From assembly GCA_047619315.1 (NCBI GenBank), contig JBLHKB010000002.1, positions 1-53,253 of the forward strand: DNA of 53,253 bases. Reading direction: 5' to 3'. Positions 1 through 53,253 of the stretch are shown here, in pieces. This DNA comes from Polyangiales bacterium (lineage in GTDB: Bacteria > Myxococcota_A > Polyangia > Polyangiales > Houyiibacteriaceae). The notes below the pieces were generated by a model. That model was not told where the DNA came from. It searched no databases and saw only the letters and a list, made by a program, of their open reading frames with translations. The position numbers were made by a program, and so were the translations under genes. Position 1 is the first letter of the stretch. Each line of letters opens with the position of its first letter.

Positions 1-335
1 GACAGGCAATCTGGCCGTCATCACCGCAGATGGTGCAGCTCGTGTCGTTGCTGCTGTAGTAGTGACCTTCGTTGCAGTAACGCTCCCGCGTGGAGCTGTC
101 ACGACAGGCAATCTGGCCGTCATCACCGCAGATGGTGCAGCTCGTGTCGTTGCTGCTGTAGTAGTGACCTTCGTTGCAGTAACGCTCCCGCGTGGAGCTG
201 TCACGACAGGCAATCTGGCCGTCATCGCCGCAGATGGTGCAGCTCGTGTCGTTGCTGCTGTAGTAGTGACCCTCGTTGCAATAACGCTCCCGCGTGGAGA
301 GGTCACGGCACGCAAGCTGACCGTCATCGCCGCAG
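1..335. repeat. 102-bp tandem repeat (34-aa Cys-rich unit), about 3 copies plus a degenerate part
   Basis: gacaggcaatctggccgtcatc recurs at 1, 103 and 205; degenerate copy near 307. Confidence 0.9.
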
Positions 336-1416
336 GCCTCGCAGATGCTCGACACGAGGAAATTACCCACAGCACAATCGCTTTCGCCCGAACAGCGCGC
401 TTCGCCGTCCGTTCCACATGGGAAGCAGAAGTCACCGTCAAGGTCGTGGTTCTCGGCGCAGGTTCCATCTGCGCAAGGGCGCTGGCCGTTGGACCCACAG
501 GGTGGAGGTCCTGCGTCCGGCGTCCCCGCGTCGATGCTGATGCCGCCGTCGAATCCAGTCCCCCCATCGATGCCCGCTCCTGAATCAACACTTCCTGCGT
601 CGACGCCGGCCGGCGGCTCAAACGTTGCCGCGCCGTCAGCGCTCAGGGCGTAGATGCCAGGACCGTTGAAGACGAAGTCTACATCGTTCGAGCCGAAGCG
701 GCCGCGTGCGAGGAGCGTGCTCAAACCGGGGGCGACGGGCAGGAGGAATTCTTGGGGCTCTGCCTGAATTGTCGGGAGGTTGAACTGATGCTCCACCTCG
801 CTGGGTCCGATGAAGAACTCCCAAGGGGCGACGTCAATGGATTGAGGTCCCACGCTGGTGTTCGTCACGATGCCATCGTTGGCTGCGAAGAGACGAACAG
901 GCCAGAACTCGAGGGGCAAAGGCAGGTCGGGGGTTTCGTCACCAGCAGCGTTGAAGGTGAAGCTCGAGGTCATGCTGCGAAGGTTGCTTCGGTCGCTGTT
1001 CTGGTCGCCGACGAGGAAGTCCGCCCGTATCTCAAGGCTGACCACGAGGATCACGGGGAGCTGGCTGGTGGGAAGCGCGCCGAGCAAGTCACGCTTCCCG
1101 GCTCCTGAAACTCGATGCTTGCGAGTTGGCCAGACTGAATTCGGCCGCTGGAGTCTGTGAACCCCTGTCCAAGAGCCGTGACATCCACGGTGACGCCGAC
1201 GGGAAATGAGTCTGGCACGCCGGTGTAGTCACACACAACGTCACGGGAGGAGTTGAGTTCGCAGTGAACGAGGGACTCCGGGCCTGCAATGGGCGCGAAG
1301 TCGCCGAGGCCGTCGCACTTGCCTTCGCAGCCCGCGATCTCGGTACCGGGGTCTGTGCCGGGGGTGCACGCGAAGCCTAGGAGAGCACACAGCGTCGCGA
1401 CAAAAGCTCGGTTCAT
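1..1416 (-). pseudogene. Cys-rich repeat lipoprotein, split by one frameshift near 1108 (pseudogene or sequencing error); runs off the window
   Basis: ATG 1416 MNRAFVATLCALLGFAC (lipobox) and GKCDG motif; this frame stops at 1051. One extra T in GAG TTT CAG (1108-1110) joins it to a frame open to position 1: SGAGKRDLLGALPTSQLPVILVV...DAGTPDAGPPPC, then CGDDGQIACRDSSTRERYCNEGHYYSSNDTSCTI repeats. Confidence 0.7.
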
Positions 1417-1617
1417 GGAGGGGAAGATAGCACTTGCTATGCCAAGTGTCCGTTCGAACAAAAGAAGCTATTTGGAACGATTTTGTGGGTTTCAGTGCCT
1501 CGCCTGGCGCCGGGCGTGGTCACTGGAGCGGCCAGTTGGCGCAGCGGTGTGAACCAGACTTATCGGTCCCACCTGGCTCTTTTTTGACCTGAGCGTCGCG
1601 ATCGGCTGCGATAACAT

Positions 1618-2172
1618 ATGTCGACCTGGACCCACGAGGCTTTGCTTTTTGCCGCGCTTGGACTTCTGGTGCTCTTGTCCGCGTCCCTCATCATCCGAAA
1701 TGGACGAGGCGCGCGCAACGCCGCAAGGGCCCGGCGCTTGGGCAAGCGGGGGGAGAGTCGCGCGAAGAGTCTGCTCGTGGCAGCGGGCTACCGAATCATC
1801 GAAATGCAGGCGACGAAGGCGCTCACGATTCTCGTCGATGGACGCAAGGTCACCACGCACCTCCGCGCGGACTTTATTCTTGAACGACGCGGACGACGCT
1901 ATGTCGCCGACGCCAAGGCTGGAGAGAAAGCCCCCTCCCCGTCGAGCGCCGCGACTCGCCGACAGCTCCTTGAGTACGCCACGGCTTACGACGTGGACGG
2001 CGTGCTCCTGGTGAATGCGACCAGCGGCAAGATCCACCACGTCGAGTTTCCTGCCCTCGTGAAAAGACGACGCTCATCGCGCGTCCCCACGGGGCTGATT
2101 CTGTTGGTCTTGGCCGTCGTCGGCTTCATCGGCGTCGCCGCCGTCAAGCTAGCGCTCAGCACGCCATCGTAG
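1618..2172 (+). CDS. Membrane-anchored PD-(D/E)XK nuclease-fold protein (YraN-like)
   Basis: GKRGESRAKSLLVAAGYRII...ADFILERRGRRYVADAK resembles the YraN/endonuclease core; hydrophobic helices at both termini. Confidence 0.6.
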   Translation: MSTWTHEALLFAALGLLVLLSASLIIRNGRGARNAARARRLGKRGESRAKSLLVAAGYRIIEMQATKALTILVDGRKVTTHLRADFILERRGRRYVADAKAGEKAPSPSSAATRRQLLEYATAYDVDGVLLVNATSGKIHHVEFPALVKRRRSSRVPTGLILLVLAVVGFIGVAAVKLALSTPS

Positions 2173-2436
2173 GACACGCCGCGGCCAGCGGCCCGCCGAG
2201 CGAAAGCTGCCCTGAGTCTGACGAAGAAACGCCTTGGCCGCCGCTTGGGCGTACGCCGGCGCGTCGATGAGTCCCTCGATCTCGATGGTTCCTTCGGGAG
2301 GCACCGTGGCTTGTCCGTGGTGTCGGCGTTCGGCGCTGAAGAAAAGCGTGAGCGCGTACTCCGCGGCGGCAGCGCTCTCGGACTTCAGGTCGAGTCGAAC
2401 GCGCACGCCGCTCTCGGGATGTAGCTCTTCAAACAT
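2149..2436 (-). CDS. Hypothetical protein
   Basis: 95-aa ORF starting 6 nt downstream of the L,D-transpeptidase gene on the same strand; globular composition. Confidence 0.65.
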   Translation of the reverse strand: MFEELHPESGVRVRLDLKSESAAAAEYALTLFFSAERRHHGQATVPPEGTIEIEGLIDAPAYAQAAAKAFLRQTQGSFRSAGRWPRRVLRWRAER

Positions 2437-2441
2437 GGCTC

Positions 2442-4628
2442 TCAGCCCGCCGTCCCCGGTGCCGCCATCGCGACAGGAGGCGCTACTCTTGGCACCCCCG
2501 CATCGGCGCCTGCATCGGCGCCTGCATCGACTCCCGCGTCGACTCCGCCGTCCATGCCGCCTTCGACAGCTCCGTCGAGGCCTGCATCTGGGAGCGTAAT
2601 GGGCGTAATGTTCCCGAGACGATCGACGGCCACGGTCTGACCATCCGGCATGACGAACGCGCCGACTTCTCGGTCGTACTTGGGCAGGGGGATGGTAATG
2701 GGCGTCAAGCGCGCTCCACGAATGCGGCCCTCGAGAACGGTGACGCGGAGCGGCTCGTTGAGGCGGAACACATAGCCACCGTTGTCGATGGCCAAGTTGT
2801 ACGTGGAACCGTCGACCTCGAGGTTGCGCCGGAACGCCAACGACTGCTGACCTTCTCGATGATGCGGACGGTGACGCAACATGAACGACATCAAGCGAAC
2901 AGCGATGTGGTTGTGGAGACGATGGCAGCCGTGGCTGTGACGCCGCATAATGGACATGTAGTCGACGGAACCGTGAGTTCGAATGCCCTCATCGCCGCCG
3001 AGGCGAATGCTGCCGTCCTCGTTCTCGCGGAACTTTTGGTGGTAGGCCGCGACGAGACCATAGGCGCTGGCGTAGCTCGGCCCTGTCTCGTGATAGTTGA
3101 CGGCGTAGCGCTCTCCACGCTCTTGGCTTCGGGTGAGCAGCGAACGGGCGGGGGTGCTCTCAGGAGGCAGCCAAACCGGCGAAGACACGATGCGACTAAT
3201 AACCCTCGGACCGACTTCGCTGCCCTTGTACTTCCACATGAGGGTTCCGTCGACGGAGTCACTGCGCCAACCGCCGATGGTGGTGCCGAAACGCGCGAGA
3301 GGAATCCGCTGTCCTTCGTAGCGAACGTAGACCGTAAGACGGGGCCTGCGGGCGACGGGCTGGGAGCGCTCGTTGCCTTCTGCGTCGTATGGGAACTCGT
3401 ACCAGACATCGCCGCGGTCGGTTTCAAACTCGAGGTCCATTTCCTGCGCGTAGTACGCAGGGAGCTCTGGGGCCTGCAGCGCTACCACTTGGTGCTCGCC
3501 GGCTTCAAGGCCGCCGAGACCCTCCAGCCACTCGAGGGTGGACTCAGGGGTTTGAAGGCCAAACGAAGTGACCAAGATTTGACGCAGGCTCTCTTCGAAG
3601 TTGGGGAGGGGATGTTCACCGCCGGCGGCGTCTTCGTAGGTGCGGGCTTCGCCTTCGCGAACGAGGCTGCGGCTGCCGTCTTCGATGACTCCGAGGGCGT
3701 GCATCGCTCGTTCGACGAGAACGCGAATCACGTCTTCTTGCTCATTGACGAGGACCGGGCGCCTCAGGGCGTCGAGAGTCCCTCGGCCGATGTAACCCCA
3801 ACCGTAGATGCGGTGGCGACGCTCGAACTTGGCGAGGGCTTCGTGGGTGACCCAGTCCATCGCGCCGCGGGTGAACTGGGAGTCGCCGTAAAAGCCTTCG
3901 CAGACCAAACGGTCCTGCGTCGCACGGATGGCAGCGACATCGTCTCGCTCGTCGAGATAGTCCCCAACGCGTCTTCTGTCGCGACGCTCCAGGGAGTCCT
4001 GATCGAGATCCGAGGCGTCCTCGACACCGGCTTCAGCGACGAGCTCGAGGGCGCGTCTTTCGTCTCGAACAAAGCGACGCGCGTCGCGGCGAGCGCGGTC
4101 GTTGTTGCGGTAGGCGATGAAGCCGTCGAAGGACTCGAGGGCGGAGACATCAAGTTCGTCCGCACACTCCAGGCCGCTGCGTTCGGCCAAGCGTTGCCGA
4201 AGAAGGCCAAGAGTCGGCATGATGCCGTAGAGTTCGAGGTACTCGTCTCGGCGCGCGCGGTCTCCGTGATGGTCTTCGGGGAACTCACCACGAGCCAAAG
4301 AGAGGTACGTGGACCGATACGCGTTCGGCATCCCGGGGCGGTCGGTGAATAGGTAGGGCGTCCAAGCCTCGCCAAGGTCGAGAGGCAGGTAACCATCGGC
4401 GCGTGCGGAGCTTCCTTCTACGTCCTCCGACCTGGCTCCGTTCTCCCAGAGTGTCATCGGCTGGAGAAGCTCGGGCTCCTCGTCAACGACCTCTGCGACG
4501 GGTGGCGCGACCGGTGTAGGTGTAGGAGCCTGCGGCGTCGGAACCGAACGCGCTGTAAAGTCATCAATGACATCGCAGCCCACGATTCCGAGGCTCAGGA
4601 GAAGAGCAAGGGCATAAAAACGGGTCAT
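2442..4628 (-). CDS. L,D-transpeptidase (YkuD-type) lipoprotein with probable peptidoglycan-binding segment
   Basis: Lipoprotein signal MTRFYALALLLSLGIVGC; catalytic motif THGS...HSHGCHRL; GAMDWVTHEALAKFERRH resembles a PG-binding helix. Start moved from 4694 to 4628. Confidence 0.75.
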   Translation of the reverse strand: MTRFYALALLLSLGIVGCDVIDDFTARSVPTPQAPTPTPVAPPVAEVVDEEPELLQPMTLWENGARSEDVEGSSARADGYLPLDLGEAWTPYLFTDRPGMPNAYRSTYLSLARGEFPEDHHGDRARRDEYLELYGIMPTLGLLRQRLAERSGLECADELDVSALESFDGFIAYRNNDRARRDARRFVRDERRALELVAEAGVEDASDLDQDSLERRDRRRVGDYLDERDDVAAIRATQDRLVCEGFYGDSQFTRGAMDWVTHEALAKFERRHRIYGWGYIGRGTLDALRRPVLVNEQEDVIRVLVERAMHALGVIEDGSRSLVREGEARTYEDAAGGEHPLPNFEESLRQILVTSFGLQTPESTLEWLEGLGGLEAGEHQVVALQAPELPAYYAQEMDLEFETDRGDVWYEFPYDAEGNERSQPVARRPRLTVYVRYEGQRIPLARFGTTIGGWRSDSVDGTLMWKYKGSEVGPRVISRIVSSPVWLPPESTPARSLLTRSQERGERYAVNYHETGPSYASAYGLVAAYHQKFRENEDGSIRLGGDEGIRTHGSVDYMSIMRRHSHGCHRLHNHIAVRLMSFMLRHRPHHREGQQSLAFRRNLEVDGSTYNLAIDNGGYVFRLNEPLRVTVLEGRIRGARLTPITIPLPKYDREVGAFVMPDGQTVAVDRLGNITPITLPDAGLDGAVEGGMDGGVDAGVDAGADAGADAGVPRVAPPVAMAAPGTAG

Positions 4629-4885
4629 CACAAGGTTACCTTTGGGCATCGATCTCTCCAGAGCAAGTTTCAGACAGATGACTTCACGATCCATGGGGCT
4701 ACACCCAGCAAAGAGCGCTCCAAGCCGGTGGTGCGCCTTAAACCCCGGGAATTCCCAAAAAGGCCAAGAAGTCTTGTGTCACGCCGCCCACACTCCCGTC
4801 GTTGGGCATGGCGATCAGCCATGATCGCGGAGTGTGTCCGCCATGGAGTGGTCGCCCCTGGCTTCATCGTGGTACTCTGTGGGCG

Positions 4886-5341
4886 ATGAGCGTAATCACT
4901 CGACGAGGCTTCTTCAAAGGAGCCGCCGCTGGCACGGCCGCTCTCGGCGCTTTGAGTACAAGCCGGGCTGCTGCCGAAGACGTACACGCGTTCTTTCGCG
5001 GCCTCGTCGGAACCGAACTTGGGGCGGCGACCGTCGAATCCGCCGAGCTCCACCTGGGCGCCGTCGCCGTTCTGATGCGGGACGCCGACGGCCAACGTTT
5101 CCAGGTCGATGTTCTCCGAACCGACGCCACCCAAGAGGGCGTGCGGGACTCGGCTGGACTGAGTTTCTTCCTCGCAAACCGTGGCAACGGCCACGCGCCG
5201 AGTCACGAATCCCACGGGGTCAGCTTGATCGAGCTCGCGACCTGGTGCAGCACGCGCGCTTCCGGCGCCCCGGCGCCTGAGCTTTTGACGTGGACCGAGC
5301 GCGCGAGCGCCCACCCGCGTGGCGCGTTTCTCGTTTGCTGA
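4886..5341 (+). CDS. Tat-signal exported hypothetical protein
   Basis: MSVITRRGFFKGAAAGTAALGAL twin-arginine signal; TACTCT -10 box 7 nt upstream of ATG 4886. Confidence 0.75.
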   Translation: MSVITRRGFFKGAAAGTAALGALSTSRAAAEDVHAFFRGLVGTELGAATVESAELHLGAVAVLMRDADGQRFQVDVLRTDATQEGVRDSAGLSFFLANRGNGHAPSHESHGVSLIELATWCSTRASGAPAPELLTWTERASAHPRGAFLVC

Positions 5342-5352
5342 TTCCCTAACCC

Positions 5353-6864
5353 ATGGACAAGCTCGCCGCCTGGCGTCGTGAAGGGGGCATGGCGCTTGCG
5401 CTCGTCCTCGCACTCATCGCGCAGCGCCCCTTTGTTGCGGACGCTTTAGGAATCGAAGGGGAGCCAAAGGCCCACCGCCTCCTCGTCATCTTTGTCGCCG
5501 TGGTGATCTTGTGGGTTACCGAGGCGCTTCCTATTCCCGTGACAGCGTTGCTCATCGCACCGGCGCTCATCGGCTTTGGGATCGTGGGTAGTAAAGTTGC
5601 GTTCGCGCCCTACGCCGACCCGCTCCTCTTTCTTTTTGTGGGTGGTTTCTTCATCGCCCGTTCCATGCAGCGTCATGGGCTTGACCGCCGACTGGCTAGC
5701 TCCCTACTTTCGTTGTCGGTGGTGCGGGCAAAACCAAGTCGCTTGCGCGTGGCTTTTCTCGCGACGGGCGCGCTCCTCTCGATGTGGATCAGCAACACGG
5801 CGACGACGGCGATCCTCGCGCCGATCTTGCTCGGCACTTTTGCCCTCGGAAAGACAGGCGGCGGAAAGCCGGGCGACGGAGATACAAACAGCGGCAAAGA
5901 CCCCGCAACAGGCCCACTCCTTGGCCTTGCCTATGCCTGCAGCGTGGGTGGCCTAGGCACCTTGGTGGGTTCGCCGCCCAACGGGATCGCGGCACGCCTC
6001 ATCGACGACAGCCTGGGCCCCAACAGTTCCTTCGGCTTCATCGAATGGGCAATGATCGGTATGCCGACCGCGTTGATCCTGCTGGTGATCGTCATCGTGT
6101 TCACCGGCCGTGCTTCGAAAGAGAATCGCGGCGCGGCTCTCGCCAGCGTCGTCGCCGACAGCAAGGAGAGTGCCGCTACGCCGCCTAAGAAATGGAGTCG
6201 CGGCGAACGAACCACCGCAGCGGCCTTGCTCTTGGCCATCGTCGGTTGGACAAGCACGGGCTTGTGGAAAGCGAGCGGCTCCGAGGCCGGTGTCGCGTTC
6301 GCTGCGGCGCTTCCCGGCGGAGCCGTTGCGCTCCTGGCATGCGTGGTTCTCTTCGTCGTGCGTGACGAAAAGAAGGAGCTCGTGCTGCCTTGGAACGACG
6401 CCGTTAAAATCGACTGGGGCATCATCTTGCTCTTCGGAGGTGGCATCGCCCTCGGGACCCAGATGCGGGCAACGGGGCTTGCCCAGGCGCTCGCAGAGAG
6501 CTTCGTGTCGGCGACGGGCATCGAAGGTCTGTGGACGCTGACGGCGGTCGTGACGGTGTTCACGATCTTTTTTACGGAGGCATGCTCCAACACCGCGTCT
6601 GCGACGATGCTTGTGCCCTTGGTGATCTCCATCGCCGAAGAATTGGGGGTTTCGATCATGCCCCCGGCGTTGGCCGTTGGACTCGCAGCGAGCTGCGCTT
6701 TCGTGCTGCCCATCGCGACAGGCCCCAACGCGATCGTGTATGGGACAGGTCGAGTGGATCTCCGCTCGATGATGCGCACGGGGCTCGGTCTCAACCTGAT
6801 CTGTGCGGTCGCCATCGTCGTGCTGCTGCGAATTCTGCTTCCACTCTATGGATGGATGAACTGA
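5353..6864 (+). CDS. SLC13/DASS family anion:sodium symporter
   Basis: Multi-TM; LWVTEALPIPVTAL, SMWISNTAT, GGLGTLVGSPPN, IDWGIILLFGGG, AFVLPIATGPNAIVYG. Confidence 0.92.
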   Translation: MDKLAAWRREGGMALALVLALIAQRPFVADALGIEGEPKAHRLLVIFVAVVILWVTEALPIPVTALLIAPALIGFGIVGSKVAFAPYADPLLFLFVGGFFIARSMQRHGLDRRLASSLLSLSVVRAKPSRLRVAFLATGALLSMWISNTATTAILAPILLGTFALGKTGGGKPGDGDTNSGKDPATGPLLGLAYACSVGGLGTLVGSPPNGIAARLIDDSLGPNSSFGFIEWAMIGMPTALILLVIVIVFTGRASKENRGAALASVVADSKESAATPPKKWSRGERTTAAALLLAIVGWTSTGLWKASGSEAGVAFAAALPGGAVALLACVVLFVVRDEKKELVLPWNDAVKIDWGIILLFGGGIALGTQMRATGLAQALAESFVSATGIEGLWTLTAVVTVFTIFFTEACSNTASATMLVPLVISIAEELGVSIMPPALAVGLAASCAFVLPIATGPNAIVYGTGRVDLRSMMRTGLGLNLICAVAIVVLLRILLPLYGWMN

Positions 6865-6867
6865 CCC

Positions 6868-7554
6868 GTGAGCGAAACCAAAGAAGGCTGGGCCCAGCGT
6901 TTGCGAGAGGAACTACGGAAGCCTGAACTCGCCCTGCCCTTGGTCCTTGCCCTTGGGTTTGTCTTTTGGGGACACGAGGGCCGGCCCTGGGTTCTGAGCT
7001 TCTTGGAGCCGATGACTCCGGCGCTTACTGGGATGCTCTCCTTCGCCATTGGCGGATTTGTGATGGTGCTGATACCGGCGCTGGTGCTCAAAGGTCTGGG
7101 CGAGAAGCTCTCCGACTACGGGCTTGGGTGGGGCGAACGAAAACACGGCGTTGTCTTCGCCGTGGCAGCAAGCCTGCTGAGCGTTCCCGTGATGTATTTC
7201 GTGTCCGCCGATTCGAGCATGCAGGCGGAGTATCCACTGTATCCGCCGGGCGATTCCCTCCTCGCGTACGAGGCGATGTATTTCTTTTTCTTCGCGGCGG
7301 GAGAAATCTCGATGCGCGGCTACCTTCTCTTCGGCGTAAAACGTTGGAGTGGGAGTACGAGTCTCGCCCTCGGGGTCTCGACCATCGTTCAAACCGTGTG
7401 GCACCTGGACAAGCCCCTGGCAGAGATGGCTGCGGCTCCGATTTGGGGCCTCGCGGTGGGCGCACTTTGTCTGCGCCTACGTAGTGTTTGGTATGCGCTG
7501 ATATTCCACTACGTGTCCAACGTGGCCCTGGACATCTGGGTCTTGTCTCGATGA
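6868..7554 (+). CDS. CPBP (CAAX/Abi) family intramembrane metalloprotease
   Basis: Multi-TM; (G)EISMRG, HLDKP and FHYVSN motifs. The first Glu of EExxxR is replaced by Gly. Confidence 0.75.
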   Translation: MSETKEGWAQRLREELRKPELALPLVLALGFVFWGHEGRPWVLSFLEPMTPALTGMLSFAIGGFVMVLIPALVLKGLGEKLSDYGLGWGERKHGVVFAVAASLLSVPVMYFVSADSSMQAEYPLYPPGDSLLAYEAMYFFFFAAGEISMRGYLLFGVKRWSGSTSLALGVSTIVQTVWHLDKPLAEMAAAPIWGLAVGALCLRLRSVWYALIFHYVSNVALDIWVLSR

Positions 7555-7615
7555 CACGTCGGTTGGATACGCTTCAGCCCTTGGCTCAACCGGCGATTGC
7601 TACCATGACTAGCGG

Positions 7616-8167
7616 GTGAACGAGCCTCGCGTCTTTGGTGCGCTGATTCGAAAAGAGCGCGAGGCGCTTGAAAGAATCGTCGGATCGGAATCCGTCGCGT
7701 CCGCCCTTCGAACTCTTCCGGAAGAAGTGCGCGAGGAGTACTCCACGGTTCGAACACTCACGCGTATTCGAACCCAAACCGTTGAAGCCGTGTACGACGC
7801 GGTGGCGAACGAGACGGGTCGTGACGTGATGCGACTTCATCGCGAGCTCGTTCGCGTCAGCATGGAAAATGCGTTGCGCGGGGTCTGGCGCTCTCTTCTT
7901 CGTTTCACCAGCGATGAGGCCCTCGTTCGGAGGGCGCCGGTGGTGTTTTCGCGAGGCCTTTCCGCTGGGACATTGAGCGCGCGCATCATACGACCGGGCT
8001 CCGCTGAGATACGCCTCACCGGTTGGGATGGCGTGTCCGACATGCAGATCAACGGCATCGCGGCCGGCGCTGAAACCGTACTTACTTGTGCTGGGCGCCA
8101 TAACGTACGCATGGCTTCACACCGAACCCTCGATGGAGCGTGCTGGCTGGCGACCTGGCACGTATGA
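7616..8167 (+). CDS. Hypothetical protein (DUF2378-like myxobacterial family, tentative)
   Basis: 183-aa globular ORF in a run of + strand genes; size and pattern resemble myxobacterial DUF2378-type proteins. Confidence 0.55.
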   Translation: MNEPRVFGALIRKEREALERIVGSESVASALRTLPEEVREEYSTVRTLTRIRTQTVEAVYDAVANETGRDVMRLHRELVRVSMENALRGVWRSLLRFTSDEALVRRAPVVFSRGLSAGTLSARIIRPGSAEIRLTGWDGVSDMQINGIAAGAETVLTCAGRHNVRMASHRTLDGACWLATWHV

Positions 8168-8223
8168 GCCGTGTGGCTGCGCTTTTGTTGATCTGAGAGG
8201 ACATTCCCCGGGACCATAGGCGG

Positions 8224-10497
8224 GTGGACCTGATTTTCGAGAGCGTCTCCTCCTCACGCCAGGACTTTCGTCCGCCGCCTTCAGGCGGCAACGATGACGC
8301 TGCGGAAGACTCCCTGTTGTCGCGAACGGCTGCGATTGTGGCCGCCGAGCACAAACGAACGGGACGGCCCGAGACCGTCGTCGATGTGCTCCATGGCCGA
8401 GCGCTCCAACACTACGAGCGCGGGCTCCGGGAGTACCTCACGCTGCGCTTACGCTCGGTGGCGAAGGCCGAGGCTGCTTGGTCCCAGTTGCGGGCGATGG
8501 TCGCTGTGCGCTCGAGTGAATCTTTGGTGGCCGCCCCGGGGATCCGTGCCCACTTGTATCGTCTTGCTCGGGACACCGTCGCGTCCCGCGAGCGAAGTGA
8601 CGAGGAGGCTCCGTTTAAGGACACGTGCATTCGCTTTGAGCGACTTCGTCGGGATCTCCTGGACGAAGAAGCCGAGATCTTGGAGCTTCGCTACGCGCGG
8701 GAACTGCAAGCGAGCGAACTAGCCCTCGTCCTCGACCTCGACCTGGATGGTGTTCTGGTCAAACTCGGCGCCGCTTCGGAGAAAGCGTCCGCCCTTCTCG
8801 CCGCGACGCGCAACCAGGGCCTTCGGAGAATGCTCTTGCAGGCGTTCAGCGTTCGGCTCTCGGACGCGACGGACGAGGCGCTCGAGAAGGACTCGGCGCT
8901 TGGAACAGGAGCGTTCATCGGAAAGCGCTACCGGGTACAGACGCGCGTGGGCAGTGGCGCTTTCGGCGATGTGTATCGCGCCGAAGACGCCGAGGTCCCT
9001 GGGCACGTCGTGGCGCTAAAACTTCTTCATCAACCGTCCTACACGGATGCAGCACGTCAGCACGCCCTTCGCGAGCTTCGGCACATCGCGTCGGTCTTTC
9101 ACCCGAGCGTTGTGCAGTTCAAGGACCACGGCTGGCACGAGGGCCGGCTTTGGTTTGTGATGCCTTGGTACGATGGCGAAACGCTGGCGTCGCGCATGGA
9201 GCGGGAGCCGCTTTCGCGCCACGAGGCGCATCAAATCTTCGTCAAACTCGCCCGCGCCCTCGAAGCGATGCATGCCGGAGGCATTCGTCACCAGGACATC
9301 AAACCGGACAACGTTTTCCTCGCGGATCTACCCGGCGAGGGCGAGGTCTTACCAGTGCTCATCGATCTCGGTGTGTCCGCGACGGAAGCGGAGATGCTCG
9401 TCGCTGGGACGCCGACCTACTTCGCGCCGGAGGTCGCGGCGCAGTTTGCGACGGTCGCCGACAAACCATGGGTCAGCACAAAAGCAGACATCTTTGCGCT
9501 GGCGCTCACGCTTCGAAACGCCCTTGAGCCTTCCACCGAAGAGGACGTCGACGGTGGCGCCATCGAGACGTTTGTGGAGCAGCGCGCACGCCGTATTCCT
9601 CGCCTACCCGAGGAACGACACCTTCGCTTCTTGGCCCCGCATTTCAAACGCTGGATGTCCCTGGATGCTCTGGAGCGACCGAGCGCGGAAGAACTTGTCC
9701 GAGAGCTCGATGTGCTCATCGAGCCAGAAGCGAAGAAGAATCGACGGCGACGACTCCTGCGTTTGATGTTGCCAGTCTTGCTCGTCGCGAGTGCGGCGTT
9801 CGGCGGCGCTATCGTTCACTATGAGGCGCAGGTGAACGCAAGTGGGCGCGCGCTGAGCGCAGCGCGATCCGATCTTGCGGCGACGAGCGCCGAACGGTCC
9901 GCGATCGCATCACGATACGAGTCGATGCAGCTCTCGTCGTCCGAGCTCCGCGAACGCCTCGCCGATGCCGAGTCGCGACTCTCTCAGTTGACGACGAATC
10001 ATCAGGCTCAGCGTGCGCGGAACGAACGTCTGAGCGCTCGCGCAAACCAACTGGGGGGAACGCTTGAGCGCTCGCGCGAGGCGCGACGCAGTGAGCGAGC
10101 GGCCTTGGAGCGTGAACTCAGCGAGCTTCGCGAGAGCTCTGCGGCGAGCCTTGCCAACAGCGAGCGGCGTTTGGCCGAATCGAGCGCCCGAGCGAACGAG
10201 ACGTTAGGTCGGCTGCAAGCGCAAGAGGCGTCAGCGGCGGAGCTTCGACGAGAGCTGGTGGCTTTCGAGCGCCAGGTAGCTTCCGCCGAGGCCGAAGCCG
10301 CCGCCGAGCAGAGCCGGGCAGCCGCCCTCGCCCGCTCGCTGGAAGTGCAGATCGCAGCGCGTCGACACGCTGAGGACCAGGTGGTCGCAGCGCGTGCGTC
10401 GGCGAGCGCCCTTGCCCCGGCGGCCGCTCAGCCCGAGAACACTGCAAGCGCGGAAGACGCCACGGCCACTTCAACGGGCCCAGCGCCAGTACTTTGA
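8224..10497 (+). CDS. Ser/Thr protein kinase with N-terminal ECF-sigma-like region, TM helix and C-terminal coiled coil
   Basis: VGSGAFGDVY, VALK, HQDIKPDN, DLG, APE motifs; sigma4-like LLDEEAEILELRYARELQASELALVLD; TM LMLPVLLVASAAFGGAIV; long heptad-rich tail. Confidence 0.85.
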   Translation: MDLIFESVSSSRQDFRPPPSGGNDDAAEDSLLSRTAAIVAAEHKRTGRPETVVDVLHGRALQHYERGLREYLTLRLRSVAKAEAAWSQLRAMVAVRSSESLVAAPGIRAHLYRLARDTVASRERSDEEAPFKDTCIRFERLRRDLLDEEAEILELRYARELQASELALVLDLDLDGVLVKLGAASEKASALLAATRNQGLRRMLLQAFSVRLSDATDEALEKDSALGTGAFIGKRYRVQTRVGSGAFGDVYRAEDAEVPGHVVALKLLHQPSYTDAARQHALRELRHIASVFHPSVVQFKDHGWHEGRLWFVMPWYDGETLASRMEREPLSRHEAHQIFVKLARALEAMHAGGIRHQDIKPDNVFLADLPGEGEVLPVLIDLGVSATEAEMLVAGTPTYFAPEVAAQFATVADKPWVSTKADIFALALTLRNALEPSTEEDVDGGAIETFVEQRARRIPRLPEERHLRFLAPHFKRWMSLDALERPSAEELVRELDVLIEPEAKKNRRRRLLRLMLPVLLVASAAFGGAIVHYEAQVNASGRALSAARSDLAATSAERSAIASRYESMQLSSSELRERLADAESRLSQLTTNHQAQRARNERLSARANQLGGTLERSREARRSERAALERELSELRESSAASLANSERRLAESSARANETLGRLQAQEASAAELRRELVAFERQVASAEAEAAAEQSRAAALARSLEVQIAARRHAEDQVVAARASASALAPAAAQPENTASAEDATATSTGPAPVL

Positions 10498-10506
10498 GGA
10501 GAGACG

Positions 10507-10761
10507 ATGGGAACCAAACGACGACTGAAGAAGCTTGAGAAGGCTGTGGCTCGATTGCCCCAGGAGAAAGCGCTCATCGACCGCATCGTGGAGCTCAGCG
10601 CTGAACGCGTGGAGGAGAAAGTCCGCGAACAGCTCCGCGACGCCACGGAGCGAATCGTTCGTCAGGTTGGGGAAGAGCTCGACCGACGGCTTCCACGTGA
10701 GGCGGACGTTCGCGGGGTTCTCGCCGAGGTCATGCGCGAGGTCCTGCAGAGCAAGACGTGA
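10507..10761 (+). CDS. Small helical hypothetical protein
   Basis: GAGGAG SD before ATG; its stop overlaps the next GTG (GTGA). Confidence 0.7.
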   Translation: MGTKRRLKKLEKAVARLPQEKALIDRIVELSAERVEEKVREQLRDATERIVRQVGEELDRRLPREADVRGVLAEVMREVLQSKT

Positions 10762-11771
10762 GTCGTCGCGGTATTATTCGTGCGACGCACGAGGAGCATC
10801 AATGGACGTTTCGTCTCGATCATGATGACGGACCGGCCTTTGCGCGGGTCGGGCCCTGGCGATTGACGCATTTGGAGAGCGCCGCGCCGTAGTTACGTGA
10901 CCTGAAAGTGGCCCTGGCCGAGGCGCCAGAGGCAGCCGAGCGTGAAGACCGCGTCGCGGAGTTCGTGGGGGCGGCGCTCTCCAGCGTGGCCGCCCTCTGC
11001 CTCAGCACGCGCTGGCAAGATGAAGAGTTCCCGTGGCCCGCGTGGCCTGAGGAACTTCGCCTCGGCTTCCCGTCTTCGGGCGCGCTCTGGCCGGCGGACT
11101 TCGAACTTTGGGGCTCTGGCTTGGCACTCGACGCGTCGTGAAGCGCGACTCGCTCACGACAGACGCGAAGCACGCGCGCATCGCATGGTGGCGCAGCTCA
11201 GGGCTCGCGGTCGCCGAGGTGGAAGGTGTTGTCTTGGGGGCGCTGGACGAGGTGACCCTCGGCGAGGCGGTGGCGGCTCAACGTGCACTCGCGACGGAAG
11301 AGGATGCGGCATCTGGCTACTTTGGCGACGCGCTGGGCTACCCCCCTTGCTGCGTTCGTGCCTACTTGACGCTGGGGGCGCGAGACGATGCGGCCATGCT
11401 CGACGCCCGTCTCGGCGTGGAAGCCGGGCCGCCGGAAAACGGTTTCCTCATCGGGCCGCTGGCGGTCATTTCTCACACGCCCTGCTCTGCGCACTGTCAG
11501 GGCAGCGTCCTGCTCGCGCGTCGACTGCTCGGAGCCATGGACGCGAGATCACCAGGTTTCGAGGCGCGTTGGCGCCGAGTCGCGACCGGTGTGTGGGGCT
11601 CGATGCGGCGGGGAGCGCGTGGGTTTTTGGCGGCGACGCAACGGTGAGTCGCGCGTATCGGCTCGATGGCGGAGTTCGAGAGCGGCCAGACTTCCGCGGC
11701 GAAGCACTCGACGCTTCGGGACCGGCCTCCCTGGACTTGACGTTTCATGCCGATCACCGAAGAAACACGGG

Positions 11772-11775
<4 letters not shown>
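10758..11775 (+). pseudogene. Disrupted DUF483-like Cys-motif protein
   Basis: GTG overlaps the upstream stop; in-frame TAG 10890-10892; frameshifts near 11108 and 11597; LGYPPCCVRAY...SHTPCSAHC; final TGA 11773-11775 overlaps the next GTG. Confidence 0.65.
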
Positions 11776-13156
<1,381 letters not shown>

Positions 13157-13157
<1 letters not shown>

Positions 13158-14236
13158 TGTTCGCGCGTTTGCGATCGACGACGTTTTTGGGGGTGGCCTT
13201 GCTCCTCGTGTCGTGTCTTCGCCCGTCGGAGCACCACGAGCGTCTCGACGAACGTGTGGGGATGGCCGAGGTGGAGGGGCTCCGCATCGACAGCGACGGG
13301 TCCCTAGCGATTCGCTCCGTCACGCCCCAGGAGATCGTACTTTGGGCGGGCACGCCACGGCTTCGCCTGAGCATCGAGGGCATCACCGTGCCTCTGCGCC
13401 TCCGGGTCATGAACACCCTCCCCGATTCGTTGCTCGTCGCTGGCGGGACGCTCGTCGCTCGAGAGAACGGACGGCGCCGCACGGAAGGTCTCTGGACGCT
13501 GGACCCGTCGATGAGCGGCGAGGAGCTCATCATCGAGAGCGCCGACGCCGAACTTCCCATCGCGCACGCGGTGGCAGTCCTCAGCGACATCCAAGAAGCC
13601 GTCGACAATATGGCGGATATCGTGGACCGACTAAACCAAGACGAGATTCGTTATGTGGTCTCGACGGGTGACCTCACCAACAACGGAACTCGCGAAGAGA
13701 TCATTCGTTTTCAGCTGGAGCTTGAGCGGCTCGATGTGCCCTTCTATTCCACGGTGGGCAATCATGAGACGCCCGGCCCGGAAAATTGGCACGAGTACTT
13801 TGGCCCTTTCAGTGGCTTCTTTACCCAGCACGGCGTCGCCGTCTCCCTCGTCGATTCGTCCAACGCCACCATCGACCCAGACCTCCATGCGCGCATGCTC
13901 GAATTCGCCAACACGAACGTGGAGACGCTCCATCTTTTCCTTACACACACGCCTCTCCTCGATGCGTCTGGGTTTCGCTCCGGCGCCTTTCGTTCGCGCA
14001 ACGAAGCGGCCCGTATCATCCAAGAGCTGAGCGCACGCCGTGTCGACGCCATCTTCTTTGGACACGTGCACTCCTACTACGCGTACTCGCTCGGTGACGT
14101 CCCGACCTACATCAGCGGAGGTGGCGGCGCGATCCAAGAGCGTCTCGATGGCATCGAACGTCACTACCTGCGGGTGAACCTGGTTCCGGACGCCGAAAGT
14201 CCCATCGACGGAGTCACGCTCATCCGCGTGGACTAG
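13157..14236 (+). CDS. Metallophosphoesterase (calcineurin-like) lipoprotein
   Basis: Lipobox LLVSC; SDIQ, TGDL, GNHE, THTP and GHVH motifs; ATG overlaps the upstream TGA. Confidence 0.9.
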
Positions 14237-14997
14237 GCGCAGCTGCATTAGCGAAGGCACCATCCGCGTCGAGGGTGACGCGGCTCCCATCGGTCCTGTC
14301 GACGTCCCCCACAACGAAGAGCGCAGGGACTCCGCGCTCCTTCAACTCTCATAGCTTCCGGCGGTGTCCGCGCCGCGGGCGTCCTCCCCCTGGGCGCTCC
14401 TACGACGTCGGGCCAGCGCCGAGCGCCAGCGCTCGACGTCTTTGTCGAGCTCCCCTTGGTAACCGTCGTAGACGACGACGCCAACTGGCACCGGGACGCC
14501 GCACGCGAGAACCCTTGCTAGTCGCTCGGCTTTGCCGCCAGCTCGCTCATCGGCAAAGCGAAGAGGTCGCAGGAGAGCGCAGGAGAGCGCAGGAGAGCGC
14601 AGGAGAGCGCAGGAGAGCGCAGGAGAGCGCAGGAGAGCGCAGGAGAGCGCAGGAGAGCGCAGGAGAGCGCAGGAGAGCGCGGGCGCTCGATGAATGAGTC
14701 GGCCACGACAAGCCTCGCAAAGGACGCGAAGAAGGCGCCGACGGCGGCGCTGTGGAGTCCGCCAGAGCCTTGGCCAAAGAGCCCGACGAGGGCGAGAAGG
14801 CGCAACGAGGCCACCGCGCAGACCAGGACCGCCGCCGCCGCCTAGCGCGTTCTCCGCTGCGGGAATCGCTGGTCTGCAGCGCGCCGGAGACGTTGAAGGC
14901 CGAGAGGAAGCGCCAGCAGTCCAAGAAGCAGAATCCGCAGGAGCAGGTCGGCGGCGAGGCCCAGGACGATGGGGCTCGGCAGCCCGAAGACGTTCAT
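14220..14997 (-). pseudogene. Remnant of a membrane-anchored PEP-utilising (PEP synthase/RPH-like) enzyme
   Basis: ATG overlaps the upstream stop (ATGA); three hydrophobic segments with TAG at 14842-14844; out-of-frame 10-bp repeat; GGKAERLARVLACGVPVPVG and RSAQGED...AGSYES (ATP-grasp N-domain), then in another frame KERGVPALFVVG...DGSRVTLDADG (end of the mobile His domain). Confidence 0.7.
14571..14680. repeat. Perfect 10-bp tandem repeat (AGGAGAGCGC)x11
   Basis: Read directly. Confidence 0.97.
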
Positions 14998-17777
14998 GGC
15001 TCGAGGGCTCGGCGGAGCGATTTTTCGAGGGGCGTGCTTTCATCGCCGACAAGCCGCGGCGGCTCGGACAAATGAAGCATGGGGTTCGCCATCCAGCGAA
15101 TGCGCCCCGAGGAATTCGGCGCAGAGGTGTGGAGCAAGAGCGAAGAGCAAATGTAGACGTCACCGGCCGCGCCATACACCTGTGTAAAATCCTCACGTCC
15201 GTCTGCAATGGATCGGACCAGCGATGCGTCACTGAGGTCGACTCCTTCTGGGTGTTGATCGAGGTGGCGAGCGACCAAATCCACGCTTCCCTCAAGTAGA
15301 AGTGTGCCTCCCTCGCCCTTCGCACAGTCACTAAAGAGCATTACGAGAACGAGTCCGTTCCGCAGCGTTTCGAGGGACATCGCGGCGCTCGGGTCATCGA
15401 CGTGCCAACCGTGAGCATCGGACGCACGAGCCACAAGACCATGGTCTTCACGCAGGTTCAAAACGAAGTAGTCGCTGAGCTTTTTGGTTTCGAGGGACGG
15501 CCCAGCGATGTTCTGGAGCACCCCCCATAGCTTCGGCGAGAACGACTCGTACGTCAGATGGCGCTGCGCCAGCAGCTCGATTCGCTCCCAGGTCCACGTG
15601 CTTGGATCGCGGCCGTCAAAGCCCCACAGCGGTGGCGACGACGGGTGGTAGCCCTTCACGAACACGTCCGGCTGTGCGCGAACGCGAGCCGTGGCAGAAC
15701 GGACCCACTCCAAAGCGAGGTCCCTCGAGAAGCCACCGCGCAGGACGCAGTAGCCGTGTTTCACAAAGTGGTCGCCGAGCGCCTGCGTCTGAGTCGAGGT
15801 GAGCGGCGCATCGATAGCAGAACCCAAGGCTCCGGTGGGTCCACTCACCACTTCGACGCCGGACGCTTTAGATCCGGGCGCTTCGAGACCGAGGACCGCA
15901 CGCAGGCGCTCGCGTTCACCGTCCGCGATACTCGCCTGATTGGGCGCGCCGGCGCGGGGCCGCTGCACAAAACGACGAAGAGGCCCGCGCGGTGTTGTCG
16001 CGACGTAGCTCATGCATGTCGAAGAGCGATTGGCGCCGAGCATCGCGAGGGCTTCACGCAGGATGTGCGCGTCGGTGACGGGACCCTCCAGCTGCCGCCG
16101 CGCGTCGCTCAGGAGCCCCGGCGCTTGCTCGCGTAGGCGGTTTAGCATCGATACGCCAAGGCGTTCGTCGCCCGTCGCGTGAGCCAAGAGCGCCAAGTTG
16201 AGGCTCGCGCTGATGCGCGCGGGGTGAAGCTGCAAAGCCTGGACAAGCGCCTCTTTTGCTTCGACGTGACGTCCCAGGAGCCGCAGCGCTTCGCCGCGGT
16301 GGATGTGGACGCTGCCGCCGATGGTTCCACCCATGGCGCGAATACCATCGTCGTTGAGTCGAAGCGCCTCCTCGGCATCTCCTCGCTGAAGCGCGAGGGC
16401 GGAAAGTCCGATGTAGGCCCAGCGCGTTCGAGGGTCCTCTGCGATTGCCGCATCAAGTTCAGTGCTCGCCTCGTCGTAGTGGCCGAGCCACATCAAAAGC
16501 TCTCCCCGGTGGGCACGCATCAGGGCCCCGCCCCAGCCATGAGCTTTCGCGTCCTCATCGAAAGTCGCGAGGGCTCCATCCCCGAGAACGACGATGCGCT
16601 CGATGGCGCGGCGAAGTCCGCTTCGAGCGCCCGTGAAGACGAGCTCCGGCGGCATGCTCCGGCGGCGGCCAAGCTTCTTGAGCACCACGCTTGTCAGAGA
16701 CGCGACGGACTCTGCGTGCGGACCGGCGAAGACTTCGTCGACGCGCGACGCTTCGCCAAAGTGCCGAAGGACCGCCTCCACCTCTCGAAAGCGATGCGCG
16801 CCGAGGGTTTGGCCGCGCTCGACGGTGGAGACCGCGAGGAAAAGACGCTGCAGCGCGAGCGTCCCGGCCAGAGCGCCGCCATGCAGCCGCGAGCGATGAA
16901 GCACAGCGCGCGCATCTTCGAAACGCTCCTGACGCAGGTAGAGTTCGGCCCACCAGGAGAGAAGGAACGGGCTCACTTCGTTCTTCGACGCGCGCGCAAA
17001 GATCCGCTCAGCGCTTGCTTCATCTCCGGTTTCGAGAGCCAGGGCGCCGAGCACCACCTGAGCTTCCTGGCCCTTCCCTTCGAAGTCGCGTACCTGCGCG
17101 CACCATTCTCGCGCGCGCACATCGTCGCCATCTTCGAAGGCGATGCGTGCGAGTTGAGCGCGGGCGGGGTCTGCGATGTCGAGAGCCTTGGACTTCGCGC
17201 AGTGTTCGAGTTGTGGACGCGCATCTCCCCCCAGCGCACGCAACGCGAGCGCGCAGCGGCGCCCCAGATCGCTGGCGAGGAGCGGAAGGCCCTCAAGCGA
17301 TCGGCGTGCACGCGCCTGCTGTTCAGGGGGCGCCGCGGACGCAAAGAGCAGCGCTAACTCGGCATCATCCGGCGAGCTCTTCAGAGCGTCTGCGGCGATC
17401 TCCATGGCGCGCCGCGTATGACCGCCTCGTGCATAGAGGTCCGCGGCGGAGCGGCGGTATAACGCGGAGGCATCTGGGGATTCGAGAATGCGAAGCGCGT
17501 CGAGGGTCCATCCCAGCTCTTGGGCGAGTCGCAGGCACAAGCTCGCCGCGACGCCACTCTCCGTGAGGACATCAAGGCCTTCGCCGTAAGCGCCGGCGGC
17601 GAAAAGCAGGTGACCCGCCACACGGTCACGCGTCGCGCCGCGACCGCGGCGCGCGTCGTCTTGGGCGGCGTCGAGTCGGCCTTCTTCCAAGCGTGCCAGC
17701 GACCGAAGCAGAAATTCGAGGGGCTGCGAACACGGCGCGTCGGCGTCCGCTTCGTAGCGAGCCATGGCGTTTCTCAT
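14994..17777 (-). CDS. TPR-repeat protein fused to a C-terminal PhyH-like Fe(II)/2-oxoglutarate dioxygenase domain
   Basis: TPR-like units (HRGELLMWLGHYDEA, HRGEALRLLGRHVEA); FVKHGYCVLRG, WHVDD (HxD), GGTLLLEGS, AGDVYICSSLLLHTSAPN...RWMAN. Start 17777 chosen from an ATGA overlap. Confidence 0.85.
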   Translation of the reverse strand: MRNAMARYEADADAPCSQPLEFLLRSLARLEEGRLDAAQDDARRGRGATRDRVAGHLLFAAGAYGEGLDVLTESGVAASLCLRLAQELGWTLDALRILESPDASALYRRSAADLYARGGHTRRAMEIAADALKSSPDDAELALLFASAAPPEQQARARRSLEGLPLLASDLGRRCALALRALGGDARPQLEHCAKSKALDIADPARAQLARIAFEDGDDVRAREWCAQVRDFEGKGQEAQVVLGALALETGDEASAERIFARASKNEVSPFLLSWWAELYLRQERFEDARAVLHRSRLHGGALAGTLALQRLFLAVSTVERGQTLGAHRFREVEAVLRHFGEASRVDEVFAGPHAESVASLTSVVLKKLGRRRSMPPELVFTGARSGLRRAIERIVVLGDGALATFDEDAKAHGWGGALMRAHRGELLMWLGHYDEASTELDAAIAEDPRTRWAYIGLSALALQRGDAEEALRLNDDGIRAMGGTIGGSVHIHRGEALRLLGRHVEAKEALVQALQLHPARISASLNLALLAHATGDERLGVSMLNRLREQAPGLLSDARRQLEGPVTDAHILREALAMLGANRSSTCMSYVATTPRGPLRRFVQRPRAGAPNQASIADGERERLRAVLGLEAPGSKASGVEVVSGPTGALGSAIDAPLTSTQTQALGDHFVKHGYCVLRGGFSRDLALEWVRSATARVRAQPDVFVKGYHPSSPPLWGFDGRDPSTWTWERIELLAQRHLTYESFSPKLWGVLQNIAGPSLETKKLSDYFVLNLREDHGLVARASDAHGWHVDDPSAAMSLETLRNGLVLVMLFSDCAKGEGGTLLLEGSVDLVARHLDQHPEGVDLSDASLVRSIADGREDFTQVYGAAGDVYICSSLLLHTSAPNSSGRIRWMANPMLHLSEPPRLVGDESTPLEKSLRRALEP

Positions 17778-17786
17778 CGCTTCGCG

Positions 17787-17830
17787 CTGCCTAGCCCGCA
17801 CGAGTCACCTGCCTAGTCCGCACGAGTCAC
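17787..17830. repeat. 22-bp tandem duplication (1 mismatch)
   Basis: ctgcctagcccgcacgagtcac / ctgcctagtccgcacgagtcac. Confidence 0.9.
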
Positions 17831-18236
17831 CATGGGTCGCAATGATCACGTAAGCTCTCGGGATACTTGAGTTTTTTCTCGAAGGGGAGAATTCAGACGG
17901 CACTTGAGCGACGAGAGCTCGCTCGAGCATCCCGTAGGGCTTTGCGACGACGCGGCAGCGCACGACGAATTTGGGCGAGGGCTGAGCACGGTAGAAACAT
18001 AACGCAGGCGGCGCTGTGGTGGTGTGACCTTTGCGCGCGAGCAGTTCGACTTGATCGTCGTGGGCGGTGGCCCCGCTAAGAGTGCCGCGGCGGCCGCGGC
18101 GGCCGTGGCGGCCCGAGGCGGAGCCCGAGTGCTGCCCCTTGAAGCGGCGCGAAGCGTAGACCCAGAGCGTAGAAGGACTGAGCGCGCGCTTCGTCGATGA
18201 GCGCTGCGTTGGTCTCAAGAACTACCCGCGCGCCTT

Positions 18237-18279
<43 letters not shown>

Positions 18280-18464
18280 CGAATCCAAGTCACCGCATGG
18301 TGGGCTCGCCTCCGCTAAGCACGATTTCCTTCGGCGCGGCGAGGACGGCTTCCTCGACGTCCTCAGCGGCTTTTGCCAAAGACCGCGGTAGACTCCTTGG
18401 TGCGGCGGGACCTACCAGCAACCTTGGTTGCAGCGCTCGGCGACGAGCACCCACAGCGTCGTGG

Positions 18465-20255
18465 TCATTCGGAGTCTTCGGCGCCTTCTATGGGCTGCGC
18501 ATCTTCGATAGGCTGCATCATGTCGAATCCGTAGCTTCGTACGTGGCTCACGTGGACGCCTTCGCAATCGTCTACGTAGCGGCATGGCTCGCATCGGAGC
18601 GACTTCGTCCGGTAGCGGGACTCGATGTAGCGACGAATAAAGCGGAAGGCCTCGAGCTTTCCGTCTGGCTCGAGCATGGCGGCGTCCATGGTTTTCGCCT
18701 CCGCTTCATACGCCGCTCCGGCCACGCAGCGCGGAAGACCGCGGATCGGAGCCTTGGCCCCGAACTCAGCAAAGAAGGGAACGAGCTCGACGTCGTGGTC
18801 ACGAGCATCCGTCGCGCGCTCCCACGTAGGCTGAAAGAGCGCCAAACGCGCGAGCTCCGGCGCGTCGTCCGCCAGGGACAAGAGCCAAGGCGCCGTCTCT
18901 TTGGTCAGCGCAAGTCCGACGCGAAAGCTCGCCTCCATCGCGAGCAGGTGCTGCGCCGCCTCCGGGCGGAAGACGTCGATGCGGACGATGTTCTTCTGCG
19001 CGGCGTTCAAGCGCGCGTAGTGGTCGTCAAAGTCAGAGACTTCCTGCAGTTCGAACTCCAGCTCGCCGTTTTCGCCGAGGGAGTCCGTGTATGTCTGGAC
19101 GTGGGCCCATGCGGCGGCGAGGTCCTTCGCCACGACGCGCAGGCGCGTCGCGCCGGCACTCTTCGCGAGCGCTGCGGGCTCTTCATACTTGAGCTTCACC
19201 ATCGGCAAGCGGCGCTTCTTCGCGCTCGCTGGGTCGCCGCCGTAAACCGGCGCCTGCTGGCCTTCCCATTCGGCGTCGACGCGGAGGACTTCAAACTCCG
19301 GCGCGAGCAAGGTCTTCTGCGTCGCTTCAAACGTATCGCAGACATGCTCTAGGTAGCAGTGCTTGCAGCGACGCGGGTCGCGACAATCAAGGGCTTCGCC
19401 GCTGTCGATCCAACGCGCGTATTCTTCTTTGCGACCACGGATCTCGTCGTTGAGCTTGTATGGGTCTTGAATGAGTGTGTGAAAGCCCTCGAGGTGCTCG
19501 ACGGGAAAGCGGTTGAGCCAGATGTGAACGTCTTCGCGCTTGGCCCAGCTGAACGCCGCCACCAAGTGCTCACGCGCGTCTTTGAGGTCGTAGAAGAGGA
19601 CCTCTTTGCCGTCTCGCCAGGCGTTGCCAAAGGGGATGACGTGAAGAAGGTCGAACTCTTTGACGCCCTTCGCGTAGAGCCCTTCGATCATCGCCGGCAG
19701 GTGTTTGACGTTGCCGCGGTTGACGCAGATATCGACGTTGATGATGGGGCGACCATCCGAGAAGGCGTTCTCGAGGCCTTGGATCTCTTCTTCGTACGCG
19801 CCCTTCACGCCAACGAGGGCGTCGTGCACTTTGGCGTTCGGACCATGAATGGAGAAGGTGATCTCCTGGAGCCCCTCGTCGAGACACTTGGTCAAGAAAG
19901 GCTTGTACTTGAACATCCGGCCGTTGGTGACGGTCTGCACGCGATCGTAGCCCGCGAGGCGACCGAGCCGGACGAAGTCTGCGAAGCGCGGATGGATCGT
20001 GGGCTCACCACCGGACAGAATGAGGCGCTCAGCGCCTTTGCGGCGGCCGTCGAGTATCTGCGCTTTGACTTCGTTGACGTCGCGATTCGTTCCGTCATGG
20101 GCATCGCTGTCGAGGCAGAAGATGCAGCGGTCGTTGCAATCGAAGGTCAGTCGCACCCAGTTGCGCTTCTGATGCGCCGCCGCTTCGTGCTCGTCGACCT
20201 TGGTATCCGCCCAGGAGCCTCCGTCCGCCAGCGCTCGTTGTTCTTCCGTGAGCAT
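18465..20255 (-). CDS. Radical SAM protein (HxsC-type) with two Cys-rich auxiliary modules
   Basis: CNDRCIFC, SGGEPT, VTNGR, SIHG..VHD; CKHCYLEHVC internally and LPRC...CEPCRYVDDCEG at the C-terminus. Start MLTEEQ supported by a TAACCT box. Confidence 0.9.
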   Translation of the reverse strand: MLTEEQRALADGGSWADTKVDEHEAAAHQKRNWVRLTFDCNDRCIFCLDSDAHDGTNRDVNEVKAQILDGRRKGAERLILSGGEPTIHPRFADFVRLGRLAGYDRVQTVTNGRMFKYKPFLTKCLDEGLQEITFSIHGPNAKVHDALVGVKGAYEEEIQGLENAFSDGRPIINVDICVNRGNVKHLPAMIEGLYAKGVKEFDLLHVIPFGNAWRDGKEVLFYDLKDAREHLVAAFSWAKREDVHIWLNRFPVEHLEGFHTLIQDPYKLNDEIRGRKEEYARWIDSGEALDCRDPRRCKHCYLEHVCDTFEATQKTLLAPEFEVLRVDAEWEGQQAPVYGGDPASAKKRRLPMVKLKYEEPAALAKSAGATRLRVVAKDLAAAWAHVQTYTDSLGENGELEFELQEVSDFDDHYARLNAAQKNIVRIDVFRPEAAQHLLAMEASFRVGLALTKETAPWLLSLADDAPELARLALFQPTWERATDARDHDVELVPFFAEFGAKAPIRGLPRCVAGAAYEAEAKTMDAAMLEPDGKLEAFRFIRRYIESRYRTKSLRCEPCRYVDDCEGVHVSHVRSYGFDMMQPIEDAQPIEGAEDSE

Positions 20256-20349
20256 GGCCGACAGGTTAGCAGCTTGGGCGCAAAGGTGCGCTTCGCCGTG
20301 CGAAATTGCGTTCAGTCTCCCTCCTCTGAAGCTGCTATGCTGCTCATCT
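20256..20349. promoter_or_regulatory. Divergent promoter region with two extended -10 boxes
   Basis: Minus strand TGC-TAACCT (20263-20268) 7 nt before ATG 20255; plus strand TGC-TATGCT (20336-20341) 8 nt before ATG 20350. Confidence 0.6.
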
Positions 20350-22629
20350 ATGCGCGTACTCGTGCTCCATCCATCGATGACCGTGGCGCGGGATTTCATC
20401 GACTATCCCTACCTCGCCAACCTCGGCGGCGTTCAGCTCGCTGGCGCGCTGCGTTCAACGGACGTGGAGATGGTCTACATCGACGCCTTCGCTCTGCAGT
20501 CGTCGGCGGCGACATGGCAAGAAGACGGGCGCTTGCTCGTCGGTGCGCCAGTTCAGGACGTTCTTGCCCACGTAACGGGCAACTTCGACGCCGTGGTTCT
20601 CATCACGACACCCTTTCATCGCCCTGGGACCCGTGACGCGCTACTCGCGAAATTCGTCACGGAGCTCCGTGGGCGAACCCCGTACCTGCTCTTGGCCGAT
20701 GCATATCAGTCGGGGCAGCACTACGTCGAAGCCGACGTACTCTCGGCGTACCCAGAGGCCGACGCATGGCTCAAATACGAAGCCGAGGCTTCCATCGCGG
20801 AGGTCCTTCGAGAGCAGCCCCGAGGCATCATTCTTGGAAAGCGCGCGGACCTTTCCACGCTCCCCCTTCCCGCTTGGGACCTCATCTCGACGTCGGCGCT
20901 CTGGCAGTTCCACCGTCGCTTCGAAGAAGCCATCGCCCGACCGGCCTGGGCGTTTCCCATCGGCGAAAACGCGCTGCCCATGGTCACGAGCCGCGGTTGC
21001 CCTTTTCGATGCATTCACTGCTCGTCGAACCCAGACTTGAAAGCCGGAGAGGCCAAGACTCAGCGGCGCTTTGCCGAAGATGCCCTCCGTGCCCGCGTAG
21101 AGCAGGCGTCCCAGCTCGGTGCAAGGACGCTCCAGATCCTCGACGAGCTCATCAACGTCCGCCAGTCGCACTTCGACGCTTTCCTGGACGCCGTCGAAGC
21201 GTTGGACACGCCGCTTCGCTTCGAAGTACCCAACGGGTTTCGCGCGGACTACCTAACACCGGCGCACTTCGCGCGGATGCGTGGGCGATGCACCACCGTG
21301 AGCATCAGCGCCGAGAGCGGAAGCGCGCGCGTCGTGGCGGAGGTCGTCGACAAGCAGCTCGACCTCGGCGCCATCGAAGCCGCCGCCGAGAGCGCCCAGC
21401 GCGCCGGCATGCCGCTCTTGGTGCACTACATGATCGGGCTTCCCGGCGAGACGGCCTCCGAGGTCAACGAGACGCTCTCCTTCGCCGCGGACCTTTCGGA
21501 TCGCTTTGACGCCATACCCGCAGTCCAGTTCGCGACGCCGCTGCCCGGCACGGAACTGGCGCGACGGCTCCCCGTGCTCGAGAACGCGCCAAGCGATGGG
21601 GACTGGGGGCCTCGTTTTCAGATGGGCCCGTCCACGGGCGGACTCGACACGGAGACCCTCGCGACCTTCAAACGAGTCTTCGACCAGCGCATGGATGCCA
21701 GCGGCGGCCCGAAGAAGCTCATCATGAACGTCACCTATGTGTGCAACAACCACTGCACGTTCTGCGCGGTGGGAACGCGCACGCAGGTCGACGGACATCC
21801 GACGCGACAGCGCGAGATCCTGGACAAGTACCGACGCCACGGCGTTCACCTCGTCGACTTTGACGGCGGCGAGCCCACTTTGAACCCCGAGCTTGTGAGC
21901 CTCATTCGCTACGCACGACGCGTCGGCTACGAACGCGTCAACGTGACGACGAACGGTCGACTCCTCGCGTATGAGGACTTCGCCAAGAAGCTCGTTCAAA
22001 GCGGACTCACCAGTCTGCTCTTCAGCGTGCACGGGCCGGACCTCAAGAGCCACGCCCGCGAGGTTGGTGTCGCTGAGGCCTTCGACCAAACGGTCGCCGG
22101 GATCAAATACGCCGTGAAGCACGCGCCGCCGAACGTGGAGATCGGCATGAACGTGACGTTGACGAAGACCAATTATAAGAAGCTCGATGAGCTCGCCGCT
22201 TTCGGCTTTGGTCTTGGGCTTCCGTGGCTGAACATCCAGTTCCTAACGCCTTTTGGCCGCGCGACCACGGACGTTGCGCCGGACACCGAAGAGGCCGCGG
22301 CGATCACCGCGGCGGTCATCGACAAGTGGAAAGACCGCATGAAGTTCCAGGTGATCAACCTGCCTTGGTGCTTCTTGCCGGACCACGAGGAGTTTCTCGT
22401 GGGAGACAGCCTCAAGCTCGGGCGACACATGGTGTTCGTGAACAACGAGACCGTGAACCTCGCGGAGTACCTCGCCGAGCGAAGACACAAGAAGCCGGTG
22501 TGCGAATCTTGCGCATATGGCGTTTTCTGCGGCGGCTTCTACCAGCTCGAGGACGTGCCTGAACCGGAGTGGATCGTCTCGCCGGAATCCCTGACGAAGA
22601 AGATCCGGCCCGAACTCGACGTTCGATGA
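20350..22629 (+). CDS. Double radical SAM protein: B12-binding-type radical SAM fused to an HxsC-type radical SAM
   Basis: MRVLVLHP..YPYLANLG N-domain; TSRGCPFRCIHC, SAESGS, YMIGLPGET (class B-like); second core CNNHCTFC, DGGEPT, TTNGR, LPWC...CESCAYGVFCGG. Confidence 0.9.
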   Translation: MRVLVLHPSMTVARDFIDYPYLANLGGVQLAGALRSTDVEMVYIDAFALQSSAATWQEDGRLLVGAPVQDVLAHVTGNFDAVVLITTPFHRPGTRDALLAKFVTELRGRTPYLLLADAYQSGQHYVEADVLSAYPEADAWLKYEAEASIAEVLREQPRGIILGKRADLSTLPLPAWDLISTSALWQFHRRFEEAIARPAWAFPIGENALPMVTSRGCPFRCIHCSSNPDLKAGEAKTQRRFAEDALRARVEQASQLGARTLQILDELINVRQSHFDAFLDAVEALDTPLRFEVPNGFRADYLTPAHFARMRGRCTTVSISAESGSARVVAEVVDKQLDLGAIEAAAESAQRAGMPLLVHYMIGLPGETASEVNETLSFAADLSDRFDAIPAVQFATPLPGTELARRLPVLENAPSDGDWGPRFQMGPSTGGLDTETLATFKRVFDQRMDASGGPKKLIMNVTYVCNNHCTFCAVGTRTQVDGHPTRQREILDKYRRHGVHLVDFDGGEPTLNPELVSLIRYARRVGYERVNVTTNGRLLAYEDFAKKLVQSGLTSLLFSVHGPDLKSHAREVGVAEAFDQTVAGIKYAVKHAPPNVEIGMNVTLTKTNYKKLDELAAFGFGLGLPWLNIQFLTPFGRATTDVAPDTEEAAAITAAVIDKWKDRMKFQVINLPWCFLPDHEEFLVGDSLKLGRHMVFVNNETVNLAEYLAERRHKKPVCESCAYGVFCGGFYQLEDVPEPEWIVSPESLTKKIRPELDVR

Positions 22630-23555
22630 CCCGGCTTCTGGACGTCGTCATGCACTACGAGTGCAATCTGGCCTGCGACTACTGCACGATCACGCCTCAA
22701 ATGCGGACGCGTTCGCTCTCGGCTCGGCAGATCGCCGCCGCCATGCAGCGTGCGAGGCGCGACGGGATTACCGAGCTGAGCTTCACGGGCGGAGAGCCCA
22801 CCATTCGCGGAGACCTGCTGCCGCTCATCCGCGCAGCGAAAAAGCTCGGCTTCATGGACATCAAGGTCCAGAGCAACGGGCTCCTCTTCACGCCAGCGAA
22901 CGTTCAACGGCTCCGAGACGCCGGCGTGACTCGATTTCACGTGAGTGTGCACACGCATCTCAAGGAGCCCTACGAGCGGATGGTGCGTGGCGCCGCTTAT
23001 GACGCGATGGAAGCCGGACTTCGGGCTCTCACAGCCGCAAACGTGCGCCCGGTGGCAGACCTCATTATGAGCGACGAGACCGCCCCTCGGCTCGCCGGGG
23101 CCGTCAAATGGCTCGCCGAACGCGACATTCGGCGGGCACGGCTCTGGCTTATTTCGCTCACCGATGGGAATCGCGATCGCCTTCACTCACTTCTGCCCCT
23201 CGACGAGCTGATGCCGCACGTTTCACGTGCTTTTGAGGCTGCAGACGATCGCGGCTTGGACCTCCGAAGCCTTCATTTGCCGAAGTGCATCCTTGGGAAA
23301 TACGCCGACCGCAGCGAAGACCCGGCGGCGGGCGGCGTTCGCCTCATAACACCCGATGATGAGCGCGATCTGGCCGACGCCAAGCTCACTCCCGGCGCGT
23401 TTGTCCCGGCCTGTGAGGGGTGTCCAGACCGGCAGAGTTGCCGTGGGTTACGGGCGGATTACCTCGAAGTTCATGGGGACGCCGCCGTCGCTCATGCCCG
23501 TGGAAAAAACCCCGCTATCAATCCGACACGCCTACGTGTAGTAAGTGAATCGTGA
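22626..23555 (+). CDS. Radical SAM protein (HxsC-type)
   Basis: ATGA overlap; CNLACDYC, TGGEPT, QSNG, LPKC...CEGCPDRQSCRG. Confidence 0.92.
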   Translation: MTRLLDVVMHYECNLACDYCTITPQMRTRSLSARQIAAAMQRARRDGITELSFTGGEPTIRGDLLPLIRAAKKLGFMDIKVQSNGLLFTPANVQRLRDAGVTRFHVSVHTHLKEPYERMVRGAAYDAMEAGLRALTAANVRPVADLIMSDETAPRLAGAVKWLAERDIRRARLWLISLTDGNRDRLHSLLPLDELMPHVSRAFEAADDRGLDLRSLHLPKCILGKYADRSEDPAAGGVRLITPDDERDLADAKLTPGAFVPACEGCPDRQSCRGLRADYLEVHGDAAVAHARGKNPAINPTRLRVVSES

Positions 23556-24040
23556 TTCGGCCCTACAGCCCTGAGGACGCCGGCAAAATTCTGCTTCTCA
23601 ACGAAAGCAGCATTCCTGCCGTCAGCGTCATCGACGCACAGCGTCTCGCCTTCTTTGCGAAGGAAGCCTCGTGGTTCCAGGTCCTCGAAGTCGACGGGCA
23701 GGTCGAGGGCTTCGTCATCCTGCTGGTGGAGAGCACTCGGGAATACATGAGCCCGAATTTCCGGTGGTTCTTGAAGCGTCACGAGCGCTTTGCTTATATC
23801 GACCGAATCGCTCTGAGCGAAACGGTGCGTCGGAATGGGCATGGCCGCCGGCTATACGAAGAAGCTGAAGCTTGGGTCCGAGCAAACTCCCGCGCGCTCA
23901 TCTGCGCCGAAGTGAATACAGTACCGCCGAATCCCGCCTCTCATCGCTTTCACCGAGCCACGGGCTTTCGTGAAGTCGCGCGCACTCGCCCCTACGGGCC
24001 GGACAAAGAAGTCGCGATGTACGAGAAGTACCTGGATTAG
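23552..24040 (+). CDS. GNAT family N-acetyltransferase
   Basis: YIDRIALSETVRRNGHGRRLY (motif A), CAEVN..PPNPASHRFH..GF; GTGA overlap with the radical SAM gene. Confidence 0.88.
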   Translation: MIRPYSPEDAGKILLLNESSIPAVSVIDAQRLAFFAKEASWFQVLEVDGQVEGFVILLVESTREYMSPNFRWFLKRHERFAYIDRIALSETVRRNGHGRRLYEEAEAWVRANSRALICAEVNTVPPNPASHRFHRATGFREVARTRPYGPDKEVAMYEKYLD

Positions 24041-24083
24041 CGCCACGGCGTTGTCGCGCTAAAAAGTCGCGCTAAGAAGACGC

Positions 24084-24857
24084 ATGGCCGCCGCTCCCCA
24101 GACTCGCCCCGTGGCTCTCGTGACCGGCGGCGCAAAGCGCATTGGCCGCGCGATGTGCGAAGACCTCGCGCGGGAGGGCTTTGATGTGGCGGTGCACTAC
24201 TCGCTCTCCGAGAAGGAAGCGGAAGAGTGCGTCCAGGCCCTGAAGCAACACGGAGCAAACGCGTGTGCCCTTCAGGCGGACTTGAGCGTGTGGGATCAAA
24301 CGGCAGGCCTCGTGAGCGCCGCGAGTTCACAGCTCGGTCCCGTGCAGCTCCTCGTCAACAACGCCTCGCGTTTCCTCCCGGACGCACTCACCCGTTTCGA
24401 CGAGGCCACCTGGGATGCCCATTTCAACCTCCACGTCAAAGCCCCCGCGCTGCTAACACAGGCCTTCGCCGCCGAGCTTCCGGAAGCGATGGAGGGCCTC
24501 GTCGTGAACATCATCGACCAACGCGTGTGGCGCGAAACTCCGCTCTTCTTTTCCTACACGCTCTCGAAGAGCGCCCTGTGGACGGCTACGCGTACGATGG
24601 CTCAGAGCCTCGCGCCGCGGATTCGGGTCAACGCCATCGGGCCGGGTCCAACGCTTCAGAGCGACCGGCAAAGTGATGAGGACTTTCGCGGACAGGTCGC
24701 GGCGCTTCCACTTCAGCGCTCACCGACCTTCGCCGAATTTGGCGCCACGCTCCGCTACCTGTGGGAGTCGCGCTCGATCACGGGACAAATGATCGCCCTC
24801 GATGGCGGAGCACACCTCGCGTGGCAGACGCCTCACGTGGCCGGCGTCATCGAATAG
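24084..24857 (+). CDS. SDR oxidoreductase (pteridine reductase/FolM-like)
   Basis: TGGAKRIG, NNAS, NIID, YTLSK, IRVNAIGPG. Confidence 0.9.
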   Translation: MAAAPQTRPVALVTGGAKRIGRAMCEDLAREGFDVAVHYSLSEKEAEECVQALKQHGANACALQADLSVWDQTAGLVSAASSQLGPVQLLVNNASRFLPDALTRFDEATWDAHFNLHVKAPALLTQAFAAELPEAMEGLVVNIIDQRVWRETPLFFSYTLSKSALWTATRTMAQSLAPRIRVNAIGPGPTLQSDRQSDEDFRGQVAALPLQRSPTFAEFGATLRYLWESRSITGQMIALDGGAHLAWQTPHVAGVIE

Positions 24858-24896
24858 CGACTCTCCCACGCAGCCCCTGCGTGCTACAGAATCGCC

Positions 24897-25439
24897 ATGA
24901 CGCCCGGTCAGCTCATCGACACACTTCTCGCGCTCCACCCTCTCTCTGAGCTTCCGAGAACCGGGTGGGTTTTGAGCGGGGTCGCGAGTCCCGAGAGCGT
25001 CGCTGCTCACTCCTACGCTGTGGCCGTTTGCGCCATGGGCATCGTCGATGCGCTTCGTGAAGCCGGCGAGAGTATCGACGGCGAGGCGGTTCTTCGATTC
25101 GCGCTCCTCCATGATGCCGCGGAGGTCGTCACTGGCGATATCCCTGGCCCTGCCAAGACGGCGGCGCTCAAATCAGCGCTGGCGGAAGTGGAAGCGGACG
25201 CGCTGGCGAGACTCCTTCCAGCGGAGTGGTCCGACAGCGCCGCGGGCTCTCCCCTCGATTCGCGCGTGGCGGAGATCGTTCACGCTGCCGACAAGGTTCA
25301 GATGTTGGCCAAAGCGCTCAGCTACGAACAGAGCGGGCGCGGGCAGCTGAGCGCTTTCTGGGAAAAGAAACGAAGCTCGGACATCCCCTTCGTGGATGCT
25401 CTTCACGCGGAGCTCCGGTCGCGAAGGGATCCGTCGTGA
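24897..25439 (+). CDS. HD-domain hydrolase (YfbR/5'-deoxynucleotidase-like)
   Basis: LPRTGW, ESVAAHS, LLHDAAEVVTGDIP, ADK. Confidence 0.88.
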   Translation: MTPGQLIDTLLALHPLSELPRTGWVLSGVASPESVAAHSYAVAVCAMGIVDALREAGESIDGEAVLRFALLHDAAEVVTGDIPGPAKTAALKSALAEVEADALARLLPAEWSDSAAGSPLDSRVAEIVHAADKVQMLAKALSYEQSGRGQLSAFWEKKRSSDIPFVDALHAELRSRRDPS

Positions 25440-26032
25440 GGGCTTTCTCCATCGCGCTTCTATGGTGCGCCGCCTGCGCACAGCCGCAATCCGTGGCGAC
25501 CTCGTCCAGCGGCGGCGAAGCGGCCATGGAGACATCCACGGGGGCATCGCCGGCCGAGGTGACGCCGGCGGAAAGCGCGGGCGCGTTTGAAGATCCGCCG
25601 CCCCCTTCGCGGGAGGCGGCGGCGGCGGCGGAGACGGTGGTGGCGGTGGTTTCCACGACCACAACAACAGAGACCGAAGCCCCCGAGACCGTTGCGCGCG
25701 CGAGGCCCACGACGATTCTCGCGCCGGCGCGCTCGGGACGCCTTCGACTGCCGGCGGTTCACGAGGTGATTCGAGAGCACCGGCCCGAGGTGACGGCTTG
25801 TTACACAGAGGGGCTCTCTCGGGATCGCTCCCTCGCAGGCGTCGCCAAGGTGCGCTTCTTGGTGGGTCCACGCGGTCGCATCGAGGACGCCGAGGTATAT
25901 GAGTCGTCCCTCAACGATGACGTGGTGGAGCTTTGCATCCTGACAGCGATGCGGGAATGGCGTTTCCCCCGCCCGCGTCCCCGGGGGGCGTCGGTGCTCA
26001 TGACGTACCCCTATTCCCTTGCGACGGAATAG
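25436..26032 (+). CDS. Lipoprotein with AgmX/PglI (TonB C-terminal-like) domain
   Basis: VRAFSIALLWCAAC; CYTEGLSRDRSLAGVAKVRFLVGPRG...VELCILTAMREWRFPRP; GTGA overlap. Confidence 0.8.
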   Translation: MRAFSIALLWCAACAQPQSVATSSSGGEAAMETSTGASPAEVTPAESAGAFEDPPPPSREAAAAAETVVAVVSTTTTTETEAPETVARARPTTILAPARSGRLRLPAVHEVIREHRPEVTACYTEGLSRDRSLAGVAKVRFLVGPRGRIEDAEVYESSLNDDVVELCILTAMREWRFPRPRPRGASVLMTYPYSLATE

Positions 26033-26048
26033 TGCGCTACGCTCTCGC

Positions 26049-26225
26049 ATGCCCAAGTGCCAAGGTTGTAAAGAAGAGGCCGATGACCTTGTGCCCTTCA
26101 AAGTCGAGGGAAAGCGCAAAAAGCTCTGCGAAGATTGCCTGGAGATAGCTGAAGAGCAGGCAGAGATCGCCGAAATGGGCGAATCCGCGATGCAGGATAT
26201 GATGGGTTATAAGGGCCGCCGGTAG
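26049..26225 (+). CDS. Small zinc-ribbon-like protein
   Basis: MPKCQGC...LCEDC; TACGCT box 5 nt upstream. Confidence 0.75.
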   Translation: MPKCQGCKEEADDLVPFKVEGKRKKLCEDCLEIAEEQAEIAEMGESAMQDMMGYKGRR

Positions 26226-26391
26226 TTGGACCGGCCTGCTGGGAAACAGGTAGGTAAATAGGCGACACTGGCCGAACCACCACGCTCTCACGAGGCGCTT
26301 CACGCACGGTGTGGCTGCGAAGTGTGGGACGTCTCGACGAAAACGTGCAGCACGAGCGCCGAAGATGCGGATCCTAGGCTATACTCGCTAC

Positions 26392-27927
26392 GTGAATCAC
26401 TTCTGCGCCACCCTCCTCGGACTACTACTCGTCGTTGGCTGTGCGAAGGGCAGCGGCGACGCCGTCGTCCACGTCAATCTTCGAACGGACTATGCAGCTC
26501 TCGCGGAGTGGACCGAAGCGAGGATCGTGTTGGTCAAACCTGGCGGCGAGGAGGAGGAGTACATTCACACCGCGTCCGCGGCGGACTACGTCTCCGGCGC
26601 GCGCGTTCACTCCTTCGAAGGGCTCGGCCAAGGCGACTACGAGGTCCGTGGGGAGCTCGTGACGGCCAGCGGTCGCACCGTAGGTTCGCGTCGCCTGACG
26701 TTCACGTTGTTGGGGGAGACGTTTGCCACGGCGCTCATCACACGAAGCTGCGAGGGAATCGTATGCCCCATGGGCGACCCGGCGGCCACGGAATGCAGCG
26801 GCGGCCGCTGCGTCCTCCCGGAGTGCTCGGATACAAACCGGGATGCCTGCGACGTTGGCTGCGCTGGTGATACCGACTGCGTCAGCTCCGTCGCATGCGC
26901 GGCCGGACTCTGCACGTCTGAAGGTGCTTGCATCTTCGAGCCCATCGAAGGCATTTGCCAAGACGTCGAGTACTGCGACAGCGATCGCGGATGTCTGATG
27001 GCACCGATCGGCGACGCCGGCGTGATGGACTCCTCCGTGCCCGATTTCGATGGGGGTACTCCTGACGCGGGCCCCACGACATGCGACCCCGTGTGCGCTG
27101 GCTTCGACATCTGCGAAGACGGTGTGTGTGTCCCTTCCACGGGTTGCCTCACAGGCGGAGAATGCGCCGACGACTTAATCTGCCGAAACCGCCGCTGCGT
27201 GCCTCCGACGCAAGATGTTGACGGTGACGGTTCGCCAGCAAGCGAAGACTGCAACGAGCTTCGCCCTGAGGCCTATCCGGGCGCTCCCGAGCTCTGCAAC
27301 AACTTGGACGAGGACTGCGACGAGATCGTCGATGAAGGGAACCCCGGCGTCCTCTGCACAGAAGAAGGCGGCGAATGCATGAACGGAACCTGCGGCTGTC
27401 CCCCAGGCATGCTGGACGTCGACGGCGTCCCGGACACCGGCTGCGAATGCGTCATTACGCCCGATGAGGGAGCCACCGGCGCGGTCTGCGCCACTCCATT
27501 CGGCCTAGGCAGCCTCGCGGACAGCGGCCAGATGATGACCGTCAGCGGCAACGCGCTCCCGATGGGACGTGAGGTTTGGTACTCAGTGATCGGTTCGGAC
27601 AGCACCGATACCGCCTGCGACACCTACGACTTTAGAGCGCGTTTCACGGACAACCCGGGCGACGCGTTCCGCCTTGATGTCCGGCGCAGCGCTTGCGACG
27701 CTATGTCTTGCGACATGTCCGAGGCCGGGTTCACCGAGTACAGCTTCTCCACGAACTTCCGCGACGCCGCTGGAGTCGGCGAATGCCCCTGTGCTGTGGC
27801 TCCAGGCCAGCCTGGACGAAACATCTGCTCGAACAACACGGCGACCTACTACGTTCGCGTCTTCCGCCGCCCGGGTGCGCCGGTGACGTGTGCGCCCTAC
27901 ACGCTGCAGCTCAGCAACGGCATCTGA
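26392..27927 (+). CDS. Cys-rich lipoprotein with MopE-like putative metal-binding motif
   Basis: Lipobox LVVGC; DVDGDG..EDCNE..PEAYPGAPELCNNLDEDCDEIVDEG; many EGF-like Cys clusters; TATACT 6 nt before GTG. Confidence 0.85.
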   Translation: MNHFCATLLGLLLVVGCAKGSGDAVVHVNLRTDYAALAEWTEARIVLVKPGGEEEEYIHTASAADYVSGARVHSFEGLGQGDYEVRGELVTASGRTVGSRRLTFTLLGETFATALITRSCEGIVCPMGDPAATECSGGRCVLPECSDTNRDACDVGCAGDTDCVSSVACAAGLCTSEGACIFEPIEGICQDVEYCDSDRGCLMAPIGDAGVMDSSVPDFDGGTPDAGPTTCDPVCAGFDICEDGVCVPSTGCLTGGECADDLICRNRRCVPPTQDVDGDGSPASEDCNELRPEAYPGAPELCNNLDEDCDEIVDEGNPGVLCTEEGGECMNGTCGCPPGMLDVDGVPDTGCECVITPDEGATGAVCATPFGLGSLADSGQMMTVSGNALPMGREVWYSVIGSDSTDTACDTYDFRARFTDNPGDAFRLDVRRSACDAMSCDMSEAGFTEYSFSTNFRDAAGVGECPCAVAPGQPGRNICSNNTATYYVRVFRRPGAPVTCAPYTLQLSNGI

Positions 27928-27931
27928 GCGA

Positions 27932-27985
27932 CGTCATCGAGAGCAACCGCATCAAGAGCAACGTCATCGAGAGCGGCGGCATCGA
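27932..27985 (+). repeat. Degenerate 15-bp tandem repeat (about 3.5 copies)
   Basis: cgtcatcgagagcaa/ccgcatcaagagcaa/cgtcatcgagagcgg/cggcatcga. Confidence 0.7.
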
Positions 27986-28582
27986 GTGAGCGAAGAAGAC
28001 ACCTGTCCGCCTCAATGCTTGTCGTGCCTGGGGGGAGCGAAGGATGCGCACGAGGTTCACCATGGCTATCCAGTCGCTGCCGCGGCGCGATGGCTCGTTG
28101 ATCTTCATGCAGATTCCGAAGCGCCCCACGATTTCGTGACGAGCGATGGTTCCTTCGAGCGGACCCTTGCGCTCCTGGAACAAGGCAAGTCGAACAACCA
28201 GATCATCGAAGTACGCACGTGGCTGACACGCGCCACGTTTCGCCATCTTCGCGAGCTGCCTCGCCTCCTCAAAGAGGGTCAGGTGTGCGCGTGGCATCTG
28301 AATGTCCTTCCTTGGGGCAACGACGCTGTTCCGCGCCTGGCCATGGCATGGCCACACGCGCTGAGAGCGGCCAAAGAGGCGGAAGCCGAAGGCATCACCG
28401 TGACCACCCACGGTGCTCCGCGGTGTGTCCTTGGACCCTTCTCTCGCTTCGCCGGCGATGAAACGTCCAAGACCTTTGGCGCGAAATGCGAAAGCTGTGT
28501 GGCGCGAGCTGAGTGCGTTGGCGTCGACGAGGGCTACCTCGCTCGCTTCGGAGACGAAGACCTTCGAGCCCTCAAGAGCTAG
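27986..28582 (+). CDS. Miniature HxsC-type radical SAM-like protein
   Basis: CPPQCLSC (CxxxCxxC); VDLHAD...HDFVTSDGSFERTL; APRC...CESCVARAECVG..YLARFG; no GGEP or TNG segment. Start uncertain. Confidence 0.7.
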   Translation: MSEEDTCPPQCLSCLGGAKDAHEVHHGYPVAAAARWLVDLHADSEAPHDFVTSDGSFERTLALLEQGKSNNQIIEVRTWLTRATFRHLRELPRLLKEGQVCAWHLNVLPWGNDAVPRLAMAWPHALRAAKEAEAEGITVTTHGAPRCVLGPFSRFAGDETSKTFGAKCESCVARAECVGVDEGYLARFGDEDLRALKS

Positions 28583-29649
28583 CCCTCGGCGGCAAGAACT
28601 GGCTGCATCTCATCCCAGCCGTAGCGGGTGAGGTAGTTTCGCCACACGCCTTCGCACACGGAGTCGTACTTGCAGCTTGAGCACTCCGCGCGCTTCTCCC
28701 GCATGGCGTCATCGAGGTCCGAGCGACGAATCCCTGAGACGCTCGCGCCTCCTGGCCCTTGCACGTCTTCGCCTTCGAGGGCGATGTCATGGCTCGTGTC
28801 GCTTGGACCTTCGTAGTGCTTATAGCTCTCGACGAAGCCGCGGTTAAAGTCAGGGAGCGCCGTCGTCGTGCATGGCGGGATGTCGACGAGGAAGGCCATG
28901 GGGCGTTCTTCTTCGCTGGCTTCGAGGAACGCGCGGACGGTCTCGGCGATTTCGCTGTAGCGGGGGAAGATGCGCTCGAAGTGGGTGTTCGCGCGTCCGT
29001 TCGCTTGCATCACATTGAGGATCACCTGCTGCACACCCAGGCCGCGCAAGAACGCGTAGATCTCGCCGACGTGCGGGAGGTTTCTCTTCGTGATGACGGT
29101 GCTGGTGTGAAGCTCGATGCCGTAGCGTTGGAGTGCGGCGATCTGACGGATGCCGGCGACGGTTTGGTCGTAAGCACCAGGGGTGCGAACGAGGGAGTCG
29201 TGGAGCTTCTCCGTGTGCCCATGAATGCTGATGTAGAAGCGGTTGAGTCCAGCCTTGGCGAGGCCTTTGGCGAAGCGCTCATACCCCAGCGCGCGACCGT
29301 TCGTCATGATGCTGATCTTCGGCACGCCGGCGGCTTTCGCCATCTTTACCCAGTGCGGTAAGCGACGGTTCGTCGTCGGCTCGCCGGAGGTGAAACAGAT
29401 CTCTTCGCACCCCGCATGTTCACGGAGGATCCACTCGACGAGGTCGTCGTCGGTGCGCGCGTTCGTGACCTTCCGGCCATCGCGATCTTCTTCCATGCAG
29501 AAGATGCAGTTGTTGTTGCAGACGGTGCCCGTCAGAACGTGAACGCGTTCGCTCTTCGTTCGAACACGTTCGCGGAAACCTCGCTCGCCGTCTTCACGGC
29601 CCTCGTCAAGAACCGGTAGGCGACGCTGAGGCGAGCCGGCGTCTACCAC
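28579..29649 (-). CDS. His-Xaa-Ser system radical SAM protein, HxsC-like
   Basis: GTG overlaps the precursor end; CNNNCIFC, TSGEPT, MTNGR, SIHG..LHD, IPPC...CSSCKYDSVCEG..YLTRYG. Confidence 0.88.
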   Translation of the reverse strand: MVDAGSPQRRLPVLDEGREDGERGFRERVRTKSERVHVLTGTVCNNNCIFCMEEDRDGRKVTNARTDDDLVEWILREHAGCEEICFTSGEPTTNRRLPHWVKMAKAAGVPKISIMTNGRALGYERFAKGLAKAGLNRFYISIHGHTEKLHDSLVRTPGAYDQTVAGIRQIAALQRYGIELHTSTVITKRNLPHVGEIYAFLRGLGVQQVILNVMQANGRANTHFERIFPRYSEIAETVRAFLEASEEERPMAFLVDIPPCTTTALPDFNRGFVESYKHYEGPSDTSHDIALEGEDVQGPGGASVSGIRRSDLDDAMREKRAECSSCKYDSVCEGVWRNYLTRYGWDEMQPVLAAEG

Positions 29650-29927
29650 GAGCCGTGGGAGCCGTGACTTCCATGAGAGCCATGACTTCCGTGGGAGCCA
29701 TGACTTCCGTGGGAGCCGTGACTTCCATGGGAGCCGTGACTTCCGTGGGAGCCGTGACTTCCGTGGGAGCAATGTTGAGCGCCGCGCTGAGCGCCGCCCA
29801 TGATGCCACCGCCCTCGTCGGCGTTCTTACGCGCTCGTTCCGAGAGCTCGCGCTGCTGGACATTGAGTCCACCCGCGGCGTCTTTGTCGAAGGAGGGGAG
29901 CTCGTCCCAGTCGTCGGCTTCGGCCAT
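29643..29927 (-). CDS. hxsA: His-Xaa-Ser repeat precursor peptide (HxsA-type), core HCS-(HGS)13-W
   Basis: 51-aa leader ending AQ, then 14 HxS triads and a terminal Trp; directly upstream of the HxsC-like gene, with hxsB/hxsD in the window. Confidence 0.9.
   Translation of the reverse strand: MAEADDWDELPSFDKDAAGGLNVQQRELSERARKNADEGGGIMGGAQRGAQHCSHGSHGSHGSHGSHGSHGSHGSHGSHGSHGSHGSHGSHGSW
29649..29774. repeat. 9/18-bp coding tandem repeat encoding the HGS triads
   Basis: Minus-strand unit tcccacggaagtcacggc with synonymous CAT/CAC variation. Confidence 0.92.
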
Positions 29928-29933
29928 GGAGGC

Positions 29934-29942
29934 AGTATAGCA
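29934..29942 (-). promoter_or_regulatory. Extended -10 promoter (TGCTATACT) of hxsA, probably leaderless
   Basis: TG-C-TATACT followed by 6 nt and the ATG; no SD. Confidence 0.65.
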
Positions 29943-30034
29943 AAAAGCGTGGGGAGCAGCATCCTTTGACGAGAGAGTCTCGTTTTCAGGGATTTCCGGT
30001 AGCGATCGCCCTACTCTGGCCGATCGCAGTCCAC

Positions 30035-30472
30035 TTAGCCGGCGTCGCCGGGGTTCGGAGCACTGCCGGTTTCAGCTCGCATCCGCGCGAGAGCGAAGGC
30101 GCCGCGGATCGCTCCGAAGAAGGCAGCGCCGAAGATGAGCGTGAAGACGATGCCGCTGGTCGGGGTCTCACCCGCCTCGACGGCCAGGACCATTCCCAAG
30201 ACGCGTTCCAGTCCATAGAAGATGAGGAGGAGCACCGCCGCCACGCGCGAGTGCTTGTACACACCAAAGCCGAGGGCTGCGAAGATCGTCACATCGATGA
30301 GAGACCAAAAATCGAAGCCCATCGCCTGAACAAGCCCGACCCCTGCGAGGCTGAGCCCGACCGCGATGCCCGTCATCCCAGCAATGAACCACGCGAGCTG
30401 CGCCGCCTGCTTGCAGGCTGCTTTCGCGTTCTCCGGTAAGCTGACGTCAGGCCAAAGGAAGTTGTTCGACAT
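30035..30472 (-). CDS. Small multi-pass membrane protein
   Basis: MSNNFLWP start; four hydrophobic helices. Confidence 0.75.
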   Translation of the reverse strand: MSNNFLWPDVSLPENAKAACKQAAQLAWFIAGMTGIAVGLSLAGVGLVQAMGFDFWSLIDVTIFAALGFGVYKHSRVAAVLLLIFYGLERVLGMVLAVEAGETPTSGIVFTLIFGAAFFGAIRGAFALARMRAETGSAPNPGDAG

Positions 30473-30558
30473 ACGAGAGAGGACCACACTCGATCGAGCG
30501 GGTCCAGGCTCGCACGCGTGTGCCGAGGAGAAGCGCGAGCGCAATCCCGGTAGAGACT

Positions 30559-32037
30559 TCACTCCGCCGGGCGCACCCAGCGGTCGCGGTGTGCGTTGCA
30601 GCCGTTTTCTACGCACACGTTCATCGGGGGTGGCAAGCCGTCTGTTTGGATAGCGGCGAGTTCGATGGGGGCAAGGCCCACCCGAAGCGCCGCAAAGACG
30701 ACGCCGGTCTGGTCCATGACACTGACGCGAATCACACCGGAAAGCACGGCACTCTCTCCCTCTGCAGCCACGGGCACGTTCCAGACCTCTTCACCATTAC
30801 CTGTGAATCGCTGCAGACCGGGGGCTATACGACCACCTACCCAGTCACCACCATCGAGCCACCGGGAAAAAACAGGATTGTATTGGCCTTCCCACGCGAT
30901 GGTGCGGGGCTGCAAGTCGTAGGGTGGGTCGAGGGCGAACAGTGCCCCCGCCGCTGCGTCGAAGAAAATGACGGCGCCCGTGGGGGACAAGTTTCCGTTG
31001 GCGATTCCCTCGAGTCGAGTTTCGTTCCCACCCGCGAGCACGACAAGGTCGGAGTCTTCACCGTCCGTGACGTGATAAATGGATGTCGCCGGCGCCTCGA
31101 GCTCGCCAATTAGCGCAAGAAGCTTGTCGCGTTCGATGGCGATGGGTTGAGACGTTTGAATCTCGCGGGTGTCGGGATTGACGCGATACACTCGCTGCCC
31201 ACCTGAAAGCACCAGCGAGCCGTCCGTTTCAACTCGAAGATAGGAAAAACTGGAGGCAAAAGGAATGCTTGGTTCGATTTCCTCGTTCGTCAGGGTCCAC
31301 ATGAGCCGCTCGCCCTGGCAGGTGGCATAGAGCTTGTTGCCGCCCGTTGCGTAGACCATGCCGCCGGGTCCTACAGCGAGCGCTGTGTGGTATTCAAGAC
31401 CGCGGATAGGGGCGCCGCCGGTGGCATTCGCGGCTGGGGAGAAGGGTGCTCTGGGGTCCATGACCCTCAAACCGCCCACACGCGGATGTTGGTCCTCCGA
31501 GTAGATGGCGGCGACAACTCGGCCATCCGGCAGCGGAAGGAGCGGACCGAGACGCGCAGAGATCCCGGGGTCGTTCTCGTCGGCGCCGCCGGCTCGAAAC
31601 CAGCGCCGCATGAGGCCATCGCGAGAGAGCTGCGTCACGTGCGCGGCCCGCGGGCCGCGCACCCAAATCGTCCCATCGGGACTGACCACGGGCTCGGACA
31701 CACCGGAGTAGAAGGCAGCGACTGGACCTGAGTAGCGTGGGTCGTTGGCGGGCCGGTAGCGCCAGAGAAGGCGCGGCGTGGCGTCGCCTGGAAGACCGCG
31801 CGGCATCGGCTCCACGGGGACCCAGTCTTCGCACGGCTCCGTGCTTTGGACGGTGATCACCGGTTCGTGACGCCACTCCGCCGGCGGGCCTGATGAGTCC
31901 TGAACATCCGGCGGGCCGACATCCGTGACGTCCACATCTTCAGTTCCGACGTCCACGGATGAGTCGGCCTCGCTATCGTCGCCGCAGCCAAGGGCGAACA
32001 CGATAAGAAGAGCAGAGCAGTGGATTAGCGTCCGCAT
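30559..32037 (-). CDS. Lipoprotein, beta-propeller-like (paralogue A)
   Basis: MRTLIHCSALLIVFALGC lipobox; VSPDGTIWV and AVGPGGMVYA blade-like motifs. Confidence 0.8.
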   Translation of the reverse strand: MRTLIHCSALLIVFALGCGDDSEADSSVDVGTEDVDVTDVGPPDVQDSSGPPAEWRHEPVITVQSTEPCEDWVPVEPMPRGLPGDATPRLLWRYRPANDPRYSGPVAAFYSGVSEPVVSPDGTIWVRGPRAAHVTQLSRDGLMRRWFRAGGADENDPGISARLGPLLPLPDGRVVAAIYSEDQHPRVGGLRVMDPRAPFSPAANATGGAPIRGLEYHTALAVGPGGMVYATGGNKLYATCQGERLMWTLTNEEIEPSIPFASSFSYLRVETDGSLVLSGGQRVYRVNPDTREIQTSQPIAIERDKLLALIGELEAPATSIYHVTDGEDSDLVVLAGGNETRLEGIANGNLSPTGAVIFFDAAAGALFALDPPYDLQPRTIAWEGQYNPVFSRWLDGGDWVGGRIAPGLQRFTGNGEEVWNVPVAAEGESAVLSGVIRVSVMDQTGVVFAALRVGLAPIELAAIQTDGLPPPMNVCVENGCNAHRDRWVRPAE

Positions 32038-32134
32038 GTCAAACCGAAGCGTAGCAGGCATAACTACCTTCCGCGGCTGACCGAGAAACACGGGCTGCGT
32101 TAGCCGGTACTCGGCGGGTTTAGTCGGCAGCAGT

Positions 32135-33631
32135 CTACTCCGCCGGCCGAACCCACCGGTCCCGGTGCGCGTTGCATCCTTCTTGAACGCACACGCTCAT
32201 GGGTGGCGGCAAGCCGTCCGTCTGGAACGCCGCGAGCTCGATAGAGGCGATGCCAACGACGACAGAAGAGAAGACGACGCCGGTCTCATCCATCGTCATC
32301 ATTGGAGTTACACCACCCGTCCCCACGTCCTCGCCATCCATAGAGATAGGCGCGTTCCAGACCTCTTCACCGGCCGTATTGAACCGGGTGATCCCGTTCC
32401 CGAGGCGCACCCAGTCGCCGCTCTCAAACCACCACGAAATCTCGTTATCGAACGGCCCATCGCCGGGGACTGCACGAGGCTCCCCTGTGTAAGGCGGGTC
32501 AAGTACCAGCGGCTGGCCGCTCCAATAGTGGACGGAACCAGTCGGTGAGATACTCCCGGAGCCGGATAGGGCACCAGCAAGTTGAACTTGCGCACCCCTC
32601 GTCACGACGACCATATCGCTCTCGCGGTCGTCGGACACGTACATCAGTGAACTCGTCAGCGTCGTTCCGACTAGTGAGACAACCTCATTTCGCTCCAAGG
32701 CGACTGGTTGAGAGGCCTCCACTTGATGAGAGCTCGGGTCTACGTAGTAGAGTCTCTGCATTCCACCGGAGAGAACCACGGTTCCATCCGCTTCGACCCG
32801 AAAGTAGGTAAACCGGCCCTCGCCCACGCCCGGCTCGATGAGCTCGTTGGTCAGCGTCCACATGAGCCGCTCTCCGCGACAGGTCGCGTAGAGCTTGTTG
32901 CCCCCCGTCGCGTACACCATGCCCCCAGGGCCCACCGCTAGCTTTGTGTTGGAGTCGAGGCCGGACAGACGCGCGCCGCTCACTGCGGGCGTAGCCGGGG
33001 AAAAGCTACCACTCGGGTCCATGACCGTTAGAACTCCGGGAAAGCTCTCGTCCACCCATGCGACCGAGGCAACAACGCGGCCGTCCGGCAGGGGGAGTAG
33101 AGGGCCCAGACTGTACAGAATCTTCGGATCGTTCTCATCGGCGCCGCCGGCGAGAAACCACCTGCGCATGAGGCCATCGCGGGAGAGCTGCGTCACGTGG
33201 GCCGCGCGAGGTCCGTGTACCCAAATCGTGCCGTCGGGGCTCACGACCGGCTCCGAGACATTGGAAAGGAAAATTGCGTCGGGCCCGGAGTAGCGTGGGT
33301 CGTTGGCGGGCCGGTAGCGCCAGAGAAGGCGCGGCGTGGCGTCGTCGGGAAGGCCGCGCGGCATCGGCTCCACGGGGACCCAGTCTTCGCAAGGCTCGGC
33401 GCTTTGCACCGTGATCACGGGCTCGTGGCGCCACGGCGCCGGCGGTCCGGAGGAGTCTCGCGCGTCGGGGCCGCCGGTGTCTTGAACATCGACCTCTTGC
33501 GCGTCTGCCTCTTGCGCATCGACGTCTTCGCTGCCGGCGTCCTCGGACGCGTCCGGCACGGCGTCGTCGCCGCAGCCGACGACGGATGCGAGCAAGAGTA
33601 ACAGCACCAGGCCGCGGTCTATTCCGTGCAT
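32135..33631 (-). CDS. Lipoprotein, beta-propeller-like (paralogue B)
   Basis: Lipobox SVVGC; shares long identical blocks with paralogue A. Confidence 0.8.
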   Translation of the reverse strand: MHGIDRGLVLLLLLASVVGCGDDAVPDASEDAGSEDVDAQEADAQEVDVQDTGGPDARDSSGPPAPWRHEPVITVQSAEPCEDWVPVEPMPRGLPDDATPRLLWRYRPANDPRYSGPDAIFLSNVSEPVVSPDGTIWVHGPRAAHVTQLSRDGLMRRWFLAGGADENDPKILYSLGPLLPLPDGRVVASVAWVDESFPGVLTVMDPSGSFSPATPAVSGARLSGLDSNTKLAVGPGGMVYATGGNKLYATCRGERLMWTLTNELIEPGVGEGRFTYFRVEADGTVVLSGGMQRLYYVDPSSHQVEASQPVALERNEVVSLVGTTLTSSLMYVSDDRESDMVVVTRGAQVQLAGALSGSGSISPTGSVHYWSGQPLVLDPPYTGEPRAVPGDGPFDNEISWWFESGDWVRLGNGITRFNTAGEEVWNAPISMDGEDVGTGGVTPMMTMDETGVVFSSVVVGIASIELAAFQTDGLPPPMSVCVQEGCNAHRDRWVRPAE

Positions 33632-36600
33632 ATTACCTCCTCATCTGGAGGTATGTACGCGCCGGGGTTATTCGTGCGGTCGCTTTCATCGACGCTCGTG
33701 GAAGCGAGGGGTCCGCACGTGCCGTTGCTCTGTGGCTCGGGGTGACGCGGAGGCATAACGCACCGGACGCTCGAATCGTAGGGCGTGACAACGAAGTCGC
33801 TCGTTCCTGTTGGCGCGTCTCGGCGGGTGAGGTACTGGCACATGGCCCAGGCCATCTGTGCGTTGTCGTTGTAGTCGCAGTAGAGCGTCGGGTTGTGGCC
33901 CTCGGCAAAGGGAGACTGGGTGATGTGGGAAGGCCGCGCTGCGCCCGCAAAATCGAGGCTCGCCGAATAACAAAACGTTCCCCCAGTGCAGGTTAGGTCC
34001 GTCGGACGACCTGGCGCGTAGCCCGTCGTATTGCAGGCGGTAGGCACACCCAACGGCGCGTCGTCACACCGCCGATGAAGGTTCCGGTAGGCCCGTAGTC
34101 CCGCACGCCCGGCGCTGCGGTCGTCATAGACCAGCGCCACACCGGACTCGCTCCGCTCTCCGGTCTCTAGCGCCTTGCTGTCCGGGTCGGTCCAGTTGGT
34201 GAAGTTCGGCAGCTCCGCCCGCGTCTCGAGTAGGACGTTGTCGTTGTCTCGGTACATGACGAAGAACTCCGGCGCCGTGGTGCCAGGCGGCGCGGGCGCG
34301 ACGGCGAGCTCGATATCGGTGCCTACTCCTTGGGTCGATGGCACCGTGGTCTCATAGGTCCACGTGGTGTTCACTCCGGCACCCGCGGGCACGCTGTAGA
34401 TTCGGATCCCCGTGACGGAGCTATGCCTGGCGGCGAGATAGACTTTGTCGCCGTAGGCCACTGCGCCCACGTCGCCGTAGCTGTAGTGCGTGCCGCTGCT
34501 CAAGCTCGTCTGCACCTGCGCGGACCCGGTCCACGTGTTTGAGCCCGAAGGGAGGAAGCGCTGCCGAAGCACGGAGTTTGAGTCCTGATAGATCATGAGC
34601 ACGCCGCCGTGCGGATTGCTCGCGCTTTGGGGCACTTCCACCAGTGTGGCGTCGACCTGCGTGTTGTTGGTGGTGTAGCCGGGGAATACGCCGCCCAAGT
34701 GCAGCGTGGCGTTGACGCTTCCTCCTCCGCCTGCCTGTACCCTGTACGTCTGCCAGCGAAGCTGCGTTCCGACGCGGTACACGAGCGCCATGCCGGCTGC
34801 CGTGCCGCCGCCGGACGCCGGAATCCGGGTGGACGCTACACTCACGGCGTCGGCGCTAAGCCCCGTCGGCACAGCGTCTCCCAAGTCAATGCAGGAGCCG
34901 TAGGACCAAGAGCTGCCCGACAGCGTGGGTACAATGTTGCAGACGCCGTCGCGATTCCACTTCAGAAAAACAGTTCCAGGCAGACCGAGTTCATGATGGT
35001 AGTCGACGTAGGCGAAGACGAGAAAGTCATCGATGATCGCTGCGTCCATGTGAGAGCCGTAGATGGACGTGTTCAAGTCCCAGTCGTCATGCGACTTGCC
35101 GGCTGACTCTCGCGCGTTCCGGCCGTTTTCTAAGTCACGGTATCTGCCCCAAATCGTCGGATTCATGTCGATGACATTGTTCCCGTTCCAATCGACGTCT
35201 TCGTTAAACTCGCCCCCGGGTACATTTACCTGTGGTGGTGGGTCGCCTTCTGGAACGACTGGCCACACATCTACAGTTGGCGAACCTTGACGGAGCGCGC
35301 CGACGACGTCGGGATGGGTTCCCCCGAAAGGAGTGTTTTCGTTGGCACTCCTGGAGCTAACGGCCCCTTCGATGGCGCCGCTTGAGAATGCGAGGCCGTT
35401 GGACACAACACCCTGGAAACGGTAGTTGATACGCGACGGGTAGCTGGGCCGATTATTCGCTCCGTTGTCCTCTTCCGCAGAGGTGCCGTAGGGCCCTCCG
35501 TGGTTCAAGCCGAGCATGTGACCGATTTCGTGAACATGGGAGGTGGTGTTTCTTGCGTAGTAACAGTTCCCGCCGGCCTTCGCTCCCAGCGTGTCGAGGC
35601 CCCACCGGAACAACCAGGCGCGCGCCGGACTCAAATCCGAGGCGCAATCGGCACGGTAGTTGTTCGTCAGGTAGCAGGTGTTGCCGCCGCCCCAGTCTCC
35701 CCAGGACACGTCCGTTGCGTTCGGGTTCGCCACGCCCACATCAAAGTGAAGGGTGATGCCGTCGGAGCCGTCTGGGTTCAGACTGCCGGGCAGCGCCACA
35801 TTGTCATAGATCTCTTGGGCGCGTACGAAGAAGTCCTCGTTGCTGGCGGGGTTGGTGTTGCCCAGCAGTCGCGGGTCTCTCGCGTTGTTCCCCAGTGCAA
35901 AACCATCGCACACCGTAGCCGTAGAGCCGACCCGGTCCGTCGTGTGCATCTCGATGAACACATCCTTATGCAGCGGGTCCGCACCGAAGCGAGCCATCTG
36001 CGTCGTGATGCCGCCATAGCCGTACACCTCGACGTCGTCGCGCAAACCGTCATGGTCCGTGTCTCGCAGGTGAGCGGCGCATGACTGGGTCCGGCAGACG
36101 CCGGCGATGCATTCCTCTGTGCTGTCGCACTGTGAGCATGAGCCGCCGTTGACCTGACACTCCGCAAATCGTCCGTCACACGTCTGACCCGTCGCCAGCA
36201 TGTCGTTGACACCATCGCAGGTGCCGAGTGACGCCTCCAGCGCCGTGCCCAATCCATCGCGATCCGCGTCATTGTTGAACCAGTCGTTTTTGAGAAGGCG
36301 AACAGCGCCCACGTTGGAGGCGCCCCAGCCGCCGTAGATGATCTCGCGATTTCCCGGCGGTATGTACTGGTCTCCCGTGTCGGCTTCCGCGAGGCCCGTG
36401 GCGATATCACTGACGGTACTCAGGAAGTGAATGTCCTGGTCGTTGGCCACCATGATCATGTGCCGAGCGGAGTTGCCTGGCATGTGTGCTGTTGACCAAT
36501 GCTGGCGGCCAGCAACGATGGTCCTCTCCACGCGTGCGCCACCCACCGTCACAATACCCGTGCTTCCGAAGAAGCCGGCCATAGGCCCGCTGCTGGCCAG

Positions 36601-37011
36601 CGTTGGGTCGTACGCATGAATCTGTGTGTCGGCTGGCGTTTGGGTTCGCCAAGCACGTGCGATGAGGAACGCTGCCGTTGGCGAGTTGGTATTGTTCGTC
36701 CACTGAAAACACGAAGGGCCCCACTCAAACTGGCCGTTGTGCAGGCAACCGTCGGCGCCTTCCAGTGTGTCCTGGTTGGCCCAATCGTAGAGCGTGAGCA
36801 CGGTGTCGGGCCACTGGCCTCCCATGTTGTAGTCGGTCCGAAACTCGAAGGTCGTGTTGGCGGGGATGACGACGTAACCCATCCAAAGTTGGTGGCCGAT
36901 GGAGTACGTGCTTTCCACCTGGGCGCTGCCAGCGTTCGGCGCACAAATCACTGCCGCGAAGATAGCGAGTCGCAACGCGAGCCCGAGTCCGTTTGGTCGA
37001 AGGCGGTTCAT
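33619..37011 (-). CDS. Large secreted zinc metalloprotease-like protein
   Basis: Signal peptide; HEIGHMLGLNH (HExxHxxGxxH); Ca-binding DADRDG and DTDHDG repeats; beta-rich C-terminus. Confidence 0.75.
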   Translation of the reverse strand: MNRLRPNGLGLALRLAIFAAVICAPNAGSAQVESTYSIGHQLWMGYVVIPANTTFEFRTDYNMGGQWPDTVLTLYDWANQDTLEGADGCLHNGQFEWGPSCFQWTNNTNSPTAAFLIARAWRTQTPADTQIHAYDPTLASSGPMAGFFGSTGIVTVGGARVERTIVAGRQHWSTAHMPGNSARHMIMVANDQDIHFLSTVSDIATGLAEADTGDQYIPPGNREIIYGGWGASNVGAVRLLKNDWFNNDADRDGLGTALEASLGTCDGVNDMLATGQTCDGRFAECQVNGGSCSQCDSTEECIAGVCRTQSCAAHLRDTDHDGLRDDVEVYGYGGITTQMARFGADPLHKDVFIEMHTTDRVGSTATVCDGFALGNNARDPRLLGNTNPASNEDFFVRAQEIYDNVALPGSLNPDGSDGITLHFDVGVANPNATDVSWGDWGGGNTCYLTNNYRADCASDLSPARAWLFRWGLDTLGAKAGGNCYYARNTTSHVHEIGHMLGLNHGGPYGTSAEEDNGANNRPSYPSRINYRFQGVVSNGLAFSSGAIEGAVSSRSANENTPFGGTHPDVVGALRQGSPTVDVWPVVPEGDPPPQVNVPGGEFNEDVDWNGNNVIDMNPTIWGRYRDLENGRNARESAGKSHDDWDLNTSIYGSHMDAAIIDDFLVFAYVDYHHELGLPGTVFLKWNRDGVCNIVPTLSGSSWSYGSCIDLGDAVPTGLSADAVSVASTRIPASGGGTAAGMALVYRVGTQLRWQTYRVQAGGGGSVNATLHLGGVFPGYTTNNTQVDATLVEVPQSASNPHGGVLMIYQDSNSVLRQRFLPSGSNTWTGSAQVQTSLSSGTHYSYGDVGAVAYGDKVYLAARHSSVTGIRIYSVPAGAGVNTTWTYETTVPSTQGVGTDIELAVAPAPPGTTAPEFFVMYRDNDNVLLETRAELPNFTNWTDPDSKALETGERSESGVALVYDDRSAGRAGLRAYRNLHRRCDDAPLGVPTACNTTGYAPGRPTDLTCTGGTFCYSASLDFAGAARPSHITQSPFAEGHNPTLYCDYNDNAQMAWAMCQYLTRRDAPTGTSDFVVTPYDSSVRCVMPPRHPEPQSNGTCGPLASTSVDESDRTNNPGAYIPPDEEVICTE

Positions 37012-37613
37012 CGCTCACCTCGCCGAGGTGGCCACACCAGGTCAGCGGGTCGCCCCGTGGCCTGTCGTTCGCTCAGTTCGGCGGCGTGCTGAATTGCATC
37101 TTGCCGCATTTCTTCCAGCTGGTCTGGCGTCGGCAAGTGCGCGGGTGGGGCAAACATCCTCTGCACGTCTGCTTCGGACGCACCCGACTCGCGAAGTGCA
37201 CGCATCACTTCTTGCTGCGACTCCTGAGCGACTGCTTCACGCGCTTCGTGACTGCGAAACTCGGCGGCAGGCTCCTCCGGCTCAAGGCGAGCAAGCATCT
37301 CCTCCTGGTCTTCCGCCAAGTCGTTCATCATCGCTTCACGCATGGCGCGATAGCGTTCTTCGATGTCGCGGCCGGTGTTGATGTCGGCTTCCCGTCCGAG
37401 TAGGCCGTCGGCTCGCGCTCTTTCGTTGGTGAGCTCGTTGGCCAGCTCCGCCATGCCTCGAACTCGCGCCTCGGGAGTCGCCTGCGCGCGTACTTCTTCG
37501 TAACGCGAGCTCTCCGCGTGGGAGAGGTTGGCGCTACTAACGCCTATCCCCCCCCCATTTTCAGCACACCCAACGAGCACCAGGACTCCAAACCACAAAC
37601 TAGCGTTCCGCAT
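37008..37613 (-). CDS. Lipoprotein, hypothetical
   Basis: MRNASLWFGVLVLVGC; ATGA overlap with the protease gene. Confidence 0.75.
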   Translation of the reverse strand: MRNASLWFGVLVLVGCAENGGGIGVSSANLSHAESSRYEEVRAQATPEARVRGMAELANELTNERARADGLLGREADINTGRDIEERYRAMREAMMNDLAEDQEEMLARLEPEEPAAEFRSHEAREAVAQESQQEVMRALRESGASEADVQRMFAPPAHLPTPDQLEEMRQDAIQHAAELSERQATGRPADLVWPPRRGER

Positions 37614-37697
37614 CTTTTCCCCTTCGCACAAGCAGACCTCATGCTCCGGCTTTTGTCGCACCTTGAACGGGTTGGGTGAGGTGCTTTTCTGAAATGC

Positions 37698-39275
37698 CTA
37701 CTCGGGCGAGTCCTGGATGAAATGCTCGCGGGGACGATGTGTCGTCCAGCGCTCAAGGACGTCGATGGTCTCTTGGTCGCCGGAGCCGAGGAGCTCGAAG
37801 AGGTAGTCCTGGATTCCCTTGTGGACTTGGCAGAGCGTGGACTCGCGCATGCGGCCGAAGAGCGAGCCCTGCATCTTGTGCGTGTGAACAGGCGGGATGC
37901 CGCAGTAGGGCTGGTAGGGGCAGTGTACACAGTCTGGCTGCGTGGACAGCTGCCCAGCGATGACCACGGCACGCACGGTCTCGTGGCCGACGATGTCGCG
38001 GTAGGTGCTGGTGAAGACATCTCCGAGCATGAATGTGTCGTCGCCCATCTCGTGGAGCATTCGGCCTTCGTCGCAGGTGAACATCTTACCGTCGTAGTTG
38101 TAGGCGAGCTGTCCAATGCCGGCGCCGCCGGGCTGGCGGATGTCGAGGAAGTTCGGGTCCTCGCCGCGGAGGATCTTCGTCAGGAAGATGGCGGCGTAGC
38201 GCTCGAGGATCTCGGCGCCACCTTTGTTTAGCTCGATCATGTAGTCGACGGAGTTGCGGTAGTACTCGAGGTACTCCTCGCGCGGGTACTCGATGCGGTC
38301 GCCGGTTCGTTCGGCGAAGCCGAAGGGATCAAGAGGCCGCAAGAAGAGCGCGCGACAGCCGAGGGCGAGGTAGGTGTCGACGAGCTCTTTGTGTTTGCTG
38401 AGGAGCGGCCGCGTCGTCGTGACGAGGGCTTCGACGTGATAGAGCGTCTCGTCGAGTTTCATCTCGGCGTAGCGCTTGTTGATCTTCTCGATCCACTGGG
38501 ACGCCAGAGCGTGACCGCTCGCGCCGTACACCTTCGGGAGCTTGCGGTGCTTGTCGTGGATCTCCGGCGGGCCGTCGATGGAGGTGCAGATCTGCACGCG
38601 GTTTTCGACGAGGTAGTCGAGCTTCTCGTCGTCCATCAGCGACAGGTTGCTCACCATGGTGAACTCAAGCTCCTTCTTCGCCGTCTCGTTCTTCGCCCGC
38701 GCGTACGTGATGACGTGCTTGACGATGTCGAAGGCCACGAGGGGTTCGCCGCCCTGAAACTCGATGGTGACGGACGGGTTCGTCGTCTGGAAGATCATGT
38801 CGATGCATTTTTCAGCGATCTCCGGCGTCATGTCCGTGTGCACAGCGTCCATGTTGGCGCGGGATGCGTGGCAGTAAACGCAGGTGGTGTTGCAGCGCAA
38901 CGTCACGACGAGGATGTGCAGATTCGGCCCGGCGCCGACGAAGTTACGGCGCGCTTGAAGCATCCGCGCTGCTGCAGGAACGTCGGTGTGAAGCCGAAGG
39001 AAGTTCCGCTCCTTCAGGCGCGCGAAGAGATCCGCGCTCTCGCCCTTCTCCGTCGCTTCGCCCGCGGCGAAGGTCTTGAACTCGGCATCGCTGAGGACAA
39101 GCCAGCGGCCTTCGAGGTTGGTGATGACGACGCGCTCGTTGTGGAGCCGGCGAAAACGGAAGTACGCCGGAGCGCCTTCGCTCGTCGCATCGGCGAAGCT
39201 CACGCCGGCGCGAAAGAGCTCGCCCTCTCGTCCAGTGTTGCCGCGCTCACGCGGCGTAACGGCTTGCTCAGTCAT
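37698..39275 (-). CDS. hxsB: His-Xaa-Ser system radical SAM maturase HxsB
   Basis: N-terminal PAYFRF..VVITNLEG; LHILVVTLRCNTTCVYCHASR; TIEFQGGEP; TSIDGP..HD; GAGIGQLAYNYDG..TCDEGRM; CVHCPYQPYCG SPASM. Confidence 0.92.
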   Translation of the reverse strand: MTEQAVTPRERGNTGREGELFRAGVSFADATSEGAPAYFRFRRLHNERVVITNLEGRWLVLSDAEFKTFAAGEATEKGESADLFARLKERNFLRLHTDVPAAARMLQARRNFVGAGPNLHILVVTLRCNTTCVYCHASRANMDAVHTDMTPEIAEKCIDMIFQTTNPSVTIEFQGGEPLVAFDIVKHVITYARAKNETAKKELEFTMVSNLSLMDDEKLDYLVENRVQICTSIDGPPEIHDKHRKLPKVYGASGHALASQWIEKINKRYAEMKLDETLYHVEALVTTTRPLLSKHKELVDTYLALGCRALFLRPLDPFGFAERTGDRIEYPREEYLEYYRNSVDYMIELNKGGAEILERYAAIFLTKILRGEDPNFLDIRQPGGAGIGQLAYNYDGKMFTCDEGRMLHEMGDDTFMLGDVFTSTYRDIVGHETVRAVVIAGQLSTQPDCVHCPYQPYCGIPPVHTHKMQGSLFGRMRESTLCQVHKGIQDYLFELLGSGDQETIDVLERWTTHRPREHFIQDSPE

Positions 39276-39583
39276 GAGGGCTCCTCTTCTTTCTCGGTGC
39301 TGTTGTCGGCGGCGTTGTCTTCGGCGGCGTTCTTATCAGCGGCGGCGGTGACGGCTTCCGCTTTTGCGGCGGCAATGCCGTGGCGCACGGCAAGGCCAAG
39401 GGCGTAGTTTCCGAGTTCGCCTTCAAGGCGCTTCTCTCGCTCGGGCGTCGAAGCGCTGACGTCGATGCGCCAGTGGGTGTCTTCGTCGGCGCGCTCGAAG
39501 GTGCCGAAGCGCTCGTACACTTGGACGGCGGCGTCGACTTGCTCGCCGGGATAGACCGCCTTCGGAAAACGAAGGGTTCTCAC
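39272..39583 (-). CDS. HxsD-like protein
   Basis: F.KAVY....VDAAVQVY...GELGNYAL pattern; translationally coupled between hxsD and hxsB. Confidence 0.7.
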   Translation of the reverse strand: MRTLRFPKAVYPGEQVDAAVQVYERFGTFERADEDTHWRIDVSASTPEREKRLEGELGNYALGLAVRHGIAAAKAEAVTAAADKNAAEDNAADNSTEKEEEPS

Positions 39584-40020
39584 GGCGTCTTCTTCCCGTA
39601 TTTCTCTTCCCAGCTCATGGCGATGCCAAGAGGGTCTTCGAAGGGCTCGTCGCTGAAGTCGAAGTCTTCGAGCTCATCGAGACTCGGTGGACCCATGGCG
39701 CCGCCGATGGCCTGGAGCGTGATCGCTTCGATGGTGGCGCGGTTCGCTTCCGCGAGCGTCTCTCGGTAGGCACAGGCAAGAAGCTCGTTGGCGAACTCAC
39801 CGACGAGTACATTCAGGACGTCGGCTCCGGCCTCGCCCTTCTTGGGCCGAAGGCTGACGCGAAAGCCACCCTCGCGAATTCCGATGAAGACGTAGGCGCG
39901 GTCGAGAAACGTGAAACACGCTCCGTAAACGGCGCTGAGGGGATACACCGCATCGTCGACGGCGAAGTGAACCACACCATCGGCAAAATCGTGGCTTACG
40001 CCATCGGGAGAATTGCTCAT
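39580..40020 (-). CDS. hxsD: His-Xaa-Ser system protein HxsD
   Basis: VDDAVYPLSAVYGACFTFLDRAYV...GEFANELL...RETL; acidic tail DPLGIAMSWEEKYG; TATCTT box 7 nt upstream. Confidence 0.82.
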   Translation of the reverse strand: MSNSPDGVSHDFADGVVHFAVDDAVYPLSAVYGACFTFLDRAYVFIGIREGGFRVSLRPKKGEAGADVLNVLVGEFANELLACAYRETLAEANRATIEAITLQAIGGAMGPPSLDELEDFDFSDEPFEDPLGIAMSWEEKYGKKTP

Positions 40021-40068
40021 GGGGCGCAAGATACACCCTTAGGGACCTCGCGGCATTTCCGATTTGGT

Positions 40069-41850
40069 TCAGTCACGCCGGGAAGCTTGAACGACCCACT
40101 GGTTTGAGCGGCCCGGTTCGATGGCCCATTCCAAGTCGACCACAAAGCCTGACTTCTGGATCGTCTCTCGCGCCTGCTGGCTGCTGTCGTTGCGGTAATG
40201 CTCGAGTTCCGCGCTGGAGGATTCCGCGCGTGACGTGTGGGCTTGGGTTCGCGCGAGACCGAAGGCGACGTTGTCCACGACGATAAGCCGGCCGCCTGGC
40301 TTGAGCGTTTCGAACGCGCAGGCGAGGGCTTTGGCCGGGTCACGCAGATGATTCCAGCTGCGCAGGAAGAGCACGACGTCGGCGGGCTGAGGCGCCGCGT
40401 GTGCAAGGGCTTCGGCTTCGCCGATGGCAAAGCGCGCCCACGGCCGCGTGCTGCTCAGAGAGCGAAGACGTTCGCCATCCGGGTCGACGCCTAGGTACGA
40501 AAGCGTCCCTGCTTTGGCCGCGGTGGCGAACTCATCCACGTAGGGGCTCTCCCCGCAGCCGACGTCGATCACCTGACCGCGGGCGGATCGAAGGAGCACG
40601 CGAAGGCGCTCATCGTCCTGGACAAAGACCGGCTCCATCGACGCCTCGAACATCCCCGTGCACGTGTTCTCGTGCTCGCAGCCCGCGCAGTCCTCGGCGC
40701 GCTTCAGCTGCACCAGGTCCTTGGCGAAATCGTCCGGCGCGTCCTTGCGGGAGACGTCGTAATAGATCTGACCCTCTTGGTGTTTCGTGTGTTCGATCTC
40801 GGCGTCGGAGAAGTCGCGAGACGATGCGCGAAACCACGCCAGGCGCCCTTGGTGGCGCACGAAGAGATCCCGCGCGGTGTCCCACGGCGCGATGCCGAGG
40901 GGGCCGTCTTTCAACAGGCAACCTTCGGCGTCTTCGTAGCGACGCTCGAAGACATAGTTGAACGAGTTGGAGCGCTGACCGCTCTTAACCGGCGAAATCT
41001 CTTCGGCGCCAAACTGGTCGAAGTAGCCTTTGTAGAGACCCGGGCACGCGCCGCGATGTACGCAGTCCTCGCAGGCCGGCTGAACTTTGTTGCGGTCGTC
41101 GACGGGGAATAGGTCGGGTTCACCGATCTCGCTCATCGTTCGAAAGCGATGTGTTTTGAGATCATCGAAGCGGTCTTCAAGACCTGGAACAAGACAGAAC
41201 GGGATCGCGCCGTGCTGCACGCGGCGACCAAGTTCGTCGCCATAACGAATCGCATCGGCGATATAACCGGCGACGTCTTTCACGCGCGGCATCAAGCGAG
41301 CGAAGAGTTTGTCGCCGCCGCCTTTCGGCTCGACCATCGAGAACTTGAGCTGAGCATCCGGATAAGGCGCCAGCGAATCGATGACGCCGCGCAGATGCTT
41401 CATGTTGTGCTTCGTCACTACGCAGTTGACGTGCAGGTCGACGCCACGGCCGCTCAGATTGGCCAAACACCCATACGTCTCCTCGAAGGCTTTGCTGCGC
41501 ACCATGAGGTCATGAACTTTTGCCGTACCTCCGTGGAGGGAGAGATACACATAACGCAGGCGGTGCTGAAGCAGGGTCTCGACGAGCTCTGGGTAGGCCA
41601 GCATCCGACCGTTCGTGACGAGCCCAAAATCCATGTCGAGACTCGCGCTGAGCTCTGCCCACGCGACGAGCTCGGGGCGAATGGTCGGCTCGCCGCCGCT
41701 CAGAACAATCATCGAATGACCTAGCTCTTTGGCTCGAAGGATCTTTCCTCGCACCTCATCCGCCTCGCCGTCGATGTGGCGAACATCGAGGGTATGACAG
41801 AACGCGCAGTGGTCATTGCACCCGTACCCCACCTTGATCAGCGCCTTCAC
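40069..41850 (-). CDS. HxsC-type radical SAM fused to a class I SAM-dependent methyltransferase
   Basis: CNDHCAFC, SGGEPT, VTNGR; IPFC...CEDCVHRGACPG; second CAGCEHENTCTG; VIDVGCG, LGVDP, SWNH, LKPGGRLIVVD. Confidence 0.9.
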   Translation of the reverse strand: MKALIKVGYGCNDHCAFCHTLDVRHIDGEADEVRGKILRAKELGHSMIVLSGGEPTIRPELVAWAELSASLDMDFGLVTNGRMLAYPELVETLLQHRLRYVYLSLHGGTAKVHDLMVRSKAFEETYGCLANLSGRGVDLHVNCVVTKHNMKHLRGVIDSLAPYPDAQLKFSMVEPKGGGDKLFARLMPRVKDVAGYIADAIRYGDELGRRVQHGAIPFCLVPGLEDRFDDLKTHRFRTMSEIGEPDLFPVDDRNKVQPACEDCVHRGACPGLYKGYFDQFGAEEISPVKSGQRSNSFNYVFERRYEDAEGCLLKDGPLGIAPWDTARDLFVRHQGRLAWFRASSRDFSDAEIEHTKHQEGQIYYDVSRKDAPDDFAKDLVQLKRAEDCAGCEHENTCTGMFEASMEPVFVQDDERLRVLLRSARGQVIDVGCGESPYVDEFATAAKAGTLSYLGVDPDGERLRSLSSTRPWARFAIGEAEALAHAAPQPADVVLFLRSWNHLRDPAKALACAFETLKPGGRLIVVDNVAFGLARTQAHTSRAESSSAELEHYRNDSSQQARETIQKSGFVVDLEWAIEPGRSNQWVVQASRRD

Positions 41851-42049
41851 CCGTGAAGCCTAGCATCCGCGCCGCTTCCGCTCTCGTATCTGGGTGAGTT
41901 TTGGCCGTTCAGTTCTTGATCAGCGACTTCGGGTGCAGCTCACGCCAATTGCGGAGCCGGACATCGTCGAAGCGGTGACGCCCGAACCACGGAGGCGACG
42001 GCCTCGGAGACCGTCAATGACAGTCGCCGAGGGTTTTGAAACCTGGGGA

Positions 42050-42733
42050 CTAGCCCTTGGTGAGCAGGCGGCCGAGGCTCGGCAGGAGCACGTGCTGTCG
42101 CAAGCTGCGCGCGGCGCCGGACACACCCGTCGGGAGCGCGCGGAAGGCCACCTCGAGGTGGTTGCTGTCGCTCTCCACGTTGCGAAGGGTCACGAACGAG
42201 GTGAGCACCGCGACGCCGGCACGAACGAGGGGGTTGTTGCCGATGCGGGGGTCGCGCATGAGATCGAGGGTGATGCGGTTCTCTTTCGCATCGGCGATGA
42301 CCGGCGAACGAGATGGCATGTAGCCGATCAGGGTGCCGGGGTTGCTCAGGTCGAGGGCGCCACTCTTGATGAGTGCAGCGACGGGTGTCTCGGCGGCTCC
42401 GTTGAGCTTGAGGGAGATCTCTTCCAAGCGAAGAGCGACCGTGAGTTCCTCTTCGTTGAAGACGATTCGGTCCACGAACACGATGGCTCCGGCGCGGATC
42501 GGGGTGCTCATCAGATCGATGCTGGCGCTCACTCGGATGCCCGGTGGGTTTGCGTCGATCTTCAGGTCTTCGACTTTGCCGCTTTTCTCCGCTTGCTCAC
42601 CGAGCCAGCGAAGGGCAGCGAGTGGAACACCCACGCGAAGACCGAAAGCGTTGCGGACTGCTCGTCCGATTTCCGAAGGGTTGGAGCGGAGGTATCCGCT
42701 GGCTGCACCCAGAGCACGTTGCGCCAATGACAT
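42050..42733 (-). CDS. Hypothetical protein
   Basis: 227-aa globular ORF; TATGCT box 7 nt before ATG 42733. Confidence 0.75.
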   Translation of the reverse strand: MSLAQRALGAASGYLRSNPSEIGRAVRNAFGLRVGVPLAALRWLGEQAEKSGKVEDLKIDANPPGIRVSASIDLMSTPIRAGAIVFVDRIVFNEEELTVALRLEEISLKLNGAAETPVAALIKSGALDLSNPGTLIGYMPSRSPVIADAKENRITLDLMRDPRIGNNPLVRAGVAVLTSFVTLRNVESDSNHLEVAFRALPTGVSGAARSLRQHVLLPSLGRLLTKG

Positions 42734-42826
42734 GGGGGGCAGCATACCCAAGGCAACGCCGAAAGGACCAGGACAAAACGTTTTGGCGGGGTGAACCTCT
42801 ACGCCGGCCCTGTAGGGCGGATTCGG

Positions 42827-43246
42827 CTAGTCCGCCGGTGCGTCCTGAAACTGCGAAAAGAGGGCACGGTACTTTTCAGGGATCGGCTGCCCGCGAAATG
42901 CGTCCATGGAGACGCAAGCGACGGTGATCTGCGCTTTGGCGACATCGCGACCGTCCACGCGTCCACGATAGGCAAACGTCGCCGACTTCGTGCCGAGCTT
43001 CGTCACCCACACGTCGATGTCGAAGACGTCACCGAAACGAAGCGGTGACTGAAAATTGACGTCGACGTGAACCGCGGGCCAGCCGCAGCGATCGGTCTCG
43101 AGGCTCTCGCGGTATGGGATCCCGTTTTCGCCGAAGAGGTCTTCGAAGGCGCAGTGGAAAAAGTGCAGAAAGCGCGGAAAGTAGACGAGCTGCGCGTGGT
43201 CCTCATCGCCGAAGCGAATCTTGCGCTGCGTGCGAAAAGTGCCCAC
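42827..43246 (-). CDS. Acyl-CoA thioesterase (4HBT/YbgC hot-dog family)
   Basis: IRFGDEDHAQLVYFPRFLHFF, VNFQSPLRFGD, LGTKS. Confidence 0.88.
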   Translation of the reverse strand: MGTFRTQRKIRFGDEDHAQLVYFPRFLHFFHCAFEDLFGENGIPYRESLETDRCGWPAVHVDVNFQSPLRFGDVFDIDVWVTKLGTKSATFAYRGRVDGRDVAKAQITVACVSMDAFRGQPIPEKYRALFSQFQDAPAD

Positions 43247-43248
43247 GG

Positions 43249-43695
43249 CTACATCTCCATCGGGAGGGGCATCGGGGCGCAGTAGCCGGCGGGGAAGGTC
43301 AGCTCTGCGCACGTGTCGCCGGGCGTTGGGCAGGTGGGGTTTCGTGTGTCGCAGGCGAAGCGGCAGACCGCGACGTCGCCTTCTTGGATACAGACGCCTC
43401 CAACTTCACACTCGTTGCTGTCCACGCAGCCGTTGCCAGCGGCGACGTCTCCGCCGAGGTAGCAAACGTTGAGCGGGTCAGACGCGACGGGGGTGCAGAC
43501 CTCGCCGCCTTCGCACAGGCGTGCGTCCACTTCGCAGGTCTCCATGCAGAGGGCGACGCCGACGGGGACGTCGAAGCAAAGCGAGCCTTCGACGCATTCT
43601 TCGCTCGTCAGGCAAGGCTCGGCGACGCCGGTCTCAATCCCCTCGCAAGCGAGGACACTTAGCAACGTAAGGAGGAGGAGGTAACGCACGCCCAT
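43249..43695 (-). CDS. Cys-rich lipoprotein
   Basis: Lipobox SVLAC; two repeated Cys modules. Confidence 0.8.
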   Translation of the reverse strand: MGVRYLLLLTLLSVLACEGIETGVAEPCLTSEECVEGSLCFDVPVGVALCMETCEVDARLCEGGEVCTPVASDPLNVCYLGGDVAAGNGCVDSNECEVGGVCIQEGDVAVCRFACDTRNPTCPTPGDTCAELTFPAGYCAPMPLPMEM

Positions 43696-43775
43696 TACCT
43701 AGCAGAAGCGCCGGGAAGTAGCACTTGCTGTTCAAAGGGTGCGCTGGAGTTGCATGAACGGCGACAGCCAGCTCC

Positions 43776-45776
43776 TCACTCGGGTTGGCTCGGCACGATC
43801 TGCGCGAGCTGCCACGCTTGCATGCGCAATTGCCGCTCGAGGTCCGAGTGGGTCTCTTTGACTTTGGCGACGAACCAGCTGCAGGCGAGAATAAAGGGTA
43901 CGTGGATGACCAAGAGAAAGGCCAAGGTGCTCTTGAAGCTGAGGTCGAACATCATGGACTGCACGACGATCTGACCATCGATGACATTGAATGTAGGCGG
44001 TAAGAGGCCGCTGAACTCGATCAACACGGGCACGATGACGGCGCTGACTCCCAACGTCACGATCCAGAACCGCTCTCGGCGCTCATGAGCCGCGACGGCG
44101 TACGCAGCCGTGTTGGCGAGCGCCAACGTCGGGACGACCATAAAGGGACCGAGGACGACGATGGAGACGATGACCGCGATGGTCGCCGCGACAACATGGT
44201 CGAGGGCGATGGCCGGCGTCTGGTCCCGTCGGTAGTGGTAAACCGAGAGCAAGAAGCACGTGCCGATGGCGACGCCTTCCACGGTGAAGGCCACCCAGTT
44301 CTTCACGCCCATCACAAGGACCAGCGGCACGATGGCGATGAAGCTCGCGTAGACCACCATCGCCACCTTGAGTCCAACGCGTTTGGCTTGAAGGCGCGCC
44401 TTCCGCAGCTCTTCCGCGGCTTCCGCCGGCATCTCCTTGGGGGGCTCCGTCAAGAGACGGTAGAACACGTGGAGCGCTGACTTGTTGGCGGGGTCGAGGC
44501 CGAGCGCAGCGCCCACCTCCCGCATCGCGCGGCGCCGAGCGACTTCCTCGCCGGCGCCCGCCAACGAGACGCCGAGCGTGTCGTCCGCGTTCTGTTTCTC
44601 CTTCACGCCCAGCCCTTCGCTTCCTTCAAGGACGCGCTCAGCGTTCGCCGCATGCACTTGAGCGGCCTCACGCCGCAGTGTCAGGTCGCGGTCCCCGTCC
44701 AAGTAAGCCTCAAGCGCTTCAGACAAGAGCGACGCAGAGGCGGTGCGCTCGTCCCGAGACACTTTAAGTGCTTCGCGACATGCTCGGTCTAGCTCCGGCG
44801 GCACGCCGCCGTCCAGCTCCACCTCGCTCGCCAGCGGCGCCACCGTGAGCGTCGAGATCACGTAGTCGTTGATCGTGTCACCCTGGTGCAGAGCGCGCTG
44901 GGTGAGTATCTGAAAGAGAATCGCGCCCAGCGCATAGACATCGGCGCGCTCGTCGATCTCCCCCGCCACACCGGAGAGGTGCTCCGGCGCCATGAACCCC
45001 GGCGTGCCGATGATGGCGCCATCCACGGTGTGTTTTTCGTTCGCCACCTGGGCCAAGTTCTCGTCTGGCTCGATCTCGTCGACGCCGTCGATCTTGGCGA
45101 GGCCCCAATCCAGTACGTACACCTCGCCGAAGTCCCCCAGCATGATGTTGGCTGGCTTCAAGTCGCGATGCAGAACGCCGCGCGTGTGAGCGAAGGCCAT
45201 CGTCATGCATGTTTGCTGCAGAGCCTTGAGCAAGCGGCGCCGAGGATAGAGCTCCTTGAGCTCTTCGTCACCGCTCTGCAGACCGAGAAAGATCTCCTCC
45301 AGGCTTCGGCCACGCACACGCTTCATCGTGAAGTAGAGGTTTCCGTCGGGGTTCGATCCGAAGTCGTACACCGGAACGATCGACGGATGTTCGAGCTGAC
45401 CTTGGACTCGAGCCTCTCGGACAAAGCGCGCTTGAGCTCTCCCTCGGCTTGCCGGATCGTCGCCACGGATCACCTTCAGCGCCACGTCACGGCCCACGGT
45501 GCGATCGCGCACCAGATGTACCTCGCCCATGCCGCCCTCGCCGAGCAGCTGCCGAAAGCGATAGCGCGAGCGAAAGTCGACGGCGGCCCTTCCAATGTCG
45601 TCGACGTCGAGCGTCTGACTCGGCGTCGCCGCGGCCTCCCCCGGCAACACGAGGGACGAGTCTACGACGTCGACGGGCTTCGGGCGGCTGCGAGCTGACA
45701 ATGACGCCACTTTGTCAGGCGTAAGCTCACGGGTTGGCAGTTCGGTCGGCGGAACCGAATCGGGCGCGTCGGACAT
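43776..45776 (-). CDS. Ser/Thr protein kinase with multi-pass C-terminal membrane domain
   Basis: LGEGGMGEV, VALK, HRDLKPAN, DWG, GTPGFMAPE; about six TM helices. Confidence 0.95.
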   Translation of the reverse strand: MSDAPDSVPPTELPTRELTPDKVASLSARSRPKPVDVVDSSLVLPGEAAATPSQTLDVDDIGRAAVDFRSRYRFRQLLGEGGMGEVHLVRDRTVGRDVALKVIRGDDPASRGRAQARFVREARVQGQLEHPSIVPVYDFGSNPDGNLYFTMKRVRGRSLEEIFLGLQSGDEELKELYPRRRLLKALQQTCMTMAFAHTRGVLHRDLKPANIMLGDFGEVYVLDWGLAKIDGVDEIEPDENLAQVANEKHTVDGAIIGTPGFMAPEHLSGVAGEIDERADVYALGAILFQILTQRALHQGDTINDYVISTLTVAPLASEVELDGGVPPELDRACREALKVSRDERTASASLLSEALEAYLDGDRDLTLRREAAQVHAANAERVLEGSEGLGVKEKQNADDTLGVSLAGAGEEVARRRAMREVGAALGLDPANKSALHVFYRLLTEPPKEMPAEAAEELRKARLQAKRVGLKVAMVVYASFIAIVPLVLVMGVKNWVAFTVEGVAIGTCFLLSVYHYRRDQTPAIALDHVVAATIAVIVSIVVLGPFMVVPTLALANTAAYAVAAHERRERFWIVTLGVSAVIVPVLIEFSGLLPPTFNVIDGQIVVQSMMFDLSFKSTLAFLLVIHVPFILACSWFVAKVKETHSDLERQLRMQAWQLAQIVPSQPE

Positions 45777-45861
45777 GCCCGATCATACCCCATTGGCGCT
45801 TCGCCGCCCGAACACTGGAAGATGGCCCCTCCAGGCGAAAGTTCCTGCGCCGGCGGAGACG

Positions 45862-46257
45862 CTACTGCCACACGAATCGGTCGCCAACCTCCACCCGCGA
45901 GGCGACGCCGACGGCTACCTCGAGGACCTCGTCGGCACGCTGGCATCGCGGCGTCGCCTCGCCCGCTGCGAAGCTCTCCACAGCCGTCACATCTCCCGCA
46001 TCGACGAAGACCGCGTCGATGCCGAAGGCGACGCCCGCGTTGGTGATGCACACCTCGCTGGGCCCTGGGAACACAAGGAGCAGCCCTTGCTCCGGCGAGA
46101 GAGAGGCATAAGCGCGGAGACCGGTGCGCCGTTCTTCTTCAGTCTCGGCGAGGTCGAGTTCCACGCTTAGCTTTGTCTCGCCGCCGCCGCGGACCTCCCC
46201 GCGAAGTGAGGTCGAGCACGCCAGCAGGAGGAGCGCGAGGAGTGAGAACCTGCGCAC
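45862..46257 (-). CDS. DUF192 family lipoprotein
   Basis: Lipobox LLLAC; VELDLAETEEERRTGL...GLLLVF...IDAVFVD...VLEV. Confidence 0.8.
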   Translation of the reverse strand: MRRFSLLALLLLACSTSLRGEVRGGGETKLSVELDLAETEEERRTGLRAYASLSPEQGLLLVFPGPSEVCITNAGVAFGIDAVFVDAGDVTAVESFAAGEATPRCQRADEVLEVAVGVASRVEVGDRFVWQ

Positions 46258-48572
46258 TAGATCGAACGCAAGAACGTGAGCAGAGCTTCGCGATCTTCGG
46301 CGCTTAGTTCCCCATACGCCTGCGTTGATGCGCTCGCTTCTCCCGCATGGGCAGCGATGGCCTGCTCAAGGGTGCTTGCGGCGGCGTTGTGCATGAAGGG
46401 CGCGGTGTTGACGATGCCCCAAAGCGGCGGCGTTCGGAACATGCGCTCGCCCGCATTCGCCGCAGGAAAGCCTCGGTAATCGTCGGCCTGTACGTCGTGG
46501 AGCAGCAAGTCTGTGTAGGCGGCAACTTCCTCCGTGTAGTTGAGGTGACAGCCGCTGCAGGCGAGGGCTTCGAACACCACGGCGCCCATCGCTTCCAGGG
46601 GCGCGTCGCTGCTCTCGCCGTGATCCGGCGCGAGGTTCGTGATGAAGAAGGCCAGCGAGTCGATGGAGATAACGTCAATCTCCGGGTCCGCGATGGAGTC
46701 GCCGTCTTCGCTCGCCCCAAAGGTCGCGCCATCTTGCTCGGGCAAGGTGAGGCCAAGCTCTACGCTGAGAGCGTCGCGAACGAACTCAAGAATATTTGGG
46801 ACATCCGCTTTCCAGCCAAAGCGACCCAGCCGACCGTCCGGCAGGACGTGGGCCACGCCGCGGATACCGTCGCCGTTGGTGTCGTCGGGGTCCGCTTGGG
46901 CAAGGATCATGGACTCTGGGATGTCGGCGAGATCCCCGAGACCCATCACCGTTGGCGTTTGACGCCGCTCTACGATGTTGGTGTCGTCGGCGAAGGCCGG
47001 CCGGCCGATGGCGACGGCGTGGCGGTGCGAGACGGTGCCGCCTGCGGGCGCGACGAAGGTGTCTCCGTCGTACCGACCATGGCGAATCACATCGACGCCG
47101 CTGGGGCCTGAGCCGCCGACAACTGGGTCGAAGTGACAAGCGCGGCAGGAGTCGCCGTTGAACACGGGGCCGAGACCCTCGGAGATGAACATATCGCGAT
47201 CGAAGATCGCGCGACCTTCGAGGAAGCGCTCACTGTCTTCGTCCGAGAGTGGTGCACGAGCGGCGCCTGGTCCCTCGCTTGGGATGGGCGTGTTCGGTGG
47301 GATCAACCCTTCGGTGCGCTGGTCGCGTCCGCCGAGACTCATCAAGAATTCATGAAGCACGGAGCGTTCCGCGTCGCTGAGCGCGACATATGCGTCGCGT
47401 GAGCGCGCCGCCTCGCCGCCGTGGGCGCGGATGGCTTCTTCGATGGTGTCAGCACGGCCATCATGAAGATAAGGTCCCGTCGCGCTCAGGCCCCAGAGCG
47501 GCTGCGTGCGAAACTCGCTGCCCGTGGCTTCTCCAAAGGCGAAGTCGTCAGCGAGGCCTTCGCCCATATCGTGAAGGAGAAGGTCGGAGTACGCGGGGAT
47601 GGTGCCGCGCGGCCCGGGGAGCCCTTCAACGTGGCATCCAGTGCAGTTCGCGGCACGAAACAGAGCGTCGCCCTCTTCGATCGCAGGTGTGGACGCGTCC
47701 GGCGTCGGCGGCGCCAGGAGCATGACCCAGCTCACCAAGTCGAATAGATCTTGGTCCAGGAGCTCGGGGTCCGGGACGCCGTCGGAGTCTGAGATGGGTT
47801 CATCCGGCGCCGAAGCCTGGGCGTCGTGGCGAGATCCAATGGTGTCCGTGAAGCGGCGCACGTCCACCTCGAACCGCGGCGAAGGCACCGGCAAGCGCTC
47901 GCGAAGCTCGTCGCTCAAGGGGTTCGAAGTCAGCCCGAGATGATTTCCGAGGGGCCCACGAATGAACCCTTCGATGGTCACGGTTTGCGCCTTGCGCCCA
48001 AAGCGGCCGATGAAACCGCGGTCGATGTTGGGACGCCCGCTGATTCCATCGCCGTCCGCGTCGTCGGGATCGGCGTTCGCGAGGATGGCCTCTTCAGGGA
48101 TCTCCGCGAGGAGCCCGATGCCAAAGAATGGGATCGGGTTGCGGAGGCCGAAGTGGTTTGCGCCTTCATCCGTTGGGCGACGACCGGTCTCCAGATTAAA
48201 CTGGGGCAACACGCCATTGACCCCAAGGGCGACTCGGCTGCCGTCGGACACGATCTGCTCGACCAAGAGGAAGTCGCGGTAGCGTCCTGCGGAGCCGCCG
48301 AAGACTGGCTTCTCGTGACAAGCGCCGCAGAAGGTGACGTTGAAGCTCGGGCCAAGGCCCATCTCGGGCGTGAAGCGTCGCTGCGCGACCTCTTCGCCCC
48401 GGACAAACGTAGCGCGCTGCTCTTCGGTGGCCGAGGGCAGAATCTCGCCCATCGCCGCGAAGATATCGTCGGCCACAGGCGGGAGCGGTGGATCGACGGG
48501 CTCAGGGCAGCCGGTGAGGACTAGGCAGCCGAGAACAAGAGAGACGAAGGTATGGGAAGAAGGGTAGGTCAT
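46257..48572 (-). CDS. Di-heme oxidoreductase (DHOR) family lipoprotein, internally duplicated (4 CxxCH)
   Basis: GLGPxFN..C..CH, GRFGxKA, Y(S/T)DLLLHD and FRTxPLWG each occur twice; CGACH, CTGCH, CRACH, CSGCH. Confidence 0.9.
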   Translation of the reverse strand: MTYPSSHTFVSLVLGCLVLTGCPEPVDPPLPPVADDIFAAMGEILPSATEEQRATFVRGEEVAQRRFTPEMGLGPSFNVTFCGACHEKPVFGGSAGRYRDFLLVEQIVSDGSRVALGVNGVLPQFNLETGRRPTDEGANHFGLRNPIPFFGIGLLAEIPEEAILANADPDDADGDGISGRPNIDRGFIGRFGRKAQTVTIEGFIRGPLGNHLGLTSNPLSDELRERLPVPSPRFEVDVRRFTDTIGSRHDAQASAPDEPISDSDGVPDPELLDQDLFDLVSWVMLLAPPTPDASTPAIEEGDALFRAANCTGCHVEGLPGPRGTIPAYSDLLLHDMGEGLADDFAFGEATGSEFRTQPLWGLSATGPYLHDGRADTIEEAIRAHGGEAARSRDAYVALSDAERSVLHEFLMSLGGRDQRTEGLIPPNTPIPSEGPGAARAPLSDEDSERFLEGRAIFDRDMFISEGLGPVFNGDSCRACHFDPVVGGSGPSGVDVIRHGRYDGDTFVAPAGGTVSHRHAVAIGRPAFADDTNIVERRQTPTVMGLGDLADIPESMILAQADPDDTNGDGIRGVAHVLPDGRLGRFGWKADVPNILEFVRDALSVELGLTLPEQDGATFGASEDGDSIADPEIDVISIDSLAFFITNLAPDHGESSDAPLEAMGAVVFEALACSGCHLNYTEEVAAYTDLLLHDVQADDYRGFPAANAGERMFRTPPLWGIVNTAPFMHNAAASTLEQAIAAHAGEASASTQAYGELSAEDREALLTFLRSI

Positions 48573-49582
48573 CGCGAATCCGAAGAGATCATGGGACGTT
48601 CAAACACCGTGCCGTTGTAGGCAGGCGCGTTGATACCTGCAGCAAGATTCCCGCCAACTGTCGTGAGCGATTCACCGTCTCCAAAGATCGCGTGAAGATC
48701 GTGCCCAACGGGGACGACATCTTCTTCGACGGCGAAGGTGTCGAAGTCAATTCGTGCCACGGTTCCAAGTAGCCCGACGACGTGCACGGTGTTGCCGTCT
48801 CCGGTCCAGACGCCATTGAGACCCGGCATCGGCGAGAGACTCTCACTGCGCCATTCAGTGCCATCCCAGGTGGCCATGACACCATTTGTCCGGGAGCCCA
48901 CGGCGACGATTCGGTCAGGTCCTGTGCCCCAGAGGCTGATGAGGTCTTCGCCGGTTCCTGCGCCGAACTCCTGCCAAGCGCTCCCGTCGTAGCGCAAGAT
49001 GATGCCGCGCTGGCCCACGACGATGACGTCATTGGCGCTCGTGCCCCACACCTTGAAGAAGGCGCGGACGTTGGCGCGCTCCAGGTCTGGGTAGGCGATG
49101 TCAGTCCACGCGCTACCGTCGTAGTGAATCAGGACGGGCAAGTCCTCGGGGCCACCGTTGCCGCCGACGGCGTAGAGATCGTCTCGCGTGGCTCCCCAAA
49201 TTCCCCAGAGCCGCGATTCCGTAGGCGTCTCGATCTCACTCAGATCTGTTCCGTCGTAGTGGAAGCTGCGCCCGTCATTACCCACCATGAAGACATCGTC
49301 GGCGGCGAAGCCGTAGACCCAGTTGAGCAGGGGAAAGTCGACGGGGCTTGTGATCTCGTTCCAGGCGCTTCCGTCGAAATGCATGATCACGCCTTCGTCT
49401 TGGCGCCGGCCGCCGACGGCGTAGCGTTCACCTTCTGCACCCCAGACGCTGAGGATCCAGCCGCTGCTCTCGGCGTCGAAGGCCGGCTGCCAGTCGATGC
49501 TCTCAGTCTCAGTTGGGCACCCGAGGAAGAGCACCCCGACCAGTAAAAATGAGAGGCGCTCGGCGAATCGGATACGGACCAC
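48569..49582 (-). CDS. Beta-propeller lipoprotein (WG..dd..aVG repeats)
   Basis: Lipobox LFLGC; repeated WG/VG/HYDG.W blades; TACACT 6 nt before GTG 49582. Confidence 0.8.
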   Translation of the reverse strand: MVRIRFAERLSFLLVGVLFLGCPTETESIDWQPAFDAESSGWILSVWGAEGERYAVGGRRQDEGVIMHFDGSAWNEITSPVDFPLLNWVYGFAADDVFMVGNDGRSFHYDGTDLSEIETPTESRLWGIWGATRDDLYAVGGNGGPEDLPVLIHYDGSAWTDIAYPDLERANVRAFFKVWGTSANDVIVVGQRGIILRYDGSAWQEFGAGTGEDLISLWGTGPDRIVAVGSRTNGVMATWDGTEWRSESLSPMPGLNGVWTGDGNTVHVVGLLGTVARIDFDTFAVEEDVVPVGHDLHAIFGDGESLTTVGGNLAAGINAPAYNGTVFERPMISSDSR

Positions 49583-49644
49583 GTTCGTAGTGTAGGCCCA
49601 TAGGCGTTTTGGTCCACACATCGAGACGGCGGCGAGGCGAGATC

Positions 49645-52548
49645 TCAGGTTTTTAGGGGCCGAAAGCCGTCGCTGAGACGAATCGTGGACAGGGGCACGA
49701 TCGAGAGGCGTACATCGCGGAGCAAATCAGGGAGGGGATCCAGGACCGCAAGGAGGTCAGCGACGTCGACCTCGCTGCCTTCCCGCAGTACCACGGACAC
49801 CAAGATCTCATGGCCGGCGATTCGCGCCACGGCGAGAACGACGTCGTCAACGGAGTCGAGGGCATCTTCGAGCTCGCGAACGGAGCGCACCTCTCCTTCG
49901 CAGGCGACGATCTCACCCAAGCGGCCAACGAAGCGGTGGTCGCCGTCTTCGTCCGCGACGAGGACGTCGCCGGTCACGAAGTAGGCATCGCCGGATTCGA
50001 ACGCGTCGCGCACTCCGCGGCGAGAAACGGCGGCGTGGTCCGTGCGAGCGAGAAGAACACCAGGTTCGCCCTGCGGAACGGCGTGCAGCCATCCGCCTTC
50101 GCGGACGAGCTCTTTCGTGATCGGGTCAAAGCGAACAAGAACGGTCTCGGCGGAGCCCGGCAACGCTTGCCCCACGGAACCGATCTTCTCACCGCTGGCG
50201 TTCGTGAGGATCGCGTTGACCTCCGTCGAGGCGTAGAACTCCACGACGGACACACGGAAGCGCGCTTCGAGTTCACGCCACACGGAGGTGCGCATTCCGC
50301 TACCGGCGAAGAGTCGCACTGGGTTATTAGCATCACGGGTGGAGAATGGAGCGTTCGTCAACGAGCGCGCAGACTCGCCGGCGTAGAAGACCACGGTGCT
50401 TCCGTAGCGGCGCACCTCTTCCCAGAAAGAACTGGGGTCTCCGTCGACGGTCGCCGGAAAACCGCTGCCTGAGTCCGCCAGCGCTAGTCGAGCGCCGCCG
50501 ACAAGCGCGCCCCCAACGCTCACCACGAGACCGGCGATGTGATGCATGGGGAGGGACGCGTAGACCGTGTCGTCGGGCGTCAGTGTGCACGCCGCGGCGG
50601 CACCGACGGCTGAGAACGCCCAACGGCGCCCGCTGATCTCCGCGGCGCGAAGGCCGCCGGGCTGGTTTCGGCTCGGCGTAAAGAAGATCATGGCCAAGTC
50701 GCCACCGCGGCCTGGATTCGCCACGAACTCTTTTGGCAGCTGAACGCCTTCGACATCGAGGGCTTCCAGATCGATGACGCCGCGGGTGCCGACGTCTTTC
50801 CATGCCTCGGGGTCGTCGCGCTCAGCGCCGCTGCCGAGGATAAATACGTTTCGGACAAGCTCACGCTCGACGAGAAAACTAGCGCGCGCGAGGCGAGCTG
50901 GGTCCACGACACAAACGCTCGCGTTTGAGAGCTTCGTCGCGTCGCGAAGCTGGAGCTGTGTTGCGCGTTCATGCACGAGCGCTGGGACCGCGCCGATCCG
51001 CGAGAGCGCAGCGACGAGCGTCAGGTAGCTGGGCCTTGGACCCATGCAGACGAGGACGCGTTCACCGGGACGAACCCCGGAAAGCCAGAGGCCGCGGACG
51101 ACGGCGTTCACGCGAGCGTCAGCTTGGGCGTAGGTAAACGCCCTCCCGCGGAACAAGAAGAACGTGCGCTCCGGGGAACGCTCGGCCTGTTCGGCGAGGC
51201 TGCGGCCGAAGCCCACGAGGGAGTTGTCGTCGAGCTTCTCGAGCTCGGAGATACGCGGGAGCTGCCAGCGGATGTTCGTCGCGTAATCGCCGGCGTCTTC
51301 GAAGAGGTCGCCGACCGCGGACCAGACGCTTTGGGCGGCGTCTTTGGCGGCGTCGATGAAGAGGCGCACGTCGAAATCGAACTCCTCAAACGCGGCGTCC
51401 TCAACTTCGACGGGCGTGTCTTCTTCGCGAAGAGCGCGCGGGCGAGTGCCCTGGCCGGAGTGCCAGCGCATCCAGTCGAGCACCGTCGGCCACGTGACGG
51501 CGAGGGCTTTGCTGCCGATGACGAGCCCAAAGTGACCCGCCGGGAGACTCACTTCATAAGCTTGGCCGGGAGGGACAACCCGCCGAACGGCGCGCACGGA
51601 TGCGGGGCGGGCGAAGTCGTCGCGTTCGCCGACAAAGAAGAGAACCGGGCACGTGACATCCGCCAATGTGACGCTTCGTCCGTCGATGACGAAGCCCCCG
51701 CTCATCATGCGGTTGTGGACGATGAACTCTTCGAAGAACGTACGGAACGCTGGACCTGGCCACGCGACGAAACCTTCGCCACCCAAGAAGCGGCGGCGCC
51801 CTTCTCTTCTCTCGAGCGCCTGGCGATCATGCAGCTTGGAGAAAAAGTCCGCGACCTGACTCACCTCTTTACGCAGCGACACCAGCTTGAAGCCGGTGCT
51901 GGTGAAGAAGCTGGGCAGCCCTCGCAGTTCGCTGATGGGCTTGGACACGAGAGTTTCGAGGAGGCGCGCGATCTCGGCGGCGGCGGAGTCACCGACGTTG
52001 GGCAAGTTCCGATGAATGTCGACGGGAGAGCCGAAGGTGATGACGCCAGCGAGGCCTTCCGAGCGACGGTAGGCGGCGACCTGGTAACAGAACATCCCGC
52101 CTTGGGAGTAACCCGCCAAGTGAACGTCTTGCTTGGTGAGTTCGCGTACGGAATCGACGCACGCGTCGACGGCGCGGATGTGGTCGTCGAGGGTGCGTTC
52201 CATGCCGCCCTCTTCGCGCTCGGGTGCGCCAAAGTCGCAAACCCAAACGTCGGCGCCGTCTCGGAGAAGCGCCTGCACCACGCTGACGTCCTCCGCGATG
52301 TCGTACACCTCAGCGGTGAGCATCAAGGGAGGAATCAGCAAGATGGGCTGGGTGATCTCGCGCTGCGGGTTGCGCCCACGATAACGACGCAGCCGGTGAT
52401 GTTTGCCCTGGTCGAGGACGTCGTAGGGAGCCCCGTAGGGATCCGTCAGGCGTCCCACCCGCACAATTTCAAGCGCGTTTTGCGCACCGCGCGAGAGGCG
52501 TGTAACCGCGCCCCGCCAACCCTTACCACTGCGTCCGCCCCGACTCAT
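49645..52548 (-). CDS. Alpha/beta hydrolase (PhaC-like) fused to a FATP-like acyl-CoA synthetase domain
   Basis: LLIPPLM, GYSQGG, GHFG; then LPMHH, EFYASTE, TGD, FVGR AMP-binding motifs; architecture like mycobacterial Rv1683. Confidence 0.85.
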   Translation of the reverse strand: MSRGGRSGKGWRGAVTRLSRGAQNALEIVRVGRLTDPYGAPYDVLDQGKHHRLRRYRGRNPQREITQPILLIPPLMLTAEVYDIAEDVSVVQALLRDGADVWVCDFGAPEREEGGMERTLDDHIRAVDACVDSVRELTKQDVHLAGYSQGGMFCYQVAAYRRSEGLAGVITFGSPVDIHRNLPNVGDSAAAEIARLLETLVSKPISELRGLPSFFTSTGFKLVSLRKEVSQVADFFSKLHDRQALERREGRRRFLGGEGFVAWPGPAFRTFFEEFIVHNRMMSGGFVIDGRSVTLADVTCPVLFFVGERDDFARPASVRAVRRVVPPGQAYEVSLPAGHFGLVIGSKALAVTWPTVLDWMRWHSGQGTRPRALREEDTPVEVEDAAFEEFDFDVRLFIDAAKDAAQSVWSAVGDLFEDAGDYATNIRWQLPRISELEKLDDNSLVGFGRSLAEQAERSPERTFFLFRGRAFTYAQADARVNAVVRGLWLSGVRPGERVLVCMGPRPSYLTLVAALSRIGAVPALVHERATQLQLRDATKLSNASVCVVDPARLARASFLVERELVRNVFILGSGAERDDPEAWKDVGTRGVIDLEALDVEGVQLPKEFVANPGRGGDLAMIFFTPSRNQPGGLRAAEISGRRWAFSAVGAAAACTLTPDDTVYASLPMHHIAGLVVSVGGALVGGARLALADSGSGFPATVDGDPSSFWEEVRRYGSTVVFYAGESARSLTNAPFSTRDANNPVRLFAGSGMRTSVWRELEARFRVSVVEFYASTEVNAILTNASGEKIGSVGQALPGSAETVLVRFDPITKELVREGGWLHAVPQGEPGVLLARTDHAAVSRRGVRDAFESGDAYFVTGDVLVADEDGDHRFVGRLGEIVACEGEVRSVRELEDALDSVDDVVLAVARIAGHEILVSVVLREGSEVDVADLLAVLDPLPDLLRDVRLSIVPLSTIRLSDGFRPLKT

Positions 52549-52622
52549 GGGCCCAAGCTACGTGGGTCGACCCGGCAGCGCCAGAGGGAAAGGGACGGGA
52601 AAGCGGGTAAAAGGGACGGAAC

Positions 52623-53253
52623 TCAGAGGGGCAGCGTATCGTCGCTCGCCTTCTTGTAATCCTTGCGGTCTTTGAGGCGCCTCGTGGCGGCAAAGGTCTC
52701 GGCGGCGGAGCTCCCCTCCACGTCGATGGCGCTCATCAGAGCATCCCTGAGCCCCGCATCGTGGTGCCGTAGAAAGGGATTGGTAGCGCGCTCTTCACCG
52801 ATGGTGCTTGGCACGGAGCACTCGCCGCGTTCGCGCAACGCCCAGACCTCTCGAATTCGATTCGCCAGCGCCTCGTTCTTTGAATCGATGCTCCAGGCGA
52901 AGCGAAGGTTGTCCTCCGTGTACTCGTGGGCGCAACAGACGCGGGTGCTCTCATCCAGTGCGGCGAGCTTCTCGAGGCTCGCGTGCATGGCGGCGGGTGG
53001 GCCGTCGAAGAGGTAGCCGCAGCCGGCGCCAAAGAGCGTGTCGCCGCAAAAGAGGATATCCTGAAAGACGTAACTGACGTGCCCCTTGATGTGTCCTTCC
53101 GTCAGAAGAACTCGACCCGTGCAGCTACCGATGGTCACTTCGTCGCCTTCGTCGACGCCGCGCGTCAAGCCCGGCACTCGCTCGGCGTCGCGGGCGGGCC
53201 CGATGACTTCAAGGCCATCCAAGAGGCCGCGCTTTGCCAGGTCCCGGTTGACG
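52623..53253 (-). CDS. gloB: Hydroxyacylglutathione hydrolase (glyoxalase II), 5' end outside the window
   Basis: GHIKGH, LFCGDTLFGAGCG, CCAHEYT, PSTIGEERATNPFLR. Confidence 0.9.
   Translation of the reverse strand, partial: VNRDLAKRGLLDGLEVIGPARDAERVPGLTRGVDEGDEVTIGSCTGRVLLTEGHIKGHVSYVFQDILFCGDTLFGAGCGYLFDGPPAAMHASLEKLAALDESTRVCCAHEYTEDNLRFAWSIDSKNEALANRIREVWALRERGECSVPSTIGEERATNPFLRHHDAGLRDALMSAIDVEGSSAAETFAATRRLKDRKDYKKASDDTLPL

Follow-up and report, generated by a model that had tools for sequence, protein, structure and literature searches.

The hxsA4 gene and its radical SAM neighbour

The window, that is, the whole 53,253-nt stretch of DNA analysed here, contains the gene hxsA4 at 29643–29927 on the minus strand. 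Translation gives 94 residues followed by a TAG stop codon (29643–29645). Specifically, a 51-residue leader (codons 1–51, 29775–29927, minus strand) ends in GAQ and carries 11 Asp/Glu versus 6 Lys/Arg, as read from the translation. The core (29646–29774, minus strand) consists of one HCS triad, 13 HGS triads and a terminal Trp, and its 43 residues include 14 His, one Cys and one Trp. The HGS units are devoid of Lys and Arg, and no domain follows the array. The translation confirms what an earlier note had described, namely an acidic 51-residue leader ending in AQ and an HCS-(HGS)13-W core without a follower domain.

The peptide matches the HxsA4 family (NF038313) with 97.7 bits against a cut-off of 55, residues 9–94 aligning to positions 1–93 of the 93-position model, and a six-frame search of the genome with the same model recovers hxsA4 at 96.8 bits. 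Genome searches found one HxsA4 and one HxsB in the source genome. The leader (L-P-S-F-D-K ... L ... R-E-L-S-E-R-A) agrees with the leader motif of the family, for which 50 sequences give the consensus L-P-x-F-x-R/K-x-A-x-x-x-L ... R-E-I-S-x-R-A. In an alignment of 129 peptides, leader columns hold P in all 59 occupied rows and L in 101 of 103.

The adjoining gene, hxsC4 (28579–29649, minus strand), encodes a radical SAM maturase of 356 residues beginning at GTG 29649. HxsC4 scores 571.2 bits against NF038332 (cut-off 500) and 78.6 bits against Pfam Radical_SAM, and is 93% identical, from residue 1, to its counterpart in the nearest relative, locus L112. The motifs CNNNCxFC and, at the C-terminus, CxxCx5C are invariant in 46 HxsC4 sequences. 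The frame is also open in a longer ORF (28579–29772, TTG start), which does read through the repeat, as the earlier note had remarked, in the form of a repeated Leu-Pro-Arg-Lys-Ser-Arg unit. In this longer ORF, NF038332 aligns from residue 64 onward only, and from the repeat to the CxxxCxxC motif GTG 29649 is the sole in-frame start codon. The start chosen here leaves an overlap of 7 nt with the hxsA4 stop, which likely reflects translational coupling.

Both proteins thus resemble the NF038313 and NF038332 families, passing the two cut-offs at full length, with hxsA4 directly before hxsC4; nothing essential differs from these families, except that hxsB and hxsD are displaced here by a 7.7-kb block. 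Consistent with the two matches, the earlier note had proposed a leader-plus-core precursor adjoining a radical SAM enzyme of a His-Xaa-Ser system. NF038313 and NF038332 are curated annotation families for which we found no experimental paper, and a literature search on HxsA4, HxsC4 or His-Gly-Ser repeats in the relevant sense likewise found none. Against the canonical HxsC family (TIGR03977), HxsC4 scores 97.3 bits, below the cut-off of 267.9, so any function carried over from E. coli HxsC relies on distant homology. Of nine HxsC-like matches to TIGR03977 in the genome, none exceeds the cut-off.

The triad array and its family

Tandem Repeats Finder reports an 18-bp repeat at 29653–29770 (minus strand), with 6.6 copies, 92% matches and a score of 201. 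Each unit encodes two HGS triads, the codons alternating between CAC-GGA-AGT and CAC-GGC-TCC, so that Ser is encoded by AGT and TCC in turn; the His codons of the array vary synonymously (CAC 9, CAT 5). The repeat finder and the codons thus agree with the 18-bp unit with synonymous variation described before. The leader differs from that of L112 at 16 nucleotides, 15 of them in third codon positions, and the codon changes comprise 14 synonymous and one non-synonymous, which shows that the hxsA4 frame is under purifying selection. L112 has six triads, compared with 14 in the window, and its array is shorter by exactly four 18-bp units.

We consider it highly improbable that faulty assembly created the repeat number or the gene, or that either merely reflects a non-coding microsatellite. 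Metagenome assemblies do break or carry runs of N within such arrays, as in five related loci and in contigs from two sequencing runs that stop within the present array, and the four-unit shortfall of L112 could be a collapse in the L112 assembly. However, contigs from two other runs, one possibly the source and one independent, span the entire array with 0 gaps; the contig of the independent run, 727 nt of metagenome sequence, contains all 14 triads without an indel. In addition, the leader changes are strongly biased to third positions, the HMM match covers the full model length, and the architecture is kept in complete genomes of cultured Nannocystis. Translation, the NF038313 match, the codon changes and the independent contig together indicate that hxsA4 is a real protein-coding gene, whose product joins the catalogued HxsA4 family and does not represent a novel precursor type.

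A gene over the HxsA4 cut-off is present in 125 of 401 sampled Myxococcota genomes. Among 129 distinct intact peptides the number of triads ranges from 5 to 49, with a median of 16; at least 10 triads are found in 123 peptides and at least 14 in 90. The 14 triads of the present peptide are therefore slightly under the family median and no special feature of it. They stand out only when set against canonical HxsA with its five repeats. The claim that this precursor is exceptional does not hold: arrays of ten or more triads, which the earlier note had itself named as the finding that would undo the claim, are the norm in the family. Its suggestion of a length-variable core, by contrast, agrees with the range across genomes and with the difference between L112 and the window.

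The present peptide shares its make-up with 143 further intact arrays from related loci: the leader motif, an HCS start, an HGS array and a terminal Trp. Of these 144 arrays, 127 begin with HCS; 118 end in plain W, 25 in HGQW and one in HGRW. Chance cannot account for the array, since over 100 other genomes share its architecture. Carriers of hxsA4 include cultured Nannocystis, with arrays in N. exedens DSM 71, N. pusilla and N. punicea, and relatives of HxsC4 also occur in cultured Polyangium. Among 12 of 62 matches that were inspected, HxsA4 members from Omnitrophota and Elusimicrobiota have a hydrophobic leader segment that is absent in the present subgroup.

A look-up in about 15 billion called proteins found neither the exact 94-residue sequence nor a Nannocystis homologue with a guessed start. 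Such genes may have gone uncalled, been called from other starts, or lie in records outside the collection. The missing matches lend some weight to the expectation that gene callers may miss hxsA4, but a dedicated NCBI HMM exists and some such proteins are already named 'His-Xaa-Ser repeat protein HxsA4' at NCBI, which speaks against it. No Rfam family reaches its gathering score anywhere in the window, and no sigma-70-type promoter site was found in 28400–30300, where the consensus may not suit the phylum. The 20 sequencing runs listed for this DNA include no RNA run, which counts neither for nor against expression.

Gene order and further radical SAM genes

The remaining components lie 8–10 kb upstream of hxsA4 on the same strand. 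hxsB (37698–39275, minus strand), encoding a radical SAM/SPASM-type maturase, matches TIGR03978 with 547.4 bits (cut-off 370). It is preceded by a gene for a small HxsD-like protein (39272–39583, minus strand; NF038315, 60.5 bits, cut-off 41) and by hxsD (39580–40029, minus strand), which at 47.8 bits falls just under the curated TIGR03976 cut-off of 50. The run is headed by a gene at 40069–41850 (minus strand) for an HxsC-like radical SAM protein with a SAM-methyltransferase-like C-terminus (NF038332, 115 bits, sub-cut-off; NF045667, 36 bits), full-length homologues of which (59–64% identity) occupy the same place in three related loci.

Between hxsB and hxsA4 lies a block of five genes (30035–37661, minus strand; 7.7 kb) that stands outside the Hxs system. 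It encodes a membrane protein, two paralogous proteins of about 500 residues, a 1130-residue protein and a 217-residue protein. None of the four block genes that were scanned belongs to an NCBIfam or Pfam family, none of the five has a tblastn match (E ≤ 1e-6) in about 160 related loci, and the GC content of the block shows no anomaly, being the same as that of the flanks. Among 80 related 20-kb loci, 36 have hxsB upstream of hxsA4 in the same orientation, 33 of them with the two genes abutting, and in 33 of the 80 an hxsD homologue precedes hxsA4 by about 2.3 kb. In five related loci hxsD, the HxsD-like gene, hxsB, hxsA4 and hxsC4 are contiguous. Judged by this gene order, the window contains one system split by a lineage-specific 7.7-kb block, with hxsD, the HxsD-like gene and hxsB on one side and hxsA4 and hxsC4 on the other. 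Linkage is not obligatory, since 28 of 80 HxsC4 loci have no array of at least four perfect triads within 6 kb, and since in one family hxsA4 stands alone with HxsB elsewhere in the genome.

Several other radical SAM-related genes are found around the locus. Converging on hxsC4 is a 230-residue ORF (27890–28582, plus strand) that resembles only the C-terminal half of HxsC (TIGR03977, 38.5 bits, model positions 127–288); homologues lie beside hxsC4 in L112 (70% identity) and in four other related loci. Farther away, NCBIfam and Pfam matches identify a trio that comprises a 644-residue HxsC-like radical SAM gene (18465–20399, minus strand), an 809-residue fusion of B12-type and HxsC-like radical SAM parts (20200–22629, plus strand) and a 328-residue MoaA-like radical SAM gene (22569–23555, plus strand). 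Full-length homologues of this trio occur less than 10 kb from hxsA4 in, for example, four related loci.

The AlphaFold model of HxsD has a pLDDT of 85.5. A fold search with it returned no PDB chain at E ≤ 0.001, the best match having E = 0.017, with TM ≤ 0.48 and weak similarity to Rpb11, Pcc1 and YbjN; an RRE/PqqD-like leader-binding role for HxsD is therefore without support. No RRE-type domain was identified at the hxsA4 locus. A prediction of the complex of HxsC4, HxsD and HxsA4 residues 1–66, each chain having its own alignment, scored 0.02, with the mark at 0.32, and counts neither way. No gene for a leader peptidase or exporter was recognised among the scanned neighbours of hxsA4; a CAAX-type protease (6868–7554) lies 22 kb away with no sign of linkage.

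Proposed maturation and role of the HxsA4 peptide

The only characterised HXS system is that of E. coli and Klebsiella, HxsD-HxsB-HxsC-HxsA (TIGR03976–03979), which is an antiphage system in which every HxS repeat is required (Li et al., Nat Commun 2026, PMC13128918). Canonical HxsA is described there as a protein of about 214 residues with five repeats, and the antiphage model relies on its basic residues and cell-wall anchoring. The present locus shares with this system an equivalog-level HxsB, a radical SAM enzyme related to HxsC and a tandem His-Xaa-Ser substrate, and it has an HxsD-like protein beside a putative HxsD that scores just under the family cut-off. In contrast to canonical HxsA, the substrate has 94 residues, and beyond its 14 uniform HGS units it carries no further domain. 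The order D-B-C-A, given for 99.6% of systems in the same text (PMC13128918), is also not kept: here it is D, D-like, B, the 7.7-kb block, A4 and C4, and in relatives of the locus D-(D-like)-B-A4-C4. Furthermore, the present locus has extra HxsC-like radical SAM genes, and the host belongs to the Myxococcota, not the Pseudomonadota. Because 99.7% of the 10,369 HxsA proteins surveyed are from Pseudomonadota (PMC13128918), the HxsA4 branch was seemingly not covered. In our searches, canonical HxsA (TIGR03979, cut-off 121.65 bits) is not among the seven families with E ≤ 1 for the peptide, and TIGR03979 finds no match in the source genome (84% complete).

Cores built from short tandem motifs occur in radical SAM/SPASM RiPP precursors such as the CXXX-repeat peptides and the Gly-rich repeat peptides GrrA/OscA, and in such systems the enzymes are known to act iteratively, on every repeat. 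Poly-cyclopropylglycine TVG peptides are a further repeat-core example (PMC9062424). HxsA4 resembles these precursors in having a leader and then a tandem short-motif core beside radical SAM maturases, and differs from them in that the repeat is His-Gly-Ser.

The reading that we consider probable as a whole is the following. The hxsA4 product would be made on ribosomes and serve as substrate for a His-Xaa-Ser radical SAM maturation system of a variant kind ('type 4'), encoded at a locus split by the 7.7-kb block. By analogy with the HxsC-HxsD pair of E. coli, the leader may serve as a handle for the maturases HxsC4, with HxsD, and HxsB. The HGS units are probably modified by the radical SAM enzymes, which would put one and the same radical modification on the His or Ser of successive triads; for canonical HxsA the sole change is reportedly +8 Da. 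The leader would be cut off near the A-Q|H-C-S junction, and the mature His-rich, length-variable peptide could bind a polyanion or a metal multivalently outside the cytoplasm.

A more specific proposal, that HxsA4 is the functional equivalent of the E. coli antiphage effector and acts in the periplasm by binding incoming phage DNA and blocking its entry, appears rather unlikely. It draws on the homologous maturase set (HxsB over cut-off, HxsD, HxsD-like and HxsC-like proteins), on the antiphage activity of the canonical system and its need for all repeats, and on the fast change in repeat length among close relatives (6 versus 14 triads), as an arms race might give. However, HxsA4 lacks a peptidoglycan-binding domain, a signal peptide and Lys/Arg in its repeats. 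No PADLOC 2023 model matches, the only similarity being a generic one to viperin-like radical SAM proteins. Moreover, in one Myxococcota family all 29 of 29 genomes have an HxsA4 match (E ≤ 0.001) and hxsA4 lies among housekeeping genes (XerC, RodZ-like, L,D-transpeptidase), so that it looks like a core trait and not a patchy defence island.

We also regard it as unlikely that HxsA4 is a metal-binding peptide of the His-rich metallochaperone or metallophore kind, rigidified or crosslinked by radical SAM enzymes, with triad number setting its capacity. The 14 His, one Cys and one Trp of the core would suit such a role. A gene with a PF11617 'putative metal-binding motif' (26311–27927) is syntenic with hxsC4 in L112 (81% identity) and in four other related loci, but PF11617 proteins are common Cys-rich secreted proteins in Myxococcota. 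A di-haem MauG-like gene lies at 46257–48572, but its match to the Hxs-associated family is far below the cut-off (44 versus 340 bits), and the neighbours that were scanned yielded no metal transporter, TonB receptor or regulator. Scarcely credible is an unmodified, short collagen-like (Gly-Ser-His)n triple helix beside a coincidental radical SAM gene: although the repeats are formally Gly-X-Y, Pfam Collagen (PF01391, 26.1 bits) is the only Pfam match and some database look-alikes are annotated as collagen-like, this score is below the Pfam gathering score of 27.2, hxsA4 and hxsC4 overlap, hxsB precedes hxsA4 in 36 of 80 loci, and the conserved leader and invariant terminal Trp are features of a precursor peptide.

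With regard to the type 4 maturation system as a whole, a broader interpretation is tentatively offered. The HxsA4 loci might form a large sister branch of the HXS defence system, in which several HxsC-like enzymes iterate one modification along a pure (His-Gly-Ser)n chain, whose length shifts fast by 18-bp steps between 5 and 49 triads, and whose role is distinct from that of the peptidoglycan-anchored E. coli effector. If so, HxsA4 would represent a new class of ribosomally made repeat peptides that function in defence, metal handling or the envelope. The sole experimental work on HXS (2026) treats the system as an almost purely proteobacterial four-gene defence. The HxsA4 branch departs from the characterised system, with a substrate of a very different kind and additional radical SAM enzymes, and it occurs in about one-third of the sampled Myxococcota genomes and in other phyla too. 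The cultured carriers make its chemistry and function testable.

The hxsA4 gene, its product and its family

The hxsA4 gene (29643-29927, minus strand) encodes a precursor of 94 residues followed by a stop codon. A 51-residue leader with 11 acidic and 6 basic residues ends in Gly-Ala-Gln and is followed by one His-Cys-Ser triad, 13 His-Gly-Ser triads, a terminal Trp and the stop codon TAG. In the DNA, the array is a repeat of 18-bp period with 6.6 copies and 92% identity (Tandem Repeats Finder), in which CAC-GGA-AGT alternates with CAC-GGC-TCC and the His codons vary synonymously (nine CAC, five CAT). Translation, repeat analysis and codon reading bear out every element of the earlier note's description of this sequence. 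A longer overlapping ORF, from TTG 29772 to 28579, runs through the repeat in a different frame. The HxsC4 model alignment to this ORF begins at its residue 64, and between the repeat and the CxxxCxxC motif no start codon other than GTG 29649 is in frame. With this start, the radical SAM maturase gene hxsC4 (28579-29649, minus strand) and the 3' end of hxsA4, stop codon included, overlap by 7 nt, and coupling of the two genes is shown at the level of sequence.

The NCBIfam model NF038313, "His-Xaa-Ser repeat protein HxsA4", fits the peptide along its full length of 93 positions (97.7 bits, cut-off 55), and the hxsC4 product matches NF038332, "radical SAM protein HxsC4", with 571 bits (cut-off 500). 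The gene is an ordinary member of the catalogued HxsA4 family, and its leader is conserved among homologues. HGS has the form Gly-X-Y, and the only Pfam match to the peptide, a sub-threshold one, is accordingly the collagen repeat. None of the papers searched mentions HxsA4, HxsC4 or HGSHGS.

The nearest relative found, a Polyangiales metagenome-assembled genome (MAG; locus L112), encodes an HxsC4 93% identical to that of the window. Of the 16 nucleotide differences between the two hxsA4 leaders, 15 fall at third codon positions; together the 16 give 14 synonymous codon changes and one non-synonymous change, and similarity falls off 5' of the common ATG; the hxsA4 frame is shown, by comparison of sequences, to be under purifying selection. 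We also compared the window, at the level of contigs, with public sequencing runs; no RNA run was among those listed. Run X1, which may come from the source sample, has a contig identical over 29300-30200. A 727-nt contig of the independent run X2 spans 29300-29967 with one substitution and no gaps, and therefore reproduces the 14-triad array. Contigs of runs X3 and X4 end within the array.

Triad counts and distribution

HxsA4 scored over cut-off in 125 of the 401 genomes of the phylum, own genome included, that were searched in six frames. Triads were counted in these loci, in 80 twenty-kb regions around matches and in 80 HxsC4-found loci of named genomes. Removal of 11 re-fetched duplicates left 161 arrays with at least four perfect triads; 17 were excluded as cut by a contig end or N run or as having an atypical tail, and the 144 intact arrays gave 129 distinct peptides, the window's among them. 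N runs also lie inside the arrays of several assemblies.

The earlier note set the 14 consecutive triads against the few of familiar HxsA proteins and named 10 or more being common among HxsA homologues as a finding that would refute its reading. They are common: the distinct peptides carry 5 to 49 triads (median 16), with at least 10 in 123 of 129 and at least 14 in 90, as counted from perfect H-x-S runs by two overlapping retrieval routes and in many MAGs, where repeats may collapse. Among intact arrays 127 of 144 begin with HCS, Xaa of later triads is Gly at 2073 of 2107 positions, and the end is W (118), HGQW (25) or HGRW (1).

Array length differs between lineages, since two related MAGs (L115 and L118) have two tandem precursors of 13 and 18 triads, every one of five cultured Nannocystis genomes has 10, and L112 has 6 against the window's 14. 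The note's length-variable core thus holds between lineages. HxsA4 repeats are error-prone in assemblies; the L112 array, exactly four 18-bp units shorter behind a leader one residue different, could be real or an assembly collapse. Very long arrays ending in HGQW or W occur in some genomes of the phylum, with 49 triads in three loci and 37 and 32 in two others.

The 80 HxsC4 relatives kept are all Myxococcota or labelled Deltaproteobacteria/delta proteobacterium. Polyangiales, Sandaracinaceae, Nannocystaceae and Kofleriaceae are represented, and the cultured strains include Nannocystis exedens DSM 71, N. pusilla, N. punicea and Polyangium fumosum DSM 14668. Among public called proteins, 62 match HxsA4 at E <= 1e-5, and two, from Omnitrophota and Elusimicrobiales MAGs, are named "His-Xaa-Ser repeat protein HxsA4" by NCBI. 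In 9 of 12 examined, a related leader motif is followed by a hydrophobic segment, whereas the window's leader lacks this segment. The array of one called homologue (P0023) holds an out-of-frame stretch resembling two compensating frameshifts. The exact 94-residue sequence is absent from a 15-billion-protein collection.

Hxs genes around hxsA4

Further Hxs genes lie upstream on the minus strand: hxsB (37698-39275; TIGR03978, 547 bits, cut-off 370), an HxsD-like gene (39272-39583; NF038315, 60.5 bits, cut-off 41), hxsD (39580-40029; TIGR03976, 47.8 bits, below the cut-off of 50) and an HxsC-like radical SAM-methyltransferase fusion (40069-41850; NF038332, 115 bits, below cut-off). No PDB entry significantly matches the predicted HxsD structure (pLDDT 85.5). 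Own genome has one HxsA4 and one HxsB.

In the window, hxsB and hxsA4 are 7.7 kb apart. The gap holds five minus-strand genes (30035-37661), encoding a small membrane protein, two paralogous proteins of ~500 residues (30559-32091 and 32135-33631), a 1130-residue protein with an HExxHxxGxxH zinc-protease-like motif and a 217-residue protein. The four proteins scanned belong to no Pfam or NCBIfam family, and block GC content is similar to the flanks. Among 80 twenty-kb loci, 36 have HxsB on the hxsA4 strand and upstream of that gene; the HxsB mid-point is 0.95-1.2 kb distant in 33 of the 36, which means that the two genes abut. HxsD occupies a position near -2.3 kb in 33 of the 80 loci, and the order D, D-like, B, A4, C4 is contiguous in L114, L117, L119, L120 and L122. 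Because the block proteins have no tblastn match across about 160 related loci, and D, D-like, B, A4 and C4 are contiguous in these five relatives, the locus reads as one Hxs system divided by a lineage-specific block. In the second-nearest relative (L113:104-2828), hxsB ends about 2.7 kb from hxsA4, and the intervening stretch does not resemble the proteins inserted in the window. Insertions may recur at the hxsB-hxsA4 junction.

Convergent with hxsC4 is a 230-residue ORF (27890-28582, plus strand). Its similarity is confined to the C-terminal half of HxsC, although a CxxxCxxC lies near its N-terminus. Homologues lie beside hxsC4 in relatives (70% identity in L112), and the ORF possibly encodes an HxsC paralogue that is truncated or non-catalytic. 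Farther left are genes for a 644-residue HxsC-like radical SAM protein with a long C-terminal extension (18465-20399), an 809-residue fusion of B12-type and HxsC-like radical SAM domains (20200-22629, plus strand) and a MoaA-like radical SAM protein (22569-23555); the HxsC-like genes are syntenic in close relatives. Together with HxsB, HxsC4 and the 40069-41850 fusion, seven radical SAM domains lie within 23 kb. The part of the window left of 18.4 kb is unrelated. A 771-residue di-haem MauG/cytochrome c peroxidase-like protein (46257-48572, minus strand) best matches TIGR03981, "His-Xaa-Ser system-associated MauG-like protein", with 44 bits, far under the cut-off of 340.

Proposed maturation and comparison with E. 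coli HXS

Li et al. (Nat Commun 2026, PMC13128918) showed that E. coli HxsD-HxsB-HxsC-HxsA blocks phage DNA entry, HxsC binds HxsD, and HxsA undergoes N-terminal cleavage and a +8 Da change in its last repeat and acts in the periplasm; the authors assign 99.7% of 10,369 HxsA to Pseudomonadota. HxsC4, probably with HxsD, and HxsB would modify the HxsA4 repeats one by one in a leader-guided radical SAM reaction. The leader would be cut off, and the mature product would be multivalent, His-rich and active outside the cytoplasm, with phage defence, metal handling or something else as candidate roles.

Canonical HxsA (TIGR03979) matches neither the peptide nor anything in own genome, which is 84% complete, and HxsC4 reaches 97 bits against canonical HxsC, under the cut-off of 268. 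HxsA4 has no cell-wall anchor or signal peptide, nor basic residues outside its leader, and in one family of the phylum hxsA4 has a core-gene-like distribution; these features speak against HxsA4 simply duplicating the E. coli mechanism. In L041 and about 18 loci like it, all in that family, a solitary hxsA4 with 16 triads has no radical SAM gene closer than 10 kb. Only L041 was annotated, and there hxsA4 is surrounded by XerC, RodZ-like, L,D-transpeptidase and Ser/Thr kinase genes; HxsB is encoded elsewhere in the genome in all five genomes of the family checked.
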